This document shows positions 1 to 64,000 of a stretch of 64,000 bases of DNA, in pieces; the stretch's first letter is position 1, and every line of letters begins with the position of its first letter. Location: the IMG/VR virus record IMGVR_UViG_3300023278_002893, positions 1 through 64,000 of that record. One strand, given 5' to 3'. A program made the translations under genes and the position numbers. The notes under the pieces are model-generated. The model did no database searches. It saw nothing but the letters and a program-made list of their open reading frames with translations, and had not been told where the DNA came from.

Positions 1-2
1 GA

Positions 3-224
3 GACCTGAAGATCAACGGCAACATCGCGCTGATGAATCTCGACGGGCTGAGCGGCATCACTTCTTCGCTCGGAGGAGACCTGCAGATCACGAACAACGC
101 CGTGCTGACGAATGTCGACGGGTTGGGCGGCATCACTTCGGTCGGAGGAGACCTGCGCATCAGGGATAATGGTGTCGATAAGATGGCGAAACTAAAGAAA
201 CTTATTCGAGAGGGGAAAAGATAG
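3..224 (+). CDS. C-terminal end of a receptor-L-domain/leucine-rich repeat protein (5' end outside the window)
   Basis: Frame is open from base 3: DLKINGNIALMNLDGLSGITSSLGG-DLQITNNAVLTNVDGLGGITSVGG-DLRIRDN, i.e. 24-25-aa repeats. Confidence 0.7.
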   Translation, partial: DLKINGNIALMNLDGLSGITSSLGGDLQITNNAVLTNVDGLGGITSVGGDLRIRDNGVDKMAKLKKLIREGKR

Positions 225-227
225 ACG

Positions 228-473
228 ATGAATAAGAAAGAACCTTGGTGCTCGAAGCACGGCGCAACCCTTTGTGATTGTCCGGAACCGTCTCTAATCC
301 TGGGACAGCGGTGGAGCCAAGAAGAGTTGCGCAAGCACTGTAAAGAAGCTTTCGGTATGACCGATGAACAGATAGGTGACGATGAAATCCCACAAGGTGT
401 AATCAATCTCACTTTAGGAGAGGTGACGGAAGAGGACATGGAATGGGCGTGGGAACTTACTCCGACCATTTAG
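228..473 (+). CDS. hypothetical protein
   Basis: 81-aa ORF, tightly packed between neighbours. Confidence 0.55.
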   Translation: MNKKEPWCSKHGATLCDCPEPSLILGQRWSQEELRKHCKEAFGMTDEQIGDDEIPQGVINLTLGEVTEEDMEWAWELTPTI

Positions 474-489
474 GATGAGGAGAACCATC

Positions 490-1125
490 ATGAGTGACAG
501 AATCAAGTATCCTCGCACTCCTCATCTCCCTTGGAGCGAAAGCGTCACTGACGACGATCGAACTCTCAAGAATGTTGATCATCTGTTGGGAAAGAAAATA
601 GTCATCACCGAGAAGATGGATGGGGAAAATACCACCCTCTATCCAGATCATATCCATGCTCGTTCTTTGGATAGTAAAGATCATTGGAGTAGGCATTGGG
701 TGAAGGGTGCTTGGTCTTCTATCCGGCGGGATATTCCAGATGGATGGAGAATCTGCGGCGAGAACATGTACGCTACTCATTCCATTTCCTACGAAGATCT
801 CCCCTCCTATTTTCTCGCATTCTCTATTTGGAATAGTGAGGACGTGTGCCTTAGCTGGAGTGAGACAGAAGACAGCTGTGAAATGCTGGGTATCCCTACC
901 GTACCGGTTCTCTGGAAAGGAGAGTTCCAGGAGAGTATGTTCCCTGAGTTTTGGAACGACTTTGATCCTGAGACGACGGAAGGTTACGTAGTCAGGGTGG
1001 AAGATTCTTTTCGGCGCGAAGATTTTTCACAAAACATAGCCAAGTTTGTAAGAGAAGGTCATGTACAGACCAATGACCACTGGATGCACAGCGGTGCCAG
1101 AAAGAAGAATAGTTTGGGCGTGTAG
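490..1125 (+). CDS. RNA ligase family nucleotidyltransferase (Rnl2-like phage ligase)
   Basis: KYPRTPHLPWS, motif I EKMDGEN, RICGEN, EGYVVR, KFVR..HVQT..HW. Confidence 0.85.
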   Translation: MSDRIKYPRTPHLPWSESVTDDDRTLKNVDHLLGKKIVITEKMDGENTTLYPDHIHARSLDSKDHWSRHWVKGAWSSIRRDIPDGWRICGENMYATHSISYEDLPSYFLAFSIWNSEDVCLSWSETEDSCEMLGIPTVPVLWKGEFQESMFPEFWNDFDPETTEGYVVRVEDSFRREDFSQNIAKFVREGHVQTNDHWMHSGARKKNSLGV

Positions 1126-1192
1126 CTCAACGGTAGAGCAGCGGGCTTTCAATCCCGACCGGTTCGGGGTTCAAATCCCCGTACGCCCTCCA
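1116..1192 (+). tRNA. atypical tRNA with an 8-nt anticodon loop (readable as Glu-TTC or TCA)
   Basis: Acceptor GGGCGTG/TACGCCC, D-stem GCTC/GAGC, T-arm CGGGG-TTCAAAT-CCCCG, U73, encoded CCA; anticodon stem CGGG/CCCG closes the loop CTTTCAAT. Confidence 0.75.
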
Positions 1193-1311
1193 ATAGAAAG
1201 GAGACCAACCATGAAGTACGGAGGATTCGTCTGAATGTGGTTCTCGTAGTCCTCCTTAGTTAGTTTGAGAAGACAGACTCAACTTAAACTAACCTAAAAG
1301 GAGAACATATC

Positions 1312-1689
1312 ATGCGAGATCATAGAGTCTATTTGAAGGTGAAGATAAAATCTTTGGCCGCCGAATCAAAAATCATTCGGGCCGAGGAAAGAAAGAACAA
1401 GAGAGCAAGATCTGGACTAGCCGAACATCGGCGAGGAATCGTCCGAGCTGCGGCGAGACATACTCTTTTGGCCTATGGATTTATCCGCGGTCGAAAATAC
1501 AGCGACATGGAATCCAAATGCGGGCACGGCCCCAATTGGAATAACATCTGGCGCATGGTAGAGAAGTATGGAGTTCAGTGGGACGACGGAGAAGATCATT
1601 CGTCCTACAAAGAACGAAAATCGGAACAAGAAACTAAATTCCAGTATTGGAAAGATGAGGGACATCTCATCGTCGCGCAGAATGGGTAG
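1312..1689 (+). CDS. conserved phage hypothetical protein
   Basis: LKVKIKSLAAESKIIR...HRRGIVR..ARHTLLAYGFIRG pattern; AGGAG RBS. Confidence 0.7.
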   Translation: MRDHRVYLKVKIKSLAAESKIIRAEERKNKRARSGLAEHRRGIVRAAARHTLLAYGFIRGRKYSDMESKCGHGPNWNNIWRMVEKYGVQWDDGEDHSSYKERKSEQETKFQYWKDEGHLIVAQNG

Positions 1690-1794
1690 GCTAGCACGAG
1701 CCTAGGTACCAGCCTGTCTGCTCCCTCGGCCTCCCGGGGACTTACCAGCGCCGTCTGATTAAGGAAAAACGGGGGAGGCGCAAGGAGAAGAACC

Positions 1795-2109
1795 ATGAAT
1801 TTCGAACTCGAAACAATGCGGAAGCACATGTGGTGTAGTTGGTGGCACGCAAGGGTTGAAATCATCCCCGATTGGATGCCAAATTTTCCCCGGGATAATA
1901 CCAAACCAAAACTCGTCGTTCGTTACGGTGAATCCTATCTCCGGCACAGCGCGGGCCCCAAACAAGGATTCTTTTGGGATATCTATCCCGATGCCCTGCA
2001 CTCAGAAGAGCTGGCGATTATCGCCGTCTCTGAATGTCCCACCCCATCACTCCGCAACCTCATGCTGGTTGAGGGAGTCAATCCAAAGGATCCAAAACAT
2101 GGACGTTGA
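1795..2109 (+). CDS. hypothetical protein
   Basis: AGGAG RBS, 104 aa. Confidence 0.6.
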   Translation: MNFELETMRKHMWCSWWHARVEIIPDWMPNFPRDNTKPKLVVRYGESYLRHSAGPKQGFFWDIYPDALHSEELAIIAVSECPTPSLRNLMLVEGVNPKDPKHGR

Positions 2110-2410
2110 ACAAGCCAGGAAGGTGATAGACCAATATCGCACCCATCTAATTGATGAGTGCCCTGCGAACGGGCCCACAGACTGGTCCCCTTCGGAACAA
2201 GAACAACGCAATCACCTCTCCTATATGTTGGATAAAATGGGAGAGATGCTAGACGAAGTGGATGATTTGGACGCGCGAGCACAGGACTTCTTCGAGCCCT
2301 GGGAGAAATTCAATCGTTGGTTGGGCTTCATGCAAGGCGTCTTCTGGTCTGCGGGCGATTTTACCCTCGGTGCGATGAAAGATCACAACAGACCTGAAGA
2401 AACGGCTTGA
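2099..2410 (+). CDS. hypothetical phage protein
   Basis: ATG at 2099 (MDVEQARK); KFNRWLGFMQG motif. Confidence 0.65.
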   Translation: MDVEQARKVIDQYRTHLIDECPANGPTDWSPSEQEQRNHLSYMLDKMGEMLDEVDDLDARAQDFFEPWEKFNRWLGFMQGVFWSAGDFTLGAMKDHNRPEETA

Positions 2411-2435
2411 CAAAGGGGAAAGTATCCCGTATCAT
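2407..2435 (+). promoter_or_regulatory. sigma70-type promoter
   Basis: TTGACA-N17-TATCAT. Confidence 0.7.
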
Positions 2436-2520
2436 TGTATTCAGGAGTCCAGAGAAGGACTCATAGGAGTTAGTTATGAGTAAATCAGCAGTTATACATG
2501 TAGTCTCTTCATTCCATGCA

Positions 2521-2529
2521 TGCTATAAT
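2521..2529 (+). promoter_or_regulatory. extended -10 promoter element
   Basis: TG-C-TATAAT. Confidence 0.45.
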
Positions 2530-2655
2530 TGGGCCCCGATTCCAGGTCCCATCGGCTGATTCTCTAACTCACGAAAAACATTGAAGTTTTCAGAGTAGCG
2601 GAGGATCCTGAAGAGGGTCGCTCCGTTTTCGTGTTTCTGGGGAGGGATACAATTT

Positions 2656-3111
2656 TTGCGTAAACTGACTCGCAGTTGGACTAGAAAAGATGGGACTCTA
2701 GTCACCAAGACGTATACATATCGTCGAGGCACAGCTAAGCCTGCGAACAAGGATTACAAAGCTCGCTTCTTCAGGAACATAGACAGGGACGAAACCACAG
2801 GATGTTGGAACTGGAACAAGGGAACCAACGAGAGGGGGTACGGAAGGTTCAAAGTCGGTGGCAAGGACGAATTGGCACACAAATGGGGATATCAGTTCCT
2901 CGTGGGGGAAATAGAAGAGAGCGTACATCTCCACCATTCATGTCTTAACCATCGATGCGTAAATCCTTCCCACTTGGTACCTCTCGAACCCACCCGACAT
3001 GTGGCCCAACATTTAGGACACAATGTAAAACTGGATTTTTGGTCCCGAGAAGAACTAAGGAAATTCTCTCCTCCTGACCTAAAGGACGTGTTGGTCAAGC
3101 GGGAGCTGTAA
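2656..3111 (+). CDS. HNH endonuclease (HNH_3 type)
   Basis: GCWNW...GYGRF...AHKWGY...HHSCLNHRCVNPSHL. Confidence 0.9.
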   Translation: MRKLTRSWTRKDGTLVTKTYTYRRGTAKPANKDYKARFFRNIDRDETTGCWNWNKGTNERGYGRFKVGGKDELAHKWGYQFLVGEIEESVHLHHSCLNHRCVNPSHLVPLEPTRHVAQHLGHNVKLDFWSREELRKFSPPDLKDVLVKREL

Positions 3112-3275
3112 TGCCATACATCACCAAAAACTGCACTCGATGCGGAAACTGGATCAAGAGAAGCCGGAGGAAAAGAAACAGTCTCTGCCTCCGCTGCATT
3201 GAGAAGCTAAATGATGCCTGGTACAAGGTACGGACTGTGAAAGAAAAAGGAAACCGCGATGGCAAAGCAGAATAA
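3111..3275 (+). CDS. small Cys-motif (zinc-finger-like) protein, 54 aa
   Basis: TAATG coupling to the HNH gene; MPYITKNCTRCG...LCLRC. Confidence 0.55.
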   Translation: MPYITKNCTRCGNWIKRSRRKRNSLCLRCIEKLNDAWYKVRTVKEKGNRDGKAE

Positions 3276-3396
3276 GCTCAGAGAAAAGCTGTGGAAAGTG
3301 AATGTCATCCGGGGTAACAACGGGCAGCTCAAGAAGATCACCAGCAGACGTAGACGCGCGTTAGACAAGAAGAAATGCACGGAGGGAACTTCATGA
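3259..3396 (+). CDS. small basic hypothetical protein, 45 aa
   Basis: MAKQNKLREK...; ATGA overlap with the next ORF. Confidence 0.45.
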   Translation: MAKQNKLREKLWKVNVIRGNNGQLKKITSRRRRALDKKKCTEGTS

Positions 3397-3566
3397 GAAC
3401 AACTCACGTAAATGGATTCGAAGTGGCCGGGAATAAATTTCTGGCCATCGCGCTCAATGACGCAGATCCTACAGACGCCCATTGGTTCCTTCCAGGCGAC
3501 CCGGATCAGGACGAGATCGAAGACGCATTCTTGAAGGCAGTGACCTGGACGTCACCAGGAGATTAA
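3393..3566 (+). CDS. hypothetical protein
   Basis: GGAGG RBS and ATGA coupling. Confidence 0.55.
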   Translation: MRTTHVNGFEVAGNKFLAIALNDADPTDAHWFLPGDPDQDEIEDAFLKAVTWTSPGD

Positions 3567-3569
3567 TAT

Positions 3570-3646
3570 ACACCTGTAGCTCAGCCGGTTAGAGCGTTTG
3601 CCTGATACGTAGAAGGTCGCTGGTTCAAATCCAGCCAGGTGTACCA
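3570..3646 (+). tRNA. trnI: tRNA-Ile(GAT)
   Basis: Canonical cloverleaf ACACCTG/CAGGTGT, loop CT-GAT-AC, CCA encoded. Confidence 0.95.
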
Positions 3647-3661
3647 CAGAGGAGAGGAATT

Positions 3662-3928
3662 ATGCCAGGACATCAGATCGTAATAGAAGACACCTCTGAC
3701 CTGGGCAAGATGAAGATGTGGTTGCGGAACGAATACAGAATGAAGGACGGGACAGACTACGCAATAGTTAGGAGATTCGGTGAGACCCATGTGCTAACTA
3801 GGGAAATGTGGGTCGATTATATCAGAGGCGCTGCTGACAGATTTGATATAGACATCACCTCCGTAAGTCTCTACATCGCGAAGATGAAACCCACTACGTA
3901 TCCCACAGAGGAGAATGAGTGTGGCTAA
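3662..3928 (+). CDS. hypothetical protein
   Basis: GAGG RBS, 88 aa. Confidence 0.6.
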   Translation: MPGHQIVIEDTSDLGKMKMWLRNEYRMKDGTDYAIVRRFGETHVLTREMWVDYIRGAADRFDIDITSVSLYIAKMKPTTYPTEENECG

Positions 3929-4121
3929 GAAGACCAGACCTTTCCAAGTGAATGATCACGTTCGCACCCTGGCCAATCCAGAGGACAGTCCCGACGGCTA
4001 TGGTAGGATCAACTTTATCATCGAGAACGGTGAAAAGAGATTCCACGTGGTCAACATGAACATGCCCTATTCAGGCACCGTCAGCGCGTGGTTCAGTGCC
4101 AGTGAGCTGGCCCGAGGCTGA
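3915..4121 (+). CDS. hypothetical protein
   Basis: GGAG RBS, 68 aa. Confidence 0.55.
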   Translation: MSVAKKTRPFQVNDHVRTLANPEDSPDGYGRINFIIENGEKRFHVVNMNMPYSGTVSAWFSASELARG

Positions 4122-4129
4122 CCAGGTGT

Positions 4130-4318
4130 ATGAAAACCAGAAAGCATCACAATAATAAAGGCAATCGACAGATAAGCAGGGGACGTACTGAGTCTCAGGT
4201 CAGAGCGATTGCTAGAAAGATTGGCATCCCCTACAGAGTAGAGAGGACGCCAATTGATAAAGAATTCGACCCAGGAGAGTTTCCCGGGAAGATAGAAAAA
4301 GAAAGAATAAAGGAGTAA
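4130..4318 (+). CDS. hypothetical protein
   Basis: 62-aa basic ORF packed before csp. Confidence 0.5.
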   Translation: MKTRKHHNNKGNRQISRGRTESQVRAIARKIGIPYRVERTPIDKEFDPGEFPGKIEKERIKE

Positions 4319-4324
4319 GTGAAC

Positions 4325-4528
4325 ATGGCAAGTGGTACAGTAAAGTGGTTCAGTGAGCAGAAGGGGTATGGATTTATTACCCCGGAAGACGGCAGCAAGG
4401 ATCTTTTCGTACATTTCTCCAGCATCGAAGGTGAGGGGTTCAAGAACCTCTCCGACGGCCAGTCCGTCGAGTTCGTCGCGGGCGAAGGTCAGAAGGGCCC
4501 CGAAGCGCAACAGGTAAAGGGTCTCTAG
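4325..4528 (+). CDS. csp: cold-shock domain protein (CspA family)
   Basis: [31 protein letters not shown] (RNP1/RNP2 motifs). Confidence 0.97.
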
Positions 4529-4549
4529 ACCTAGCAGCTGTTCGGTGAG

Positions 4550-4864
4550 TTGAATGAGCCCCTTGTCCTCCGTAAGGAGGGCGAGGCGGCACAAGGTAAA
4601 GGAGACCCCGTGTCCGATAGGGTCTATAAAGGGCGGCTCCAGGTACAGAAATCTGAAGCGTTTGATGAGTCTGCGACTGATTTTGACGTCCAGCATAAGG
4701 GAGGATTGAATCCTTTCGATTTGCTTCGGGACGTACTTTATGCTCTTGCATACAGAGAGGTGTCGGGGGCTCGAATCGGCTCGACGGACGATAGTGTGCA
4801 GGTGAGCGACAACGGAGTATCTATCATCATCTCGCGAGACGGCGTGATTGAGATAGTAACCTAG
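4550..4864 (+). CDS. hypothetical protein
   Basis: 104-aa ORF, TTG start. Confidence 0.5.
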   Translation: MNEPLVLRKEGEAAQGKGDPVSDRVYKGRLQVQKSEAFDESATDFDVQHKGGLNPFDLLRDVLYALAYREVSGARIGSTDDSVQVSDNGVSIIISRDGVIEIVT

Positions 4865-4877
4865 CAGGAGTATTGTC

Positions 4878-5291
4878 ATGGCAGGACCATGTGAAGAGTA
4901 TGGATTCGAAGAGGTAGGTGAGGGGTGGCATTTTCTTCTCAAGTCCCTCGATATAATGATGGGGTTCGCCGTAGAAAGGGCTGTTCAACACGCCACTGTC
5001 GTCAAAGAACAGTATCGTGATAAGGAGTGTAAAGCAGATGCGAAGGTCATTATTCTTCAGATCAAGGAGAAGTTCGGAGGTCTTCGTGTATATTGGAGCA
5101 GTGAGGGTCTAGGAACCCGTCGCGAGTCCGAACTGATAGGCGCGACGGAGATTACAGAGCTGATGTCCCTCAAGACCTGCGAGACTTGCGGTTCCACAAA
5201 GGAAGTCGAGAGCAGAGCGCGGCAGAACCAACGCATGGGGTGGATCAAAACCTTTTGCGCCGAGTGTCACTCGAAAAATGACGAAAAATAA
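4878..5291 (+). CDS. conserved phage protein with C-terminal zinc ribbon
   Basis: QIKEKFGGLRVY; CETCG...CAEC. Confidence 0.75.
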   Translation: MAGPCEEYGFEEVGEGWHFLLKSLDIMMGFAVERAVQHATVVKEQYRDKECKADAKVIILQIKEKFGGLRVYWSSEGLGTRRESELIGATEITELMSLKTCETCGSTKEVESRARQNQRMGWIKTFCAECHSKNDEK

Positions 5292-5364
5292 GGGGCCATA
5301 GCTCAGCTGGGAGAGCACCGCGTTTGCAACGCGAAGGTCCGGGGTTCGATCCCCCGTGGCTCCA
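5292..5364 (+). tRNA. trnA: tRNA-Ala(TGC)
   Basis: GGGGCCA/TGGCTCC with G3.U70, loop TT-TGC-AA; followed by CAA (no CCA). Confidence 0.95.
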
Positions 5365-5377
5365 CAAAGGAGTGCCT

Positions 5378-5599
5378 ATGAAACTAACTTACAAAGCACT
5401 GTTGGAACAATTTCCGGATGATGCTGATTGTAGTTTTTGCGGCGAGAAAAATGACTGGGATCAGGACGGTTTCTTCTACCTCTGTCCCGAGGAGTGGATG
5501 GAGTTAGCTGATTCTGAGCCCGCATGTAAGAGCTGCCGAGAGGGGGCTCCAGGCAAAGCCCATGAGGAATTACACGGTAAAGGAAATGAGGGGAGGTAA
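5378..5599 (+). CDS. small Cys4 zinc-finger-like protein (paralog of 6003..6224)
   Basis: CSFCGEKNDW..DGFFY...ACKSC..G.PGKAH. Confidence 0.65.
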   Translation: MKLTYKALLEQFPDDADCSFCGEKNDWDQDGFFYLCPEEWMELADSEPACKSCREGAPGKAHEELHGKGNEGR

Positions 5600-5859
5600 T
5601 GAATCTAATGGATTCTGATGTCCTAACCGCACGGATGACCTTAGCCCCTTGGGGAGTCATGCCGGAAGACGTAGAGATTGGGCGGCACAAAGGGGAGATG
5701 TCTCTCCTGGTCACTGTTGATGCCGCTGAATACTCCGACGAGGACGATTGGGATGCAGTAGAACAGATGCTCATCCACGCAATCATGACACAGACTACCA
5801 TCTGCCTTCCAATGGTGGTCAAGAAAGATTTTCATTTCAACTTCAAAGGGGTCTCTTAA
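5599..5859 (+). CDS. hypothetical protein
   Basis: TAATG coupling; stop lies inside tRNA-Phe. Confidence 0.55.
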   Translation: MNLMDSDVLTARMTLAPWGVMPEDVEIGRHKGEMSLLVTVDAAEYSDEDDWDAVEQMLIHAIMTQTTICLPMVVKKDFHFNFKGVS

Positions 5860-5922
5860 CTCAATTGGTAGAGTGTCTGCTTGAAGCGCAGAAAGTTCCT
5901 GGTTCAAGTCCAGGGGAGACCG
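5850..5922 (+). tRNA. trnF: tRNA-Phe(GAA)
   Basis: GGTCTCT/GGAGACC, loop TT-GAA-GC, G73, followed by CAA. Confidence 0.9.
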
Positions 5923-6002
5923 CAAGGAAGATCCTACGCCTGCCTGTTGGCCCGAGGGTTGGGGAAGAAGGATGAAATAATCGGGCCCCTTGGAGATGAG
6001 GT

Positions 6003-6224
6003 ATGAGTACAGCGCTGGAACACAAACTTCCACGTCCTACCGACGAACCTGATGGTGAAACATGCAGATTTTGCGGAAAGAAAAATGATTTCTGGGACGA
6101 TTGTGGGTTCTTCTATATCAATCCTGACCCGAAAATAAAAGAACAACGAGCAGTGTGTGAGGAGTGTTACTTCGGGAGACCCGGTAGGGCACACGTAGCC
6201 CGCTTCGGCCTCGGCGAAAGATAA
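6003..6224 (+). CDS. small Cys4 zinc-finger-like protein (paralog of 5378..5599)
   Basis: CRFCGKKNDFWDDCGFFY...VCEEC..G.PGRAH. Confidence 0.65.
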   Translation: MSTALEHKLPRPTDEPDGETCRFCGKKNDFWDDCGFFYINPDPKIKEQRAVCEECYFGRPGRAHVARFGLGER

Positions 6225-6312
6225 GGAGGTGAGGTAACTGTCGGTTAGTTGCAGCAGACTGTAAATCTGCCGTCTTAGGGCTTCGCAGGTTCGACTCCTG
6301 CCACCTCCACCA
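6225..6312 (+). tRNA. trnY: tRNA-Tyr(GTA)
   Basis: GGAGGTG/CACCTCC, loop CT-GTA-AA, long variable arm, CCA. Confidence 0.92.
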
Positions 6313-6339
6313 TGTTTATATTTATCACTGGAGAAGCAA

Positions 6340-6540
6340 ATGAAGGTAGAAATTCTTGTCGCACGTGAAGATGGGATGTGGGATACGAAGATCGAAGACG
6401 TCCCGGAGTACATTCTTATGTCCCCGGGGATTGATTTCAGCGCGTGGTGCTCGGTAAATCTACCACACGAGCAGTACGGTGACGCGATATTATTCTCTAT
6501 CTACAACGACGCCCCCGAAGACGAGGGCGAGGGGAGATAG
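6340..6540 (+). CDS. hypothetical protein
   Basis: GGAG RBS, 66 aa. Confidence 0.55.
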   Translation: MKVEILVAREDGMWDTKIEDVPEYILMSPGIDFSAWCSVNLPHEQYGDAILFSIYNDAPEDEGEGR

Positions 6541-6573
6541 TAGAAAAATAAACTATATAGGAGAATTATCTTT

Positions 6574-7077
6574 ATGAAGAACACACTACGTGTACTGATG
6601 TTCGTCTTTACTATCATGGGCGTAATTACATCACCCGCCTTCGCGGAAGCACCCCTATGTAATGCTGAAACGGAGAGGATCCGTATAAAGCCTGAAAAGA
6701 ACAACGAACCGATCAGTCTGAGTGTTTTCATTCGGCGATCCGTAGACGACGTGGCCAATGAAAAGAACTATGAGGCGTGCATAACTTATTACTTGCCAGT
6801 CGAAGGTAGAATAACCGAAGAGTCGCAACTCCCAGCACCCCTCTGCATGACCTTAGTAGGAGGAGCTGATAAGTCTGTGGAGTTTGAAGGCGTAACTCCA
6901 GGTCTATACTTCGATATGTTCACAAAGTATGAAGCTCAAACCGAACCGCCCGTTCGATCCAAGTGCCATATAATCACTGGCGCCGACGACATAGACGGTA
7001 ATGGTGTTGTATCTACGAACGACATCATCGAACTCTTCTTCAACACTGGGTGGGTGTATTATAAACCAATAAACTGA
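6574..7077 (+). CDS. secreted protein with a C-terminal dockerin/EF-hand-like motif
   Basis: Sec signal peptide (MKNTLRVLMFVFTIMGVITSPAFA); DIDGNGVVSTNDII. Confidence 0.65.
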   Translation: MKNTLRVLMFVFTIMGVITSPAFAEAPLCNAETERIRIKPEKNNEPISLSVFIRRSVDDVANEKNYEACITYYLPVEGRITEESQLPAPLCMTLVGGADKSVEFEGVTPGLYFDMFTKYEAQTEPPVRSKCHIITGADDIDGNGVVSTNDIIELFFNTGWVYYKPIN

Positions 7078-7095
7078 GGGTGATTGGAGATAATT

Positions 7096-7344
7096 ATGAA
7101 TTTACTAGATGCTCTGGCAATAGTCAGGGACCTTGCTAACGAAAATATATTGGAAGATTTCTATTGTGACGACGAAGGTATGCGGGAGATAAGACGTAAG
7201 CACCTGAAAGCCGTCAAGGTTGTCGATGCTCATCTAGAATCCCTTAGAGGGGAAGGTCTCGAATATCCTTGCGGCCATCTTCGAGTGCCCGGTGATGATA
7301 TCTGTGGGAGTATGAACTGCAACGATGATTTGTTGTACTCATGA
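7096..7344 (+). CDS. hypothetical protein
   Basis: GGAG RBS, ATG at 7096. Confidence 0.55.
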   Translation: MNLLDALAIVRDLANENILEDFYCDDEGMREIRRKHLKAVKVVDAHLESLRGEGLEYPCGHLRVPGDDICGSMNCNDDLLYS

Positions 7345-7988
7345 TCTTCAAAAAGATTCTACCCCATATCTATCACCTCCATATGGAAGATTGCTACGAC
7401 CTGTGCATGCACTTCGTAAGATACCAAGAACATTGCGAGGGTCTTCAATGGAAGGATCAAATCTTCACCCTGTTGGAGTTGATGGAGTGCTACGCTAAGA
7501 CCTACGGTGATGGGGCATTCACTTACCCCAACGATTGGGCAGGGTTTAATGTTCCAAGCTCCACCCTCATCACCTTAGCAGAAGCAAATCTTCCAGACCT
7601 CAACAAGTATGACATCGCAATGAGGGCCCTCATAAAGACGGCCCGAGAAGAAGAAAAAGATGACAAGTTCTACTTCATTGGTACTTGCGATGGCGACGAC
7701 TTTCTAGAAGAAACCCTTGACCACGAGGTAGCTCACGGCCTTTACTTCACCACCCCAGAGTATCGTTCAGCAATGGATGAACTTCTGGATGCAATGCCGC
7801 ACAAGAATTACGACAAGGCTTGGTCAGCATTACAAGCCATGAAATATCACCCTGCAGTGTGTAGAGATGAGATACATGCCTACGCCTGCACGGGACCAGA
7901 CGTCGCGCTCAAAGCCGCTCTGTCCCCTGCAATATGTAAGCCTTTCATCAAGGCATACAAGGAACAACGAAAGATCCATAAGATTTAG
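7341..7988 (+). CDS. hypothetical protein with HExxH (possible zinc metallopeptidase)
   Basis: TLDHEVAHGLY. Confidence 0.6.
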   Translation: MIFKKILPHIYHLHMEDCYDLCMHFVRYQEHCEGLQWKDQIFTLLELMECYAKTYGDGAFTYPNDWAGFNVPSSTLITLAEANLPDLNKYDIAMRALIKTAREEEKDDKFYFIGTCDGDDFLEETLDHEVAHGLYFTTPEYRSAMDELLDAMPHKNYDKAWSALQAMKYHPAVCRDEIHAYACTGPDVALKAALSPAICKPFIKAYKEQRKIHKI

Positions 7989-7999
7989 CGGAGAAGAAC

Positions 8000-8242
8000 A
8001 TGAGCATTACAAGAGTCGTCACCACACGCGTAACCACAGGCATTGTCCCAGAAGTTGGAGACCGTGTTGAGTGTGACCTGGGACAACAGGGACCTTCGCA
8101 CTTGAAGATCACCCTCATGGGAAGAAAAAAGGTCAAGCTTAGGTATTCCACCGGCAAAGAGATAGAGATGCCTCGCGCATGGCTCGACGATCAAAGAGAT
8201 AAAAGCGACTGGCGCAAAAGGCAAGACAAAAGACGAGGGTAG
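8000..8242 (+). CDS. hypothetical protein
   Basis: GGAG RBS; stop lies inside tRNA-Ser. Confidence 0.55.
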   Translation: MSITRVVTTRVTTGIVPEVGDRVECDLGQQGPSHLKITLMGRKKVKLRYSTGKEIEMPRAWLDDQRDKSDWRKRQDKRRG

Positions 8243-8321
8243 GTGGCTGAGCGGCTTAAAGCACTCGCTTGGAAAGCGAACGTACTGAGAGGTACCGCAG
8301 GTTCAAATCCTGCCCTATCCG
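8237..8321 (+). tRNA. trnS: tRNA-Ser(GGA)
   Basis: GGGTAGG/CCTATCC, loop TT-GGA-AA, long variable arm, G73, followed by CAA. Confidence 0.93.
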
Positions 8322-8336
8322 CAAAAGAAGAGGACG

Positions 8337-8513
8337 ATGAAGAAGAACCCCTGCGTGAGGAGATGTGCTGATGTCGATCGCGCAAGGAATATCTGTAAGG
8401 GTTGTGGATTATATCTCAGCGAGCGCGGCCGTTGGTCTCTATTTTCTGAAGAAGATAGGCGGAGAATTCTGGGCCGCATTGTCCTAGAGAAAAGAGCAAG
8501 AAGATCAGAGTAG
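8337..8513 (+). CDS. DUF1289-like small Cys-rich protein, 58 aa
   Basis: PCVRRC...ICKGCGL...E...W.....E.R..IL; not in the ORF track (<60 aa). Confidence 0.7.
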   Translation: MKKNPCVRRCADVDRARNICKGCGLYLSERGRWSLFSEEDRRRILGRIVLEKRARRSE

Positions 8514-8514
8514 A

Positions 8515-8600
8515 GGAGGGGATCCGGCTGGATGAGGAGACAGTCTTGAAAACTGTTGCTCGGTAACGGGTTGGGAGTTCGAGTCTCCCTCCCTCCGCCA
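8515..8600 (+). tRNA. trnS: tRNA-Ser(TGA)
   Basis: GGAGGGG/TCCCTCC, loop CT-TGA-AA, long variable arm, G73, CCA. Confidence 0.92.
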
Positions 8601-8613
8601 AGGAGAACGAGAA

Positions 8614-8796
8614 ATGAAGTGGGTTTGTTACCACTGTAGATCAGAAGTGTTCAGGTTCGAAACGGATTTCAAAGATAAAGTAACCACCAACACCCCTTGT
8701 GGGTGTGTGGGGGCTCCGCGGGAAACCATGGTCGGGCCGCCGGAAGCGTGCCCCGATCTAAAAGACCTTGATGAGCCTCTTGTCAGGGAAGAGTAG
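8614..8796 (+). CDS. small Cys-containing hypothetical protein
   Basis: AGGAG RBS; CYHC...CGC. Confidence 0.5.
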   Translation: MKWVCYHCRSEVFRFETDFKDKVTTNTPCGCVGAPRETMVGPPEACPDLKDLDEPLVREE

Positions 8797-8835
8797 AAAT
8801 ATTTTGTTACTAACGAGTCAAGAAGGAGCAGCACT

Positions 8836-9117
8836 ATGTACCAACGACAACCCGACGATAGAATCCACGTGAAGAATCTCGGATCCTTTACTCCAGATGG
8901 AAAAGGTAAGAGGTTCGTCATCAATTTGAAGCAGGGTGTTCCGAGGAACGCTTGCATCGAAAAGGATCGCGATGGGGTTCTTCGATGCTGGGCAAGCCAC
9001 TCCTGGTTAGACGAAGAAGCGGCCGCCTACGTAAGGGAGAACGCCACATTCAATCCAGAGGGCAACTCCTTCTGCTGGAACGAAGGTGTTCGAGTACAAG
9101 AAACCAGAAAGGGCTAA
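8836..9117 (+). CDS. hypothetical protein
   Basis: AAGGAG RBS. Confidence 0.6.
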   Translation: MYQRQPDDRIHVKNLGSFTPDGKGKRFVINLKQGVPRNACIEKDRDGVLRCWASHSWLDEEAAAYVRENATFNPEGNSFCWNEGVRVQETRKG

Positions 9118-9120
9118 ACC

Positions 9121-9699
9121 GTGGATATGGCGAGTCAGCATTCAGTGATTCATAGGAAGTCGCTCGCCTATACTATGTTCGTTCGAGCGGCAAAGGCACG
9201 TGATGACTTCTTTGGATACAGCAAGGTGGGGGATTTCTCAGCAACGCAGCAGAGATACTTCACAGGTATATCCCATAAGAGATACCTCGGTCTTCTCCTG
9301 ATAGAATACCCGATCATTTGTTTGATCACTCTCGTCAGCTACGCATCGATACCTTTGTCTTTCTTTTACATGGTGCTTCGTGTAGCTCAGGCAAAGGTCG
9401 CCGGGACAATGGGGGGTTGGGAATCGCTTGGATTCATGGCGGAGTTCTTCGGGCTCACTCTATTACTCACCATGCTGGTCATGGCACTCTGGATGGCGGT
9501 TTTATCCTGGGCAAGGAGTGGTCCTAATAGAATCACAAAGATCTTGAAGAGGCATTTCACTCAGTATCATGTGGATCTCATTGAGTCGCCGGAGAAATTT
9601 CCTGGCCCGATCCAGCTGTTCAAGAAGTGGCTCCTGTCGTCTGCGGAAGCCGGACCTGCCCAGATCACATGGGACTCCGGAAGAAAGGACAGGAGTTGA
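9121..9699 (+). CDS. hypothetical membrane protein
   Basis: Two long hydrophobic segments. Confidence 0.6.
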   Translation: MDMASQHSVIHRKSLAYTMFVRAAKARDDFFGYSKVGDFSATQQRYFTGISHKRYLGLLLIEYPIICLITLVSYASIPLSFFYMVLRVAQAKVAGTMGGWESLGFMAEFFGLTLLLTMLVMALWMAVLSWARSGPNRITKILKRHFTQYHVDLIESPEKFPGPIQLFKKWLLSSAEAGPAQITWDSGRKDRS

Positions 9700-10004
9700 T
9701 GAGGATCTTGGAACTAAAGTCATCTGCGGTACTACTGATGGGAATCTTCCTGTACGTCAGCGCATTCAATTACTACTTGGGGAGTGAGGTCGCGGACATC
9801 AAGCGCGACCGAGAGATTGCCCACGAAACTGATCAACGAGAACGTGAAGCGTACATGCAACAGCAGTTGGGATACGCCCGGGAGATGGCTGAGATCCGAG
9901 CGCGCCAATATTCGACCTTGGGGTTTGCATTTCAAGCGGAAGAAACCAGCAGTCGTATGGACATGGTAGAGACCATCGTCCCCCAAGAGGTCGAGAGCCC
10001 CTAG
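9699..10004 (+). CDS. hypothetical protein with N-terminal TM segment and coiled coil
   Basis: AGGAG RBS, TGATG coupling. Confidence 0.6.
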   Translation: MRILELKSSAVLLMGIFLYVSAFNYYLGSEVADIKRDREIAHETDQREREAYMQQQLGYAREMAEIRARQYSTLGFAFQAEETSSRMDMVETIVPQEVESP

Positions 10005-10033
10005 AAAAAAAGTTAGGGTGTAGTATTTATTGA

Positions 10034-10117
10034 TGCCCGGTAGCATAATTGGCAATGCACCGCCCTGTTAAGGCGAGGGGAAACCCCATGTAGGTTCAAG
10101 TCCTACCCGGGCAGCCA
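10034..10117 (+). tRNA. trnN: tRNA-Asn(GTT) with a long variable arm
   Basis: TGCCCGG/CCGGGCA, loop CT-GTT-AA, variable region GGGG-AAA-CCCC-AT, G73, CCA. Confidence 0.9.
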
Positions 10118-10138
10118 GATAATTATAGGAGGTACGAC

Positions 10139-10534
10139 ATGACAGACGTACAGTCGGCTCTACTGTTATTCTTTCTCTTCAACCTCAAGCATCTTGTCGT
10201 AGATTTCTTCGTCCAGAATAGATTCCCTTACATGTGGATGAACAAGCACAACATATTTCATCCCGGAGGTTGGCTACACGCAGGAGGACATGGATTGGCA
10301 TCCTTCCTTTTCTTCAGCCACTTTATGAGTTGGCAAGTAGCGATGCTAGGCTGCACTGCTGAGACCATCATTCATTTCTTCATTGACTGCATCAAGATGA
10401 ACTTCGGGAAGTGGAGGGGGTGGAAATGTAACACCAGTCCCTACTTCTGGGATCTGCTGGGAGTAGATCAGTTTCTTCATCAGGCAACATATATCTGGAT
10501 GATCTATGTCTGGAGTAACGGGATAGGAGTGTAG
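10139..10534 (+). CDS. DUF3307 family membrane protein
   Basis: KHLVVDFFVQ...LHAGGHG...HFFIDCIK...FWDLLGVDQFLH. Confidence 0.8.
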   Translation: MTDVQSALLLFFLFNLKHLVVDFFVQNRFPYMWMNKHNIFHPGGWLHAGGHGLASFLFFSHFMSWQVAMLGCTAETIIHFFIDCIKMNFGKWRGWKCNTSPYFWDLLGVDQFLHQATYIWMIYVWSNGIGV

Positions 10535-10536
10535 TA

Positions 10537-10845
10537 GTGGTGTCGTTATTCGATCCTGCTAAAATGGCAGCGATGGTATTGGAACATATCAATGTCGAAG
10601 ATATCGCCAAGGAAGTGATGCGTAAGTTAGTCATGGAAAACCTTAGAATTTTCCTCATCGTGAGAAACTTTCCGGATAGCGAGTGCTACGACTTCGAAGG
10701 AATGGCTTACGACAGGGCCGCAGCCAAAAAACTCGCGGCGGAAATCAGTAAAGTTTCCAACTTCGAATGCAAAGTCTTAGAACTGGACATGGGCAAACTC
10801 GCATTTCTCGCCGAGCGCATCCGCGCAGCAGAAGAGGTAACCTAA
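10537..10845 (+). CDS. hypothetical protein
   Basis: 102 aa, TAATG coupling to the next ORF. Confidence 0.55.
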   Translation: MVSLFDPAKMAAMVLEHINVEDIAKEVMRKLVMENLRIFLIVRNFPDSECYDFEGMAYDRAAAKKLAAEISKVSNFECKVLELDMGKLAFLAERIRAAEEVT

Positions 10846-11330
10846 TGGCTAAAGTCACTCTATCCATCATGCCCACAAGTAATGCCATATTTAGCGGGGG
10901 TCAGATAGGACTCGACGTCGTGTCCGGAAAAGTGTTCAATTCTGATCATGGGAACATACCTAAATCCAAGATTATCGGGACGGCAGTATTTTCCGTCTCC
11001 GATACACAAATAGCCAAAGGTGCTACCGTAACTGTAGATCTCCTACCGAAGCACGACGAGGTTATATCACTCCCCGTTAGTGACGTTTCTCAGGGTGTGC
11101 ACCCACCATTCCCTGAGCATGACGTAAGACAACCTCCACTGGCGCTGGAATACAGGGAAGCCGGGAAGTACCACAACCACCCGAACATAACGGAAAGCGA
11201 AGAGGTCGTAGAACTTACCCCCCAAGAAATAAGTCTCATCTGTTCCTGTATAAAGACATCGATCAGCAGAAACGACATGGTCTCTCCTGCGAAGGAAATT
11301 CTTTTAGAGGTAATCGAAAAGCTTAGTTGA
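10845..11330 (+). CDS. hypothetical protein
   Basis: ATG at 10845 (MAKVTLSIMP). Confidence 0.55.
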   Translation: MAKVTLSIMPTSNAIFSGGQIGLDVVSGKVFNSDHGNIPKSKIIGTAVFSVSDTQIAKGATVTVDLLPKHDEVISLPVSDVSQGVHPPFPEHDVRQPPLALEYREAGKYHNHPNITESEEVVELTPQEISLICSCIKTSISRNDMVSPAKEILLEVIEKLS

Positions 11331-11469
11331 ACAACGAGGTGTGATAATGCCATTCAGGTGAGTCAGATCTTACCGGGCTGTAGGGTAGCGGTCACCCACT
11401 TCGTTTGGACCGAACAAGAAGATCTTGATACTTTTGATAGTCTGATAGAGAAACTGATTAACTGAGGGG

Positions 11470-11742
11470 ATGATTCCCCTTATGATTGAACTGAGGAGAA
11501 GTATTATGTCGAAAGAAAGAAACAACTATTTTGGTATGAAAGATGTACAGCCCAGCCCCCTGCCCAAGAACGTTCCCCTGGAGGTTTGCGCAACAGTCGG
11601 TCTCAAGATGAGCTTGGCACAGTTTGAGGAGTTCCTCGATGAAGCAGAGCCGTTCCTGGAGAAAGCGAAGGCGTCGGGGCACAGTGAGGTGTCGTTAACC
11701 AGCTTCCGGAAATATGGGAACCTGAACGTCACCAGTAGGTAA
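11470..11742 (+). CDS. hypothetical protein
   Basis: 90 aa; the start may be ATG 11506. Confidence 0.55.
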   Translation: MIPLMIELRRSIMSKERNNYFGMKDVQPSPLPKNVPLEVCATVGLKMSLAQFEEFLDEAEPFLEKAKASGHSEVSLTSFRKYGNLNVTSR

Positions 11743-11765
11743 CCCTTTTATTAAAGGAGAGAAAG

Positions 11766-12164
11766 ATGGACGTTACATTTGAGTCAGGAAATCTAGGAGA
11801 CATAGTCCAAGCGAAGGAGCACGAAGTTTGGCAGAATGGCACACGGAAAGGTAAAAAGCACAATGCACTTGATGTAAATGTAGGCGACTTGGTATACATC
11901 TTCCCGACCGCGAGTGCTGCAACTCTAGCAGGTCGGGAAATAGAAGATCTTTTCATCTTGACCGCCAGGCTCAAGAGAATAGATCCCCCCGGTACCCACG
12001 ACATAAAATGGGTCGGCGAAGTAGAGTACCCTGAATCCGACACCTACATCTTGGAAAATTGTGTTCTGTCTCTAATTGGAGAGGTGGATCCCGAAGCAGT
12101 GAGTGCAAAAGCCCAAGGTCGGGGATTAAAATACGTCAAGAGGGGAGCTGCGGCGGCTGAATGA
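11766..12164 (+). CDS. hypothetical protein
   Basis: AAGGAG RBS. Confidence 0.65.
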   Translation: MDVTFESGNLGDIVQAKEHEVWQNGTRKGKKHNALDVNVGDLVYIFPTASAATLAGREIEDLFILTARLKRIDPPGTHDIKWVGEVEYPESDTYILENCVLSLIGEVDPEAVSAKAQGRGLKYVKRGAAAAE

Positions 12165-12189
12165 TCCTGAAAAGGGAGCACAGATTACA

Positions 12190-12405
12190 ATGAAAGAATT
12201 CGAACAACGGTACATGGAGCAGACGGACAAGAGATTAAAGGGTGAGGGGAACCGGACGCACAGAAGCGATAACAGTAGCATAAGGAGCGATCTTGCCCTA
12301 CTCGCCATCGATCAGCCTGAGTTGGCATCCCTTCTCGAAAGAATTTTCGAGCGAGCAAACGAAGCGGACTACAGAAGCTACTTGGGAAAGGAACTGTTCG
12401 AGTAG
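12190..12405 (+). CDS. hypothetical protein
   Basis: GGGAG RBS. Confidence 0.55.
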   Translation: MKEFEQRYMEQTDKRLKGEGNRTHRSDNSSIRSDLALLAIDQPELASLLERIFERANEADYRSYLGKELFE

Positions 12406-12416
12406 GATTAGCAAAA

Positions 12417-13058
12417 ATGGTAGGAAGATACAGCAACAACCTAAAAGAAAGATTTTGGAAGAAGGTAAGGAAAACCAGAGGTTGTTGGTACTGGGAGGGC
12501 TCCGGTACTGTACGCGTATCTAGAAACCAAAAGAACAGTAGGATTACTCCAAAAAGATTGGCATATAGATTGACCAAGGGGTATGTTTCAAACAACACAT
12601 ACCTAATTGCCACCTGCAAGAATACCGATTGTGTCAATCCCGACCACCAGGTACTACAAGCTAAAAGAAGCAGGCTCAGAAAGTGTGCCCATTGTGGGAG
12701 GCCTGTAACCAAGGGACTCTCTCAGATAAGCAGAAGCGAATCCGGCAGAGTCTTCTGCAACAGATCCTGCTCCACCAGTTACAACAACAAAGGTAAGCAA
12801 CGATTTAGGATAAGGGGCTGGGAAGAAATACGAAGCCGGGGAAGCACAAAAAGAAAATGGATAAGTGAGGGTCGTTCTCTTAGGTGTGAAGAATGCGGAT
12901 TCAACGGAACGGAAAAGCCTTGGTGTGTAGAGATAGACCACATAATACCCATGCACTTAGGCGGGCAAACACTTCCAGAAAATCTACAGCCCTTGTGTTT
13001 GAATTGTCATATGGATAAGACAGTCCAAGAACACAAAACAAGGGCGAGCGGCGTGTAG
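12417..13058 (+). CDS. HNH endonuclease with two HNH-type modules and a zinc ribbon
   Basis: RFWKKV...GCWYW...CKNTDCVNPDH; CAHCG...FCNRSC; CEECG...EIDHIIPMHLGG...NLQPLCLNCH. Confidence 0.88.
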   Translation: MVGRYSNNLKERFWKKVRKTRGCWYWEGSGTVRVSRNQKNSRITPKRLAYRLTKGYVSNNTYLIATCKNTDCVNPDHQVLQAKRSRLRKCAHCGRPVTKGLSQISRSESGRVFCNRSCSTSYNNKGKQRFRIRGWEEIRSRGSTKRKWISEGRSLRCEECGFNGTEKPWCVEIDHIIPMHLGGQTLPENLQPLCLNCHMDKTVQEHKTRASGV

Positions 13059-13125
13059 CGCAGTTTGGCAGCGCACCTGGCCTGGGCCCAGGGGGTCGTA
13101 GGTTCGAATCCTACCACGCCGACCA
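13049..13125 (+). tRNA. trnP: tRNA-Pro(TGG), C at position 33
   Basis: CGGCGTG/CACGCCG, stem CCTGG/CCAGG, loop CC-TGG-GC, CCA. Confidence 0.9.
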
Positions 13126-13135
13126 GGAGATTATT

Positions 13136-13390
13136 ATGTATGAAGCAGATGAGTCACTTATTCTACAAGTAAAAGCCAAAATCAAGGGCGCGAATGAAAT
13201 TCACGGTATGAATGGTAAGATAGGTTTGTATCGCAATTACTTATTCGCAGCCAACCGATTCGGAATGAACGAGAATCGGGCAGAAGGGATTGATCTCTCG
13301 CACAGGCTCCTGCAAATCTTTGTAAGCACGGGGGAGATTGTGAATCTGGAAGAGGTTCGCAGAAGGAAAGCCGAAGTAGAGAACTTGTAG
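13136..13390 (+). CDS. hypothetical protein
   Basis: AGGAG RBS. Confidence 0.6.
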   Translation: MYEADESLILQVKAKIKGANEIHGMNGKIGLYRNYLFAANRFGMNENRAEGIDLSHRLLQIFVSTGEIVNLEEVRRRKAEVENL

Positions 13391-13400
13391 AGGAGGCCCC

Positions 13401-13691
13401 ATGTTAATTCTAAAACATTGGTTCTTATTTCTGCTTCTGCTTTGGTGCGCAGCTGCTGTGCTCGGGCCTCGGTTAGACATTATGTGTATAGAGGGTAGGT
13501 TCTCGGCGGAACAAGCAGAGGAGATGAACTCCAGCGAGTGGGGTAAGTGCCCCAAGTATCGCAACGGTAACTGTAATGCTGATGAGGGAGATCGTATCTG
13601 GGCTCGGGAGTGTAGTGAGTTCGGAAAGGCTCTGTTCCTACAAGAATACATTCCAGACATCAAGAAATGGTGGAGAGACCGACAGCAGTAG
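13401..13691 (+). CDS. hypothetical secreted or membrane-anchored protein
   Basis: GGAGG RBS, hydrophobic N-terminus. Confidence 0.55.
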   Translation: MLILKHWFLFLLLLWCAAAVLGPRLDIMCIEGRFSAEQAEEMNSSEWGKCPKYRNGNCNADEGDRIWARECSEFGKALFLQEYIPDIKKWWRDRQQ

Positions 13692-13698
13692 ATAATAT

Positions 13699-13776
13699 GT
13701 TGGCCGTAGCTTAATTGGTTAAAGTACCTGGTTGTGATCCAGGGGATTGCGAGTTCAAATCTCGTCGGCCAACCCA
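13699..13776 (+). tRNA. trnH: tRNA-His(GTG)
   Basis: Encoded G-1, TTGGCCG/CGGCCAA, C73, loop TT-GTG-AT, CCA. Confidence 0.95.
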
Positions 13777-13789
13777 AGAAGTGGGGAGC

Positions 13790-13861
13790 GTTTCGGTAGC
13801 CAAGTTGGTAAGGCTGTTGCCTGCAAAGCAATGAGCGTGAGTTCGAGTCTCACCCGGACCT
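13790..13861 (+). tRNA. trnC: tRNA-Cys(GCA)
   Basis: GTTTCGG/CCGGACC (one mismatch), loop CT-GCA-AA, U73, followed by CAA. Confidence 0.85.
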
Positions 13862-13876
13862 CAAGGAGAACGTCAC

Positions 13877-14320
13877 ATGAACGTTTATAACCTGGTCGTT
13901 ACGAACACCGACGTAAATGAAATATTATTTAGCGAGGTGTGGAGCACCAGAGCGAACGCGATTCATTCACTGGGGAATTGGGTCAAAGACGAGTGGGATT
14001 CCGAAATACTAGGCGACATTAATGATTTCGATGGGCGTGTGGAGGAGATTGTAGAATACTTCTTCGATCACGAAGAGGATTTTCTCTTCTACTTAGAAGC
14101 GGTCAAGGCGCCGAAAGAAGCAGAACACGTCAGTGATGAAGTCCTCCTTACTCCAGGTATGTGTGGAATTATTGAAACTGCCCTGAATTACGTAGGTTAC
14201 GTTGATGCGGCGGCGATCTTAGTGGAATGTAAAGAACTCCCGAGTGCGGTGCCGGCCGTCGAGTGTGTGGCCGCCGGGCGTGCTATGATTGAAAAGCTCA
14301 TAGAAGAGTTTCGGCAGTAA
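13877..14320 (+). CDS. hypothetical protein
   Basis: AAGGAG RBS, 147 aa. Confidence 0.65.
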   Translation: MNVYNLVVTNTDVNEILFSEVWSTRANAIHSLGNWVKDEWDSEILGDINDFDGRVEEIVEYFFDHEEDFLFYLEAVKAPKEAEHVSDEVLLTPGMCGIIETALNYVGYVDAAAILVECKELPSAVPAVECVAAGRAMIEKLIEEFRQ

Positions 14321-14334
14321 AAAGGAAAAGACAT

Positions 14335-14802
14335 ATGACATTTATGGGGCCGGGAATTCTTCAGTATCTACAAATGATGGGTGGGGTGCCGGCGGGAACG
14401 AATGTTCCCTCCAGCGGAACAGGTGAGTCTGCCAGCGGTTCCGGATACTTGGCCGGATGGCTTCCAGGTTCGAATCCGTATTACTCTCCCAATCCGTGCT
14501 CTCCCGAAGAGTTAGGATTACCCCCCACTCATTTTTACTTGGTACTATCTTTTCCCGCAGGAGATTATGCGGATAAGATGGATGTTCATCCTAAATATCC
14601 AATGTTAGTTCCTGCATCAGATACTACTCCTGATATACTTGGAGTCTTTTCTGGAGAAAAGGCAGCCAATAAAGAGATGGCGGCGGATAAAGATAATGTT
14701 CATCTTATGTATAATCTTAGGCTAAGAGGCTATGATAAAGTAAATAGCTTCTTAGAGTTTTGTGCGGAAAATGATATAATAGTACCTATAACAGGTAGGT
14801 GA
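14335..14802 (+). CDS. hypothetical protein
   Basis: 155 aa. Confidence 0.55.
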   Translation: MTFMGPGILQYLQMMGGVPAGTNVPSSGTGESASGSGYLAGWLPGSNPYYSPNPCSPEELGLPPTHFYLVLSFPAGDYADKMDVHPKYPMLVPASDTTPDILGVFSGEKAANKEMAADKDNVHLMYNLRLRGYDKVNSFLEFCAENDIIVPITGR

Positions 14803-14996
14803 TGGAAGATTTTGTTTCCGCCGCGAAAAAAAATAACAACCAACTCTTTGTAATGGGATTGGATCAAGAAGAATTAGGTCACCAGCAATGGATCCGGGAG
14901 ATAGAAGGATCAGGCCCCGTAGAAGTCATGCTGCTGACGTACGACCCGAACTTTGAGAACAAGAAAGGGACAAGGATTTACGTTCTGAAGGAGTAG
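14799..14996 (+). CDS. hypothetical protein
   Basis: GTGA overlap. Confidence 0.5.
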   Translation: MMEDFVSAAKKNNNQLFVMGLDQEELGHQQWIREIEGSGPVEVMLLTYDPNFENKKGTRIYVLKE

Positions 14997-14998
14997 AG

Positions 14999-15160
14999 AT
15001 GCTAGAATCTCTCACCGACGAAGAGTTAATCATCTTCCTGAAGGTAAGAATGGGACAAGAAATAACGGACGCAGAGACACGTGTGTCTCTAGCGGCCATA
15101 GAAAGGGAGTGTCCAATGTTCTTCTACGACCAAATGATGTCGGAAGGACTTATAGATTAG
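14999..15160 (+). CDS. hypothetical protein, 53 aa
   Basis: AGGAG RBS; MLESLTDEELIIFLKVR...; the last base of its stop is tRNA-Lys nt 1. Confidence 0.55.
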   Translation: MLESLTDEELIIFLKVRMGQEITDAETRVSLAAIERECPMFFYDQMMSEGLID

Positions 15161-15236
15161 GGCCGTTAGCACAACCAGGCAGTGCAAGAGACTTTTAATC
15201 TCTAGGTTCCGGGTTCGAATCCCGGGCGGCTCACCA
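15160..15236 (+). tRNA. trnK: tRNA-Lys(TTT)
   Basis: GGGCCGT/GCGGCTC, loop CT-TTT-AA, CCA. Confidence 0.93.
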
Positions 15237-15251
15237 ATAGGAGAACTACAC

Positions 15252-15617
15252 ATGTGGGATCCAAATCCAACTAACTGGAAGCTGATTACTGGCTGGCTGC
15301 TCGTCGCATTAGTGATATCCGTATGTGTGTCGGCGTGCGACGGATCTACCAAGGAAGAGCGTAGAGCGGCCCGTTATGCCATTTGTAAATTCCAAGAAGG
15401 CGAGCTGGTAAGATCCAAACTTAGCGGGGATCGGGGTCAGATAACCGATAGGATCAGATTTAGCAGCGATAATTATTGCTACTACCACGTACGTTTCGTG
15501 GGGAGACAAGAAACTACAGACTCTCGAATTCTGAGCAATGATGGGCCGATTGCAGTGACTCCCCTAACGGTGATCAAGTATATGCGTTCGTATGAACTGG
15601 AACCCTGGGGAGAGTAG
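15252..15617 (+). CDS. putative lipoprotein
   Basis: Hydrophobic leader ending in VSAC (lipobox-like). Confidence 0.6.
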   Translation: MWDPNPTNWKLITGWLLVALVISVCVSACDGSTKEERRAARYAICKFQEGELVRSKLSGDRGQITDRIRFSSDNYCYYHVRFVGRQETTDSRILSNDGPIAVTPLTVIKYMRSYELEPWGE

Positions 15618-15707
15618 AGAGATGAAACCTATTACTTTCATACTATGTGTCGGTGTTCTGGCGTTGGTAATCTCCTCACCAATCATCTTCTCGGGGTGGT
15701 AAATTTC

Positions 15708-15962
15708 ATGAGGCGGATCAAATTTTATCTCGGCAAAATAAATCTCCTAGCCCACTTCATCTGGTGGAGGAAATGGAAACTCGTTCGAGACGAGTGGAAC
15801 ATGACCTATGAAGAACTGGAAGATGCCAAGAAGCGCCTTCCTGAAATAGAGCAGGAAGCAATCGAACGCCTCCTAAATCTCTTAGAGGAAACAGAATGTG
15901 ACGAAGGAGCAACGACCAAAACGGATACGTCAATTTTCCCACCGACAGCGAAGAATTTATAA
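15708..15962 (+). CDS. hypothetical protein
   Basis: ATG at 15708 (MRRIKFY). Confidence 0.5.
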   Translation: MRRIKFYLGKINLLAHFIWWRKWKLVRDEWNMTYEELEDAKKRLPEIEQEAIERLLNLLEETECDEGATTKTDTSIFPPTAKNL

Positions 15963-15979
15963 GCTCCAGAGAGGGAGGA

Positions 15980-16288
15980 GTGTTCGTCTGCTTGGTAGTA
16001 GTGGAACCTGACGGTGAGTTCGACGACAGGTGGCCTGTCTGCTGTATCAATCCCATATTCGTTTCTTTGAGCGACGGGATAGTTGGTGACGATGTCATTC
16101 CTACTCCCCCCATGCCTGACTTTGATTCAGTGGAAAATATAACACAGATGGCCGATATGATGGCCGCGGAAAAGGCAGCCCATCCAGAAACGTTCCACTA
16201 TCCCAACGAAGGGGATGGTTGTATTCGATACCCTCAAGGTGTATCAAGTTGCTTAGGAGACTTAAATGTCACACATCAACAGACGTGA
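15980..16288 (+). CDS. hypothetical protein
   Basis: GGAGG RBS. Confidence 0.5.
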   Translation: MFVCLVVVEPDGEFDDRWPVCCINPIFVSLSDGIVGDDVIPTPPMPDFDSVENITQMADMMAAEKAAHPETFHYPNEGDGCIRYPQGVSSCLGDLNVTHQQT

Positions 16289-16481
16289 GTTCATAAAGAA
16301 TTCTGCTACCCTCGTGGGTGCTGTGGTATTAGCTCTAATAGTTCGGGTCTTTCCTGTACCCGTAACAACACCACCGCTAGAGTCTGGGACCTACGAAGCT
16401 ATTGCCGAGAGTCTCGTAACCCCAATACTACAGGAAATCGGAGAAGCATCCGTCATGCGTAAAATCGTGGCGGTAAGATAG
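16266..16481 (+). CDS. small protein with a twin-arginine (Tat)-like signal
   Basis: INRREFIK followed by a hydrophobic stretch. Confidence 0.6.
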   Translation: MSHINRREFIKNSATLVGAVVLALIVRVFPVPVTTPPLESGTYEAIAESLVTPILQEIGEASVMRKIVAVR

Positions 16482-16527
16482 GCAAAAAGGGAAATCAATC
16501 CCCAACCAGTACAGAAGGAAGAAGAAA

Positions 16528-17280
16528 TTGCAATATTGCAATTACGTAAGTCGAATCAATACCCTGTTCGTAGTTCTTTGCGTCATTTTCACTCTCAGCA
16601 TCGCAAGTTCCGTATCTGCTATCACGATTCTCGACGATTTCGAAGACGGGGACACCGTTGGATGGGAAACATCCTCCTATTTTTCGAGCCCGGGCGCAGT
16701 ATCTTTCGGTGTCACAGATGGAAGATATCACCTCACAACGAACGGCGTTTCTGGTGACGGCCCCTACAACTATATGGCGTCCATGTACACCGACTCCTTG
16801 GTACCGGGGCGTTATATTGATAGCTCCTTGTCCCTAGACGTGAATGTTTCGGCTCTCGGCGGGGTAGCGGGAGTGTTCGTGCGTAGCGCGAACGCGACTT
16901 CAGGCTACGGAATGATGTTCGATACCGAATCCAACGCCATGTTCATCAGCAGGAGCGACGGAGTTAGTACCGTTCGTCTCGAAACACTGAATCGGAGTTT
17001 TGACCAAGATACCAACTACTCACTCCGAGCAATGGCGACCGGTGACCGATTGGACTTCAGGATCTGGGAATCGAGTATGGCCGAACCTGGCGCGTGGGAC
17101 ATCACTGTCTTTGACTCTACATACGGCTCCGGTGGCTTCGGCGTGTTGGCATCCCCCGGATATGTCGCCGGCTCGATCGGCGCGTCTTTTGACAATGCGG
17201 TATTCTCTCCGGAACCTGGAACTCTTGTACTTTTGGCTGGAGGTCTTGTCGGACTCGCAGTGTTGGGTAGGCGTAGGTAA
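16528..17280 (+). CDS. PEP-CTERM sorting-domain surface protein
   Basis: N-terminal signal peptide; C-terminus SPEPGTLVLLAGGLVGLAVLGRRR. Confidence 0.88.
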   Translation: MQYCNYVSRINTLFVVLCVIFTLSIASSVSAITILDDFEDGDTVGWETSSYFSSPGAVSFGVTDGRYHLTTNGVSGDGPYNYMASMYTDSLVPGRYIDSSLSLDVNVSALGGVAGVFVRSANATSGYGMMFDTESNAMFISRSDGVSTVRLETLNRSFDQDTNYSLRAMATGDRLDFRIWESSMAEPGAWDITVFDSTYGSGGFGVLASPGYVAGSIGASFDNAVFSPEPGTLVLLAGGLVGLAVLGRRR

Positions 17281-17291
17281 CCTACTGAGAA

Positions 17292-17320
17292 GGGGGACTA
17301 TCGTCCCCCAGGAGTTTTTA
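17292..17320 (+). terminator. probable intrinsic terminator after the PEP-CTERM gene
   Basis: GGGGGAC-TATC-GTCCCCC followed by AGGAGTTTTT. Confidence 0.45.
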
Positions 17321-17348
17321 TTCCGGCCGAAAAAAAAAGGAGAGACTG

Positions 17349-17498
17349 ATGACCCGTCAGACTAAGAGAACGACAGAATGGCTTACTTGTCTATGGTGTT
17401 ACGCCGTGTTCAAGGCACGCCCCGGGTTCGTCACACCAATCCATAAGAGAGACGGACAGCGGTGTCCTGGGAGCCATAAAGAAGGAGACGGCTGTTAA
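17349..17498 (+). CDS. small Cys/His zinc-finger-like protein, 49 aa
   Basis: AAGGAG RBS; CLWC...H.....CPGS. Confidence 0.5.
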   Translation: MTRQTKRTTEWLTCLWCYAVFKARPGFVTPIHKRDGQRCPGSHKEGDGC

Positions 17499-17807
17499 AT
17501 GATCAAGAAATGGTTTATCTGCTCATGGAAACACAGAGAACATCGATGTTACCCTAGAGATCCGAATGGGTGGTGGCACTGTATGAAATGTCACCCCTGC
17601 GATGAATGGCTGAATAAGTGGTTGGAAAAAATGAGGAAAAAAGAGGAGAAAACTATGGCTGAGAAAGAAACGAAAAAACCTAAACCCGATGTCACCGTGA
17701 GACCAATCGAAGGTTTGATGCTCGCCGAGGCACAGATCAGAAAGAAGAGTGATCTTCAGAAAAACATCGTCAAGGATACGGCGAATCAAGAGAACGAAGA
17801 GATATAA
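17499..17807 (+). CDS. hypothetical protein
   Basis: AAGGAG RBS; may really be two short ORFs. Confidence 0.5.
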   Translation: MIKKWFICSWKHREHRCYPRDPNGWWHCMKCHPCDEWLNKWLEKMRKKEEKTMAEKETKKPKPDVTVRPIEGLMLAEAQIRKKSDLQKNIVKDTANQENEEI

Positions 17808-17833
17808 ACCTACAGAGAATCCGAGGGTATTAC

Positions 17834-17910
17834 ACCCCGGTAGCTCAGTGGGTTAGAGCATCAGGCTTATATCCTGACGGTCGTAGGTTCAAGTCCTACC
17901 CGGGGTACCA
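17834..17910 (+). tRNA. trnI: tRNA-Ile(TAT)
   Basis: ACCCCGG/CCGGGGT, stem TCAGG/CCTGA, loop CT-TAT-AT, A73, CCA. Confidence 0.93.
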
Positions 17911-18026
17911 GTGTATTTTTCAGAGTAGAGGAGTTTTGTTGTATGTATATGATTTTGTGGGCGCTGACAACTTACGCCCGCGCTGAGTAAATATGATACG
18001 CAAGAAGTGCGGTAGGAGGTAAGACA

Positions 18027-18302
18027 ATGCCTGAAATACCCGAAAGAGACTTTAGGATAGGCCCCCCTATATGGTGGATTATCCATTTTGATAAATTCGG
18101 AAACATATCGAACATAGAAGAACACGAAAAAGAAAAGAAAATAAGCGTAACTAAGTCTCCTGACAAAACCTGGCGGGAGTTCCTCACTACGCGAGTAAGT
18201 AACGGACATTCGGGCACCGCAGTACAGAAAACTGCCCGCGCACAGGCGTTCCTGCGCAGAATGGGGATACTAGAAGAAGAGAGAGGCGTAAGAGCAAACT
18301 AA
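18027..18302 (+). CDS. hypothetical protein
   Basis: AGGAGG RBS. Confidence 0.6.
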   Translation: MPEIPERDFRIGPPIWWIIHFDKFGNISNIEEHEKEKKISVTKSPDKTWREFLTTRVSNGHSGTAVQKTARAQAFLRRMGILEEERGVRAN

Positions 18303-18403
18303 GGGGCACACAGCGTGCCCCAAAACAAAAGGCGAGGTACGTGAAAGCGTATACTCACATCCAGTGAAAGCTGTGATGACGTCATAAAGGACGGTGAATA
18401 AAA

Positions 18404-19264
18404 ATGAGTAACATAAGGATCCTAAAGCAGGTGAGGGATGGTGGTATCATCCTTCAAGAACAATTCAAAGGGATGTTCTTCTCCGGAGGAGAACCCCACG
18501 TGGTAATCGAAGCTCCCGACAAGTTGGCGGGGGCTTCTGTCATTTTGGATGCTCGGGTAGGTTCCCCGGCAGATATGATGATGCTTCTCGCGGTAACCAA
18601 TGCCGTGAAGGAGTGTGATGCTAAAGAGATTTCTCTTCTTCTGCCCTACTTCCCGGGAGCGCGGCAAGACAGATCCGAATCTGGATTTGCTGTCACCTCC
18701 AAAATGTTCGCAGCAATTATCAATCTCCAAGGATACAAGGTTGTGGGGGTAGTAGATCCCCATTCTGTTGCAGCGATCGAAGACCTGGAACGATGTGTTC
18801 CGTTGTCTCCGATCCCACTGATCAAACAGTTCCTCCCCGAGGGGCTGGTTGGTTTGATTTGCCCCGACGAGGGGGCCATTCCGAGGACTGAGGCGCTTGC
18901 CAAAGAACTCGGAGGTGTGCATGTGGTGTATGCCCATAAGAAACGAGATCCAAGGACGGGTAAGCTTACCGGTTTCACCTTGGATCCTCTCCCCGAAGAA
19001 GGTAACTGGCTTCTCGCAGATGATATCTGTGATGCAGGCGGAACCTTCATGGGAACGGCAGGTCAGTACCTGGAAGATCCCAAAGGTACCGGGCCTCTCC
19101 ATCTATGGACAACGCACGGCATCTATTCCAGAGGACTGGAAGAACTCGCCGGTTATTTCGCAACGATAGGGTGCTCTGATTCTTTCCCGAGCGCCGTCAA
19201 TCCCCACCCACAACTCCAGGTGGTTTCCATTCTGGACAACCTTGATCTCCTAGGAGGTATCTAA
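18404..19264 (+). CDS. prs: PRPP-synthetase-like protein (probable Adps of NARP1)
   Basis: FSGGEPHV, LPYFPGARQDR, VDPHS, ICPDEGA, KKRD, LADDICDAGGTF. Confidence 0.92.
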   Translation: MSNIRILKQVRDGGIILQEQFKGMFFSGGEPHVVIEAPDKLAGASVILDARVGSPADMMMLLAVTNAVKECDAKEISLLLPYFPGARQDRSESGFAVTSKMFAAIINLQGYKVVGVVDPHSVAAIEDLERCVPLSPIPLIKQFLPEGLVGLICPDEGAIPRTEALAKELGGVHVVYAHKKRDPRTGKLTGFTLDPLPEEGNWLLADDICDAGGTFMGTAGQYLEDPKGTGPLHLWTTHGIYSRGLEELAGYFATIGCSDSFPSAVNPHPQLQVVSILDNLDLLGGI

Positions 19265-19266
19265 TC

Positions 19267-20754
19267 ATGTTCCAATACGCACCCGAATCGGCGTTCGACG
19301 GATACAAAGGCGACCATCGTCGTCAATACCCCGACATGACACAATATGTCAATTCCAACTGGACTGCCCGCGGGTCCAGAGTCCAAGGGCAAAGGGAGGT
19401 TGTTTCGTTCTCCCTTCAAGCATTCCTTCAGGAACGTATGATGGACGACTTTCAACGGCTGTTCTTCGATGTACCGCTGGAAAAGGTACTGAAGAGGCAC
19501 GCTCGTCGGATGAACGGTTATCTCGGTCCCAACGACATGGGGGTTCAGCACATCGCCGACCTCCACGATCTGGGCTACGTACCTCTCCAGTTTTCTGGAT
19601 TGGAGGAGGGCACCCTGTGTCCGCTGCGCGTACCCCAATTCACTGTGCAGAACACACTTCCAGAGTTCTTCTGGATGACCAATGCATATGAAACCTTGAC
19701 CTCTACCTCGGTTTGGCAGCCCTCGACCTCGGCAACCACTGCCTATCGGTTTCGGAAGCTGCTGAATCAGTATGGGGCATTCACGGGGACAGCCCCCGAA
19801 GGTATTGGCTACCAAGGCCACGACTTCAGTTTCCGGGGACTACCCGGCCTGGAGGCGGCGGCCGCATCTGCTGCTGGTCACCTCCTGTCCTTCATCGGAA
19901 CGGATACTGTCCCGGCACTGGATTGGATCGAGCAGTACTACTGGGGCGACGAGCCGGACGATTATGTCATCGGCCAGTCAGTTTTCGCGACGGAGCACTC
20001 TGTCATGTGCGCCGGCGGAAAAGTTGGAGAACTTCAGACTTTCGAACGTCTGCTGGGTCTCTACCCCACCGGCATCTTCTCGGTAGTGTCCGACACCTGG
20101 AACCTGTGGCACGTCCTCACGGACATCCTTCCCAAACTCAAAGACCAGATCATGGAGCGCGAGGGCAAGATGGTCATTCGCCCCGACTCGGGTAACCCTG
20201 CAGACATTCTCTGCGGTGATCCCGAGGCAGTACGAGGAACTCCCGAGAGCAAGGGCGTTGTTCAACTGCTGTGGGAGGTCTTTGGCGGAACGAAGAACAA
20301 GTACGGTTACAAGGAGCTGGATTCCCACATCGGTTGCATCTACGGGGACGCCATCACCTTCGAGCGTGCTACAGAGATCATGCAGAGGCTGGCAGCATCG
20401 GGATTTGCTTCCGGCAACGTGGTCTTCGGGGTCGGTTCCTACAGCTATCAGCACGTCACCCGGGACACCTATGGACATGCCATGAAGGCTACTTGGGCGC
20501 AGGTTGATGGTGAAGGTCGAGACCTGTTCAAGAAACCGATCACCGATGGTGGTGAGAAGTTCTCCGCGACCGGACGGCTGGCAGTTCATGCCTACGACGA
20601 CGGTGAGCTGTATGTAATCGAGAAGGCCACTCCGGAGGAAGAAGCGGCATCGCTTCTGGTGCCTCGGTGGAAAGACGGTGAGTTCCTGAGCCGTACCTCC
20701 ATCTCTCAGGTACGAGCCAAGCTCTGGAGCGGTCAGCACGAGACCTCACTGTAG
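19267..20754 (+). CDS. nadV: nicotinamide phosphoribosyltransferase-like protein (probable Namat of NARP1)
   Basis: DGYKGDH..QYP, HDFSFRG, ATEHSVMC, SVVSDTWN, VIRPDSG, IYGDAIT, FGVGSYSYQ. Confidence 0.95.
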   Translation: MFQYAPESAFDGYKGDHRRQYPDMTQYVNSNWTARGSRVQGQREVVSFSLQAFLQERMMDDFQRLFFDVPLEKVLKRHARRMNGYLGPNDMGVQHIADLHDLGYVPLQFSGLEEGTLCPLRVPQFTVQNTLPEFFWMTNAYETLTSTSVWQPSTSATTAYRFRKLLNQYGAFTGTAPEGIGYQGHDFSFRGLPGLEAAAASAAGHLLSFIGTDTVPALDWIEQYYWGDEPDDYVIGQSVFATEHSVMCAGGKVGELQTFERLLGLYPTGIFSVVSDTWNLWHVLTDILPKLKDQIMEREGKMVIRPDSGNPADILCGDPEAVRGTPESKGVVQLLWEVFGGTKNKYGYKELDSHIGCIYGDAITFERATEIMQRLAASGFASGNVVFGVGSYSYQHVTRDTYGHAMKATWAQVDGEGRDLFKKPITDGGEKFSATGRLAVHAYDDGELYVIEKATPEEEAASLLVPRWKDGEFLSRTSISQVRAKLWSGQHETSL

Positions 20755-20787
20755 GGGAAAACAGGGATCGTAACACTCTGTCGAAGC

Positions 20788-20831
20788 GTGCATTTGAGGC
20801 GGCCTTTCCTAGAAGGGTCGCCTCTTTGCAC
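20788..20831 (+). terminator. long hairpin after nadV (terminator or RNA-stabilising stem)
   Basis: GTGCA..GAGGCGGCCTTTC-CTA-GAAGGGTCGCCTC..TGCAC with G.U pairs on the + strand. Confidence 0.4.
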
Positions 20832-20881
20832 TTACTGCCATCGGGCGTGCGAGGTGAGAGAACTCTTGGAGGTACCTGACT

Positions 20882-21076
20882 GTGGATGAAGACAGTGTAG
20901 TGGATCATGCCAAGCAACAAGATCTCCTGACCATGTACCAGAGCGTTGAACGGATGAATGGGCATATCTTGTCTGGCAACAACGACGGTGTGATATTTGA
21001 GCAACATCTACAGATGAATCTGCGCAGTAACTTTCGAGAACTACAAAGAAGGCAAGGCGTAGACTCTGAACTCTAA
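20882..21076 (+). CDS. hypothetical protein
   Basis: GGAGG RBS, GTG start. Confidence 0.5.
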   Translation: MDEDSVVDHAKQQDLLTMYQSVERMNGHILSGNNDGVIFEQHLQMNLRSNFRELQRRQGVDSEL

Positions 21077-21094
21077 GAGTGAAGGAGTTAGAAC

Positions 21095-22165
21095 ATGGGT
21101 CGTCACCCATTGGAACAAGAACCGGAGTGGTTTTTCGAGCAAAGGACTGTACAAGTCCACGCTCCTATCTATCGAGTAGTGAACGATTTCAACAAGGGTC
21201 CCCTTAAGAACCGGAAGATGGTGATCGCCGGTCAAGATGTGTGTCGTGAGGGTGTAATCCACGGCGTCCGTCGTAAGTTGGGAGAAGCTCTTGGGTTCGT
21301 GAGAAACGATGAGCACTGCTTCTGGAGGAAGTCATTTGTCCTTCATTCCTCCCCCGACATGAACCATGAGTCTCTTAAGCAACCTGGTTTGTCTTGGGTA
21401 GCAGTGAAGGGGACTCACATTTCCGGATATAGGATGGGACCAAACCCACACTATGGCAAAAGGCCGAAGTGGGAATACGGAAGCGACTCACATCATGTCC
21501 GTAAGCCCTTTGTTCGTAGCGAGGGGGCGACGGTTCTGTCCGATGAGGATGTCGATAACTACCTTCGGTTGTGTGACGCAGTGGTGGGGCCGATTACCGT
21601 GCTGTTAAATCCTGATCGCTACACAGGCAATTGGTGGCGAACAGAGGTTGGGGACTCAATGCAGAGAGATGGGTTCCTCAGATGGTATGGAATAGACAAC
21701 ACGGCCTTATGGCACCCCGCACTGGTCTCCCTGTACACAGGGCTGGTGAGACAGTGCGCATTCATGGCCCGGACTGGGGTGGTAGATCAGGTCCTATCAG
21801 ATGTAGAGGGGTTGGGCCTGGAAGAGTGCCTCACGGAGTCAGATGAGTCATTGGCCTTAGAGATCATGAAGAAGATGGAGAAGTGGATCGCAGTGCCCCG
21901 ACCAAAGAGCGGAGGTGTTGAGAACATTCCTATTCCCCGAGGGACTTTGAACAAGATCACATCTCTACACAAGGCGCTCTACAATCATGGCTTCTCCAAA
22001 ACTTTCGGGAGGAGCATGCTGGCCGGATGGAATGTGGCAAACCCCTATGGGAACGAAGGACAACGTAAGAATCCAAACTACAGAGGTATCCACTCCTTTA
22101 TGGGCAGATCAGGGACCTCAGGGAGGGGTAAGGCTATCAAGAAACTATCTTTGGTATCAGGGTAG
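21095..22165 (+). CDS. divergent COOH-NH2 ligase type 2 (phiEco32-like) paralog
   Basis: CREG, GTHISG, LCDAVVGPITVLL, LRWYGIDN..LWHPAL align with ligase motifs; no GxDPE. Confidence 0.6.
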   Translation: MGRHPLEQEPEWFFEQRTVQVHAPIYRVVNDFNKGPLKNRKMVIAGQDVCREGVIHGVRRKLGEALGFVRNDEHCFWRKSFVLHSSPDMNHESLKQPGLSWVAVKGTHISGYRMGPNPHYGKRPKWEYGSDSHHVRKPFVRSEGATVLSDEDVDNYLRLCDAVVGPITVLLNPDRYTGNWWRTEVGDSMQRDGFLRWYGIDNTALWHPALVSLYTGLVRQCAFMARTGVVDQVLSDVEGLGLEECLTESDESLALEIMKKMEKWIAVPRPKSGGVENIPIPRGTLNKITSLHKALYNHGFSKTFGRSMLAGWNVANPYGNEGQRKNPNYRGIHSFMGRSGTSGRGKAIKKLSLVSG

Positions 22166-22181
22166 TGGGTATGAGTAATGC

Positions 22182-22268
22182 GGGCGTGTGGCGGAACTGG
22201 TAGACGCAGAGGACTTAAAATCCTCGGGTCGCAAGACCGTGTGGGTTCGATTCCCATCTCGCCTACCA
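22182..22268 (+). tRNA. trnL: tRNA-Leu(TAA)
   Basis: Stem GAGGA/TCCTC, loop CT-TAA-AA, long variable arm, A73, CCA. Confidence 0.92.
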
Positions 22269-22301
22269 GAAGATGGACAACCTTAAAAGATCGAGGAAAG
22301 T

Positions 22302-23276
22302 ATGACGCACCCTCTTACGGGTAACGTGCAGTGGAAGTTTTGGCAGCCCTATCTACAAGCGAAGGTTACATTCCTGGTGATGGGGATGAAGGGAGACAAG
22401 GCGACCACAAGCTCCGCGGTGCCAGAAAGTACTTGCCGAGAGGGTATCCTGGAAAACATGAGGACCCATCTACACGACAAGGTGCTGGAGCACCGGAGTT
22501 CGTGGAGAGACGACGGTACTCACCGCCGTATAGCACGGATTCGCCTGTTCGATGAGCGCCTTCAGGAAACTATGGCTGGAGGGAACCAGCTACGAGTTTC
22601 CGAGAACGGTCTCAAAAGACTGGGCGAACACGACGCTAAGCTCTCGAAGGATTCGATTGCCAAATTCCTTATGGTGGCCGATGCGGTCGTGGGTATCCCC
22701 AGTATTCTGCTGTCCCACATGCGTCCAGAAGGGGAGTGGTGGAGATCAGATCCCGACAAATGCATCCGAGCCAACTACGTCTGTTGGAACGGTACCGATA
22801 ACTGGTTCCTAAGGCACCCCGCCCTGCTCTCAGTGGCGACGGGGCTATACCGACAAGCGGGGATGCTCCACGGGCATGGGTTCAGTGATCAGATACTGGA
22901 GTGTGTGTCCAGGGAGGACGTAGAGGAGGCTTTGACCACAGGTGACACGGATCTCGCAGAAAGGCTCGCCAAGAAGTTGCGACCGTGGATCGAAGTACCC
23001 GTTGGTATAGAGGGGAGCCCGTGTAATTATCCATTCCCGATCGGGCAATGGAAGAGATTTGATTATCTCCAGCGTGCCCAAAGACGCCACAACTACAAGA
23101 AGGTATTCGGTGGGAGCTTTTACGACAGTTGGGGACTGGAGGAGATCGGCAACGGTGAGGAGTGGTTAGGAACATTGGATTATTGGGGACGTCCTGGGAA
23201 GGAGAACCCCCCGTACGACACCCCCGTAAGACTGGGGACTGTGAAAAGGAGGACACGGAGTGCCTCTAAGTCTTAA
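22302..23276 (+). CDS. divergent COOH-NH2 ligase type 2 paralog
   Basis: CREG, VADAVVGIPSILL, CWNGTDNWFLRHPALLSVATGLYRQA; clear paralog of 21095..22165. Confidence 0.6.
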   Translation: MTHPLTGNVQWKFWQPYLQAKVTFLVMGMKGDKATTSSAVPESTCREGILENMRTHLHDKVLEHRSSWRDDGTHRRIARIRLFDERLQETMAGGNQLRVSENGLKRLGEHDAKLSKDSIAKFLMVADAVVGIPSILLSHMRPEGEWWRSDPDKCIRANYVCWNGTDNWFLRHPALLSVATGLYRQAGMLHGHGFSDQILECVSREDVEEALTTGDTDLAERLAKKLRPWIEVPVGIEGSPCNYPFPIGQWKRFDYLQRAQRRHNYKKVFGGSFYDSWGLEEIGNGEEWLGTLDYWGRPGKENPPYDTPVRLGTVKRRTRSASKS

Positions 23277-23745
23277 GAGGAAACTCGAACGATCTGCAAC
23301 GGTTGATACCGTGAAATTCATAGTACCTTATATATTTCTACCCCCTCGCTTCAAGGATATTTCTAAAAACCGTAACATGATTCTATTCGTTGATCTTGAT
23401 CTCGTAACACACGTTCAATGGGAAGGATCTTTGCTGGACGGTGATCTCCCTCTGAAAACAAAAGCGGTGAAGAGATTGGTCAAGGAATGCTTCAGAAACA
23501 TGAAGAAGTATCAGATCGATCTAAAAACCTTCTCAAAATTCGTCGGGGAGTGGGGTGAGAATCCTTTTTGGGGTCGACGGACAGAAAATTTAGGTACAGA
23601 CCATAAACCAAAGTCTGCAGAAAAAAGAGATGAAACTGAAGTACCTGCTGTCGTAGGGGGAAAACTGGAGACAGTACAAATATCGGATTTTTTGGAGGGG
23701 ATGGGAGGTGAGAGTCCAATGCCCTCAGGTCCCCTAGATTGGTGA
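23260..23745 (+). CDS. hypothetical protein
   Basis: 161 aa, GGAG RBS. Confidence 0.55.
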   Translation: MPLSLKRKLERSATVDTVKFIVPYIFLPPRFKDISKNRNMILFVDLDLVTHVQWEGSLLDGDLPLKTKAVKRLVKECFRNMKKYQIDLKTFSKFVGEWGENPFWGRRTENLGTDHKPKSAEKRDETEVPAVVGGKLETVQISDFLEGMGGESPMPSGPLDW

Positions 23746-23751
23746 GGTACT

Positions 23752-24420
23752 ATGAGCAAAGGTTTAATCTACGTCATGGACATGGAGTCCTCTCTGAGTG
23801 ACGCGCTTGCACGGAGAGTGGTTGATATGGATCAGCACATGATTTACCGTAAATGGGACATGGCGATCGATCCCACACAGGAGGTGAGCGCTTACAAAGA
23901 TGTGCTCAAAGGAATTATCATCTCCGGGTCTGTAAAGAACATCAACAGTAAGAAAGTAGACCCACCACAACTTCCCGCTATCTTCTTCGAGTTGGGAGTT
24001 CCCATTCTGGGGATCTGCTACGGTCATCAGCTGCTGGGACATTTAGCCGGGCAAAAGATAATACGTTGCTGGGACGAATCCGATCTCGAGAAAAGGACTC
24101 CCGCCAATCGCAAGAAGGACAAGGGGGAACAGGGCCCGACCATGCTCACACTTACGGAAGATGGTCAGAAATCCAAGTTATTCGAAGGTTTGGCTAAATC
24201 TTTTCCCGTCTGGATGAAGCATAACTGGATGGTAGAGGCTCTTCCCACCCCCAACTGGAAACTAACTGCGTCTACAGGGAAGTGTGGAGTTGCTGCTATG
24301 GAAGTGGGTAACATCTATTCCGTTCAGTTCCATCCAGAACCTTTTAACTCCCTGTTTGGAAAGATTATTTTACATAACTTCATGCAGAACATTTGTGGAG
24401 TAGAGACTCCTTACTTCTAA
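23752..24420 (+). CDS. stand-alone class I glutamine amidotransferase (GMP-synthase GATase-like)
   Basis: GIIISG, PILGICYGHQ, SVQFHPE (Cys-His-Glu triad intact). Confidence 0.9.
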   Translation: MSKGLIYVMDMESSLSDALARRVVDMDQHMIYRKWDMAIDPTQEVSAYKDVLKGIIISGSVKNINSKKVDPPQLPAIFFELGVPILGICYGHQLLGHLAGQKIIRCWDESDLEKRTPANRKKDKGEQGPTMLTLTEDGQKSKLFEGLAKSFPVWMKHNWMVEALPTPNWKLTASTGKCGVAAMEVGNIYSVQFHPEPFNSLFGKIILHNFMQNICGVETPYF

Positions 24421-24436
24421 GGAATAAGGAACTATT

Positions 24437-25873
24437 ATGAAGCGCTATGTCAGTGTAGAGGGACAGCTACATGAGATTCCCCGCTACTCGAAGTCGTCGA
24501 TAGTTACAGCGGTGACGGCCTACGGCGCAGAGCGCGGCGTTCAGTTCAAGAAATACACCTTCCACCCCGAACCCAACAGTTATGTCAACTGCAAGACACG
24601 CCGCTACGATGAAATGGAATGGTCAGAAATGGCCACGGAGCCTCTGAGTAAATTCACTCCGAAGAAAATTGATCTCAAGAAAAAACAAAAAGAGATGGGT
24701 AATAAGGAGGAATGGAAAAATGCATGGAAAGCGGGGTGGGATCAGGGCCCCGCACAACAAAAATCTACTATTGAGGGGGGTACAAAAGACATGGGAATCC
24801 TGATGCCTAAAATGAAAAAACAACCCCGAAGCGGGAGTATTACCGGATCGCGGGTAATAATAAACCCCTCATCAACTAACGGCGGGTACACCGGCACAGT
24901 AGTCGGGTATGTTCCTGAGATGGAAGAAGACAGATATAACTCACAAACCGACGTCTTAGTGTGCCTGGATGAATACAACCGTCACCACACCTCATACCCC
25001 CAATACACCGGAGCAGGACACGGGTGTGCGATCGGTCGAAGTAATCTTACCAAACTCAGAAACCCCAAATGGGGGCAAGTGCCGGAGGGAGTTGGGGTGT
25101 ATGTTCCTTCTTCCTTTGAACATGATGGGGTAACATTCCGAGCGGGTGAGAAGGGGCGCATAGTTGAGTTCAACGATACACCTAAGAAGAAGATCGGTAT
25201 TAACTGGAATAAATCCAGGGGGTGTTTCGGCATAAGGAAAGACAGCCAAGGCGTAAGGTGGACGAATATATGGTTTGTGCCGCGGTCGGCGGTAAAGATA
25301 GGATTCTGTGAGTCTGGAGATCTCACTCAGAATATGGTGATCTGGCCCGAGGACGCTGGAGGGATCCACGAACACAAGTTCAACATCGGTGACCTTGTCA
25401 CAGTCCCAGCAAATAGTGTAAGGAAGCAGCGGCGGTCAGCTTTTACCAGTGTGAGGGATTCAAATGACGATGAACGTTCCGTGCTGCCCGGCGGCACGGT
25501 ATTGGAAATCATATCACCTTCGGATGCGTCAGGAGTTTGGAGGTGCCAAATACTTGGAGCATGTGACACCAGACTTATCGAAACGAACACCGACGTCTAT
25601 CAATCAGAACTCACACCCCTAAGCCACCCCGAAAGATTCTTCCGGGTCGGGCAAACGGTAGAGATTACCGCAGAGATAGACTTTCGAGTTACCGCCACGT
25701 CCAAAATAATAACGCTACAAGGGAAGAAAGGCACCGTAGTACTCCCTACCGACGGGGACGGGGATGTAGGGATAGAGTTTCCGGAAGAAATAGGAGCGGG
25801 ATCTCTGGATGGAGCAGGGGCAGAGGGGAGATGTCTTTACGTGGGGGCATCAGGAGTTAAGTTTTCAGAATAG
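24437..25873 (+). CDS. hypothetical protein with several SH3/KOW-like beta modules
   Basis: GSRVII..GYTGTVVG, FRAGEKGRIVEF, FNIGDLVTV, FRVGQTVEI..GKKGTVV. Confidence 0.65.
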   Translation: MKRYVSVEGQLHEIPRYSKSSIVTAVTAYGAERGVQFKKYTFHPEPNSYVNCKTRRYDEMEWSEMATEPLSKFTPKKIDLKKKQKEMGNKEEWKNAWKAGWDQGPAQQKSTIEGGTKDMGILMPKMKKQPRSGSITGSRVIINPSSTNGGYTGTVVGYVPEMEEDRYNSQTDVLVCLDEYNRHHTSYPQYTGAGHGCAIGRSNLTKLRNPKWGQVPEGVGVYVPSSFEHDGVTFRAGEKGRIVEFNDTPKKKIGINWNKSRGCFGIRKDSQGVRWTNIWFVPRSAVKIGFCESGDLTQNMVIWPEDAGGIHEHKFNIGDLVTVPANSVRKQRRSAFTSVRDSNDDERSVLPGGTVLEIISPSDASGVWRCQILGACDTRLIETNTDVYQSELTPLSHPERFFRVGQTVEITAEIDFRVTATSKIITLQGKKGTVVLPTDGDGDVGIEFPEEIGAGSLDGAGAEGRCLYVGASGVKFSE

Positions 25874-25895
25874 AGGGGTGTAGTTTCTGCGTCTT

Positions 25896-26642
25896 TTGAG
25901 TGTGAGGAGAAGTGATAAATTGAAGCCTGTAATTCAGAGAGTCCGTGTGGGCGACGTCCTTCGGGGAACACGGAATTTACGAAACTATCTGAGAGTTTGC
26001 TCCCATCTACGTTGCGTCAAGGCTATGAGCGTCAATTATCCACCATCTGAAGCTAAATCTTTCTTGTACACTCCAAGCAAATTAGACGAGTTTATTGTCG
26101 CAGCAAACACCCACGAGAGGTTTGCTGTCTGGAGTAGGAACAAGAATGTATGCCTAGTTTTCGTCAAGGGGGCGGGGGGTTCTTCCCATTCAACACAGAT
26201 GTCGCCTGAGATCTTCGCACGCTGGTTCATACGAACTGAAAATAGGCGGCCGGATATCTCAAGTTGGCCCAATTATGCATACTGCCTGTGGGCAACGCTT
26301 CAGATGAACACATGGAGGAATCCCCACACCCCGATTAGCTTCTACGGCGGAACGGGTAGTAGGGAAAACCGTCCCTTCGCTGCAGACACGGCTATATCTT
26401 CAGTCACCGTCCGGGAAGCTGTTACGGAATCAGTTCATCAGGGCGTGTTCAGGAACCTCACTCGTACAAAGAACAACAAAACTCCACAGCCAAAGTACTT
26501 CACGTCAATGGGAGCGCCCGGGCCTGATTTGAAAGACATACCTATTCTACGTAAAGAACTGGAAATATTCTATAGAGACCCTCGAATAGTGTCCAAAGCT
26601 AAGACTGCTGGCCTCGTATTCGAACCTAACGAATACTTTTGA
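25896..26642 (+). CDS. hypothetical protein
   Basis: 248-aa ORF; start uncertain. Confidence 0.6.
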   Translation: MSVRRSDKLKPVIQRVRVGDVLRGTRNLRNYLRVCSHLRCVKAMSVNYPPSEAKSFLYTPSKLDEFIVAANTHERFAVWSRNKNVCLVFVKGAGGSSHSTQMSPEIFARWFIRTENRRPDISSWPNYAYCLWATLQMNTWRNPHTPISFYGGTGSRENRPFAADTAISSVTVREAVTESVHQGVFRNLTRTKNNKTPQPKYFTSMGAPGPDLKDIPILRKELEIFYRDPRIVSKAKTAGLVFEPNEYF

Positions 26643-26733
26643 AAGTAGTTCACAGACAATAACACCAAGAACTAACTAAAACCACCATCAGCTGATTCAA
26701 ACCGCAAAAACAATCATCCACTAGGAGAAAACG

Positions 26734-29700
26734 TTGAAGAATTTCGCTACGATCTTGAAGGCCATTACTCAAGATCAACTTCACCGGTTCAACAACCGCA
26801 TGCGCGCAAGTGGAAATACTCTTAATTTGAACGTAGAAATACGCGAAGAGAGTTTGAACATCTGTGTGGATTTCCGCACGCAAGACGAAGTAGGTACTCT
26901 GATCATTCCGCAACTTCGAAAGAACGAGTTTGGCAATTATGTCATAGGAGATCGAGTCGATCGAGCGATGTGCCCTTTCATGGTGGTCATGGACGGCAAC
27001 CCGCAACACATCAGCTACGAGAAGATGATTCTCGCAATGCTGAGCATGAACATGGAGGATCTCTTCCCCGAGCAGGGAAAGAGGAACCAAATTGGCAAGA
27101 TCCTTTGGGCGTTCTATCAAAAGAGAGGACGTCTCACGCTGGGTCAGTGCCAGAAGTTCCTCAACCAACGACTGTTCAATGCTCTGCCCCTGAGTGGAAC
27201 CTCCATGCAGGACTGGGCGATGAACCACCGCGTAATGATCTTCGATCCAATCTTCGACACTCTGAATCCCCCGGAGAAATTGGCATACCAGAGGCGCAAG
27301 AATGAATTGCTCCACCCCTGGTCCTCCATCGGAATATCCGAGGGTGCCGCCGCTACGCGGAACTACATACTCCAGAAGGATCTGAGAAACATCACTGCGT
27401 TTGGTAACAGGCACCATAACCCAATCCGAAATCTGTATTCTACCCTAGGAATGAAGGGCCCAGAAGCACCCTTGGTGATCTCCGAGGCTGCCGCGCGGTT
27501 GGAAGATCAAGGAATCGTGCGGGGTGGTTGGAACTGGATGACCGTGTTCCTGGATCTTCCCGAGACCTTCGAGGATCAAATCCTTGTTTCTGGTCGGCAT
27601 GCAGGTAAGACGGTGACCTACGAGAGAACCTTCACCGTGTTCGGTGAAGAGTCAGTAAATGTTGGAGATAACATCCTCAAGGGGAGAGTAATCGGAACCA
27701 ACGAGGACGAGAGCTCCATATATTTCGACATTGATTGCGAGCGTGCGGAAGTAATCGAGTGTAAGAACGGTAATGTGCCCTTCGACGGCCAGGATCAGCC
27801 AGTACGTATTGTTGTTCTCCGAGTCGTGTATACTTTCAAAGAGGGTTTCAAGATTACAAATCAGCACGGGAACAAGGGTATCGTAAAGGTCCTGCCTGAC
27901 CTCGGCACCGTTCAAGATCCAGTTCGTGGTGAAGTACCGATCGACGTGATCGTATCTGCCAAGTCCGTACAGAAGCGCAAGAACTTCGGTCAGATTCTCG
28001 AAGCGCTTGCCACTCGGGTCACCGGGCCGAAGAAGCGAATGGCTGTTCCCGACGATCTTCGTATCGAAGTAGCGCAGATCGAAAAGAAACTGGTCTCTGC
28101 TGGGTACCAAAAAGAAGGTACCTGCAAGGTCATCACGCCTTGGGGAGAATTCGATTCAATCTGTGGTTGGGTTCACTGGGGAGTCACCAAGACTCCTGAG
28201 GAACAACTCTGGCAGGGAAGGGATGTAAAGGCGACCAACCAACGGGGTCTTCGCATCCGAGGCAACAAGGTATCTCCCATCGAATTGAAAGCAATGACCA
28301 CCCTCTTCGGGCCCCGCTCGCAAGTGGTAAAGGAAGTGCTCTCACATCGACAAGGCCAGGACGAGGTCAGGGAGCTTCTGGACATCGTACGGGGAATGTC
28401 AGGTCTTTACCGAGACAACCTTCCCACGATCGATCCGGCCACTTTCGTATACAAACCGTCGGGTATGGGAACCTTCCATGACCAGGAAGCTCTCGTAGGA
28501 ACGGTGGCGGACGAAGAAATGTTCCCGGTCGGATGCTATATCCAACTCCCCTTCCGACTTCTGGTATCCATTCCGGATGACAGGAGTAAGGGGATACAAG
28601 AAGGTATCGCAGGTGAGAATGCCTACGAGCGATTGGGTACGGGGACTCGATACTTTGAGTTCGATCGCCTGATGGTTCCTTCTGCTGCTCTGCGACAACC
28701 GTGGAGGCACGCAACGGGAAAGCTCGGTCTGGCAGACATCGCCACACAGTTGAATCAGATACTGGAAGGTATTGATCGACTGGCACTTGGTGAGATTAAG
28801 GAGGCACAGCTCTCCACTCTAATCTTCCGCTACCTGCACCACATCGGACGTTCCCTCTCCACGAAGAACGGTAAGATCAGCACCTATGCAATGTCAACTC
28901 GCTACCCCTGGTCTTCTAAAGCCACTGCAATTCTCGGCTGCGGCCTGGAGACAAACTGGGTGGAGATCCACAAGGACATGGCACGAGACCTCAAGGTCGA
29001 GACCGGTGATTATGTCATGGTAGAACGTTTCCCGTGTTTGGGATTCATGTCAACGCGTATCCAGCGAGTGAAGGTGACCGACGATCCAGAGGCAAAGTAT
29101 GTCATCCGGGTCAGCGGCAATAGCCTGGGTTCAATGAACCTGGACTTCGATGGCGATGTTATTTATCTGATGAGCTTCCACACAGAGGGTGCCAAAGCGG
29201 AGTTGGAGCACAACTTCCACAACCCACACCCGAAGGTCAAGGAAGTCATCGACCGTCTGAACAACAAGAAGCAGCCAATGACCCGGACCATGACCCTCCA
29301 GGAAATGGAGATCATGTCCTTCGATCCAATGAGCCCAGAAGAGCACGCCGAGTTGAACGCCACATCCCTTGCTGTAAAACTCTGGACAGGGCCGACGATC
29401 GCACTTTGCTACAGCATGATGCGAATCGTGGAGGGAAATATCCCCTACGAAGACCGTGAAGCGCACATCAACATCGAGGTCTTCCTTGATAAGGTGGGTA
29501 ACTCTGTCTTCTCCCAGAAGCACGGAACGAAGAGCCTCAGAGAAGAGTGTGTGGAAGCGGTGTGTCTTGCCAAGCCGGAGGCACTGGTAGAATTGGGCTT
29601 CCCTGTAAGGGAGAGCGCCCAGCTCTGCAACATCATCCGTTCCTATGCCTCGAAGTTGGGTGTTCGAACCGACGAGGAACTTCTGGCACATTATAAACGC

Positions 29701-29898
29701 CACGTGGAAGAAGGAAAAGCAACCATCGTTAGTGCTATTGTGCGGCGCTTCCACAAGACCTACTTTGCAACCCGATCCAATCTCCACCCGCTTGATCTTT
29801 TGGAGCACCTGGAGCAAGAACCACGAGATCTCGTATCCTACCTGGTACAACAAACACTGGAGGGAGGAGATCGCGATAAGGAACTTAAGGTCGTATAG
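26734..29898 (+). CDS. single-chain beta-beta' fusion two-barrel DNA-directed RNA polymerase
   Basis: Beta-like motifs FGNYVIGDRVDRA, TFEDQILVS, KITNQHGNKG, IDVIV...RKNFGQILEA; beta'-like motifs PSAALRQP, ERFPCL, NLDFDGD; TTG start with AGGAG RBS. Confidence 0.9.
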   Translation: MKNFATILKAITQDQLHRFNNRMRASGNTLNLNVEIREESLNICVDFRTQDEVGTLIIPQLRKNEFGNYVIGDRVDRAMCPFMVVMDGNPQHISYEKMILAMLSMNMEDLFPEQGKRNQIGKILWAFYQKRGRLTLGQCQKFLNQRLFNALPLSGTSMQDWAMNHRVMIFDPIFDTLNPPEKLAYQRRKNELLHPWSSIGISEGAAATRNYILQKDLRNITAFGNRHHNPIRNLYSTLGMKGPEAPLVISEAAARLEDQGIVRGGWNWMTVFLDLPETFEDQILVSGRHAGKTVTYERTFTVFGEESVNVGDNILKGRVIGTNEDESSIYFDIDCERAEVIECKNGNVPFDGQDQPVRIVVLRVVYTFKEGFKITNQHGNKGIVKVLPDLGTVQDPVRGEVPIDVIVSAKSVQKRKNFGQILEALATRVTGPKKRMAVPDDLRIEVAQIEKKLVSAGYQKEGTCKVITPWGEFDSICGWVHWGVTKTPEEQLWQGRDVKATNQRGLRIRGNKVSPIELKAMTTLFGPRSQVVKEVLSHRQGQDEVRELLDIVRGMSGLYRDNLPTIDPATFVYKPSGMGTFHDQEALVGTVADEEMFPVGCYIQLPFRLLVSIPDDRSKGIQEGIAGENAYERLGTGTRYFEFDRLMVPSAALRQPWRHATGKLGLADIATQLNQILEGIDRLALGEIKEAQLSTLIFRYLHHIGRSLSTKNGKISTYAMSTRYPWSSKATAILGCGLETNWVEIHKDMARDLKVETGDYVMVERFPCLGFMSTRIQRVKVTDDPEAKYVIRVSGNSLGSMNLDFDGDVIYLMSFHTEGAKAELEHNFHNPHPKVKEVIDRLNNKKQPMTRTMTLQEMEIMSFDPMSPEEHAELNATSLAVKLWTGPTIALCYSMMRIVEGNIPYEDREAHINIEVFLDKVGNSVFSQKHGTKSLREECVEAVCLAKPEALVELGFPVRESAQLCNIIRSYASKLGVRTDEELLAHYKRHVEEGKATIVSAIVRRFHKTYFATRSNLHPLDLLEHLEQEPRDLVSYLVQQTLEGGDRDKELKVV

Positions 29899-29964
29899 AT
29901 AACGGCCTGTATTTGAGAAGGGGGAGGGGCAATACCTCTCCCCCCTCCTCTTGGAGTAATCATA

Positions 29965-30510
29965 ATGATCCCGGGAAATATCCTAGCGAACAGAAGCACG
30001 TGCGAAGATGCGATCGCGCGCACAGCGAAAGTTGGCGGAGAAACAATGAAGGCTCTTTTGAAAACCTTCTCCCTCAAGGAACTGAAGGTAATCAAAAAGT
30101 ATCCGGAGCTGGTAAGTAGGATCGCAGAAATTGCTAAATACACTAAAATTCAGTTGAAAACCCACCTTGCGGAAAAATATAATATCAATTCCGTCCAGTC
30201 AACGGGGGATGTCTGGATAGAAGCAGAGGGACTGGAAGACTTGGAACCGGAATGGTTAGTAGGCGGTAAGGATTGTAGATACAAAGGTATACTCCCCATG
30301 AGTGGGTGGTATCTTTCTTACTCCGAACCCGAAAATGCATTCGAACCGTGGGCTCGGAACCTTTTGCTGCAAGAAGTTCGTGAGAATCTGTGGTTCAGGT
30401 GGATGGAACACAAAACGAAATCCACGTCGAGCAGTAAGAAATCCAAATCGAGCGAGGAACTGGCAGAAGACTGGGAATATTATGTTGGGTCTGGTGGCCA
30501 ATTCCTCTAA
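29965..30510 (+). CDS. hypothetical protein
   Basis: 181 aa. Confidence 0.55.
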   Translation: MIPGNILANRSTCEDAIARTAKVGGETMKALLKTFSLKELKVIKKYPELVSRIAEIAKYTKIQLKTHLAEKYNINSVQSTGDVWIEAEGLEDLEPEWLVGGKDCRYKGILPMSGWYLSYSEPENAFEPWARNLLLQEVRENLWFRWMEHKTKSTSSSKKSKSSEELAEDWEYYVGSGGQFL

Positions 30511-30519
30511 GAGGTAACA

Positions 30520-30894
30520 ATGCATTACCTAAACAGTGTAAACATTGCGGGGTATCTGACGCGAGATCCAACGGGTAATTCTACCAACAAAGGTATTCCA
30601 AGAGTTAAATTCAGTGTGACTTTGAATCATCCCGTGAAGAAAATCCCATACCATATGAAATGCGTGGCTTGGGGAGAAAGAGCAGCGCAGATCCTAAGAT
30701 ACGCAGCGAGGGGTCAAGAAATTATTGTCTCCGGCGAGTTTGAAAACTCCACATGGAAAGATAAACACGGAACGAGTCACACTACTACAGAAATCGTGGT
30801 AGATACCTTCAACCTGGGTACAAAATCCAAGCGGGAAGAGGGAGTAGGTGATGCCAATCTCCGTAGGCCATCACCAATTGTTATACCAGAGTAG
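30520..30894 (+). CDS. ssb: single-stranded DNA-binding protein
   Basis: LNSVNIAGYLTRDP...CVAWGERA....Y..RGQEIIVSGEF...WKDK.G. Confidence 0.92.
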   Translation: MHYLNSVNIAGYLTRDPTGNSTNKGIPRVKFSVTLNHPVKKIPYHMKCVAWGERAAQILRYAARGQEIIVSGEFENSTWKDKHGTSHTTTEIVVDTFNLGTKSKREEGVGDANLRRPSPIVIPE

Positions 30895-30955
30895 TGAAAA
30901 TTTAATCCACATTATTATAAAGAGATCCAATGAAGTAGTATTTTAATAAGACTTT

Positions 30956-31510
30956 ATGTCTAATAAGGAAACCTATATTATGCCATATACCAATCGTGAT
31001 TTTCCAGGTCGGAAATTCTCAAATACCAAAGAGCAAGAAGATGCGCAAGAAAAAAGAAACTCGATAGAACAAGAAATCTCCGAAAGACAAACCAGAGATA
31101 ACACGATCACTTGTGTCACAGCGACTATAATTCCTGCCCCACAAAGCGTATTAGAGCGTCGGTTATTAGAAGCAGAACGTCGAATCGATGAACTAAATCG
31201 TATAATTGAGAAGGGGCCCCCAAAAACATCCACCCTGAACAAGGATAATCTACCAATAGGAATGATTCTCCAAGGACAAAGTAAGGGTAAAGATTACACC
31301 CTAGAAATATTGGAAGAGGATTACCTATGCAGTACGGGTGATATCGTACCTTCGCTATCGGCCGCGGCTGGTCGCGTATCTGGAGTCAGAAGAAGCGGTT
31401 GGGAATTCTGGACAGATAGGAAAGGTACCCCTATAGGGACAATAACTGGAAGGTTCAATAAAGATGAGTGTTCAGACCCATTCGGAGCCATTGCAATGCC
31501 CGGAGTGTGA
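30956..31510 (+). CDS. coiled-coil protein with a C-terminal RAMA (DUF4357-like) domain
   Basis: SLSAAAGRVSGVRRSGWEFW. Confidence 0.65.
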   Translation: MSNKETYIMPYTNRDFPGRKFSNTKEQEDAQEKRNSIEQEISERQTRDNTITCVTATIIPAPQSVLERRLLEAERRIDELNRIIEKGPPKTSTLNKDNLPIGMILQGQSKGKDYTLEILEEDYLCSTGDIVPSLSAAAGRVSGVRRSGWEFWTDRKGTPIGTITGRFNKDECSDPFGAIAMPGV

Positions 31511-32168
31511 TTCCATCAATGCCTCCAAAGACGCTGCTGTAGGCGACGGACTTGTAGTGTGTTATGATTGCGGTGTCGTGTTTCCAGACGGTTCAGATAA
31601 AGTTTATCCGGAAATAACAGCATCCATTCTACGGTGCCCCCACTGCAAAGAAGTGGGTGTTATCAAAATATTCGAGGGTCGTGAAGAATGTCAGGAGTGT
31701 AGGTTAGATCCTAACGATCCGGACATACCTACCCACCATTTAGCGCATCTCTGGAAGTCCAGAACCAATGACACACCAGAGGATGATAAAACAATACGGG
31801 AGATAATGGAGATACCGAAGGAAGACGGCACTCCAAAACTACCCGCAGGCACATCGGTAGGTGAGTTTCTCCGAACAGAATGCGGGCCTCATTGCGCGCG
31901 CGGCATCAAATGTAACCAAACCACTGGAGATTTTACCCAGTGCTATAGAATGTACCGCGAAGCCAGGGGCACGGATATGTCAAAAAAGCGGAATAAAAAA
32001 GGAAAGCAGCGACGCTCTCCTGAAGAAAAAGCTGCTAAGCGAAACAAAAGAGCCAAATATATTAGATTACATTCCAGGGCGTGGCTCTTCTCACCCCCTA
32101 AGGGATGGTTTGTGAGTGAGAAAAACTATGAATCCGAAACTATTTATAAGGAACAGTCTGAGTCTTGA
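31464..32168 (+). CDS. multi-zinc-ribbon protein
   Basis: CPEC, CYDC, CPHC, CQEC and further Cys; basic C-terminus. Confidence 0.6.
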   Translation: MSVQTHSEPLQCPECDSINASKDAAVGDGLVVCYDCGVVFPDGSDKVYPEITASILRCPHCKEVGVIKIFEGREECQECRLDPNDPDIPTHHLAHLWKSRTNDTPEDDKTIREIMEIPKEDGTPKLPAGTSVGEFLRTECGPHCARGIKCNQTTGDFTQCYRMYREARGTDMSKKRNKKGKQRRSPEEKAAKRNKRAKYIRLHSRAWLFSPPKGWFVSEKNYESETIYKEQSES

Positions 32169-33576
32169 AGGAATCAATAGCGAAATAAAGGATCACCTCA
32201 AAGAATTGCTCACCATTCCAAATCCAGAATGGATAACCGCTAAGAATTTCGGGCGCTATACTGGAGATATTCCTAAGACCATAGAACAATTCTCGGAAGA
32301 ATTTGAAAGGCTAGTCGTCCCCAGAGGCATTCTAGAGTATGTCACTGAGAATCTGGGGCAGGAGTGGGACGTTGTAGATGAGCGAGTCGCTCCCGAATCC
32401 GAAAAAATTTGGCCGGAAGGTAAAGTAGTCCTCCGATACAACGACCAAGAACCTGCAGTGAGAGAGGTTCTCAATTCCGATAATGGTTTTCTGGTAGCTC
32501 CGGCGGGCTCTGGTAAAACTGTTATGGGGATAGAGATATGCCGACGATTGGGCTTGAAGGCACTCTTCCTCGTACATCGGAATGAGCTAAAAGACCAGGC
32601 AATAGAAACAGCAGAAGATCTGTTCGAGATTCCACGTAAGAAAATAGGTATACTTCACGGACCTAAGTGGAAGATGGGAGAACAGCTCACAGTCGGAATG
32701 ATCCCCACGCTTCGTAAGAGGAACTTAGAAGACATCAAGAACGAATTCGGCGTGGTGATGGTAGATGAGGCTCACCACACTCCAAGCTCTACCTTCCTAA
32801 ACGTGGTCAATAGGTTCAACGCCAAACATGTTTATGGCCTGACTGCCACTGCGTATAGAAGAGACGAACTTGATCCTGTGATGTTCAATGCTATTGGCCC
32901 CAAGCTATCAGAGATAGAGCATTTCGAACTGATCAAAGACGAACACCTGATTATCCCCACCATCCACAGAATCAATACCGGATGGAATCCACGTGATGCG
33001 GACGACTTAGACTACCACGGCTTCATGGACGCGATGGTGACGGACGAACACCGGAACCAACTGATAGTAGATAAGATCGTTCAGGAATGCCAAGACCCCA
33101 AGAACACAGCGGCAGTTCTGGTAAATAGAACTAAGCACTGTGAAAACTTGACCAAGATGTTGAAAGATCGGGGTATAAAGTGTGAGTTTATAGCATCCTC
33201 CGTGGATGTAGAACCAGATAGGGGGTCGGGGAAGAAGAAACAAAAGAAAAAGAAGAAGATGATCCCCAAGAAAATCAGGGAGGGGATCGTAAGTGACTTC
33301 AAGGAAGGCAAGATCCAAGTTCTTATTGCCACATACGACCTGTTAGCCGAAGGATTCAACTACCGACCCCTAAACTTGCTGTTCTTAGCCACTCCTATTC
33401 GTTGGAAAGGGCTGGTAGTCCAGTCAGTGGGACGTGTTCAAAGAACTTTCGAAGGCAAGACCGGATCTACTGTATTTGATTATGTCGATGGCGACATAGC
33501 TATGTTTTCTATTCAAGCGGACTCACGATTATCCGAAGTTTACAGAGTAATGGGGATGCCTGTAATAGATCATTAG
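32116..33576 (+). CDS. SF2 DExH helicase (XPB/UvsW-like)
   Basis: APAGSGKT, VDEAHH, GLTAT, QSVGRVQR. Confidence 0.93.
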   Translation: MRKTMNPKLFIRNSLSLEGINSEIKDHLKELLTIPNPEWITAKNFGRYTGDIPKTIEQFSEEFERLVVPRGILEYVTENLGQEWDVVDERVAPESEKIWPEGKVVLRYNDQEPAVREVLNSDNGFLVAPAGSGKTVMGIEICRRLGLKALFLVHRNELKDQAIETAEDLFEIPRKKIGILHGPKWKMGEQLTVGMIPTLRKRNLEDIKNEFGVVMVDEAHHTPSSTFLNVVNRFNAKHVYGLTATAYRRDELDPVMFNAIGPKLSEIEHFELIKDEHLIIPTIHRINTGWNPRDADDLDYHGFMDAMVTDEHRNQLIVDKIVQECQDPKNTAAVLVNRTKHCENLTKMLKDRGIKCEFIASSVDVEPDRGSGKKKQKKKKKMIPKKIREGIVSDFKEGKIQVLIATYDLLAEGFNYRPLNLLFLATPIRWKGLVVQSVGRVQRTFEGKTGSTVFDYVDGDIAMFSIQADSRLSEVYRVMGMPVIDH

Positions 33577-33584
33577 GAGAAGGT

Positions 33585-34697
33585 ATGAACTTTGATATCA
33601 ATCCCCACCCCAAGCTGATCAACGACCACCAGACGATCCGACTCCCTAGAAAGTTGAGAAAAGAAATAGGAGTGTTGGTGGGTCAGTTCATGCAGATCAG
33701 CGGTAAGGAAACCTTAGTCTTGGAAATCGGGAAGGACCTCGATGATTTCGAGACCAGTGCTTATGTCAGTGAGTCTAACTTTAGGAAGATTGAGGGACAA
33801 CAGTTAGAGTTCAAGATACTTGACGTAACATTAGGCTGTGATCCGGAGTTTTTCATTATGTGGGGGAAGCGTCTGATATCTGCGACTACTTATCTCCCAT
33901 TCAATGGTGCAATCGGTGCTGATGGTAATTTAGGAGAGCTTAGGCCTATGTATGCCCGTCACGAAAATGACGTGGTAGCTAACCTCCAAACGCTAATCAC
34001 CCAAGTACCAACTCGTATGAAAAGAGGCTACGGTGTGTCCGAAGGGTATCCCAAAGACGGTTCCCTCTTCGACCTTCAAGCCCACTCCTATTACTATGGA
34101 CTCGCAGCTGGGTTCCATGTGCATATGGGAATACCTCCCGAAATTCTAAACACCCGTAAATCTTTCAACCGGATAGCAATGAACCATCTGGTGAAATGCT
34201 TCGATTGGTTCGTATCTGTACCTTTAGTTCCTCTCGACGAAACTCCAGGCAGAAGACTGGGAGAGACTACCTACGGACAAGCGGGAGATTACCGCACAAC
34301 CAATTCGACCCTAGAATATAGAACTCCGGGAGGATTCTATCTCAGAACACCCACACTAGCTCGGGGTATGATGGGGTTATGTCTCATGGTAGCGGAGAAT
34401 GTAGTTAGTAGGATGAAGATCGCCAGTAGGAACTTCACAAGTCTGGACAAACTAACTCCTAATGACATGCAAGAGATCATGCCTGTTCCAAAAGTAAGTA
34501 AGGTTAAAGGAACCCTGGGAGCGCGAAGCCCGCTCGCAGCGGAGGGTTGCCTGGATGAAATACAGGAAAGCTTGAAGAAATTCCCCAACTACGATAAACA
34601 TCGGCGTTCAGTAGATGATTTTTTCAGCGTAGTGAGGTCAGGTCAAATACCAGTTTCCGACTTAATCCCTAATTGGAAGGTTAATGATGCCCAATAG
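33585..34697 (+). CDS. COOH-NH2 ligase type 2 (phiEco32-like) with an extra N-terminal domain
   Basis: LGCDPEF, GADG..ELRP, GFHVHMG, RR....YGQAGDYR, LEYRTPG. Confidence 0.85.
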   Translation: MNFDINPHPKLINDHQTIRLPRKLRKEIGVLVGQFMQISGKETLVLEIGKDLDDFETSAYVSESNFRKIEGQQLEFKILDVTLGCDPEFFIMWGKRLISATTYLPFNGAIGADGNLGELRPMYARHENDVVANLQTLITQVPTRMKRGYGVSEGYPKDGSLFDLQAHSYYYGLAAGFHVHMGIPPEILNTRKSFNRIAMNHLVKCFDWFVSVPLVPLDETPGRRLGETTYGQAGDYRTTNSTLEYRTPGGFYLRTPTLARGMMGLCLMVAENVVSRMKIASRNFTSLDKLTPNDMQEIMPVPKVSKVKGTLGARSPLAAEGCLDEIQESLKKFPNYDKHRRSVDDFFSVVRSGQIPVSDLIPNWKVNDAQ

Positions 34698-36384
34698 CAC
34701 CGGACAGCGCTCGATCAGCTTTCAACAGAGGTCGAATAGACCTCCGCTGACAAGCGAAGAGTGCAGCTATCTTCTCGAACTTCTGCCGAAGATTTTGAAA
34801 GTCGGGACAGAATTCGAAACTAATCTTCCAGAAGCAGGCGCCGCGCTCGAGGTGAAAAGTGGCATAAGGTGCGTACATTCAGTTTCGCCAAGAAACTGCG
34901 TGGAGGATTGTACCAACGTAGAAAGCTGTTTGGTGGAAAGGCACCCTACATTTTGTAAGACCCGCAGTTCGGGACAATTCCTAGGTGAAAAAACCACGTG
35001 TCCGGCAGGAAACGCCGATGACATCGACGCTTGTAGAGCATGCGACAAGTGGTTACTGGATTGTCGTAAACAGAAGTGTGCCTCTTACACCCCCTTCTGC
35101 TCAGTCTGCCCGAACTTTTCAGTAGCAGGAGCTTCCGTCGTCGACGCAGACATTCGACAAGATGCGGAAAGTATTCGTCAAGAAGTAAAGAAATTACTCA
35201 GGCCGACCGAACACGTAGGAATCGTTGGTAAGTCTGGAGCACTGAGTGTGATCAAGGACGGTTCCCTACTCGGTGGCGGGATCGAAGTACCCACCGTAGG
35301 TAGAAGGGTACATTGGCAGAGCTTTTACAAGATGTGTGAGGGAATTCTTGAACCCATCATAAAACGTGGTGGATTTGTCGATGAAAGAACAGGTCAGCAT
35401 TTCCATGTACTGTCCGGTTACTTCGATAAAGGCACAACCCACGCGATCAATGATTTGGAAGTGCCCCTACCAGAGATCGTTTTGGCCAACCTTCACCAGC
35501 TACATCGAAGATACGAAGCCGCGATGTTCTGGATGATGAGTTGTGGAAATAGGATGGAACACCTCACAAGGTGGTCAAGGTTCCGGCAATCCATATACCA
35601 ATACAGCGCACTGCGCAGTCGAATGAGTACCGTGCAACAGGAATTGGCAGAAAAGATAGTATGTATGGGCGGTACCAACCAAAATGGTAAGTACGCTTCT
35701 GTTGCATATCACTTCTGCCGATTTGACGTCGCGGGGGACGTTAGTACTCTGCACTTCGAGAATCGTATTGCGGATGGATGTCTTTCCCCAGCGGTAATCA
35801 CTGCGTGGGCAATGATGTGCTATGCTCTTGTCCTCAAGGCGGTTCGACTTTCCCAATACGGAATCATGGAAGTTGGAGATAGTGAATACAACGCGGCAGC
35901 GAAAGAAGCCTCCTCCCACCTAATCGATGGAGAAAGACGAAGTTGGGACGGCAGCCGACACGCCGATACTTCAGGCATTGGACCATCGATTCCCTTCCTC
36001 CAAAGATCTTCAAGAGAGCTAATCCAACTTCTCAAACCGGAGATACACAACTTAGGGCCGGCGTTCCATATCCTAATGGAGCTGGCAGAGAAGCCCTGCT
36101 CGATCCGTCTTGCCAACGGAGACTCTTGGGACGAGATTGAATCCGAACTTTACGGACCTTATAAGCATGAAGAATCTCCATTTACCGGAAACAACGTGGA
36201 TGAGGTGCGGGAACTCATCGACCTGGCAACGATCATAGAGTGTGAGGATGTTAACGCGTGGATAGGAGAGGTCGCTGGCCATCTAGGTCAAGAGACCGAA
36301 GTCACCGAAGAAACGGTACAAAGTCTACTCGCTTCTGGGCGATATAGATGGAGCCCGGCGATCGGCTCGCTCATTACTGTTTAG
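34684..36384 (+). CDS. amidoligase (glutamate-cysteine-ligase/GS-fold, Amidoligase_2-like) with a Cys-rich insert
   Basis: VGTEFE, IKDGSL..GGIEVPT, TGQHFHV, TLHFENR. Confidence 0.75.
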   Translation: MMPNSTGQRSISFQQRSNRPPLTSEECSYLLELLPKILKVGTEFETNLPEAGAALEVKSGIRCVHSVSPRNCVEDCTNVESCLVERHPTFCKTRSSGQFLGEKTTCPAGNADDIDACRACDKWLLDCRKQKCASYTPFCSVCPNFSVAGASVVDADIRQDAESIRQEVKKLLRPTEHVGIVGKSGALSVIKDGSLLGGGIEVPTVGRRVHWQSFYKMCEGILEPIIKRGGFVDERTGQHFHVLSGYFDKGTTHAINDLEVPLPEIVLANLHQLHRRYEAAMFWMMSCGNRMEHLTRWSRFRQSIYQYSALRSRMSTVQQELAEKIVCMGGTNQNGKYASVAYHFCRFDVAGDVSTLHFENRIADGCLSPAVITAWAMMCYALVLKAVRLSQYGIMEVGDSEYNAAAKEASSHLIDGERRSWDGSRHADTSGIGPSIPFLQRSSRELIQLLKPEIHNLGPAFHILMELAEKPCSIRLANGDSWDEIESELYGPYKHEESPFTGNNVDEVRELIDLATIIECEDVNAWIGEVAGHLGQETEVTEETVQSLLASGRYRWSPAIGSLITV

Positions 36385-36404
36385 ATAGGAGGTCGTAGGT
36401 TAGA

Positions 36405-37229
36405 ATGTGTGGAATTGCAACAATCTCTATTGGGCGAGGCAGGCGCGGGAGAATTCCCTATAATAAGCTCCAAGGCCTTACCCAAAAGATCCTGGTTGAA
36501 CTGTCCGATCGAGGACAAGATGCATCAGGAATAGCGGTAGTCGGTGACGACCACTGCTTCGTATTCAAGAAACCGCTGAGGCCGGATAGATTGGTGGTTA
36601 GACCAAGATTTAGGGAAATCCTGGAAAAAATCGGGCCGGAAACAAATTTCATTATGTTGCACTCACGGGCAGCATCGGTAGGAGGTAACGAAGACAACTT
36701 CAACAATCACCCCATCGTAGCAGACCCGGTCATTGGTATCCACAACGGTACTCTCTACAACACTGAGAAACTACGCAAAAAGTTCAGTGATAGATTTTCG
36801 ACGGCGGGGAATGTAGATTCCGAGATCCTCTTCCGGATGTTCAACATGTATCTAGAAGAAGGACTAACTCCCAAACAAGCCCTGTGCAAGGTCACCGAAC
36901 AACTGTCGGGTGCTTTTACTGGGGCAGCGTTGGATCTTCGACACACCCATCGAATGTTGATGTTCAAGTTCCAACGTGATTTGGCGGTATTGCAGCTTAG
37001 TCACTACGACATACTCGTCGCGGTATCAAAACCGTATCACTACGATCGGGCGAGGGATACGATGGGACTGTCCGTGAAGGACAAGCTTTCGTATCCTAAG
37101 GAAGCAACTGCATTTTCGATTGATCTAAATGACGGGCCGGTCACAGAGCAATCAGACACTTTCCCCATTCCAGTAAAGAAAGAAGAATACTGGAAAGATG
37201 AATATAAACAGTGGGCATACTTCGGATAA
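36405..37229 (+). CDS. class II glutamine amidotransferase
   Basis: N-terminal MCG, RGQDASG, HSRAA..G....NNHP, GIHNG, NVDSE. Confidence 0.92.
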   Translation: MCGIATISIGRGRRGRIPYNKLQGLTQKILVELSDRGQDASGIAVVGDDHCFVFKKPLRPDRLVVRPRFREILEKIGPETNFIMLHSRAASVGGNEDNFNNHPIVADPVIGIHNGTLYNTEKLRKKFSDRFSTAGNVDSEILFRMFNMYLEEGLTPKQALCKVTEQLSGAFTGAALDLRHTHRMLMFKFQRDLAVLQLSHYDILVAVSKPYHYDRARDTMGLSVKDKLSYPKEATAFSIDLNDGPVTEQSDTFPIPVKKEEYWKDEYKQWAYFG

Positions 37230-37248
37230 GACAGGAGAGAAGTAAAAA

Positions 37249-38919
37249 ATGTGCGGAATAGTTGGTGTAATTCAGTATGAAAGTGCGGTAGATCGAGCCC
37301 TTCGCCAGAAGGTGCTGAAAATTCTTTTCTCCGAAACAATGATGCAGACTGAATCCCGAGGTAAAGACGCCACAGGTGTGTACCAAGTCCACAAAAACGG
37401 TGACTGGCTCATGACTAAAAAGGGAGTCAGAGTCACCGATTGGATACCTGCAATGCGGTCGGACTCCGGAAACGAAGATCCAATCGACTTCGAAGATATC
37501 GTGGGGAGCTGGCTCGAACATCCCAAAGATTTAGCCGCTGTCGTAGGACACTGCCGCGCGGCTACTGTGGGATCCAGAGGAAAAGACAACAACGACAATC
37601 ACCCCTTCGCGGTTCAGTTGGACGAGGATAACGCCATTTTAGGTATCCATAACGGTACCTTGACCAACCACGAGATCATCTTCGATCGCCTACCTGATCT
37701 TCTTCCTCGACATGGGAAGGTGGATAGCGAGTCTCTATTCCATTTCCTATACCATCTAACTAATGGGGGAACCGAACCGATCGACGGTGACATGTTGAAA
37801 TACATGGGAGAACGTGTAGAGGGCGCCTATGCGGTTATTACGATGAACACCCGATTTCCAGAACAGGTGGTAACGTTCCGTAAAGATCGGCCGATGGAAT
37901 TCTTCATGGTCGCGCCGCTTAATTGCCTCGTCATTACTTCTGAGAAAAAGTTCTTCGAAGCGGCATTGGAAAAGTACAACTTCATCCGCCAAATGCTGCC
38001 AGAGTATAAAGAACTTCCCGCCCTGAGAAGTTGCCACAGGGGACTCATGGACCGAGAGTTTCGAATCTTCGATACAAGTCTTCCTTGGCCCGAAGGACAT
38101 CACCCCACTCATGGAGATTTCGATAAGATCTCAGACGGAAAGGGGGATATGACAAAAATCAGCTCTCCCATTATAGACGACTGGAAGAGCCCGGGAAAAA
38201 CTTCCAAGATAACCCCATCCAACACGCGGAAAATAACGCCCGCGTCCAACACTTCCGTGAAAACTACTAAAGCGAATCCAGTAGTCACTTCCGCAACTAA
38301 CGCCCGGCAGGCCTCGGAGCAAGTGGACACGGTTATAGTAGAGGCGATAATTAAAGTGCCCATCGGTATGGATGACGCCGCTGCGAAGGGGATCGAGCAC
38401 GTAAAAGGACTGGGGCTCCTAGTTCAGTACGATACCATGAACGAACTGGCGAAGTCAATTGGTATAAAGGAAAAGGAACTTGAGCAGCTGAGCGGGCTGG
38501 AACTGGCCAACAAACTGGCATCCATTCACTTTAGCATCGGGCACGCAGCCGCACGACTGTCTGCTCAAAAAGAAGTTAGTGACATACGTTCCAAAGCAAG
38601 TGATAACACCAAACTTCTGGGAAGAGTTGCGGAAAAGCAAAGGAAGGCGGAAATCCATATCTGGGAACATCGCCAGCTGGTGACCATCCTTCTTGCGTTG
38701 GCGCAGGGTAATTTCAAGCTGGACGCCAGTAATGTAAAGATTTCGTTAGCCGCGTTTCCCCAACTGGCGGACGAAAAGAAACAATCCATCCTGAAATCAG
38801 CAAAGAATATATTGGAATGTCAGGAAACCAAACTACTTATCAAAAAGCTTCTGCAGCGCTTCAATGATGTCGCACAGGCTAATGCTAAGAAAATCCAGGA
38901 GTCTAAGGGGACTCCCTAG
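37249..38919 (+). CDS. class II glutamine amidotransferase with a long C-terminal helical extension
   Basis: MCG, RGKDATG, GHCRAAT.G....DNHPF, GIHNG, KVDSE. Confidence 0.92.
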   Translation: MCGIVGVIQYESAVDRALRQKVLKILFSETMMQTESRGKDATGVYQVHKNGDWLMTKKGVRVTDWIPAMRSDSGNEDPIDFEDIVGSWLEHPKDLAAVVGHCRAATVGSRGKDNNDNHPFAVQLDEDNAILGIHNGTLTNHEIIFDRLPDLLPRHGKVDSESLFHFLYHLTNGGTEPIDGDMLKYMGERVEGAYAVITMNTRFPEQVVTFRKDRPMEFFMVAPLNCLVITSEKKFFEAALEKYNFIRQMLPEYKELPALRSCHRGLMDREFRIFDTSLPWPEGHHPTHGDFDKISDGKGDMTKISSPIIDDWKSPGKTSKITPSNTRKITPASNTSVKTTKANPVVTSATNARQASEQVDTVIVEAIIKVPIGMDDAAAKGIEHVKGLGLLVQYDTMNELAKSIGIKEKELEQLSGLELANKLASIHFSIGHAAARLSAQKEVSDIRSKASDNTKLLGRVAEKQRKAEIHIWEHRQLVTILLALAQGNFKLDASNVKISLAAFPQLADEKKQSILKSAKNILECQETKLLIKKLLQRFNDVAQANAKKIQESKGTP

Positions 38920-38937
38920 GGTCGAGGAAACCAAGCA

Positions 38938-40206
38938 ATGTCCAATAAAGTGCAGCTTCGACTCATGTCCTCCTCGAAGATGTCAAATGCGGGAGAAGGG
39001 GACATTATCAGATTCCCCAAGGCGGCGAGGCAGAATTTTGGCTTCTCCAACAGCAGGGTAATGATAGGTAAAGGCCCCTACGAGATAGCTCTCAAAGTAA
39101 AGAAAGCCTACTCGGAAGATGTACGCCGGCTCGCTGTCATGATCAAAAATGTGAAGATCTCCGAAGTGGATGCCCAGTGTGTAGGGTTCGTGCACAGCAA
39201 CGTACGGAAGAGAATCGTCGCGAAGCGGGGCGGTCAAGAGGATATCTGGATTACTGAGGGGATCGGCGACATTACCGTCGGCGCAGATCCCGAGTTTGGA
39301 TTGATTGACAGCGGTGGAATGTTGGTGCGCGGTAACAATATCGTATCAAAGGTAGGTAAATTCGGAAGTGATGGTCCGAGCGTAGAAGTTCGGCCCACTC
39401 CCAGTACTAACCACCTGGAAGTGGTGGGAAGCATCTCGGACATCATGGAAAATCCGCCTGGGCGAGCCGATGATTACAAATGGACGGGGGGTGCTACTTT
39501 CAGAGACACCGATAGGGTCTATTGGTTCGGCGGACATGTTCATCTCGGGAGACCCACTCAAATTGATGCGAATGAGGCGTATCCTATCTACAAAAGAATC
39601 GCAACCGCACTTGATGGGTTATTAGCCCTGCCAATGGTGCGCTTCGATACCCCCAATCCCTGGGAACGACGAAACGGATGCAAATACGATTACGGTAAAG
39701 CCGGGGACATACGGGCAGACTATCCAGAACAAAATCGATTCGAGTACCGGGTACTTAGCGGACTGTGGGTAGTACATCCCACATTAGCTACTATAGCAAT
39801 CGGTGCCGCCAAGTGTATTGTGGAAACCGCATACGGAAGGATTGCGGAAAAAGGATTTGATCCAATATGGGCGTCACAACCTATCTCTCGGGGAGGTATG
39901 TTGAAAAGCTTTGGACTGAAGGGAGTTCGGGAGATTCAAGCGGTAGTAAATCATGCGGATCCAAGGAGAATCACCCAAGACCATTTAGACACTTGGGAAA
40001 GAAACATTCGTAATTTGGACCGGTTCAATAAGTACAGGGCGGAGATCGAGGCGATGGTTGAACTGTCAAAGGAAAACCCAGAAAACATCGTCAGCGGGAT
40101 GGACCTAAACGTTAAAAGAAATTGGCAAGAGAGACGCACGTTGCTCCCTCGGGCCAGCAAGAAACTCAGAAAGGCGCTTGACGTCGTCGAGGAGAAAAGA
40201 AAATGA
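38938..40206 (+). CDS. COOH-NH2 ligase type 2 with an extra N-terminal domain
   Basis: VGADPEF, GSDG..VEVRP, GGHVHLG, RR....YGKAGDIR, FEYRVLS. Confidence 0.87.
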   Translation: MSNKVQLRLMSSSKMSNAGEGDIIRFPKAARQNFGFSNSRVMIGKGPYEIALKVKKAYSEDVRRLAVMIKNVKISEVDAQCVGFVHSNVRKRIVAKRGGQEDIWITEGIGDITVGADPEFGLIDSGGMLVRGNNIVSKVGKFGSDGPSVEVRPTPSTNHLEVVGSISDIMENPPGRADDYKWTGGATFRDTDRVYWFGGHVHLGRPTQIDANEAYPIYKRIATALDGLLALPMVRFDTPNPWERRNGCKYDYGKAGDIRADYPEQNRFEYRVLSGLWVVHPTLATIAIGAAKCIVETAYGRIAEKGFDPIWASQPISRGGMLKSFGLKGVREIQAVVNHADPRRITQDHLDTWERNIRNLDRFNKYRAEIEAMVELSKENPENIVSGMDLNVKRNWQERRTLLPRASKKLRKALDVVEEKRK

Positions 40207-41327
40207 ACAAGGGCTACGTGTGGTACTCCACAGGATCCTCCGAAACCGGAGAGAAGTTAGCAGCAGCGTTGGGATTCGACCACGGAAAGAAGACTCCCAA
40301 CCTACCCAAGTTCCCCATACTTTTTGGGTGGGGCTGCAAAGCAGAATCCCGTGAAAAGTACGATCCCGCCAAGGTCGATGCTGCGATCGAGAACGGAAGC
40401 CTTCGAGTCCTCAACCATCCCAAGGCGCTCTCCAGCGCCCGGAACAAGTTGGGACTTCTCACACGTCTCCGGGAAGCTGGACACCACGTTCCCGGCTTCG
40501 TGAGTATCAAGGGGGTCTCAGCAATGAAGCTAGTCGCGGAGATGAAATCCGCCGTTGACGATGGTGTCATTACATTTCCATGTGTGGGCTTCAACGAAAC
40601 CCACCGAGGGAAACCGATGTTCTGCTGGACAATGGAAGATCTGAATCAAATTTTGACGGCCAACAAGAACAGAGCACGCAGTGCTATCAAGATCGACTAC
40701 GTCCGAAGCCTCGTCCAAGGTACCGAGTATCGAATTCACGTGTTCCGTGACGAAGGACTCTGCGCGGAAGTAAAGGTTCTGGCCAACGATCCAACCGCTG
40801 CAACGGCAGCAAGTCTACTCACCAAACTCAAGAAGCGCCAGGAAAAGACGGAAGTGCCGCTAAACGCCACCCAGGACGAACTTCAATTCGTGGTAAGCCA
40901 GTTGGCGTCGGACCTCGTCCGAGGACCCAGCCACATGCTGCGAAGTGTCCAACACGGTTGGGAGATGAAGCCTATTGCCGTTGGGGAAGTTCCAGCAGAG
41001 GTAGTCGTAGCAGCAATCAACGCTCTCGATACCGCAGGACTCGATGTGGGCGCAGTCAGTGTCGAGTTTATTGAGGGGAGTGCTGTGATCAGCAATGTGG
41101 TCTCCGCCCCCGGCCTCAGTGAGGAACAAGTCGGTCTGTATGTAGCAGCCATCAAATCGTTCTCCAAGGCAGGTGGATCCAAGAAAGTAAAGCCCGGAGC
41201 AAATAAGGCAGTCAATGCGGGGGAGGGAAAAGCAACGCGCGAGATCATCGGCAAAATTACCCGCAAAGTGCGGCTAGGAGATGTTTCTCAGAAGCAGGCG
41301 GAGGCTATTCTGGAAAGCTTGGGGTAA
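40203..41327 (+). CDS. ATP-grasp (YheC/D-like) protein with degenerate catalytic motifs
   Basis: WGC, VLNHP..L..A.NK, EYRIHVF; GAVS and SNVVSAP where active enzymes have GAVD and EVN. Confidence 0.7.
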   Translation: MNKGYVWYSTGSSETGEKLAAALGFDHGKKTPNLPKFPILFGWGCKAESREKYDPAKVDAAIENGSLRVLNHPKALSSARNKLGLLTRLREAGHHVPGFVSIKGVSAMKLVAEMKSAVDDGVITFPCVGFNETHRGKPMFCWTMEDLNQILTANKNRARSAIKIDYVRSLVQGTEYRIHVFRDEGLCAEVKVLANDPTAATAASLLTKLKKRQEKTEVPLNATQDELQFVVSQLASDLVRGPSHMLRSVQHGWEMKPIAVGEVPAEVVVAAINALDTAGLDVGAVSVEFIEGSAVISNVVSAPGLSEEQVGLYVAAIKSFSKAGGSKKVKPGANKAVNAGEGKATREIIGKITRKVRLGDVSQKQAEAILESLG

Positions 41328-41332
41328 AGAAC

Positions 41333-41803
41333 ATGCTCTATTTTCCCATATCGCACCTTGAAATCGCCGGGCAGATCGCGGAGCTAATCAATAACTTAAG
41401 CGACCTGTCTAAGCAAAGAACAGCTGACGATATCCTTAAAGGAAAAACCCACTATGTCGTGGAGACTCACGGTAAGTTCGTGATCGGGGCGGTGGGTATC
41501 CACAAGGTCAGCTATGAACTTTCGGAACTAAAGCACCTAGTGGTTCATCCCGATTGGAGAGGCAGAAGTTTGGGCCACTTCATAAGTAAGAGAGCATTGT
41601 CAGTGTGTGGTACCCCGTCAATCTATGCCACTGTAAGAACCTCGAATCTTGCCAGCCTCAAATCTCTAACCAGATCGGGATTCGTAAAATCCCACGAAAG
41701 AATCGCAGGCGAGCATAGACTTGCTGTACTGATAAGGGCGGCTCCTAAATGCCAAGTTATAACATCTGCGTCGAGGCAGACCTTGTCCTCAGAACAAGGT
41801 TAG
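41333..41803 (+). CDS. GNAT family acetyltransferase
   Basis: ELKHLVVHPDWRGRSLG; N..S...L...GF. Confidence 0.88.
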   Translation: MLYFPISHLEIAGQIAELINNLSDLSKQRTADDILKGKTHYVVETHGKFVIGAVGIHKVSYELSELKHLVVHPDWRGRSLGHFISKRALSVCGTPSIYATVRTSNLASLKSLTRSGFVKSHERIAGEHRLAVLIRAAPKCQVITSASRQTLSSEQG

Positions 41804-42957
41804 AGTGCCTCGAAGCGAAGTTCTCTGGTCAAATACACAGGGCTGAAAATTCCAGCGGGAATAAGCGTGTTACTGTCGAAACCAGGGGACTTACCGAACT
41901 AGGGAACTCCGGTACGATATCATCTTTGAATCTGAAAAACTACTACATAACGAACATCTGGTGGAGGTACGACGGGGAGGCCACCACCGACACGATGGTA
42001 TTCTCCCACGGAGAAGAAGAACAGAACGAGGCATTCGAAACTATCCTGGAACTTCTAGGAGACGAATTCGAGGAAGAAGAAATTGGGAGCGGAGAGGAAA
42101 TGATAGCAATAAATGGGCAGCCTCGACGAATCGAAGTACTGCTCACAATGATTAGTTCTCCCACAGTAGGGCGAAAGGTACTCGTTCTGGATGTTATGAA
42201 CACATTCGGTCCCCGAAACCTAAAAACATTGTCAGGAAGAACTTGGAAACCAGACGGAACGCTGGAGAAGTTCAAGTCCAGCGGCATGAACGATGCTGTA
42301 TGGTGTATTAAAGAGCTCAGACGATTTAAGGCGGAACAAAGTAGACCAGTAATCACCCATATAGGCTTCGCAGATACTAGCAGACAGATTAAAGCATGGG
42401 AAGACCTCGTCGCATTCACAAGATCACTCAACTCCTTCGAAAGGTCCGTTCTGGAAAACTGGATGCCGGCGGATGACGATGATGGCGACGAAGGTTCTCT
42501 CTACGGCCAAGGAACACATTGGACAAAAAGGTATCCCCAGCATGACGAGAACCCAAACATCACCACCACAAAGCCCCAACCTGCGATGTTCAGGGTAAGT
42601 GGAGATAATCTGGGGAAAATAATTCACCTAAGCACCGCCGAAAAAGAGGTGAGCAGGCCTACCGATGAGAGACAGCTCCCATTAAAGGAGTACCTGGAAA
42701 AAAAGGCCGAAGCCGGATCGGCAACCTCCGAAGTGGGTGTTGAAGTTTCGGCTACAGTTGGGGTGGGTGTGGTGGAGAATGGGGTGGATAAAGTGGATAC
42801 CCCCGGCACTGATACTGGCACTTCTGATGCCGGTGATAATAATGTTAGCCCTCTCTCTCGTTGTGATTGCGGGTCTCCTATATGCACCGTATGCTTTGCT
42901 GAATCTAGTGCCGTGGACGCGCTACTTCCGGGGCACAAACCGCCAACGCTTCCCTGA
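41749..42957 (+). CDS. hypothetical protein with an acidic low-complexity tail and terminal CDC..IC..C motif
   Basis: 402-aa ORF. Confidence 0.6.
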   Translation: MPSYNICVEADLVLRTRLECLEAKFSGQIHRAENSSGNKRVTVETRGLTELGNSGTISSLNLKNYYITNIWWRYDGEATTDTMVFSHGEEEQNEAFETILELLGDEFEEEEIGSGEEMIAINGQPRRIEVLLTMISSPTVGRKVLVLDVMNTFGPRNLKTLSGRTWKPDGTLEKFKSSGMNDAVWCIKELRRFKAEQSRPVITHIGFADTSRQIKAWEDLVAFTRSLNSFERSVLENWMPADDDDGDEGSLYGQGTHWTKRYPQHDENPNITTTKPQPAMFRVSGDNLGKIIHLSTAEKEVSRPTDERQLPLKEYLEKKAEAGSATSEVGVEVSATVGVGVVENGVDKVDTPGTDTGTSDAGDNNVSPLSRCDCGSPICTVCFAESSAVDALLPGHKPPTLP

Positions 42958-42961
42958 CCTC

Positions 42962-42990
42962 TTGACTTGGAGGTACAGGTGACGTATTAT
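42962..42990 (+). promoter_or_regulatory. sigma70-type promoter upstream of ruvB
   Basis: TTGACT-N17-TATTAT. Confidence 0.6.
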
Positions 42991-43044
42991 TATACTTGAA
43001 TATCCATGAGAACTTATTATCTTATTTTAATCTGAGGTATTTTT

Positions 43045-44076
43045 ATGATTACGCTCGACACTTTTATCGGGAACACCGAACTAATTCAGCTCCTGAAAAT
43101 AGAAGTAATGGCAGCAAGAATGCGCAACAAAGAAATGCCCCACGTTTTACTAAAAGGCCCGGCTGGGTGCGGAAAGACTACCCTCGGAGAGGTACTCGCA
43201 CGCGAATTTGGAGGGGAGCTGACAACGCTCACCCCCAATACCGCAAAGAACGCGGACGACTTAAGAAAGTTCTTCCTGGAGATGCCGGATCAGGGGTACG
43301 ATGAGGAAGGCAAAATAGTTGGTAAAATAGATCCTCAAATCGTATTCATCGACGAGGTTCACCAACTGTCTCTGCTAGCCCAGGAGCTGTTGGGAATCGC
43401 AATGCATGACTGGAGACTTCCTGTCAGGGTAGGGGGCAAGGATGAGTTCGAATGGGTACCTAGATTTACATTAGTGGGTGCAACTACCGTACCTGGAAAA
43501 CTATCTAAACCCTTCCGAGACAGATTCAAGGTACAAGCCCTGTTCGAAACCTATTCCCACAGAGAATCTCTAGAGATAGTAGATGTTCACGCCAGGAATG
43601 AAGGTCTCCAGCTGGGTGAGGGTGTCTCAGATTCGATAGCAAAGAGATCCAGAGGAGTGGGACGTCTCTTGGTAAGGTATTTAGACAGACTTGCATCAGC
43701 GGCAGTGGTGGCATCTCAGGTCAGACCGGAGGGAAGTAATGTTATTACTTTACCTCTTGCAAATAAAATGTTTGCAGATTTCCTAAAAGTGGACGATCGG
43801 GGGCTGACGAAAACGGACATAAAGATCTTAAAGCAGCTCCACCTTCTGGAAGATCCAGTAGGATTAGATACCCTAGCTGCGATAACCAACGAAGAAAAAT
43901 CTACCATAGAACAAGAAATTGAACCATATTTAGTGCAGGAGGGGCTACTAGCCCGAACTAAACGTGGTCGAGTTATAACAGACGAAGGCAGACGATATTT
44001 ACACACCGCCGGCTACATCAAACTGGCGCCTACCTCGGCGAGAGGGGGCCGCATTATGGGAGCATCGGAGAAATGA
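43045..44076 (+). CDS. ruvB: Holliday junction branch-migration AAA+ ATPase RuvB
   Basis: HVLLKGPAGCGKTTL, FIDEVH, FTLVGATT, PFRDRF, EPYLVQEG...RTKRGR. Confidence 0.92.
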   Translation: MITLDTFIGNTELIQLLKIEVMAARMRNKEMPHVLLKGPAGCGKTTLGEVLAREFGGELTTLTPNTAKNADDLRKFFLEMPDQGYDEEGKIVGKIDPQIVFIDEVHQLSLLAQELLGIAMHDWRLPVRVGGKDEFEWVPRFTLVGATTVPGKLSKPFRDRFKVQALFETYSHRESLEIVDVHARNEGLQLGEGVSDSIAKRSRGVGRLLVRYLDRLASAAVVASQVRPEGSNVITLPLANKMFADFLKVDDRGLTKTDIKILKQLHLLEDPVGLDTLAAITNEEKSTIEQEIEPYLVQEGLLARTKRGRVITDEGRRYLHTAGYIKLAPTSARGGRIMGASEK

Positions 44077-44909
44077 GTCGAGGAAGCGTAGAGTATCTGA
44101 AGAAAAAACTTAAGGGTCCCATCCTAGAAGAAATCATCGACCCCGCGGACTACTCGCGCGACGACATCATGAAGTCATACTTCCGAGAAATCTTATTCCT
44201 AGCGTCTCGTTTTACTCGCCCCTACGTAGATTACGAAGACCTGGTAGATGAGGGAATCATAGGATTGCTTGACGCGATCAAAAGATTCGACATCAAAAAG
44301 GCCAATAACAATCCCAAGGCATTCCACAACCTCGCTATCGTCCGTATAAAGAGCCATATGTTCGAATTCTTCCTAGCGAACAATACTCAATATACGATTC
44401 CGAACTACATGGCACGGGCAATGGAATTGCTCGGACAAATTCGAGCCACTATCAGCAACTCCAACTACCGAGGGAACAAACAGGAAGCTCTTCGACACCT
44501 CGTATGTGAAGACTTCGAGAACACCGCGGCTCCCGAGGCTGTCAAGAAACTAGGGGTAGTGAAAGGCAAGATGCAACGACTTGCTATCAGCTCCGCTAAG
44601 AGCTATGAAGATATGGTACTTACAGTATTGAAGGTCGAAAGGGACATCGAAAGCTACGAAACGCCCGGCAGTGAGGTAGAACCCACACCAGAAGAAATCA
44701 CTGCGGACAGGGAATATATAGAGAAATTCCTGGACAACCTAAATCCCGACGCAAAGGCTGTCATCACCATGGTCTTAGAGGGCAAGTCCCTGAAGGAAGC
44801 TGGTAGAGAGCGTGGATTCTCTCGTGAACGGGCGCGGCAAATCAAAGAGGCTACGATGAAATACTTCAGGGCCACGCCTATGTACAAAGAATCCGTAGAA
44901 AAAGAATAA
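44073..44909 (+). CDS. sigma-70 family RNA polymerase sigma factor
   Basis: Region 2: EDLVDEGIIGLLDAIKRFD; region 4: SLKEAGRERGFSRERARQI. Confidence 0.88.
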   Translation: MSRGSVEYLKKKLKGPILEEIIDPADYSRDDIMKSYFREILFLASRFTRPYVDYEDLVDEGIIGLLDAIKRFDIKKANNNPKAFHNLAIVRIKSHMFEFFLANNTQYTIPNYMARAMELLGQIRATISNSNYRGNKQEALRHLVCEDFENTAAPEAVKKLGVVKGKMQRLAISSAKSYEDMVLTVLKVERDIESYETPGSEVEPTPEEITADREYIEKFLDNLNPDAKAVITMVLEGKSLKEAGRERGFSRERARQIKEATMKYFRATPMYKESVEKE

Positions 44910-44944
44910 TAGCGTTCCCTGAGGGGGAACGTTAGGAGGTCCTA

Positions 44945-46426
44945 ATGAAGCGACTAAGAGCACTGCGGGAGCTTCGAAAAGAGTTAGGGGCAGAAGTTTT
45001 CTTGGTTGGAGGAACGGTCAGAGACCTGATCCGACGAAGAGAACCCAACGACCTGGACGTTATGGTACGAGGAATCGCCCCCGCTGAATTCGAAACTTTC
45101 CTACGTAAAAGGGGTGCCCTAGAACTTGTAGGTGCATCCTTCGGAGTATATCTTTTCAGACCCACCGAAGAGGGAGGGCAGATCGAGATCGCATTCCCCA
45201 GAACTGAAATTAGCACGGGCGACAAGCACGGTGAGAGTGGTTGGAATGCCGTTCCGGACACCGATCTATCCGTGGAAGAAGATTCAAAAAGACGAGATTT
45301 CACTATCAATGCGATGTATCTCAGCATTGATGATGTGACAGAGAGCGGAGAGTTTAAGCGCGAGCGCGTGATTGATTTTCATAACGGGTTGGATCACATA
45401 AAGAAACGCCTTATCGTAGCAGTGGGAGATCCCGAAGAGAGGATTGAAGAAGATCCACTACGTATGATGAGGGCAATGGTTCTAATAGCCCGAACCGGTT
45501 ATCGTTTGGAGGGCAACACCTTCGGCGCGATCAAAAGAAACGTTGGAAAGGTACAATCAGTGTCCGCTGAACGTATCCGAGATGAGTTCATAAAGATCAT
45601 GGAGGCGGAGAAACCTTCTCGCGGATTCAAAGCCATGTCCAGAACTGAACTTCTAGGAATAATCTTTCCAGAACTACACGCATGTACAGGCTGCGGTCAA
45701 AACCCCAAGTACCACTCGTACCCAGTCTTCGAACACAGCATCACAGCGGCAGACGCAGCTTGCTCCCTGACTGACAGGTTAGATGTTAGGTTCGCAGCAC
45801 TTTGCCACGATTTGGGAAAGGTTCCTACGCGGGAAGTGCGCCCGGGAGGTGATGGCCCAAACGACGTCTCGTTCCATAACCACGAGATGGCATCCTGTAA
45901 GCTGACTTACGCTTTCATGTGCCGATTGAAGTTCCCAAAGAAGTTCACCGACGCGGTGATTGCGTTAGTACGAATGCATCAATATAAATACGATCGAGAG
46001 TGGACCGATAAGGCTGTGCGAAGGTTCATTCGGAACATCGGACTCACCCGGGCAGACCTGGACGATCTCGAAAACCACCCCCAGTTCCTACTCAGGATGG
46101 CGGATCGAATGGGAAACCAACTGAAAGTACACCTCCCCGTAACCATCAAACAGAGAGACTTTCAGGGGCGACTTCGAGAAGTGTATGAAAGCTCAGGAGC
46201 CCACAGCCTTCGGGACTTGAAGATCAATGGTCGAGATCTCATAGAACGATTCGTGATCGCTACGGGTCCTGTAGTGGGTAAGGTAATTGCCCACCTGTTT
46301 GACGCGGTGGAGGAAGCTCCGGAACTAAACAACAGGGACGACCTTTTCCGTCTTGCCGGATTGTTCCTAGAGGAGGAAGAAAATGGAAGTGATCAAACTA
46401 ACCGAGTCAGCTCAAGTACAAGCTAA
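44945..46426 (+). CDS. cca: CCA tRNA nucleotidyltransferase with HD domain
   Basis: LVGGTVRD...DLD, RRDFTINA, EDPLRMMRA, ERIRDEF, HS...LCHDLGK. Confidence 0.93.
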   Translation: MKRLRALRELRKELGAEVFLVGGTVRDLIRRREPNDLDVMVRGIAPAEFETFLRKRGALELVGASFGVYLFRPTEEGGQIEIAFPRTEISTGDKHGESGWNAVPDTDLSVEEDSKRRDFTINAMYLSIDDVTESGEFKRERVIDFHNGLDHIKKRLIVAVGDPEERIEEDPLRMMRAMVLIARTGYRLEGNTFGAIKRNVGKVQSVSAERIRDEFIKIMEAEKPSRGFKAMSRTELLGIIFPELHACTGCGQNPKYHSYPVFEHSITAADAACSLTDRLDVRFAALCHDLGKVPTREVRPGGDGPNDVSFHNHEMASCKLTYAFMCRLKFPKKFTDAVIALVRMHQYKYDREWTDKAVRRFIRNIGLTRADLDDLENHPQFLLRMADRMGNQLKVHLPVTIKQRDFQGRLREVYESSGAHSLRDLKINGRDLIERFVIATGPVVGKVIAHLFDAVEEAPELNNRDDLFRLAGLFLEEEENGSDQTNRVSSSTS

Positions 46427-46718
46427 GGAACTGCTGGCAAGAGAATCAGAAGCACCTGCGGGTCTGAGAGTGGAGGCAGTAGCGGGGAGCTGTAATAACT
46501 TGCAGTATAGAATAGGATGGGACAATCCCAAGGAAGGGGATGAGGTTTTTACTTATCCAAATGGAATGGTTGTCATGGTAGACCAGAAATCCTCTGCGAT
46601 GCTGAAGGGCAGCGTCCTAGAATTTCACAACACAAGCGAAGGATCTGGCTTCGAGGTCATCAATCCTCGTTCCACAGGATGTTCCGGTTGTGAGTGCGGT
46701 AATGGTTCTAATGTCTAA
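46383..46718 (+). CDS. iscA: HesB/IscA family Fe-S cluster assembly carrier
   Basis: LRV...GSCN..QY, VDQKS...LKGS.LEF, NP.....CECG. Confidence 0.85.
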   Translation: MEVIKLTESAQVQAKELLARESEAPAGLRVEAVAGSCNNLQYRIGWDNPKEGDEVFTYPNGMVVMVDQKSSAMLKGSVLEFHNTSEGSGFEVINPRSTGCSGCECGNGSNV

Positions 46719-46777
46719 ACGGTGTTAAGTAGCACGTAAGTGGCGGGGCACTGACCTAAACCCGCGCCGTTTAGTAG

Positions 46778-46812
46778 AAAAGCCCACACTAATAGCACAG
46801 TGTGGGCTTTTT
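46778..46812 (+). terminator. intrinsic terminator after iscA
   Basis: 13-bp stem AAAAGCCCACACT/AGTGTGGGCTTTT, 8-nt loop, U-tract. Confidence 0.85.
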
Positions 46813-48600
46813 GCGTTCGGCTCCCGTCCTGACGGAGGCGAACGTCGGGGTCAAATTCGATCCTGGTTGTCACATAGGAGATCCTCTCTCTGTGAGTAAA
46901 ATAGGGCTGAGTTTAGATACCAAAAGATGGGAAAGGCAGCAGGCAAGTAGCCACATAACCTGCCCTACTGGTGCTTTTGGAATTCATCTATTCTCTTGCT
47001 CCGACTTTTGATGTCAAGATTCCTCGACAACCTTACTCCCCAGGCCCAATATCCAAAGTAGGGGCGCCAACGCCTCGAAAGCGGTGCGGGCCTCCCCGAC
47101 CTGTCTCGCAGTAGTTACCCTGAAGGGAAGCTGGATGGGAAGAACGCTGCGAACTCAGAACCCGGGCTCAATCGTATTTGACCTTAAGTCGGAAGACATC
47201 GTTGGATCACGGTTCGGAGATCTTTTCTGAACTATCTAACGGCTCCTGTCTTTCTATAGTACTGTGGGGTAGTTTATACCTGGATTAAAACGGTACGTGT
47301 GTTGACCTTGGATCTTGGGAAAAAGTGAAAGTTTTCCCCCGGGGTTCAGATAAGAGTTCATGTGGCCAGATCACATTTCCTCCCCGAATCTGAATTCATT
47401 ATCCAATACTTCATCACTTCTTACAGACATACAAGAACGAACCCGGTGTTCCTCGGCCAGAAACATTTCGCCAAGGTGACCTACGGCCGTTCTCTATGCA
47501 TTAAGCCCTGATGTATGGGGCTGAAGCGCGCGTGTCTGTAAGAAGCGTATTTAGCAACGTTCGAATCGTTGCCCCCACTCCAGTATCTTTTGCGGAGGAG
47601 TGTTACCTCTTCCGTTTTAGCACCTACACTAACTCCAGTAGGTGCCCGTTAATCTAAATAACAATTCCAGACAGCGTGCTACCCTATATTAGAGTGGGTA
47701 CGTTCAATCGGATCTGTTTATAAGATTACGGTGAGCCACTGAGAACTACTAATTCCCAGTAGGAGTGTAATTCTATTGATGTACTAGTTAAAGTAAAAAA
47801 CCTGGTTGACGGGGGAATCGGTCTGAAGGAAAGTCTTGGAAACACTTGCGGAACTATTGAACTGAAGCCGGATTAGTGAGTATAGCAACCACCAACCCAA
47901 AGCGAATGCTTGACTTGCGTTCAAGAGGGTGTGGTGTGGGAGCTGAAAGCGGAGGTGGATGTGACCTAGCAACAAAAGTACGGAAGAGACTGGAATGATG
48001 ACGGATTTCTGGTTTTCTACTTCTGCGAAGAATGGCTAATGTGCGACCTTGTGGGGATCAATGTAACCCAGTCTTGAACTGGGAAGCTTCCTGCCGGGAC
48101 TTCAGAACCATACTTCTTTCCTACCACGCAAATTTGGTTCGCCAACATCACTGCCTGGCGGGGAAGAGGGTACTCTCGGGTCGGGGGAGTAGTGTCCTCC
48201 GACAATATTTTTTTTACGAGATAGAACTGGTTTAGTCCGTATACTACCCTCGGATGTGCCATAGTTAGGGAAGGTAATCTCCCATCATAGCGAAGAAGCT
48301 TAGACTGATGGGACTGAACTAACTGTGAAGCTGCCTTGTTTATGGAAAAGACGGACCTCCGTGTTAAGTGAAAACCAATTAACTCTGTCAACTTAAGAGA
48401 CAGAAAAGAGCGGTGGAAACTTAAGGCGGGTGGAGTATCTTAGCGTTGGGGTTTTCGATAAAGGCTTTGTGGCCCATACCCTTGGAAGCAATTAGTCAAA
48501 GTAAGTGCGGAAGGTAAGAGATTAGATCTCTCGGCAATCAACAAGGACCTACCCCAGAGTAGGGGATACTTGGAAATGTTCCTTAGAAACGGAGTTCAAC
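46813..48600 (+). ncRNA. about 1.8-kb structured non-coding region (one or several RNAs, family unknown)
   Basis: No credible ORF in an otherwise gene-dense genome; many helices whose G.U pairs are valid only on the + strand. Confidence 0.55.
47264..47582 (+). ncRNA. tRNA-like cloverleaf with a 248-nt insert in place of the anticodon loop
   Basis: Acceptor GTGGGG/CCCCAC + T + CCA; D-stem GTTT/AAAC; stem GTACG/CGTAT; T-arm GCAACG-TTCGAAT-CGTTGC. Confidence 0.65.
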
Positions 48601-48601
48601 A

Positions 48602-49453
48602 ATGATATATGTATTATATAAGGGCTCAGGCTGTCATTCCGGACGTTCACTTCGGAAACAACTTGCAGAACTACACGACGGTCAAGTAGCGGGGGGTTAC
48701 CCCGGACGACTGAAGAAACTGGTGGCGAGGTCGGGAGAACCCGAGTTCGTAGTCAATTTAGGAACCACAGACGAGTTTACTTTAAGTTCTACTTTTTTGA
48801 ACAATAGGGATATGGTCAAAGCTGCGTCTAATAAGAAAGCCGCACGGAAGATATTTGAAGAACAGGGCGTAGCTGCCCCCAAACTTTACCTCAAGGCCGC
48901 CGACATTCCAGAATCAGGATTCCCGGTGGTAGGAAGGACAAGCTACCACTCCAAGGGTAATGGATTTTGGTATTGCAAGAACATGCGGGACGTAAACCAG
49001 GCTGTCAGGAACGGGGCAACCCACTTCATGCAATTCATTCCAAGGACTCGGGAGTATCGTGTTCATACATTCGTCAAAGCGAAGCACATGGGGAAAGAGG
49101 GTCGCGAGGTTGCTGACTTCGTGTCGGTAAAGATCTCCGAAAAGGTATGGACAGGAGAGGGTAAGCCAAACCCCAATGAGCCGCAGAAAAATCACAACTT
49201 TGGTTGGACTTTTCTCGGCCCCCAAAACCGGCGGGAAGAAGAACTAAACGTGGTAAGAAGAGCAGCCAAGGAGTCTATCGCAGCATTGAAAATGGATTTC
49301 GGTGCCGTGGATGTGATGTACCACGTTAGGAGTAAGAGTCCCCACGTATTAGAAGTGAACTCCACTCCCAGCCTGGCAGACGATAACTCAGACACATGTA
49401 GGCGTTATGCCGACCGGATCCTCAGGACTTTGGGGAAACTAAAGGAAAACTAG
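48602..49453 (+). CDS. ATP-grasp ligase (phiEco32/YheC-D-like)
   Basis: AASNKK..R..F, PVVGR..YH..G, EYRVH, DFGAVD, VLEVNSTPSL. Confidence 0.9.
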   Translation: MIYVLYKGSGCHSGRSLRKQLAELHDGQVAGGYPGRLKKLVARSGEPEFVVNLGTTDEFTLSSTFLNNRDMVKAASNKKAARKIFEEQGVAAPKLYLKAADIPESGFPVVGRTSYHSKGNGFWYCKNMRDVNQAVRNGATHFMQFIPRTREYRVHTFVKAKHMGKEGREVADFVSVKISEKVWTGEGKPNPNEPQKNHNFGWTFLGPQNRREEELNVVRRAAKESIAALKMDFGAVDVMYHVRSKSPHVLEVNSTPSLADDNSDTCRRYADRILRTLGKLKEN

Positions 49454-49454
49454 T

Positions 49455-50339
49455 ATGCCCTTTAGCCCCATAGACGCTAATTGGAGTGGATTCCCCGCGG
49501 AGATCATAGAACCAACAAAACTAAAAACGACGGGCGAATGGTTACGTGTACTTCGAAAGATAAAACTGGTATATTACCCCCGCAAACACAACATGATGGG
49601 TGATTACAATAGTGAAGAGATAGGCGACATAGGTGGCTGCACTTTCCACAACGTAAAAGAACTACTGGCAAGATTCTTCGTAACCATCCACGCCAAGAGG
49701 GGTAAGATTACCAATTGGCGAAACTTCTGCATCGGCATCACCAGTCAAATTCAGCGGGGCGGTGAAACAGTCCATCTCCCAATGTTCGACTTCGACGGTC
49801 AGCACATAAAGACCCGGGTAAAAAAGGATATCAAACTCCTACAAAAAAAGTTCAGACTAAGCGACGCCACCATCTACGAAACAAAAGGAGGTCTCCACGT
49901 CTACTTCTTCACAGACGCCGTCAGTAAAAATGACTACATGTCCATGCTGAATACTGTACAAGTCTGTAAGGGATTTCGTTCCGCGGCAAAAAGAAGAGGA
50001 TACGCAGTCCTCCGGCTGAGTGCTAAATATACAACCTTCGACATCATTCCCTACAAAGTGATGACCTCTCCTAATCGCGGGGGAAAACGAGAAGGGGTAA
50101 AAGCAGCGATCATCAAAGAACTGCTTAGACAAGGACAAGAATGTGGCACCCACTTCGCATCTATGTACCCACAATGGGCATGCTACACGGAAGACGAAGT
50201 TCCCTGGAAACCTCCGACCAGGACTAAGAAGGGCAAGCTTATTCGGAAAATGAAGAAGATGCCGGTGGCAGAACCAGGGTATGTGTTAGCCGAAACCGCC
50301 GGGGCAGCGCTGCTCGAGGAACACCTCTACGAATTATAA
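49455..50339 (+). CDS. archaeo-eukaryotic primase (AEP)-superfamily-like protein
   Basis: PMFDFD (DxD), ETKGGLHVYF (TxxGxH), VLRL. Confidence 0.6.
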   Translation: MPFSPIDANWSGFPAEIIEPTKLKTTGEWLRVLRKIKLVYYPRKHNMMGDYNSEEIGDIGGCTFHNVKELLARFFVTIHAKRGKITNWRNFCIGITSQIQRGGETVHLPMFDFDGQHIKTRVKKDIKLLQKKFRLSDATIYETKGGLHVYFFTDAVSKNDYMSMLNTVQVCKGFRSAAKRRGYAVLRLSAKYTTFDIIPYKVMTSPNRGGKREGVKAAIIKELLRQGQECGTHFASMYPQWACYTEDEVPWKPPTRTKKGKLIRKMKKMPVAEPGYVLAETAGAALLEEHLYEL

Positions 50340-50367
50340 TGAGGAAACATACTACATAAAAGAAATT

Positions 50368-50396
50368 TTGACAACTAGGGGATAATAACGTATATT
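50368..50396 (+). promoter_or_regulatory. sigma70-type promoter
   Basis: TTGACA-N17-TATATT. Confidence 0.65.
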
Positions 50397-50444
50397 TATA
50401 CTGAGCCTAAAATGTAGGCACAGCCATTGAAAAGGAGCAACAAA

Positions 50445-50795
50445 ATGAATGAAAGAAATTCTGTGAGTAATTATCTTAAGGTAGCCAAAGCAATTCTTGG
50501 TGAGCTTGGAAGTCCCCTCGCATCCCGAATCCTATACGAGGCCGCAATAGAACGCGACCTCCTCGTAGCGGGAAAGTGGACGTACAATCATTTTCTCCGG
50601 GCAGTTAGAGATGCCGACCAGTTCGACACTTCCAAGCGGGGCTATGTAGGGCTCGCAGATGATGACGTCTCTGGGGTGGTGGAAGAAGACCCGACTAATC
50701 CTGGTCCAATCTTGGAAGAAGTTCCCGCAGCAGGTGCGGAGAGCTTGGAGATGGAAGAGGGCGAAGAGCTTCCTCTTACATCTTCGGTATCCTAA
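50445..50795 (+). CDS. HARE-HTH protein with acidic tail (RNAP delta-subunit-like architecture)
   Basis: YLKVAKAILGELGSPLASRILYEAAIERDLL...F....RGYVGL followed by a D/E-rich C-terminus; AAGGAG RBS. Confidence 0.55.
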   Translation: MNERNSVSNYLKVAKAILGELGSPLASRILYEAAIERDLLVAGKWTYNHFLRAVRDADQFDTSKRGYVGLADDDVSGVVEEDPTNPGPILEEVPAAGAESLEMEEGEELPLTSSVS

Positions 50796-50850
50796 AAGAT
50801 AGGAGCCCCTGGGGGGAGAAACTACTTCCCCCGAGGCTCCGGGATGAACT

Positions 50851-51372
50851 ATGTATGAACTACTTGTAGGGGCATTCTCTCAAGAGATGGACCTATTACT
50901 ACAACACAATGCTTTCATCCGACTCTCAGTATCTCTCTTCTGCGGAGCACTCATCGGATTAGAAAGAGAACATGCGTCGAAGCCAGCGGGATTGAGGACT
51001 AACATCTTCATCTGCTCAGGCTCCGCACTATTCACCCTCGCATCAATCCTGTCCTGGCATTTAGCCGGGGCACCCGCCACAATGGACCCCAGTAGAATAG
51101 CAGCCCAGGTAGTCAATGGGGTGGGATTTCTAGGAGGTGGGGTCATCCTCAAATCAGGACTAAATGTAGTAGGCAGCACCACCGCCGCCACAATATGGTT
51201 CGTGGCCGCAATCGGAATGATTATAGGCTTAGGCTTCCCCCTATTCGGGTTAGTCATAGCCATAGGGGCAACCCTTACGCTCTTCATCTTAGGTCGTATC
51301 GAGAGGTTCTTCTTTCAGGGAACTTTCAGTAAGCACAAAAAAAGCGTATCTTCAGAGAAGATACGCCCATGA
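50851..51372 (+). CDS. mgtC: MgtC/SapB family membrane protein
   Basis: GALIGLERE...KPAGLRT, DPSRIAAQVVNGVGFLGGGVI, TTAATIW..AAIG. Confidence 0.92.
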   Translation: MYELLVGAFSQEMDLLLQHNAFIRLSVSLFCGALIGLEREHASKPAGLRTNIFICSGSALFTLASILSWHLAGAPATMDPSRIAAQVVNGVGFLGGGVILKSGLNVVGSTTAATIWFVAAIGMIIGLGFPLFGLVIAIGATLTLFILGRIERFFFQGTFSKHKKSVSSEKIRP

Positions 51373-51432
51373 GACGATCTTAGATCTTAGATCCTGGAAC
51401 TTCTTATTCTTCCAAGATATATATATATAGAT

Positions 51433-51467
51433 AAAAAAAAGGAGCCCTTGGGGGCTCCTTTTTTTTT
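51433..51467. terminator. bidirectional intrinsic terminator at the strand switch
   Basis: A8-GGAGCCC-TTG-GGGGCTCC-T9 between convergent gene blocks. Confidence 0.9.
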
Positions 51468-51516
51468 GGGGTGCGCGCGCGCTATTGCCGCGATTTCAAT
51501 TCGTTAGTGACTTTTT

Positions 51517-51855
51517 TTATTCCTGACGCGCTACCTCTATCTTACGAAACAACTCATTGACAGTGGTGCATGTCTTACATGCATTTTCTGGATCATTCAG
51601 AGCTACAATCCAATATTCTTTCCAAGACTCTGCGTGTAATTCATTAGGGAAATCTGGAACTATGGCAACCGGACGGTCATCGAAAACAGATTCCTCTATG
51701 AAATGTGCGCCATAAACATCCGAGAACGCCCTAAGAACTTCAACATCAGCCATAATCACCACGTCCCAGACAGACTCGTCTACTTTTACCAGTACAAAAC
51801 TGGCCTTAACTGGTTCCGTTATCGCCATTATCGTCATCCTTTTTGGGAGGCGCAT
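51517..51855 (-). CDS. hypothetical protein
   Basis: 112 aa; true start probably a few codons downstream. Confidence 0.5.
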   Translation of the reverse strand: MRLPKRMTIMAITEPVKASFVLVKVDESVWDVVIMADVEVLRAFSDVYGAHFIEESVFDDRPVAIVPDFPNELHAESWKEYWIVALNDPENACKTCTTVNELFRKIEVARQE

Positions 51856-52423
51856 CCCCCTTGATTCTGTAGAGTGTGAAAGCTACCTTACCGGCTTGTA
51901 TTAGGTCTCGAATCTGTCTCTGCTTTTTACTAAGCTGGGACTTACCAGATTTGACCTCAACAAAGGTTATTAGGTCCCCATCGAAATGAACAAAATCAAT
52001 AGGGGCACCAATGAATCGTGCGGTTGCGGGGTCACATGGGTAACCCGACAGAAAAGGAGCCATCTGCTCCGCCACCAATCCCGTACGCACCTCTGAGGAT
52101 ATCTTTTGCCCTAGCAATTTATTATATTGATCTTCGGCGAAGCGTAACTTCTCATCCAATGCAGTAATAGTACCATTACGGTCGATAAGCTGCTCACCTG
52201 CTGCTGTTAGTGCGTGTGTCGCACGATCAACAGTTAGATCTTTTTCGCTGGCGGACCGGAGGAGCTCCTGAATCTTATCCTGAGACTTCTTGTACTCCGA
52301 GTCGCCCATCTCAAACAACACTTTGAACTCACGCCTCTGTGCGCGGGTAATCTGCAGCTCGCGTATTGCCCAGAGAAAACCCGCGAGCAATACCACAGCC
52401 AATATACTTAGTGCGATATCCAC
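51806..52423 (-). CDS. Holliday-junction-resolvase-like PD-(D/E)xK endonuclease with N-terminal TM and coiled coil
   Basis: G...EQMAPF, RFIGAPIDFVHF, FVEVKSGKSQLSKKQRQIRD. Confidence 0.8.
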   Translation of the reverse strand: MDIALSILAVVLLAGFLWAIRELQITRAQRREFKVLFEMGDSEYKKSQDKIQELLRSASEKDLTVDRATHALTAAGEQLIDRNGTITALDEKLRFAEDQYNKLLGQKISSEVRTGLVAEQMAPFLSGYPCDPATARFIGAPIDFVHFDGDLITFVEVKSGKSQLSKKQRQIRDLIQAGKVAFTLYRIKGDAPPKKDDDNGDNGTS

Positions 52424-52425
52424 AA

Positions 52426-52680
52426 TTACTCCCCTCGAATATTCTTATTGACTCGTCCGTAATAAGCCTTCCTGCGGGTGTCTTCATCTCTTTTGCCTAC
52501 CTTGCCTGTCTCCCTCAGACGCTCGACTCGACGGGCAAGACTCTTGACTGAACGCTGGCACCACATCATGTCCTCGCGCAAGTCCTCGTGAATCTCAAAG
52601 AGCTCACGGGCAGTCTTATTTTCAGCATTGCTGGCGATAAAATCATCTTCGGAAGGTGTAAATGTTACGCCTCTTACCAT
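52426..52680 (-). CDS. hypothetical protein
   Basis: AGGAG RBS before ATG at 52680 (MVRGVTF). Confidence 0.55.
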   Translation of the reverse strand: MVRGVTFTPSEDDFIASNAENKTARELFEIHEDLREDMMWCQRSVKSLARRVERLRETGKVGKRDEDTRRKAYYGRVNKNIRGE

Positions 52681-52690
52681 ATAATAACTC

Positions 52691-52945
52691 CTAGGGTCGG
52701 AACAATTCAAGTGCTGCTGAAGATACCTTGACATTCTCAACGGTTTTACCATCGTCTAATCTAATATCTACGGTACTCGCTGTAGGATCAACAGATCCCT
52801 GATTGAGGTCTGTTACTACGCCGAACTTACCTTGATATAGAATCTTGGTACCTACGACATAGACTCGTCCCTGAGCTACTGCTTGAAGTCGCTCCGACGC
52901 ACGCTCTAGGCGTGCATCAAATTCGTCTAGTTCTTTTTCTTTCAT
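52691..52945 (-). CDS. hypothetical protein (SH3-like)
   Basis: GGAGG RBS; VGTKILYQGKFGVV. Confidence 0.55.
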   Translation of the reverse strand: MKEKELDEFDARLERASERLQAVAQGRVYVVGTKILYQGKFGVVTDLNQGSVDPTASTVDIRLDDGKTVENVKVSSAALELFRP

Positions 52946-53004
52946 TGAATAGTACCTCCGGAATGCCAGCTAATCTTCTGGTATCTAGCCGACATAAATC
53001 CTTT

Positions 53005-53553
53005 CTAGGTAATCCATAAATCTCTAATTGATTTCTGATCTTCTTCTGGTGCATTCTCGTCGATCCAAAAAACCATCTTCCCTTCAGACTTCAGAAGCAA
53101 CTTCAATCTAACCGCAAGTTCTTCCAAGTCAAGGATGGTCTCCTCGTCCTCCAGGGTGTAGTGATCTACAAAAATGAAGTCATAGATACCCCCAACATCT
53201 ACTAGATGCTCGACCCATTTATAAATATCCATATGAAGAATGGTATGGCCACGAAGAGGGCGTCCGAATGCCTCAATCACCGCATCATTGGCTTCAATGG
53301 TAAGAAGGTGAGAGGCTTCTTTACGCGCCAGGATGGCCTTAGACGCGACACCCAGTCCCAGGCCAATTTCTAAACACCTGCCAATGGCGTACGGCATTAC
53401 ATGCTTGACGTACCAAGAACGCTCGGTGGTACTTGCGTACATAGTCTGATCAATGAATAGATATTTCTGGCCATCCATATCATAAATACGTACGTCGTCA
53501 TTCTGATATTCCAGGAACGCGTTCTCGTCCCAAAAGTCAAAAGCCCCTTTCAT
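53005..53553 (-). CDS. SAM-dependent methyltransferase (spermidine-synthase-like fold)
   Basis: LEIGLGLG, TIE, YDFIFVD. Confidence 0.75.
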   Translation of the reverse strand: MKGAFDFWDENAFLEYQNDDVRIYDMDGQKYLFIDQTMYASTTERSWYVKHVMPYAIGRCLEIGLGLGVASKAILARKEASHLLTIEANDAVIEAFGRPLRGHTILHMDIYKWVEHLVDVGGIYDFIFVDHYTLEDEETILDLEELAVRLKLLLKSEGKMVFWIDENAPEEDQKSIRDLWIT

Positions 53554-53720
53554 TTACACATATCCTTAGGATAAAAATAAGATCTCAGGTCAAATTTATC
53601 AACCTCATCACAGTGCTGTCCCCAATGTTTATCACAAACTTCCACGACCCTGCTGCGGTTGGGGCCAAATGCTGCGTACTGGATCACTGGAGGTTGTTTG
53701 CAGCGTCCGATATCACACAT
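53550..53720 (-). CDS. small Cys-containing protein, 56 aa
   Basis: AGGAG RBS; MCDIGRC...CDKH; ATGA coupling to the downstream methyltransferase. Confidence 0.5.
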   Translation of the reverse strand: MCDIGRCKQPPVIQYAAFGPNRSRVVEVCDKHWGQHCDEVDKFDLRSYFYPKDMCK

Positions 53721-53958
53721 TATCTAACCACTCCTGACATTCGTCTGAAACAAAGCAATGGCAGTAGGCGCACCATGCTTTATCGTGACCCCGGTACGTA
53801 TAGATGATGGGATTGAATCCGATAATAAGCTTGTCCCCATAAGGACTCTTACATCCCCGGTGCATAGGGCCAAAAGGACCCACCTGATGTTCCTCTGGGG
53901 TCAGGACATAAATCTCATCCTGCTCGATCAGGTGCGTACTCCCCCTCTCAAACATCAT
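53713..53958 (-). CDS. hypothetical protein
   Basis: ATG at 53958 (MMFERGS); CAYC motif. Confidence 0.5.
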   Translation of the reverse strand: MMFERGSTHLIEQDEIYVLTPEEHQVGPFGPMHRGCKSPYGDKLIIGFNPIIYTYRGHDKAWCAYCHCFVSDECQEWLDNV

Positions 53959-54154
53959 ACACCTCCCCGCACTCTGGACACGGTTGATACCACTTATACC
54001 CACAACCATAGCACCACCTTTGGTTAGGATTATGATCGTGAGGAGGATCCATCTTGAAATAACCCCTTGTTTGCTCCTCGATCACATTACTACCGCACTC
54101 AGGACAAATAGGAAATTCGGATTCTTTCTGCTTCGCACGTTCCCCATCACTCAT
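53948..54154 (-). CDS. small zinc-ribbon protein
   Basis: CPECG...CYGCG...CPECG. Confidence 0.6.
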   Translation of the reverse strand: MSDGERAKQKESEFPICPECGSNVIEEQTRGYFKMDPPHDHNPNQRWCYGCGYKWYQPCPECGEVYDV

Positions 54155-54201
54155 GTGGATTACTCCATTTCTGTCTCGCCATATCATAGGCTACCTTCCT
54201 T

Positions 54202-54696
54202 TTAGAAAGACATTTTTTCGAAATCCTTTATAAGATCCACGACCATGCCACATTCCTGAAACATAAGCAAAGTTCTATCTGTGGATTCCTTCCAACGTGC
54301 CGCTCTTTCCGGATCAACTTCGAACATATTACCCTGATCCCAAACACATCTGATAATGCCAGACTGGATGAGCGATCGAGCACAATCACAACAGGGGCAC
54401 CCCGTGATGTACGCTGTGGCACCCTTCAACGCAGTGCCAACTCGGGCTGCATTGTATATTGCATTTCTCTCCCCGTGCTCATACCAGGAGTACTTCTCAG
54501 GACGCTCATTTCGCTCTGGGAGGTCATCATTTACACCTCTAGGTAGTCCGTTATACCCTGTGGTTAAAATCTCCTTGTCAGCTCCTACAATGACCGTACC
54601 GCACTGGGTGCTGGGGTCTTTAGATTTCTGCGCCACAAAATAGGCCATGGTCAAAAAGTAAGTGTCCCATCTAGCCTGGCTCTCCGTAATACTCAT
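54202..54696 (-). CDS. dCMP deaminase
   Basis: SKDPSTQCG, TGYNG, HGERNAI, PCCDCA. Confidence 0.93.
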   Translation of the reverse strand: MSITESQARWDTYFLTMAYFVAQKSKDPSTQCGTVIVGADKEILTTGYNGLPRGVNDDLPERNERPEKYSWYEHGERNAIYNAARVGTALKGATAYITGCPCCDCARSLIQSGIIRCVWDQGNMFEVDPERAARWKESTDRTLLMFQECGMVVDLIKDFEKMSF

Positions 54697-54709
54697 GTCT
54701 TTCTCCTAT

Positions 54710-55486
54710 TTATGGTACAATGCTGGTCCCGGAAAAGGTAATTCCAAGTCCGGGGAATGGAAATGTAGAACCCACCGCCTGATCTATCAGAGATCCGTTA
54801 GGAGCTGTGTCCGACGGATCATCCATACTAAACCAAAGCTGTAGTTTATGGGCGTCGGGAAGGTTCTTGAAATCCACACCGCCGCGAACACCCCCATTGT
54901 ATATGCCTGAAATTGTTGTAGGGGTAATCACAGTACGCCAAATAGCAATGTCATCCAGATCTCCTTCGAAGAAATCTGTAAGGGTACCGGAGAGAAGAGG
55001 ACGTGCGCCAATAACCACATCGTGCTCTGCGGGGGTAAAGACATCAGTGATTCCATCTTCCCACTGAACGCCTGAGTTATCCTCACCGTCCAGGTAGATC
55101 TTAGCATCAGCAAAATTACGAACCCGATCTCTGCCCTCATCCTGCCTTAGATACCGCGCACCTCCCTCATAAGTAAATACAAGGTGGTGCCATTCCCCAT
55201 CAAGAATGCCGGACGACGTCTCGCGATAGGAAGACTTACTGAAGAGCTGAACCTTACCTCCGCGACTCAATCTAATACGATTCTGATAGCCGTCCTCTGC
55301 TTCTGGGGTAAAACCATCACCCCAATACATAATAGAACTGGCGATACCACTCTGAGTAGAACGAACCCAGAAAGCCATGGAGCGGGGTTCGTACCCGTCA
55401 GCACTTCTACCCACACCTGAGACGCCTTTGTAGCCAGAAGCCACCACGTACGCACCTGCGTCCCCATCAAGATGTAGGTAGCTCAT
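54710..55486 (-). CDS. LamG/concanavalin-A-like domain protein
   Basis: SMAFWV, DGEWHHLVFTY, IYLDG, FEGDLDDIAIW. Confidence 0.82.
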   Translation of the reverse strand: MSYLHLDGDAGAYVVASGYKGVSGVGRSADGYEPRSMAFWVRSTQSGIASSIMYWGDGFTPEAEDGYQNRIRLSRGGKVQLFSKSSYRETSSGILDGEWHHLVFTYEGGARYLRQDEGRDRVRNFADAKIYLDGEDNSGVQWEDGITDVFTPAEHDVVIGARPLLSGTLTDFFEGDLDDIAIWRTVITPTTISGIYNGGVRGGVDFKNLPDAHKLQLWFSMDDPSDTAPNGSLIDQAVGSTFPFPGLGITFSGTSIVP

Positions 55487-55496
55487 TGATTATAAC

Positions 55497-55757
55497 CTAT
55501 TCGAAAAGTTTATTTTGTGCGTCGAGCATTTCTTTCCACTCAGCCGCCACATATAGGGACTTGCCTGGTTTATTAGTGGTGATGGATATCTTATCCGCGC
55601 CCTCGATCACCATCTCCCTATCTACCAACTCCTTGATAGCCGGCCCTGATACATTGTTCTGAAGCTTCAGTGCATCCCTCACCTCAGTTCGACACGAACC
55701 GGGGTTACTTTGGATGTAGAAAAATATCTGATCGCGCAACGAAGTATTCAATGACAT
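55497..55757 (-). CDS. winged-helix (MarR-like) DNA-binding protein
   Basis: I..YIQSNPG.CR.EV...L.L....SG.AIKELVD. Confidence 0.6.
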   Translation of the reverse strand: MSLNTSLRDQIFFYIQSNPGSCRTEVRDALKLQNNVSGPAIKELVDREMVIEGADKISITTNKPGKSLYVAAEWKEMLDAQNKLFE

Positions 55758-57268
55758 ATAGTTTGGCTTTCCTTCCCGTGTTTGAGAATAAAATCAGGCA
55801 AACCCTGACCCATTGAGTGCTCGTATCTAAGTGCGGGAGCACCTGGGTTGAAAGGAATGTTGAGTTTATTCCGGACATCGTCCTCTACCCAATCTCTTAG
55901 CTTGACGATCTCCTTAGAACTCAAGTAATCTGTAAAGACAAATGATTTATAACCTCCCTCAGGATCACCTTTGTAATAATCAGCAGTTACCGTGTAGTCT
56001 ATATCCCAAGAGTGAAGTCTATCACCTGTTTGGGGCTGCGTATATGTAAAAATTACCCCACCATCGGCCGCCTTGTCTGAGGGAACTGCCTCATCATAGT
56101 AGGGAGTGCCGGGATAGGTTGTGATGACGGTACAATCAAAATCCTCAGGCTGCACCTCCAAAAGCCAATCATGTACTGCGGTTATGGACTCCTCGCTTTC
56201 TCCAGGATGTCCCACAGACATAAGCGCCTTGACCTTCAGGTTGTTATCCTTAGCCACCTCAACACAGCGGGTGTTGTCTTCCAACGTGGCCCTCTTCTTG
56301 ATGTTCTTCAAGATCCTAGGAGATGCACCCTCATACCCACACAGGAGCCATCTAAATCCCGCTCTATACAGAGCTACCGCTTGCTCCGCATTGAAAAGTT
56401 CTGATTTTACAAAACCTCTGAGTCTGAAATCTACACCCCGTCGATCCTGAAGATCTGAGATACTATTCATCAACTCAATCATGTTCGGATTAACATTCAA
56501 CTCGTCATCATAGAACATGAAACCGGTGTATCCGTAAGTGTCGTGTAGGAATTCTATCTCCTTGACAACAGACTCTGTGGTTCTTGTTCTAATCACACGA
56601 AGGGCCTTGCTGTTTCTTCCTCCACAGAATCCGCAGGTGAAAGGACACCCCAACTGGGCGATCAGACTGGTAGCGCTGTGGTCTTCGATAGTATAATTGT
56701 AAGAAGACATACTGACCAGCTCCCTCGCGGGATAAGGAGTGCTGTCGTATTGTTTATTGCTCATAAACAACCCAGTCTTAGGATCATCTCCATCCACAAT
56801 AGTAGGGGAATCATCCTCGATTGCACGGAGAACAGAAAACTCTCCATCTCCGGGACACAAAACATCAACCATGCTCTCTAATTTCTCCTTAGCGTGGAAA
56901 GCACGACCTCCTATGATCTTCTTTCTCTGTTCCAATTTGAATGCAGCTAGGGCCAGCGTCACGTGCGGCCCGCCCAGTATGATCTTCACGTCCGGGCGGA
57001 ACTTTCTAATCGTGGCAACCATGTCAATTGCTGCGGGTAGTTGTGGAGTAGTAGCAGTCACCCCCACTATAGTAGATTCACTTGTGGGTAAGTAGCCCTT
57101 CAAAGACTCAATGTAATTACTTACCCCTGAAAGATCTAGGAAACTCACAAAATGGCCTGCCTCCTTCAAGACAGCGGCCACTTTCAAAATACCCAGACTA
57201 ACAAAGACCCTCTCATCTAGAAGGAACGGGGAGGGCGGAGTTATAAGTGTTATAGATTTGCTTTGCAT
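55748..57268 (-). CDS. B12-binding-domain radical SAM enzyme
   Basis: VGVTATTPQ, ILGGPHVT, GCPFTCGFC (CxxxCxxC), FYDDE, GYEG. Confidence 0.92.
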   Translation of the reverse strand: MQSKSITLITPPSPFLLDERVFVSLGILKVAAVLKEAGHFVSFLDLSGVSNYIESLKGYLPTSESTIVGVTATTPQLPAAIDMVATIRKFRPDVKIILGGPHVTLALAAFKLEQRKKIIGGRAFHAKEKLESMVDVLCPGDGEFSVLRAIEDDSPTIVDGDDPKTGLFMSNKQYDSTPYPARELVSMSSYNYTIEDHSATSLIAQLGCPFTCGFCGGRNSKALRVIRTRTTESVVKEIEFLHDTYGYTGFMFYDDELNVNPNMIELMNSISDLQDRRGVDFRLRGFVKSELFNAEQAVALYRAGFRWLLCGYEGASPRILKNIKKRATLEDNTRCVEVAKDNNLKVKALMSVGHPGESEESITAVHDWLLEVQPEDFDCTVITTYPGTPYYDEAVPSDKAADGGVIFTYTQPQTGDRLHSWDIDYTVTADYYKGDPEGGYKSFVFTDYLSSKEIVKLRDWVEDDVRNKLNIPFNPGAPALRYEHSMGQGLPDFILKHGKESQTICH

Positions 57269-57278
57269 GCATCAAGCC

Positions 57279-57890
57279 CTATACGTAAAGTAGTCCGATG
57301 CCACGCCCGCCCTTTGGGACAGGAAGCATCTTCTTATTTCCCTCTAATTCTTCCCAGAAACGGCCTACATCATTAGGACAGAATACGACATCATCAAAAG
57401 CGATTATTCCTCCCGGACGAACCAAGGGACTGTACATCTCGTAATCTCTTTTAACAGGCAGGTAGCCGTGGTCACCGTCGATGAATAGAAAATCTATGGG
57501 CCCGCCGAATAATTCTTTGACCTTATCCAGAGTTTCCGGGTAACCGGAATTACTAAGCAATAGAGTAAGATTTGATACAGACCGGGCCAAGTAATTGCCA
57601 TAGTTCTCATCCAGCATAGAAACAGGGTGGTGGTTGGCTACCAACTCAGGTGTATCTAAAGTAACAACCTGCCCTCCGGGGCCTGCAACATTGTCCCAAA
57701 AGACAGCACTCCCACCGTGATTGGCCCCTATTTCTAGAATTTTATCAGGATCTAGAACCTGAAGCTCACTAATAAGAGTAAAAAATTCCTCTTTGTGCGT
57801 CAGTAGCCAATGACCACACCACTGCTGCCTCCTATCGTAGCTGTTACGTGCGGGAGAATTATATATAGCGTCAAACTCTTCTCGATTCAT
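57279..57890 (-). CDS. class I SAM methyltransferase (Methyltransf_24-like)
   Basis: ILEIGANHGGS, IDFLFIDGDH.Y..VKRDY..Y..LVRPGG. Confidence 0.9.
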   Translation of the reverse strand: MNREEFDAIYNSPARNSYDRRQQWCGHWLLTHKEEFFTLISELQVLDPDKILEIGANHGGSAVFWDNVAGPGGQVVTLDTPELVANHHPVSMLDENYGNYLARSVSNLTLLLSNSGYPETLDKVKELFGGPIDFLFIDGDHGYLPVKRDYEMYSPLVRPGGIIAFDDVVFCPNDVGRFWEELEGNKKMLPVPKGGRGIGLLYV

Positions 57891-57891
57891 T

Positions 57892-58893
57892 TTATTGTAA
57901 AACCTCCATTTGTTCCAGGATCTTCTCAAAGGCCTTGATTGCCTGAGGTTCCCTGTGTCCGAAGAAACGATCTTGGTATCTATCCCACGCCTGGTTGTAA
58001 AAATCTCTGTCCAGCCAAAATCTCTCCATCAACTCTACTACCTGATCTTCTGTGGTAACTCCCGGATCCGGCAAACACATATCCGTACCCGCAACGCAGT
58101 AAGCCAACCCCATAGATGAGTGCGCGAGGGGGAGGGCTCTACAAAAAAGAGCATCAACCGTGCTAGCCACTGCGCCGGCAACGCCTAATGATAGCTTAGA
58201 GGAGGACATCACATCTAGTATTCCTGAAAATCTAGGTGCTTTGACTTCTCTGACCGAACTTATACGACTAAATATTTCCTGAGCCTGCTGGGGAGCCTTT
58301 TTTATCTGACAGCCGCGCTCCGAAGGCTGGACCAGGTTGAAAGTAAAATCAGCTTTCTTATCTAAAGCCTCTATTGCCTTCAAAAAGTACATGCCGATTC
58401 TAGGAACACGCTCACACCGGGCTCCTAGCTCAGGGCACCAGATCTCTTTAGCCGCCCAAGTTATCTCTGTTCTGTCGAAGGGCACATCAGTGAGGTCTTT
58501 GTCAATCATATCGTCACTAAAGGGAATGGACATAGGCACTCCCAAATACCCAACCTCCTCACCCATATCACGCAATCTTTCGTAATAATCATAGTACATT
58601 GAAGCAATTACACAATTATTATTCTGGTAACAAGGGAAGGGAGCTATGGTTTCCTTAGAAGGAATACCACAATACATATGTATGTGTTTTACCTCCGGAT
58701 CACACTCGTTCTGGTTGAGACCGCACAGTAGGTGCAGGTCATGGTCAGAGCGCATGTAGTGTCCGGACACATTCTCACTTTCGTATCCATTTTTTCTAAG
58801 GATGTGGTTCCAATGCAACCCCCATCTAGTTTCGCCTCGGCCTGGGGCATCCAAACCGCCCCCGTGTCCTCCCGCATGAACTGCTATTTTCAT
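57892..58893 (-). CDS. GT-B-fold-like protein, paralog of 61107..62111
   Basis: MKIAV start; shared E.R...W, F.RTEI.W and ER.W.D..FY motifs. Confidence 0.55.
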   Translation of the reverse strand: MKIAVHAGGHGGGLDAPGRGETRWGLHWNHILRKNGYESENVSGHYMRSDHDLHLLCGLNQNECDPEVKHIHMYCGIPSKETIAPFPCYQNNNCVIASMYYDYYERLRDMGEEVGYLGVPMSIPFSDDMIDKDLTDVPFDRTEITWAAKEIWCPELGARCERVPRIGMYFLKAIEALDKKADFTFNLVQPSERGCQIKKAPQQAQEIFSRISSVREVKAPRFSGILDVMSSSKLSLGVAGAVASTVDALFCRALPLAHSSMGLAYCVAGTDMCLPDPGVTTEDQVVELMERFWLDRDFYNQAWDRYQDRFFGHREPQAIKAFEKILEQMEVLQ

Positions 58894-59585
58894 ACTAAGC
58901 CCTTCCTTTTTATTATTTCTTCAGCGTCAAGTACATATCCCGCTGGTTTATTCCACAGAGCCATGCCCTGCCTGTAGGGAACACTGCACCCCATCTTAGG
59001 CTCAGGTAATTCTCGGTAAAGCTCCTGACACCCACAGTTCTCGTTGTCCATAGTATAAACATCAGCAACGCATAGAAGACCCCCGTCACGAAAATAGTGC
59101 TGGAAGTTACCGTAGTCTCTTACGGGAGTAGGCCCATAGTGTTGTCCGTCATGAAAAATGAAATCTATTTGGCGGCCATTCAAAATACCTTCCACAACAC
59201 TCTTAGTTTCTAAAGAACAACTATCCCCAAGCACTAGATAAATGTCCCTGTCACTTACCATCTTGACAACATTACCTTTCTGGAACTCCACCTCCCAATC
59301 TGAATACCATCCCTTGGAATCAGCCTGAAGCTGATGTGTTGGAATATTACCAGTCAAGCGACCAACGGTCTTAGGTGAATCATCCAAAGCAATAACCAAT
59401 CCGCCCACAGGAACTGACTTCTCCCACAACCTGAGGCTTCCTCCGAACCCAACACCTACCTCAAGAATGACATTCAAGGGACTCAAAGCATTCACATGGG
59501 ACATCAACCCCACTATCTCATCCATAAAATTACCAATGGGCATTGTATTCCAAATCTGATCCAAGTCTTCCCGGGTTACACTCAT
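58890..59585 (-). CDS. class I SAM methyltransferase (Methyltransf_24-like)
   Basis: ILEVGVGFGGSL, IDFIFHDGQH. Confidence 0.85.
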   Translation of the reverse strand: MSVTREDLDQIWNTMPIGNFMDEIVGLMSHVNALSPLNVILEVGVGFGGSLRLWEKSVPVGGLVIALDDSPKTVGRLTGNIPTHQLQADSKGWYSDWEVEFQKGNVVKMVSDRDIYLVLGDSCSLETKSVVEGILNGRQIDFIFHDGQHYGPTPVRDYGNFQHYFRDGGLLCVADVYTMDNENCGCQELYRELPEPKMGCSVPYRQGMALWNKPAGYVLDAEEIIKRKGLV

Positions 59586-60157
59586 TTATAAACCACCCCT
59601 ATGCCGTGAGTTAGTTCTATCGAGTCTTTTGGCTCTTCGATTTCCAAAAAGAACCTGCGAACCTGAATCTCAGTCTCATAGACTACATCATGAAACGCGA
59701 CCAGACCTCCCGGCCTTACCAGAGGGCCATATGTTTCATAATCCTGCTTGGCCCCCTCGTAGGTATGATCTCCGTCGATAAATAGAAAATCAATACTACC
59801 CTCCATTCTATCTGAGATCATTTTGAATATCTCAGGATCGTGAGAGTCTCCCTTCAACATTAAAACTTCTGACACACTATTCGAGAAGTCTAAAGTAATA
59901 CCATGGTGTTCCCACATATCAACGCTCAAGGTAGTACCCCCCTCGCCCACGACCTGATCCCAAAAGAACAAAGTTCCTCCATGGGCTGAGCCAATCTCCA
60001 CAACCTTCTTTGGCTTGATCGCTACCAGCTTCTCCAATATCCACCACAACTCTCTCTCATCTTGCTGGGCCCACCATCCATAAGTTTCCTTACCGTTACC
60101 GTCCCAGTCGTTGCGCGCTACTGTATTACACAATAAATCAAATCTTCTCTTATCCAT
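59582..60157 (-). CDS. class I SAM methyltransferase (Methyltransf_24-like)
   Basis: VVEIGSAHGGTL, IDFLFIDGDHTYEG...DY...GPLVRPGG..AFHD. Confidence 0.92.
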   Translation of the reverse strand: MDKRRFDLLCNTVARNDWDGNGKETYGWWAQQDERELWWILEKLVAIKPKKVVEIGSAHGGTLFFWDQVVGEGGTTLSVDMWEHHGITLDFSNSVSEVLMLKGDSHDPEIFKMISDRMEGSIDFLFIDGDHTYEGAKQDYETYGPLVRPGGLVAFHDVVYETEIQVRRFFLEIEEPKDSIELTHGIGVVYK

Positions 60158-61104
60158 TACGAATTACCCCTGTATGCATCAATGTGTTTATCCACCAGGT
60201 CTCGCCAGATGGACTGACCAAAAACTTCTAACTTAGACCAATCATACCCACCATCCCCAAGCTTAGCGGCGTCGAAATACTTATTCCAAGAACCTATGTT
60301 GTGGATACCGTGCTCTTCCAGATACTGATCGTGGGAAAGAGGGTATCTTCTATTCTTACGTTCTATAGACGCTACCTTATATGCGTCGTCGGGTACTCCG
60401 AATATATGAGGATAAGACTGGTCGTAAGGACTGGCCTGTCCTGTAGAATTGACGAAGTTCTCCTCCCTATCAATGTTTCTTATAGCATCGGGCCCGTCTT
60501 GGAAAAAAGTGGCACTAAAATAACCCCGCTGAAGAAGACTGTAAATAAATGAGATGTCCCCGCCATTATTATATACCTGGGGGAAACCATCATTCTCCAA
60601 CCACCTTTCTTTGCGGAAAGAAAAATAACCCGGGGCTTGAGGATTAGATCCCAATCCCAGGACATGGTCACCCGCCTTAACCAACAATACATTTTCCGAC
60701 AAAGCTTCGGTGCGTTGCATGCCGGCCGTAGCCGTTCCAACATAGGGGATGTCCAAAACTTCTTTAATCTGTTTAAAACACGGTCTCGTAATTAATGTAT
60801 CATTGTTTAAGAATAGAATGTAGTCACTATTGGCCAGTGAAACCGCCTTGTTAGCAGAAGCCGAGAACCCCATGTTAATACCTGTGTTAAAAATACAAGT
60901 ACTGGTCATCTCATGCATCTGATAAATCTGATTTCTCAACTCTCTCGGACTTGCGTCCTCATTAACAATAATTTCGAAGGGCATGTCTGCATATTGGTGA
61001 ATAGATTCTAATAGATTTCTAGTATGGTCGGGTCTCATGTACGACAACACAACGATACTGATGAACTGATCGGTTGCCAAAGGTTTATCAAAATCTAAAA
61101 ACAT
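60157..61104 (-). CDS. family 2 glycosyltransferase
   Basis: ISIVVLSY, EIIVNEDAS, N.GFSASAN, YILFLNND. Confidence 0.88.
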   Translation of the reverse strand: MFLDFDKPLATDQFISIVVLSYMRPDHTRNLLESIHQYADMPFEIIVNEDASPRELRNQIYQMHEMTSTCIFNTGINMGFSASANKAVSLANSDYILFLNNDTLITRPCFKQIKEVLDIPYVGTATAGMQRTEALSENVLLVKAGDHVLGLGSNPQAPGYFSFRKERWLENDGFPQVYNNGGDISFIYSLLQRGYFSATFFQDGPDAIRNIDREENFVNSTGQASPYDQSYPHIFGVPDDAYKVASIERKNRRYPLSHDQYLEEHGIHNIGSWNKYFDAAKLGDGGYDWSKLEVFGQSIWRDLVDKHIDAYRGNS

Positions 61105-61106
61105 AT

Positions 61107-62111
61107 CTACTCCAGTTCTAATTGCTGAACTAAACTATTCCAGGCTTTACGGACGCCCGCCGTCCTGTGATCTCTAAAATGATCCTGAAACGCATCATAT
61201 ACCTGTACGTAAAACCCCTCATCGAACCACAACCTCTCGTAGATGTCATATATCTCTTCGGCGGTGGCTTCCTTTGCGTGGGGAATCAACCCCACCGTGT
61301 CCATATGGACAAAGTTTGTTGGGGTAACCGGCACAGAGTGAGTAAAAATCGCCTCATTTACGGAAGAAGTTAGACCCCCAGCATGGGTGTTCAGCTTACA
61401 TCGAGAAAGTAATTTTACCACCTCAGTCCAGGGTAATATTTCCAAACGATCTACATTCTTGAGCTGTCCGATCAATTCCTCTATCTGCCAGCTATGATCC
61501 TTCCTTGCGCTTCTAATCAGAGAGTCCAGTACAAAGGTTACTTTGAAGTCAGCTTTCTGATTTAGCTTTACTAAGGCCTTCAGTGTGTTAATACCATTGT
61601 ATACAAAATGAGGGTTGCAATCCACACCGAATTCGGGATTGAAGTTTCCCTTGTTAGTCCAGGAGATTTCTGTACGATTGAATCCGCTTTCCATGGGAGG
61701 GAGCCAGGAGTCTAGATAGGGTATGGGCATAAACGCCGGGATGTGCTTGTACCCCCCAGAAGAAGCCATAGTAAGACTCTTCAAGTAATCTACTCGATAA
61801 GGACTACCATAAATAAAATCACCCGCCTGGTAACAATCACTAGACTGCACAACATCCGCACCCAGTGAGGTAGTACTAAAACTGGTGTGAATATGCTTAC
61901 GCGCTTTGACATTATCACAGCGCTCCATCATACAATCGATGGCCAAGTCGAATCTCTCATCAACCCCTACACCATGAGGATCAAAGAAATAAACCTCGTG
62001 ACCCTCTCCTGCTAAAAACTGAGCCCAATTCACGGCAAAACGCACCTCCAAACCCCCATAGGCATTTATATGGTGCTGCTCAGGCCCATAACTACAAACG
62101 GCTATCTTCAT
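61107..62111 (-). CDS. GT-B-fold-like protein, paralog of 57892..58893
   Basis: MKIAV...GGLEVR....AQFLAGEGHEV. Confidence 0.55.
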   Translation of the reverse strand: MKIAVCSYGPEQHHINAYGGLEVRFAVNWAQFLAGEGHEVYFFDPHGVGVDERFDLAIDCMMERCDNVKARKHIHTSFSTTSLGADVVQSSDCYQAGDFIYGSPYRVDYLKSLTMASSGGYKHIPAFMPIPYLDSWLPPMESGFNRTEISWTNKGNFNPEFGVDCNPHFVYNGINTLKALVKLNQKADFKVTFVLDSLIRSARKDHSWQIEELIGQLKNVDRLEILPWTEVVKLLSRCKLNTHAGGLTSSVNEAIFTHSVPVTPTNFVHMDTVGLIPHAKEATAEEIYDIYERLWFDEGFYVQVYDAFQDHFRDHRTAGVRKAWNSLVQQLELE

Positions 62112-62827
62112 ACTAATAAATCCTCATCTAATCCGGTTATCAAATTTTGCGTTTTCTTCAGTACCGTCAACCCGTGCACACTTGCCTCTGGCCCAAACCC
62201 TCTGGTGCCGTGATGAGTAGTAAATCCTTTACCTTGTCGGGTAGACACGATCTCATTCAGCAGATCGGCACCGATAGCGGCGGGGGCGGTATCTTCAATT
62301 ATGTAAAACCCACCATCTTTCACAAACGGCCAAAAATCTTCAAAACTAAACTGGCAAGCATCCGCATCGTGGTTACCATCATCTATAACGATATCGAAAG
62401 GCCCGTGCTTCTTCGCAATAGCTTTCATAGCAGGTCGATCCCTCTGATCTGCTATTTCATAGATAACTTTGGAAAGGGCTGCTGGATCAAAATCGGACTG
62501 TCCTTCATATCTATTATGATCTACACCAATAATCTTGGTGTCTGAATGGGTAAAAAAGTCTTGGAAATATTCCATGGACGCACCATAATATACCCCAAGT
62601 TCTAAAACTTTAATAGGTTCGTGTTTGAACGGATCAAACAGCACTTCGTATACATCTATAATAGAAGCATCCCATTTACTTGTCGAATATTTGAAGTAAG
62701 GTCGCGTGACATAATGGCCCTTATCAAACCTAACCCAACGCGTACTGTAAGGCACGTCTGGATTATCTTTATGTGGATGTGGTGAGTCGGGAGGCATTCG
62801 TCCCCACTCTTTAAAATCAACACTCAT
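62108..62827 (-). CDS. class I SAM methyltransferase (sugar O-methyltransferase-like)
   Basis: VLELGVYYGAS, IIGVD, PFDIVIDDG.H, GGFYIIED. Confidence 0.88.
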   Translation of the reverse strand: MSVDFKEWGRMPPDSPHPHKDNPDVPYSTRWVRFDKGHYVTRPYFKYSTSKWDASIIDVYEVLFDPFKHEPIKVLELGVYYGASMEYFQDFFTHSDTKIIGVDHNRYEGQSDFDPAALSKVIYEIADQRDRPAMKAIAKKHGPFDIVIDDGNHDADACQFSFEDFWPFVKDGGFYIIEDTAPAAIGADLLNEIVSTRQGKGFTTHHGTRGFGPEASVHGLTVLKKTQNLITGLDEDLLV

Positions 62828-62846
62828 GGTGTAATAACCCCCTTCA

Positions 62847-63542
62847 TTATGATAAAATAACCTGGCCGAGCGTACCTCTAGCTCTTAGCATTTGGGAAGC
62901 ACACGCGTGAGAGTCGCACGGATAGCGCACTACCTCCACTCCAGGGCACGAGGCTATATGATTTGCATGATTCAAATCCTGCTGGCAGTCCTCCCCGATG
63001 TGAACTTTATACACTGTCTTCCCATTATAGTCCTTTATGACCTCCTTCAGATCACGAAAATCATTTTCAGGTGCTATGGTTGCGGTGTGCAGCTGTTTAC
63101 ATTTGTAAATTGTGGGATCATCGTGCTCTCTCCCCCAGTCTTCGTACAAAATAACCTGGGGACCAAAAGCATGCACGGAATCGACCTTCAACCAGTGCCC
63201 AAATAGTATTGACCCGTAGCCTCCTGCAGAAACCCCCACACAAGTTATACGCGAAGGGCGCATCGTGGTGATTAACTCTCTTAGGCACGCAAGAAGGTCG
63301 TGTGCATTAAGAATATTAGCATCTATCCCTAAATGATAATACGCCATATAGGGATCCCGTATAAAGATCTTTGAATGTGCGGACCCACTAGTAGCCTTAA
63401 CGAATTCAAAGTTTGCCAACTCATTTAACCCACGGGCATGTCCGGTAAATGCTATAACCAAAGGCGCCCCCACACTAGTCTCCCACATTATATGGGGGGT
63501 AACTAGTGCCTCTGTGTCTACCAAGGTATTACCTACCATCAT
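62847..63542 (-). CDS. alpha/beta-hydrolase-fold protein
   Basis: CVGVSAGGY (GxSxG nucleophile elbow). Confidence 0.75.
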   Translation of the reverse strand: MMVGNTLVDTEALVTPHIMWETSVGAPLVIAFTGHARGLNELANFEFVKATSGSAHSKIFIRDPYMAYYHLGIDANILNAHDLLACLRELITTMRPSRITCVGVSAGGYGSILFGHWLKVDSVHAFGPQVILYEDWGREHDDPTIYKCKQLHTATIAPENDFRDLKEVIKDYNGKTVYKVHIGEDCQQDLNHANHIASCPGVEVVRYPCDSHACASQMLRARGTLGQVILS

Positions 63543-64000
63543 ACCAATCCTTTACCGCCTGTTTTCAAAAACACCGAGGCCGCCCACTTCATCGGGAGAG
63601 ACGGATTATTGGGATCCATCATCTCCTTACCGGTGTAGGGATTTAATCCGTAACTATAAAAGTCAAGGATATCTCCACCGGCCCAAGACCCCATGGTGTT
63701 GTAAGCGTCCATATGGCCGGGGCTGTCTGTGTTATCCATAAAGATCGCATACTTAGCTTTGGCGTAACACTCCTCCATACACTCTCTACGAAAGTGTCCG
63801 TCTACGAAAACGAGATCAAATTGACCCTCATATTCATGAATCAGTTTGGAGTAGCCTGCAATGTCAAATTTTCCACCAATGTCTGCTTTCAGCACGTACT
63901 CTACGTTTTTAATGTCGTGTTCTGCCAACTCTCTAGCACATGCTTCGTAACAATGCGGCATTCTATCGACTGCCACCACTTCTCCCGCATTCTTCCCGAA
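63539..64000 (-). CDS. SAM methyltransferase, 5' end outside the window
   Basis: Frame is open to the window edge (FGKNAGEVVAVD); FDLVFVDGH.R..C. Confidence 0.75.
   Translation of the reverse strand, partial: FGKNAGEVVAVDRMPHCYEACARELAEHDIKNVEYVLKADIGGKFDIAGYSKLIHEYEGQFDLVFVDGHFRRECMEECYAKAKYAIFMDNTDSPGHMDAYNTMGSWAGGDILDFYSYGLNPYTGKEMMDPNNPSLPMKWAASVFLKTGGKGLV

What the first reader, a model, noticed from the sequence alone, without database searches (positions are those of the whole stretch)
46813..48600. About 1.8 kb of ORF-free, densely base-paired sequence: candidate giant phage ncRNA locus
Seen: elsewhere in the window intergenic gaps are mostly tens of bases, but here about 1.8 kb between the iscA terminator and the ATP-grasp gene lacks a credible ORF. 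Helices include 47592-47600/47607-47615 (two G.U), GCACCTAC/GTAGGTGC (47620-47645), CCCAGT/ACTGGG (48067-48083), TCCCATCA/TGATGGGA (48280-48313), TTGG-TTCG-CCAA and several GAAA-capped stems. The wobble pairs are valid only for a + strand transcript. Known: phages encode large ornate RNAs (GOLLD, ROOL), often near tRNAs. Inference: one very large or several tandem structured RNAs of unknown family; a replication-origin or packaging region is the alternative.
Basis: partly seen in the sequence, partly recalled or inferred. Interest (0 to 1): 0.7.

Follow-up and report, generated by a model that had tools for sequence, protein, structure and literature searches.

The report
Giant structured RNA locus, jumbo phage
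A 1.9 kb gene-free stretch of a 298 kb marine phage genome encodes very large folded RNAs, including a tRNA look-alike with a CCA tail, that match no catalogued RNA family, are conserved in every related phage examined, and are found in sediment RNA samples where the neighbouring genes are not.

Summary
Window 46719-48601 is the longest ORF-free stretch of the 298 kb phage genome. No alternative genetic code opens a frame. Substitutions show no codon periodicity.

All 24 related uncultured marine jumbo-phage contigs examined have the same layout: CCA-adding enzyme, IscA-like gene, a 1.5-2.2 kb gap, then a RimK-like ATP-grasp gene.

The gap evolves as + strand RNA:
- Consensus folding energy is -318 (+ strand), -251 (- strand) and about -18 (shuffled columns).
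- In the 3' domain, 62 of 80 predicted pairs show compensatory changes.

It has three parts:
- M1, about 450 nt.
- A tRNA-like module (47264-47582) with acceptor, D and T arms and an encoded CCA, but 250 nt in place of the anticodon loop.
- M3, a closed domain of about 745 nt (47801-48545).

Rfam 15 and ARAGORN match nothing. The tRNA-like module fails the tests for tmRNA and for an intron-bearing tRNA.

For one relative, four sediment metatranscriptomes hold contigs only inside the gap, none on the flanking genes.

Function is unknown. The closest analogues are GOLLD and ROOL, plus tmRNA-like tRNA mimicry. This is probably a new RNA class.

The parts
44945..46426 (+). Flank: CCA-adding tRNA nucleotidyltransferase gene. 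It is syntenic with the RNA locus in every relative.
   Evidence: Pfam PolyA_pol, PolyA_pol_RNAbd, HD and tRNA_NucTran2_2. Same gene order in L002/L149, L150, L231-L245 and L309-L318.
46383..46718 (+). Flank: IscA-like Fe-S assembly gene. Its stop codon marks the start of the non-coding locus.
   Evidence: PF01521. Gene calls in relatives.
46719..46811 (+). 5' hairpin region. It holds a conserved hairpin (46718-24/46765-71, 46744-47/46761-64) and a GC-rich hairpin followed by a U run (46778-91/46798-811). The second looks like the IscA terminator.
   Evidence: Consensus helices are 91-96% paired, with 4, 2 and 9 pairs changed on both sides. Weak match to the terminator part of the Thr leader model. 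In relative L245, RNA contigs start 40 nt after the IscA stop and run through this hairpin.
46812..47263 (+). M1: 5' structured domain. Main helices are 46888-97/47004-13, 46902-07/46998-47003, 47049-53/47083-92, 47061-65/47071-75 and 47118-21/47136-39.
   Evidence: fold_alignment A4: 20 predicted pairs, 18 with both-side changes. Whole-gap consensus. Highest RNA contig density in the L245 homologue.
47264..47582 (+). tRNA-like module (TLD RNA). Acceptor 47264-69/47573-78. U8 at 47270, A14 at 47276, G18 G19 at 47282-83. D stem 47272-75/47288-91. Anticodon-like stem 47293-97/47546-50. About 250 nt of insert (47298-47545) sits where the anticodon loop should be. T arm 47554-59/47567-72 with loop TTCGAAT. 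Discriminator at 47579. Encoded CCA at 47580-82.
   Evidence: Read directly from the sequence. Alignment of 23 homologues. All four stems recovered in the whole-gap consensus. Acceptor covaries: GUGGGG/CCCCAC versus GUGGAG/CUCCAC in L309 and L312. T arm and anticodon-like stem covary. A strict cloverleaf-with-insert scan finds it, with 0 hits in shuffles. A distant relative, L003:9873-10249, has the same frame with a different acceptor.
47592..47645 (+). Two hairpins just after the CCA end. 47592-600/47607-15 is followed by a T run and looks like a terminator. The second is 47620-27/47638-45.
   Evidence: Terminator-like call at 47594-47610. Both hairpins are kept with compensatory changes in the five closest relatives.
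47646..47800 (+). Variable linker, poorly conserved in both sequence and length.
   Evidence: Alignment occupancy 0.2-0.6 and identity 0.13-0.5.
47801..48545 (+). M3: large closed multi-helix domain. The outer helix is 47804-17/48527-39. Nested long-range helices are 48009-16/48518-23, 48020-27/48506-13, 48034-39/48492-97, 48044-54/48479-89, 48057-61/48455-59, 48084-90/48448-54, 48094-104/48431-43 and 48106-10/48228-33. Local arms are 48067-72/78-83, 48113-30/48152-69, 48249-57/48330-37, 48261-68/48319-26, 48280-87/48306-13 and 48463-66/71-74.
   Evidence: fold_alignment A3, 24 sequences: 80 pairs, 62 with both-side changes. Helix table. The count of structure pairs on 48224-48342: covariation 0.473 against 0.209 +/- 0.016 in shuffles, 0 of 500 reaching it. 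Single copy in the genome (nhmmer E = 8e-98).
48546..48601 (+). Short hairpin (CCCC-AGAGUA-GGGG) followed by the Shine-Dalgarno region of the ATP-grasp gene.
   Evidence: Sequence. The motif CAGAGUAG is conserved in the close relatives.
48602..49453 (+). Flank: RimK-like ATP-grasp ligase gene. It served as the anchor for finding relatives.
   Evidence: PHROG 2599. More than 130 homologues at 54-72% identity on contigs up to 320 kb.

Best explanation
SHOWN. Window 46719-48601 is a single-copy, non-coding, + strand locus for very large structured RNA. It is conserved at one syntenic position (CCA-adding enzyme, IscA-like gene, RNA locus, RimK-like ATP-grasp) in a clade of uncultured marine and sediment jumbo phages. 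It has three folded units:
- M1, about 450 nt.
- A tRNA-like module. It keeps the acceptor stem, D arm, T arm, the elbow nucleotides (U8, A14, G18 G19, TTCRA) and a 3' N-CCA, but carries 200-350 nt where the anticodon loop should be.
- M3, a 560-840 nt closed multi-helix domain.
In a relative, the RNA accumulates in natural samples where the flanking mRNAs are not detected.

INFERRED MECHANISM. The locus is transcribed rightward as one or two long precursors and yields stable, trans-acting RNA rather than a message. The tRNA-like module offers the two features that tRNA enzymes read, the acceptor/T-arm stack with its elbow and the CCA end. It is therefore a likely substrate for RNase P and for the phage's own CCA-adding enzyme, encoded two genes upstream. 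It may act as a built-in processing point and 3'-end handle, and/or as an anticodon-less tRNA mimic aimed at the translation or tRNA-surveillance machinery. M3, and perhaps M1, is a self-folding scaffold of the GOLLD/ROOL type: a large phage RNA linked to tRNA-type elements that acts as RNA-only or RNP architecture during infection.
For: Non-coding:
- No open frame under any stop reassignment.
- Mismatch fractions by codon position are 0.30/0.32/0.31 in the gap against 0.24/0.15/0.55 in the flanking genes, and most indels are not multiples of 3.
- It is the longest ORF-free stretch in the genome.

Conservation and synteny: 24 loci.

Structure:
- Whole-gap RNAalifold gives -317.8 on the + strand, -250.6 on the - strand, and -12 to -23 for column shuffles.
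- G.U cells outnumber A.C cells 619 to 172.
- M3 has 62 of 80 pairs compensatory. M1 has 18 of 20.
- A sub-block gives covariation 0.473 against 0.209 +/- 0.016, with 0 of 500 shuffles reaching it.

tRNA-like module:
- Its stems are recovered in the consensus.
- The acceptor, T arm and anticodon-like stem covary.
- Roughly half of the relatives encode CCA after the discriminator; the others read TCA, TAA or another triplet there.
- The same frame, with a different acceptor, occurs in a relative whose CCA enzyme is only 36% identical.

Transcription: 34 contigs from four marine-sediment metatranscriptomes lie only within L245:2111-4091 (the gap is 2072-4234). None lies on 3.8 kb of flanking genes.

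No known family.

GOLLD/ROOL parallels are taken from PMC12286853.
Against: - No transcription data exist for the window's own phage. No run was listed for it, and the four RNA runs hold nothing at least 80% like it.
- The RNA evidence is Logan contigs, which carry no strand or end information, and the runs were chosen because they hold words from the gap.
- Contigs span the M1/tRNA-like junction, so RNase P cleavage there is unproven and at best incomplete.
- No promoter was found. No sigma-70-type site lies on the + strand.
- The number of mature RNAs is unknown.
- No function, partner or oligomeric state has been tested.
- The GOLLD/ROOL likeness is one of architecture and context only.
Confidence: 0.65

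Rival explanations
1. The middle module is a highly divergent tmRNA (trans-translation RNA). M1 and M3 are unrelated flanking RNAs.
For: The topology matches tmRNA: 5' acceptor strand, a long internal insert, then T arm, 3' acceptor strand and CCA. Huge phages are reported to carry tmRNAs and SmpB (PMC7162821).
Against: - Pair 3:70 is G-C, not the G.U that AlaRS needs.
- A 4 bp D stem is present. That tmRNA lacks one is from my own knowledge.
- I saw no conserved tag reading frame in the insert alignments; the aligned stop triplet has an in-frame TGA two codons upstream in L312.
- ARAGORN tmRNA mode finds nothing, even at relaxed score.
- The Rfam tmRNA model at E <= 10 hits only ordinary tRNAs in this genome.
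- The phage has no SmpB gene.
Confidence: 0.07
2. The middle module is a real tRNA gene interrupted by a large (group I-type) intron in the anticodon loop. Splicing would give a normal tRNA.
For: The cloverleaf frame is present. ARAGORN in intron mode calls a tRNA with a 158-309 nt 'intron' in some homologues.
Against: - Only 1 of 17 homologues passes ARAGORN's default score.
- The relaxed calls give inconsistent anticodons (Thr, Val, Gly, Arg, His, Tyr, Phe) and inconsistent intron positions.
- The residues after the 5' strand of the stem are N-G-U rather than Y-U33, and no 7 nt loop can be assembled consistently.
- No group I or group II intron model matches at E <= 10.
- The stem continues by further pairs into the insert.
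Confidence: 0.05
3. The region, or at least M3, is a giant cis-acting leader that controls the downstream ATP-grasp operon, rather than a free-standing RNA.
For: M3 ends only about 55 nt before the ATP-grasp start codon, on the same strand, with no intrinsic terminator between them. The adjacency is conserved in all relatives.
Against: RNA contigs cover the gap but not the downstream gene in all four runs. A length of 745 nt far exceeds known leaders (my own knowledge). M1 and the tRNA-like module lie upstream of a terminator-like hairpin.
Confidence: 0.12
4. The stretch is a DNA-level element: a replication origin, a packaging site or decayed coding sequence.
For: It is a long non-coding stretch in an otherwise gene-dense genome.
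Against: - No direct repeats or iterons.
- GC content is 0.46-0.52, like its surroundings, and cumulative GC skew does not turn here.
- Compensatory changes include strand-specific G.U pairs.
- The region is present in RNA libraries without its flanks.
- Conserved blocks persist across relatives whose flanking ATP-grasp protein is only 54-72% identical, which argues against neutral decay.
Confidence: 0.03

Closest known systems
[quoted passage not shown]
   Same: Both are very large (over 800 nt), phage-borne and heavily base-paired, with no known protein partner. [quoted passage not shown] Here the layout is M1, a tRNA-like module, a variable linker, then the best-conserved 3' domain M3, in a phage with 29 tRNAs.
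   Different: No match to any Rfam model, GOLLD included, at E <= 10. The locus is about twice as long. The embedded element is not a tRNA but an anticodon-less mimic with a 200-350 nt insert. It lies about 25 kb from the tRNA island rather than inside it. The oligomeric cage is untested.
ROOL RNA (Rfam RF03087)
   Same: A large ornate RNA of phages and prophages, often near tRNA islands, and abundant in cells (PMC12286853). Here too, RNA contigs are found where the neighbouring mRNAs are not.
   Different: The ROOL model finds nothing in the whole phage genome at E <= 10. That search also rang in none of its 14 control genomes, so the tool's sensitivity for this family is unproven. The sequence motifs and helix layout are unrelated.
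tmRNA
   Same: A tRNA-like domain built from the two ends of a several-hundred-nt RNA: acceptor stem, T arm with a TTCRA loop, and a 3' CCA.
   Different: Pair 3:70 is G-C instead of G.U. A D stem is present. There is no conserved tag frame, no hit with tmRNA models or ARAGORN, and no phage SmpB.
tRNA-like processing elements (the MALAT1/mascRNA type, and spacer tRNAs in rRNA operons)
   Same: A tRNA-shaped element embedded between large structured RNAs could mark the RNase P and CCA-adding processing points. This is an analogy from my own knowledge.
   Different: Those systems use compact elements of about 60-75 nt. Here the element carries a large, itself conserved, insert. Cleavage has not been shown, and RNA contigs span the 5' junction.

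Membership tests
tmRNA | tRNA-like domain formed by the 5' and 3' ends: acceptor stem, T arm and CCA | tested here: met
   Acceptor 47264-69/47573-78, T arm 47554-59/47567-72, CCA 47580-82. Conserved and covarying.
tmRNA | G3.U70 wobble pair, the alanine identity element | tested here: not met
   G3-C70 in the window. In the A5 alignment the 3' acceptor strand reads C at this position in nearly all rows.
tmRNA | Internal tag-peptide reading frame with a conserved resume codon and stop | tested here: not met
   I saw no conserved frame in the insert alignments. The aligned stop triplet has an in-frame TGA two codons upstream in L312.
tmRNA | Recognised by tmRNA covariance models or by ARAGORN | tested here: not met
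   Rfam at E <= 10: none. The RF00023 search of the genome hits only ordinary tRNAs. ARAGORN -m finds none in 17 homologues, even at relaxed score.
tmRNA | SmpB partner protein | tested here: inconclusive
   No SmpB (PF01668) in the phage genome. The host is unknown and could supply it.
tRNA with an anticodon-loop intron | Cloverleaf with acceptor, D, anticodon and T stems and the elbow nucleotides | tested here: met
   All four stems appear in the consensus. U8, A14, G18 G19 and TTCRA are invariant or nearly so.
tRNA with an anticodon-loop intron | After removal of the insert, a 7 nt anticodon loop with U33 and one consistent anticodon | tested here: not met
   ARAGORN intron mode makes 1 default call and 8 relaxed calls in 17 homologues, with seven different anticodons. 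The residues after the stem are N-G-U.
tRNA with an anticodon-loop intron | Insert recognisable as a group I or group II intron | tested here: not met
   No intron family at E <= 10.
GOLLD | Match to the family's covariance model | tested here: not met
   cmscan of all 4227 Rfam 15 families on 46600-48800 at E <= 10 returns only five chance-level hits, none of them GOLLD. Nothing reaches gathering score in 12 relatives.
GOLLD | Large phage RNA with a conserved 3' region, a variable 5' region or linker, and tRNA association | tested here: met
   Conservation profile and domain map. tRNA-like module in the middle. 29 tRNAs in the genome. Family description from PMC12286853.
GOLLD / ROOL | Homo-oligomeric RNA-only nanocage | not testable with these tools
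   Needs cryo-EM or native gels of in vitro transcripts.
ROOL | Match to RF03087 | tested here: not met
   No match in the whole genome at E <= 10. The tool's 14 control genomes also gave none, so its sensitivity here is unproven. The all-family scan agrees.
Replication origin / packaging site | Iterons or direct repeats, an AT-rich unwinding tract, and a GC-skew inflection | tested here: not met
   0 direct-repeat families. GC content 0.46-0.52 and monotonic cumulative skew across the locus.

The most novel reading that the evidence does not exclude
This is a new class of giant composite phage RNA. An anticodon-less, CCA-tailed tRNA mimic is joined to two large self-folding domains. The whole assembles into an RNA-only or RNP machine, possibly a cage as in GOLLD and ROOL, that presents or hides the tRNA-like end. 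In that way it would manipulate host translation, tRNA repair or anti-phage tRNA surveillance during jumbo-phage infection.
Probability: 0.3. Interest if true: 0.9.

Novelty: categorically new. Interest (0 to 1): 0.85.

Why it matters
Large, intricately folded non-coding RNAs are rare. Ribosomal RNA, RNase P RNA, self-splicing introns, OLE, GOLLD and ROOL are the main examples, and each discovery has exposed new RNA chemistry or architecture.

This locus would add a family that:
- is longer than GOLLD;
- has an unusually rich covariation record;
- is backed by expression evidence from natural samples;
- contains a tRNA mimic with the anticodon arm replaced by a 200-350 nt conserved insert.

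It lies next to a phage CCA-adding enzyme in a phage with 29 tRNAs. That makes the open question of what tRNA-linked giant phage RNAs do directly testable. The RNA can be transcribed in vitro, and checked for RNase P cleavage, CCA addition, aminoacylation and oligomer formation.

It also shows that gene callers misannotate the region. They place spurious minus-strand ORFs on it, and one record extends the ATP-grasp gene by about 100 codons into M3.

Tried and rejected
- Alternative genetic codes. No single stop reassignment opens a frame.
- Sequence similarity. blastn against 50,697 phage records finds nothing. blastn against the syntenic relative L002 finds no significant similarity inside the gap. 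Homology there rests on short collinear anchors, and closer relatives do align.
- Known RNA families. Rfam at gathering score and at E <= 10 on the window and relatives finds nothing. ARAGORN finds nothing.
- tmRNA and intron-bearing tRNA readings: rejected (see the rival explanations).
- RNase P RNA. I did not see the conserved core motifs in the alignments, and there is no Rfam hit.
- My early idea of a local UUCU-GNRA-AGAA hairpin at 48021-48033 was wrong. 48020-27 pairs long-range with 48506-13, with 8 of 8 pairs compensatory.
- A second 'tRNA-like module with insert' at genome 293070-293537 is a false positive that spans tRNA-Asp and tRNA-Glu.
- The 14-mer and 17-base motif scans of viral and genome collections gave mostly chance hits. 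An M3 profile then found only family members.
- Sequencing runs for the window itself: none was listed. The four RNA runs hold nothing at least 80% like the window.
- RF01998 was queried by mistake. It is a group II intron fragment model, not GOLLD, and gave only E > 3 noise.
- The ATP-grasp profile has no PDB sequence match, and no cultured phage has it above 30% identity.
- The ORF-poor region at genome 246.8-251.1 kb has no Rfam hit and looks like a cluster of small ORFs. It was not pursued.
Full report
CONTEXT. The window is the first 64 kb of a 297,725 bp IMG/VR virus record rated complete. The genome carries 29 tRNA genes, at 274-297.7 kb and 1-22 kb. Around the finding, all on the + strand, lie:
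- RuvB-like ATPase (43045-44076).
- Sigma-70-like factor (44073-44909).
- CCA-adding enzyme (44945-46426).
- IscA-like protein (46383-46718).
- The gap.
- A 283 aa RimK-like ATP-grasp (48602-49453; no Pfam hit, PHROG 2599).
- A 294 aa protein.
- MgtC.

No frame in 46719-48601 stays open for more than 140 codons, and no single stop reassignment opens one. It is the longest stretch without an ORF of 60 aa or more, or 80 aa or more, in the entire genome. Folding is better than shuffles: z = -5.5 for 46813-47700 and z = -2.2 for 47701-48600. Rfam 15 finds only tRNAs elsewhere in the window. Nothing in the gap scores better than chance at E <= 10. ARAGORN finds nothing.

RELATIVES. The ATP-grasp protein has more than 130 homologues at 54-72% identity in metagenomes, on contigs up to 320 kb. 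I collected 24 loci with upstream DNA from IMG/VR, JGI, ENA, NCBI and Logan. Every one shows the order CCA-adding enzyme, IscA-like gene, a 1.5-2.2 kb ORF-poor gap, then the ATP-grasp. Gene callers leave the gap empty or place inconsistent minus-strand ORFs on it. L310 and L311 are identical DNA with different calls. In L313 the ATP-grasp call runs about 100 codons into the RNA. No cultured phage has the ATP-grasp above 30% identity. An M3 profile finds one copy in the genome and none outside the family among 4 Mb of other loci.

IT EVOLVES AS RNA, NOT AS PROTEIN OR AS A DNA SITE.
- Mismatch fractions by position modulo 3 are flat in the gap (0.30/0.32/0.31). In the flanking genes they are 0.24/0.15/0.55. 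Most indels in the gap are not multiples of three.
- There are no direct repeats. There is no compositional or skew anomaly.
- A consensus fold of 20 full-length gaps gives -317.8 kcal/mol on the + strand, -250.6 on the - strand, and -12 to -23 for column-shuffled alignments. G.U cells outnumber A.C cells 619 to 172, so the RNA is + strand.

ARCHITECTURE (window coordinates).
1. 46719-46811: a conserved hairpin, then the GC-rich hairpin with a U run that looks like the IscA terminator.
2. M1, 46812-47263: 20 predicted pairs in the 22-sequence alignment, 18 of them with changes on both sides.
3. The tRNA-like module, 47264-47582 (detailed below).
4. 47592-47645: two hairpins, the first terminator-like.
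5. 47646-47800: a variable linker.
6. M3, 47801-48545: closed by a 12 bp helix (47804-17/48527-39). It is built from nested long-range helices. One example is 48020-27/48506-13, where all 8 pairs show compensatory changes and up to six pair types.
   - In the 24-sequence alignment, 62 of 80 predicted pairs show changes on both sides with the pair kept.
   - For the sub-block 48224-48342 with a structure I specified, the covariation score is 0.473. Shuffles give 0.209 +/- 0.016, with 0 of 500 reaching it, and slid registers give at most 0.194.

THE tRNA-LIKE MODULE.
- Layout. 5' GUGGGG (acceptor), U8, A, GUUU (D stem), a D loop with A14 and the invariant GG, AAAC, G, GUACG (stem in the anticodon-arm position). 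Then about 250 nt. Then CGUAU, a short variable loop, T arm GCAACG-UUCGAAU-CGUUGC, CCCCAC (acceptor 3' strand), U, CCA.
- Conservation. The 5' block is the most conserved part of the whole locus.
- Covariation across 23 homologues.
  - Acceptor: GUGGGG/CCCCAC versus GUGGAG/CUCCAC in L309 and L312.
  - T stem: GCAACG/CGUUGC, GCGGG/CCCGC, GCAGG/CCUGC, GUGGG/CCCAC, AUGAGG/CCUCAU.
  - Anticodon-position stem: GUACG/CGUAU, UGCUG/CAGCA, CGUCG/CGACG, CACUG/CAGUG.
- 3' end. After the discriminator, roughly half of the relatives encode CCA. The others read TCA, TAA or another triplet.
- Distant relative. In L003, whose CCA-adding enzyme is only 36% identical, a 378 nt element at L003:9873-10249 folds on its own into the same frame with an unrelated acceptor, GGUUCUA/UAGAACC.
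- Scan control. A strict scan for a cloverleaf with a large insert finds the module and gives no hits in shuffled sequence.

IT IS NEITHER A tmRNA NOR A SPLIT tRNA.
- Pair 3:70 is G-C rather than G.U.
- A D stem is present.
- I saw no conserved tag frame in the insert alignments.
- tmRNA models and ARAGORN's tmRNA mode fail.
- The phage has no SmpB.
- ARAGORN's intron mode recognises the frame in 8 of 17 homologues only at relaxed score. The anticodons and intron positions it reports are inconsistent. No U33-type loop can be assembled.
- No intron family matches.

TRANSCRIPTION.
- No run was listed for the window itself.
- For the homologous gap of L245, 20 DNA runs (seawater and marine sediment) and four marine-sediment metatranscriptomes were listed.
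- When those four RNA runs were laid on L245:1-5971, all 34 contigs fell inside 2111-4091. The gap there is 2072-4234. No contig touched the 2.07 kb of CCA-enzyme and IscA genes or the 1.74 kb of ATP-grasp and downstream genes.
- By domain, bases laid per kb are: M1 4045, 5' hairpins 2115, tRNA-like module 1293, M3 962, linker 656, flanking genes 0.
- DNA carry-over would have covered the flanks as well.
- Caveats. These are Logan contigs without strand or end information. The runs were picked through the gap sequence. Contigs span the M1/tRNA-like junction, so cleavage there is not shown. The same runs hold nothing at least 80% like the window.

INTERPRETATION.
- Secure: a conserved, expressed, multi-domain structured RNA locus of an uncatalogued family.
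- Inferred from what tRNA enzymes are known to read, namely the acceptor/T-arm stack, the elbow and the CCA end: the tRNA-like module is a substrate or decoy for RNase P, for the neighbouring CCA-adding enzyme, and perhaps for other tRNA-binding factors. It may also punctuate the precursor.
- M3 resembles GOLLD and ROOL in size, phage origin, abundance and association with tRNA-type elements. GOLLD has a conserved 3' region, a variable 5' region, and sometimes tRNAs in its linker (PMC12286853). Neither the ROOL model nor any other Rfam model matches, so this is likeness of kind, not membership.
- I found no paper describing this locus. Short pieces of it could be among the 8,495 unnamed IMG/VR motifs of PMC10690425, which I could not check.

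VERDICT. The locus is probably a new class of giant phage RNA. Its function is open.

Noticed in passing
window 1116-1192: ARAGORN reports a tRNA of undetermined type with a four-letter anticodon string (ttca). Rfam scores the same place as a tRNA at 53.7 bits. It could be a UGA-reading suppressor or a tRNA with an 8 nt anticodon loop.
   Followed up: no
window 6225-6312: ARAGORN calls a tRNA-Tyr here. It is absent from the Rfam gathering list for the window, yet it is the best partial hit of the tmRNA model (35 bits).
   Followed up: no
window 1-22268 and genome 274773-297191: The phage has 29 tRNA genes in one island that runs across the ends of the linear record. The RNA locus lies about 25 kb beyond that island.
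   Followed up: partly
L003:9411-11450: In a distant relative (CCA enzyme 36% identical) the stretch after the CCA-enzyme gene is also ORF-poor. It holds a 378 nt tRNA-like module with insert (9873-10249), a second T-arm-like element near 10349 followed by a CCA-ending tail, and a long-arm tRNA with anticodon UAA. There is no M3-like domain.
   Followed up: partly
genome 246785-251099 (outside the window; L459:1286-5600): This is the longest stretch of the genome without an ORF of 130 aa or more (4.3 kb). It looks like a run of small ORFs with two gaps of about 450 nt. No Rfam match at E <= 1.
   Followed up: partly
L313:3201-3512: The public record (a MAG labelled Altiarchaeales) annotates the ATP-grasp as 385 aa, so the call extends about 100 codons into the M3 RNA. 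The contig is clearly a member of this phage family and has probably been mis-binned.
   Followed up: partly
window 47357-47379 and homologous positions in relatives: Most relatives carry a conserved ACAC-AAGGAGGU...CCUCC block in the insert of the tRNA-like module. It is a Shine-Dalgarno-like sequence paired with its complement. The window has a different hairpin at that place. No conserved ORF follows it.
   Followed up: partly
window 44073-44909: A phage-encoded sigma-70-like factor (regions 2 and 4) sits three genes upstream of the RNA locus. No sigma-70 consensus promoter was found on the + strand of the locus, so the promoter type is unknown.
   Followed up: no

What the first reader, a model, noticed from the sequence alone, without database searches (positions are those of the whole stretch)
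47264..47582. tRNA-shaped RNA whose anticodon loop is replaced by a 248-nt folded domain
Seen (traced by hand): acceptor G47264-G47269 pairs perfectly with C47573-C47578, followed by discriminator T47579 and CCA at 47580-47582. Then TA; D-stem GTTT/AAAC around ATACCTGGATTA; G26; a 5-bp 'anticodon' stem GTACG(47293-47297)/CGTAT(47546-47550); and a T-arm GCAACG-TTCGAAT-CGTTGC. This is a 6/6 acceptor/T stack. The insert (47298-47545) holds a 14-bp helix (47417-47430/47532-47545) enclosing further stems, plus GGGAAAA/TTTTCCC (47317-47338). A 9-bp hairpin with U-tract (47592-47618) follows the CCA. Known: tmRNA has a similar overall layout and length but needs G3.U70/A73 alanine identity and a tag ORF; neither is seen here (G3-C70, U73). 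No group I or II splice geometry fits. Inference: possibly a new class of tRNA-mimic RNA, such as an aminoacylatable scaffold, a decoy for anticodon nucleases or synthetases, or a non-alanine ribosome-rescue RNA. It lies about 0.8 kb downstream of the phage CCA-adding enzyme gene.
Basis: partly seen in the sequence, partly recalled or inferred. Interest (0 to 1): 0.82.

Follow-up and report, generated by a model that had tools for sequence, protein, structure and literature searches.

The report
New tRNA-like RNA in jumbo phages
A clade of about 300-kb marine-sediment phages carries a conserved RNA gene that folds like a tRNA, except that two large folded arms replace the anticodon loop; it matches no described RNA family and sits inside a 2-kb gene-free island of other conserved structured RNAs.

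Summary
It is also far beyond chance: the same composite pattern gave 0 hits in 1.1 Mb (both strands) of unrelated viral DNA.

I found the element in 26 related phage contigs, always downstream of the CCA-adding enzyme gene. This includes a distant relative whose enzyme is only 36% identical. All four tRNA-type helices covary.

The 175-346-nt insert always folds into two arms that form a three-way junction with the 'anticodon' stem. Arm 1 carries a conserved motif, GAGUUCC-CACAC-AGGAGG...CCUCC. Arm 2 ends in a hairpin flanked by AGUA/GAA.

It is not an ordinary tmRNA. No member has G3:U70, there is no conserved tag frame, and ARAGORN and Rfam find nothing. It is not an intron-bearing tRNA either, because no anticodon loop can be restored and there is no group I core.

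The 3' tail is N+CCA or a one-base variant, the same pattern as the phage's own tRNA genes. The discriminator and the first acceptor pair vary, which argues against a fixed amino-acid identity.

The RNA lies between two other conserved, ORF-free structured segments.

Best reading (about 0.42): a new tRNA-like RNA family whose tRNA domain recruits RNase P, 3' processing and CCA addition, while the arms carry the unknown function. No transcript data were available.

The parts
44945..46426 (+). CCA-adding enzyme gene (493 aa; nucleotidyltransferase head plus HD domain). It lies upstream of the RNA in every relative.
   Evidence: Pfam PF01743/PF12627/PF01966/PF13735. The gap to the RNA is 541-1200 nt in 24 loci, and the linkage also holds in L003.
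46780..46815 (+). Terminator-like hairpin after the IscA-like gene (46383-46718). It marks the left edge of the ORF-free island.
   Evidence: Sequence. The same hairpin plus U run aligns in the relatives. Weak match to the Rfam Thr_leader terminator part.
46816..47263 (+). Upstream conserved non-coding module (about 450 nt) that ends exactly at the 5' end of the tRNA-like domain.
   Evidence: Conserved blocks across all subgroups. Substitutions show no 3-base periodicity. All three stop codons occur in the frames. No Rfam match.
47264..47269 (+). Acceptor stem, 5' strand (GUGGGG).
   Evidence: Pairs with 47573-47578. Pairs 2-6 are kept in 21-24 of 24 distinct members, with double changes.
47270..47292 (+). 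U8 A9, D stem GUUU/AAAC, 12-nt D loop with G18 G19-like GG, and G26.
   Evidence: Nearly invariant in sequence across the clade. The D stem covaries in L184 (GUCU/AGAC) and L003 (GUAU/AUAC).
47293..47297 (+). 5' strand of the 'anticodon-stem' equivalent (H2a), which pairs with 47546-47550.
   Evidence: 112 of 120 cells paired, against a maximum of 88 in 500 shuffles; 16 extra pair types.
47299..47409 (+). Arm 1. Closing helix GUGUUG/CAAUAC (47299-304/47404-409). Contains the GGGAAAA/UUUUCCC hairpin and a diverged copy of the family motif (GAGUUC at 47354-59, CCUCCCC at 47379-85).
   Evidence: Arm 1 is a top-level arm in the independent minimum-energy folds of all 25 members. Its closing helix shows compensatory changes. 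Motif table.
47417..47545 (+). Arm 2. Closed by the 14-bp helix 47417-30/47532-45. Contains an inner branch (about 47433-47493) and an apical hairpin.
   Evidence: Equivalent closing helices with different sequences occur in all members.
47496..47529 (+). Apical hairpin of arm 2, flanked by AUUA (family consensus AGUA) on the 5' side and GAA on the 3' side. This resembles a loop-E / S-turn internal loop.
   Evidence: Present as [A/U]GUA[A/G]-hairpin-GAA in most members. The identification as an S-turn is inference from the consensus.
47546..47553 (+). 3' strand of H2a (CGUAU) plus a 3-nt variable region (UUA; family consensus NAA).
47554..47572 (+). T arm: 6-bp stem with loop UUCGAAU.
   Evidence: The loop is invariant (UUCRAAU). 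The stem covaries: 115 of 120 cells paired, against a shuffle maximum of 102. Some members have a bulge on the 5' strand.
47573..47582 (+). Acceptor stem 3' strand (CCCCAC), discriminator U, and encoded CCA.
   Evidence: Across the family the tail is N + CCA/UCA/CUA/CAA/UUA/AUU, as in the phage's own tRNA genes.
47592..47618 (+). Terminator-like hairpin plus U tract. Found only in the window and its nearest relatives.
   Evidence: Present in L151 and L200. In the other subgroups a conserved AUCUUCUCCG-type segment follows the tail instead.
47619..48601 (+). Downstream conserved non-coding module. Its most conserved, covarying blocks are at 48270-48320 and 48446-48491.
   Evidence: An ORF-free gap of 711-1129 nt occurs in the 14 relatives with enough sequence downstream. 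About 73% identity to subgroup A without codon periodicity. Covarying blocks. No Rfam match.

Best explanation
This is a previously undescribed family of phage RNAs. A genuine tRNA-like domain (acceptor/T stack, D arm, T loop, single-stranded N-CCA-type tail) is fused through its 'anticodon' stem to a three-way junction that carries two conserved arms.

Proposed mechanism:
1. The + strand of a roughly 2-kb ORF-free island is transcribed.
2. The tRNA-like domain folds into an L-shape.
3. That shape is read by the tRNA maturation machinery. RNase P cuts at G47264 and frees the upstream module. The 3' trailer is removed. The tail is completed or repaired to CCA, most simply by the CCA-adding enzyme encoded 0.84 kb upstream.
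4. The product is a stable RNA of 240-420 nt with tRNA-type ends. Its two arms (the GAGUUCC-CACAC-AGGAGG/CCUCC motif and the AGUA/GAA hairpin) are the working part and bind an unknown partner, plausibly in the translation or tRNA-handling apparatus.

What is shown: the fold, its conservation and covariation, the linkage to the CCA-enzyme gene, and the tRNA-gene-like behaviour of the 3' tail.
What is inferred: transcription, the cleavage sites, CCA addition, and any function of the arms.
For: - 26 members lie downstream of the CCA-enzyme gene.
- All four tRNA helices covary: acceptor 130/144 cells paired, D stem 96/96, H2a 112/120, T stem 115/120. Each value exceeds all 500 shuffles.
- RNAalifold on one subgroup predicts 79 pairs, 29 of them with compensatory changes, including both arm-closing helices.
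- The tRNA core positions are kept: U8, A14, GG in the D loop, A21, and T loop UUCRAAU.
- When the insert is replaced by a 7-nt loop, ARAGORN calls a tRNA in 13 of 25 members.
- The tail is CCA or a one-base variant. The phage's 14 tRNA genes behave the same way: 10 have CCA and 4 have CAA.
- G.U pairs fix the strand as +.
- The two-arm topology appears in all 25 independent folds.
- The flanks are conserved, ORF-free and non-periodic, and they abut the tRNA-like domain directly.
- Control scans found 0 hits in 1.1 Mb of unrelated viral DNA.
- A pattern scan of genomes from 185,579 species found 19 sites; only one, a mis-binned phage contig, carries the RNA.
Against: - There is no transcript evidence. 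No RNA run was listed for the window or for a homologue, so expression, ends and processing are all unverified.
- The acceptor/T stack is 11-12 bp rather than 7+5. The first pair is mismatched in 11 of 24 distinct members, and several T stems carry a bulge. RNase P or CCA-enzyme recognition could therefore be weaker than for real tRNAs.
- Linkage to the CCA-enzyme gene may be plain synteny within one phage lineage.
- Nothing in the data identifies a partner for the arms.
Confidence: 0.42

Rival explanations
1. The tRNA-like domain is not cut out. The whole ORF-free island of 1.8-2 kb is one giant 'ornate' RNA, or an obligate assembly, with an embedded tRNA-like module. This would be comparable to GOLLD RNAs, which sometimes carry tRNAs in their linker region.
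For: - Most relatives have no terminator after the tRNA-like domain; a conserved sequence follows the tail directly.
- The upstream module ends at the acceptor 5' end.
- Both flanks are conserved and structured.
- GOLLD and ROOL are phage RNAs found near tRNA islands, and some GOLLD RNAs have tRNAs in their linker (bioRxiv 10.1101/2024.12.08.627333).
Against: - No Rfam match to GOLLD, ROOL or any other large RNA in the window or in 9 relatives.
- The window and subgroup A do have a terminator-like hairpin right after the CCA.
- A complete acceptor/T/D set with an N-CCA-like tail is just what RNase P and 3' processing enzymes recognise (established knowledge), so leaving it uncut would be unusual.
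Confidence: 0.2
2. It is a tRNA decoy or sponge. The tRNA-like domain would titrate a tRNA-directed host factor, for example an acceptor-end or CCA-targeting defence nuclease or toxin, a stress sensor of uncharged tRNA, or a tRNA-modifying enzyme. The arms would add stability or a second binding site.
For: - The D arm and T loop are almost invariant in sequence, not only in structure, which suggests recognition by a specific protein.
- The phage invests in tRNA supply and repair: 14 tRNA genes and a CCA-adding enzyme with an HD domain.
Against: - With no anticodon loop, it cannot decoy anticodon nucleases.
- A decoy would not need two large arms kept by covariation.
- No defence or counter-defence gene is linked to it among the neighbours examined.
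Confidence: 0.13
3. It is an aminoacylated, tmRNA-like RNA that is charged with an amino acid other than alanine, enters the ribosome and rescues or hijacks it.
For: - The overall layout matches tmRNA: a tRNA-like domain whose anticodon arm is replaced by a large domain, of similar length.
- The D-loop segment CUGGAUU..AAC resembles the tmRNA 5' region. This resemblance is from memory only.
- UAA or UAG is always present at the AGUA motif.
- Huge phages are known to encode tmRNA and SmpB (PMC7162821).
Against: - No G3:U70 in 25 of 25 members.
- The discriminator is U, A, G or C, and pair 1:72 is variable or mismatched, so no conserved identity set exists.
- Frames ending at the UAA/UAG share neither length nor C-terminus, and insertions break them. 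The stop triplet follows automatically from AGUA plus a purine.
- ARAGORN finds no tmRNA in 56 loci.
- The Rfam tmRNA models stay silent even at E<=10.
- T-stem bulges are unfavourable for EF-Tu binding (inference).
- No SmpB gene among the neighbours examined.
Confidence: 0.1
4. It is an ordinary tRNA gene interrupted by an intron (group I or other) in the anticodon loop.
For: - The insert is at the anticodon-loop position.
- In the window it is 248 nt, similar in size to known tRNA group I introns (memory).
Against: - No match to Rfam group I or group II intron models at E<=10 in the window or at E<=5 in 9 relatives.
- The nucleotides next to the stem (1-2 nt on the 5' side, 'AA' on the 3' side) cannot rebuild a 7-nt loop with U33 in any member.
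- The insert is two independent arms ranging from 175 to 346 nt, not a P3-P9 core.
- The acceptor/T geometry and T-stem bulges are atypical for a decoding tRNA.
Confidence: 0.02

Closest known systems
tmRNA (SsrA)
   Same: Both have a tRNA-like domain with acceptor stem, T arm and CCA-type end, whose anticodon arm is replaced by a large structured domain. Lengths are similar (about 250-400 nt). tmRNAs also occur in huge phages (PMC7162821).
   Different: - This RNA has a real D stem.
- It has no G3:U70 and no fixed discriminator.
- It has no conserved tag reading frame.
- The insert is a three-way junction with two arms, not helix 2 followed by a ring of pseudoknots.
- ARAGORN and the Rfam tmRNA models do not recognise it.
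Phage T4 stable RNAs C and D (species 1 and 2) from the T4 tRNA region
   Same: These are phage-encoded stable RNAs of unknown function that are associated with the phage tRNA genes (PMC9697503). By my memory of the older literature they are matured with the tRNAs.
   Different: No sequence or structure comparison was possible with these tools. The T4 RNAs are much shorter (about 120-140 nt, from memory). A full cloverleaf core with a two-arm insert has not been described for them.
GOLLD / ROOL large ornate phage RNAs
   Same: These are large structured RNAs of unknown function in phages, found near tRNA genes. GOLLD sometimes has tRNAs in its linker (bioRxiv 10.1101/2024.12.08.627333). Here a tRNA-like module lies between two conserved structured segments.
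   Different: No Rfam match to either family. The embedded element here is not a decoding tRNA. Whether the island forms one RNA or any assembly is unknown.
Other tRNA mimics: bacterial YrlA (Y RNA-like), MALAT1 mascRNA, plant-virus 3' tRNA-like structures
   Same: They use a tRNA-like fold to recruit tRNA-binding or tRNA-processing enzymes. mascRNA serves as an RNase P/Z processing signal that also forms the end of the upstream RNA (PMC8457004, title and abstract). YrlA mimics tRNA (PMC4201824).
   Different: In YrlA the tRNA-like module is internal and the two RNA ends form the Ro-binding stem (memory), which is the opposite topology. mascRNA and the viral structures carry no large insert at the anticodon position. 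None of them is found in dsDNA phages.

Membership tests
tmRNA | tRNA-like domain with acceptor stem, T arm and 3' CCA-type end | tested here: met
   Unlike tmRNA, this RNA also keeps a 4-bp D stem.
tmRNA | G3:U70 wobble pair (alanine identity), normally with A73 | tested here: not met
   Pair 3 is G-C (15) or U-A (9) in 24 distinct members, never G.U. The discriminator is U, A, G or C.
tmRNA | Short tag reading frame with a resume codon, a conserved stop and a conserved C-terminal degradation signal | tested here: not met
   Three-frame translations of arm 2 in 25 members show no shared frame, length or C-terminus. The constant UAA/UAG follows from the AGUA+purine motif.
tmRNA | Pseudoknot PK1 upstream of the frame, and helix 2 enclosing the whole insert | tested here: inconclusive
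   The insert is a three-way junction with two nested arms. Nested folding tools cannot exclude a pseudoknot.
tmRNA | Recognised by tmRNA detectors (ARAGORN; the tmRNA covariance models in Rfam) | tested here: not met
   ARAGORN found 0 tmRNAs in the window and 56 loci. cmscan found no tmRNA hit at E<=10 in the window or E<=5 in 9 relatives.
tmRNA | SmpB partner encoded or available | not testable with these tools
   Only 64 kb of the 298-kb genome is held. None of the 26 neighbouring ORFs scanned is SmpB. The host is unknown.
Intron-containing tRNA gene | The exons rebuild a 5-bp anticodon stem plus a 7-nt loop with U33 and a purine at position 37 | tested here: not met
   Only 1-2 nt on the 5' side and 'AA' on the 3' side lie between the stem and the arm helices. 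No member can give a canonical loop.
Intron-containing tRNA gene | Group I (or group II) catalytic core in the insert | tested here: not met
   No Rfam intron hit at permissive thresholds. The insert is two independent arms of very variable size.
Canonical tRNA | Cloverleaf with anticodon loop, detected by ARAGORN or Rfam RF00005 | tested here: not met
   Not called at the locus, although 14 tRNAs were called elsewhere in the window. It is called only after artificial replacement of the insert, in 13 of 25 members.
Canonical tRNA | 7-bp acceptor stem plus 5-bp T stem, regular T stem | tested here: not met
   The stems are 5-6 plus 5-6 bp, 11-12 bp in total. Pair 1 is mismatched in 11 of 24 members, and several T stems have 5'-strand bulges.
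GOLLD / ROOL | Match to the family covariance model | tested here: not met
   cmscan at gathering threshold on the whole window, and at E<=5 on 46650-48650 and on 9 relatives' loci, gave no hit.
RNase P RNA (considered for the upstream module 46816-47263) | Match to the RNase P covariance models in Rfam, with a P4 core | tested here: not met
   By eye I saw resemblances to CR-I and CR-V (from memory). cmscan at E<=10 on 46810-47270 returned none of the RNase P models, and neither did the 9 relatives.
Ribosomal RNA (considered for the island) | Sequence similarity to 16S, 23S or 5S rRNA | tested here: not met
   blastn-short and nhmmer profiles of the flanks against an E. coli rrn operon (L203) gave only chance matches or tRNA T-arm matches.

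The most novel reading that the evidence does not exclude
The RNA is a new class of trans-acting tRNA mimic that receives CCA and is possibly charged. Its tRNA domain would dock it into a tRNA site, on the ribosome or on a tRNA-dependent enzyme, so that the two conserved arms act there. Together with the two flanking structured RNAs it would form a phage-encoded RNA machine or assembly with no described counterpart.
Probability: 0.2. Interest if true: 0.9.

Novelty: new variant of a known kind. Interest (0 to 1): 0.72.

Why it matters
tRNA-shaped RNAs that do something other than decode are rare (tmRNA, Y-like RNAs, viral 3' ends, mascRNA). Each has revealed a way in which tRNA-handling enzymes are reused.

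This one is a well-supported new family: 26 members, covariation in every helix, and no hit in Rfam or in genomes of 185,579 species. It keeps the full tRNA core but swaps the anticodon loop for a conserved two-arm domain.

It lies in a 2-kb protein-free island of other conserved structured RNAs, in uncultivated jumbo phages of about 300 kb, next to their CCA-adding enzyme gene.

It gives a concrete substrate for testing how phages use the host RNase P and CCA machinery to make non-tRNA products. It also adds candidates to the small set of large phage RNAs of unknown function.

Tried and rejected
- Ordinary tmRNA. Rejected: no G3:U70, no conserved frame, and the detectors stay silent.
- Group I/II or other intron in a tRNA. 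Rejected.
- Hidden protein-coding region under another genetic code. All three stop codons occur in the frames of the island, and long ORFs in the window end about equally in TAA, TAG and TGA, so no recoding is indicated. Substitutions lack codon periodicity.
- Upstream module as an RNase P RNA. I saw resemblances by eye, but no covariance-model support.
- Island as an rRNA-like sequence. No similarity to an E. coli rrn operon.
- Switch between the acceptor 5' strand and the arm-1 CCCAC motif, a loop-loop contact between the arm-2 loop and the AGGAGG of arm 1, and pairing of CACAC with the GUGU at the junction. None of these is kept across subgroups (inspection).
- Alternative hairpin UUCC/GGAG in arm 1. 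It is broken in subgroups B and E, whereas GGAGG/CCUCC covaries to GAAGG/CCUUC and AGGAC/GUCCU.
- Transcript evidence. No run was listed for the window. For a homologue only DNA runs from marine sediment and subsurface samples were listed.
- Complex prediction of the L002 RNA with its CCA enzyme. The job was not folded and gives no evidence either way.
- blastn of the RNA against INPHARED phages. No match.
- The 14-mer GTGGGGTAGTTTAT in IMG/VR. Almost all hits were chance.
- Host clue from genome contigs. 18 of 19 pattern hits were chance. The one real hit is a phage contig binned as an archaeal MAG.
Full report
OBSERVATION

- a 6-bp acceptor stem (47264-69/47573-78);
- U47579 followed by CCA (47580-82);
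- U8 A9, then a GUUU/AAAC D stem around a 12-nt loop that contains GG;
- G26;
- a 5-bp stem at 47293-97/47546-50;
- a 6-bp T stem with loop UUCGAAU (47554-72);
- a 248-nt insert that contains the 14-bp helix and the GGGAAAA/UUUUCCC hairpin;
- a terminator-like hairpin 10 nt after the CCA.

The CCA-adding enzyme gene (44945-46426) ends 838 nt upstream. The RNA folds better than all 100 dinucleotide shuffles, with z = -3.7.

NEGATIVE DATABASE RESULTS

ARAGORN finds 14 tRNAs in the window but nothing at this locus. Rfam 15 finds nothing at gathering thresholds. At E<=10 on the locus alone it finds no tRNA, tmRNA, intron, RNase P, GOLLD, ROOL, OLE or Y-RNA model. There is no blastn match in 50,697 GenBank phage records.

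ORIGIN OF THE WINDOW AND ITS RELATIVES

The window belongs to a 297.7-kb IMG/VR contig. A 295.8-kb relative (L002; CCA enzyme 70% identical) is syntenic with it. The CCA enzyme has about 100 homologues at 60-78% identity in public metagenomes. Runs that hold a homologue are marine-sediment and subsurface DNA samples.

I fetched 53 metagenome loci through the enzyme. I then found the RNA by eye in L002, by pattern and profile searches in the others, in a distant phage whose enzyme is only 36% identical (L003), and in one contig binned as an archaeal MAG (L217). In total 26 loci carry it, with 24 distinct tRNA-like domains among the 25 tabulated. It always sits 541-1200 nt downstream of the CCA-enzyme gene (where I could measure the gap). 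Members are 240-420 nt long.

BEYOND CHANCE

A composite scan required a T arm, a complementary acceptor strand 150-560 nt upstream, U8, a 4-bp D stem with GG in its loop, and a 5-bp stem bracketing the insert. It gave 0 hits in 1.1 Mb (both strands) of unrelated viral loci. In loci of the phage clade it gave 16 hits, plus one in L003.

A motif scan of genomes from 185,579 bacterial and archaeal species gave 19 sites. Only the mis-binned phage contig carries the rest of the structure.

THE tRNA-LIKE DOMAIN

Across 24 distinct members the helices are paired as follows; each observed value exceeds all 500 column shuffles:

| Helix | Cells paired | Shuffle maximum |
|---|---|---|
| Acceptor | 130/144 | 111 |
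| D stem | 96/96 | 95 |
| 'Anticodon' stem (H2a) | 112/120 | 88 |
| T stem | 115/120 | 102 |

There are many double changes. H2a examples are GUACG/CGUAU, CGUUG/CGACG, ACUGU/ACAGU, CACUG/CAGUG and CAUCG/CGAUG. T-stem examples are GCAACG/CGUUGC, GUAAGG/CCUUAC and AUGAGG/CCUCAU.

The D arm and T loop are almost invariant in sequence (UA-GUUU-AUAYCUGGNUUA-AAAC; UUCRAAU). They keep the tRNA core positions U8, A14, G18 G19 and A21. G.U pairs fix the strand as +.

When the insert is replaced in silico by a 7-nt loop, ARAGORN calls a tRNA in 13 of 25 members, including the window's.

The domain departs from a decoding tRNA in several ways:
- the acceptor/T stack is 5-6 plus 5-6 bp (11-12 in all);
- pair 1:72 is mismatched in 11 of 24 members;
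- several T stems have a bulged base;
- the variable region is only about 3 nt.

THE 3' TAIL

After the acceptor comes one variable base (U, A, G or C). Then comes CCA in about half of the members, and UCA, CUA, CAA, UUA or AUU in the rest.

The phage's own 14 tRNA genes behave the same way: 10 encode CCA and 4 have CAA. This is the pattern expected for genes whose products are finished by a CCA-adding enzyme, which every one of these phages encodes just upstream.

The variable discriminator and the variable top of the acceptor stem argue against a conserved aminoacylation identity.

THE INSERT

Independent minimum-energy folds of the insert in all 25 members give the same topology. There are two top-level arms separated by 0-2 nt (7 nt in the window), so H2a opens into a three-way junction. 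RNAalifold on one subgroup gives 79 pairs, 29 with compensatory changes, and these include both arm-closing helices (other subgroups).

Arm 1 carries a conserved segment, GAGUUCC-CACAC(A/C)-AGGAGG-loop-CCCUCC. Its hairpin covaries: GGAGG/CCUCC changes to GAAGG/CCUUC or AGGAC/GUCCU. The window's copy is diverged.

Arm 2 ends in a hairpin with a pyrimidine-rich loop, flanked by [A/U]GUA on the 5' side and GAA on the 3' side. This is the consensus of a loop-E / S-turn internal loop; that identification is inference.

WHAT IT IS NOT

Ordinary tmRNA is excluded:
- pair 3:70 is never G.U;
- there is no shared reading frame, length or C-terminus in any frame of arm 2, and insertions interrupt the candidates;
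- the constant UAA/UAG is explained by AGUA followed by a purine;
- ARAGORN finds no tmRNA in 56 loci, and Rfam finds none in ten members.

An intron-bearing tRNA is excluded because no canonical anticodon loop can be rebuilt and no intron core is detectable.

A hidden ORF is excluded by stop codons of all three kinds in the frames and by the lack of codon periodicity.

The RNA is the middle of an ORF-free island that runs from the terminator of an IscA-like gene (46780-46815) to an ATP-grasp (RimK-like) gene at 48602.

The upstream 450 nt (46816-47263) has blocks conserved in all subgroups and ends exactly at the acceptor 5' end.

The downstream 711-1129 nt is ORF-free in the 14 relatives I could check. 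It is 73% identical to the nearest subgroup without codon periodicity. It contains blocks with clear covariation, at window 48270-48320 and 48446-48491.

The terminator after the CCA exists only in the window and its nearest relatives. In the others a conserved AUCUUCUCCG-type segment follows the tail directly.

Neither flank matches Rfam or an E. coli rrn operon. I saw resemblances to RNase P and rRNA motifs by eye, but they failed these tests.

HOW IT MOST LIKELY WORKS

Shown:
- a conserved L-shape-competent tRNA-like domain with a tRNA-gene-like tail;
- a conserved two-arm domain;
- constant linkage to a CCA-adding enzyme gene;
- structured RNA modules directly abutting it.

Inferred from the known substrate rules of RNase P, tRNA 3' processing and CCA-adding enzymes (recognition of the acceptor/T stack and the elbow, not of the anticodon): the tRNA-like domain acts as a processing and end-protection handle. 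It releases the upstream module, defines a stable middle RNA with a CCA end, and presents the two arms to an unknown partner. I put this at about 0.42.

Rivals:
- the island is one giant uncut RNA with an embedded tRNA-like module, by analogy with GOLLD RNAs that carry tRNAs in their linker: 0.20;
- a decoy for tRNA-directed factors: 0.13;
- a charged, tmRNA-like ribosome-directed RNA: 0.10;
- an intron-bearing tRNA: 0.02.

No transcript data could be obtained, and the one complex-prediction job was not folded. Expression and RNA ends therefore remain untested.

COMPARISON AND NOVELTY

It works most like tmRNA in layout and most like mascRNA in the proposed processing role. It is a member of neither, nor of any Rfam family. 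Phage T4 RNAs C and D, which are still of unknown function, and GOLLD/ROOL are the nearest phage precedents. My literature searches found no description of such an RNA.

I rate it a new variant of a known kind (tRNA-mimic non-coding RNAs). There is a real chance that the island as a whole is something categorically new.

Noticed in passing
window 46816-47263: Conserved, ORF-free, non-periodic segment of about 450 nt between the IscA-like gene's terminator and the tRNA-like RNA. Blocks shared by all subgroups include ..AACAGG.., GGAAAGACAG, CCAAUAGUAG-hairpin-AAAUG, GAAGUAGUUACC..AAGGGA..GGGGAUGAACG and AGUAAAACCGUGGG. It is probably a separate structured RNA or the 5' module of the same precursor. 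No Rfam match.
   Followed up: partly
window 47619-48601 (most conserved blocks 48270-48320 and 48446-48491): A second ORF-free conserved segment, 711-1129 nt in the 14 relatives checked. It has covarying helices capped by invariant loops (UAGCG..GAAGCU and GAUAAAGG...GCCCAUAC). There is a terminator-like hairpin at 48180-48203. No Rfam match and no rRNA similarity.
   Followed up: partly
window 1116-1192: A tRNA gene with an 8-nt anticodon loop (CUUUCAAU). ARAGORN reports it as 'tRNA-???' with the 4-base anticodon UUCA. It could read UGA or a quadruplet. Stop-codon use in long ORFs shows no sign of recoding.
   Followed up: partly
window 5292-5364, 5850-5922, 8237-8321, 13790-13861: Four of the 14 phage tRNA genes (Ala, Phe, Ser-GGA, Cys) are followed by CAA instead of CCA, so they depend on 3' trimming and CCA addition. 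The other ten encode CCA.
   Followed up: yes
window 33585-34697, 37249-38919, 38938-40206, 40203-41327, 41333-41803, 48602-49453: A cluster of peptide/amide-ligase-type genes brackets the RNA island: two phiEco32-like COOH-NH2 ligases, a class-II glutamine amidotransferase, a GNAT acetyltransferase and two RimK-like ATP-grasp proteins. One of the ATP-grasp genes starts right after the island.
   Followed up: partly
window 26734-29898: A 1054-aa ORF with weak matches to both RNA polymerase beta (Rpb2 domain 6) and beta-prime (Rpb1 domain 2) domains. This suggests a fused multisubunit-type phage RNA polymerase. A sigma-70-like gene lies at 44073-44909.
   Followed up: no
window 18404-20754: Genes resembling ribose-phosphate pyrophosphokinase and nicotinate phosphoribosyltransferase (NAD salvage), next to the tRNA region.
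   Followed up: no
L217 (WJJK01000109.1, 26.5 kb; RNA on the minus strand, starting at position 298 of the reverse-complemented locus): A contig deposited as part of a 'Candidatus Altiarchaeales archaeon' MAG carries both the phage-type CCA-enzyme homologue (P0010, 70% identical) and a 248-nt member of this RNA family. It is most likely a phage contig that was mis-binned.
   Followed up: partly
L003 8287-8371: In the distant relative, right after its 375-nt tRNA-like RNA, there is an 85-nt stretch with an acceptor-like pairing and a T arm (GGUUCGACC) that ARAGORN does not call. ARAGORN does call a tRNA-Leu at 8830-8916.
   Followed up: no
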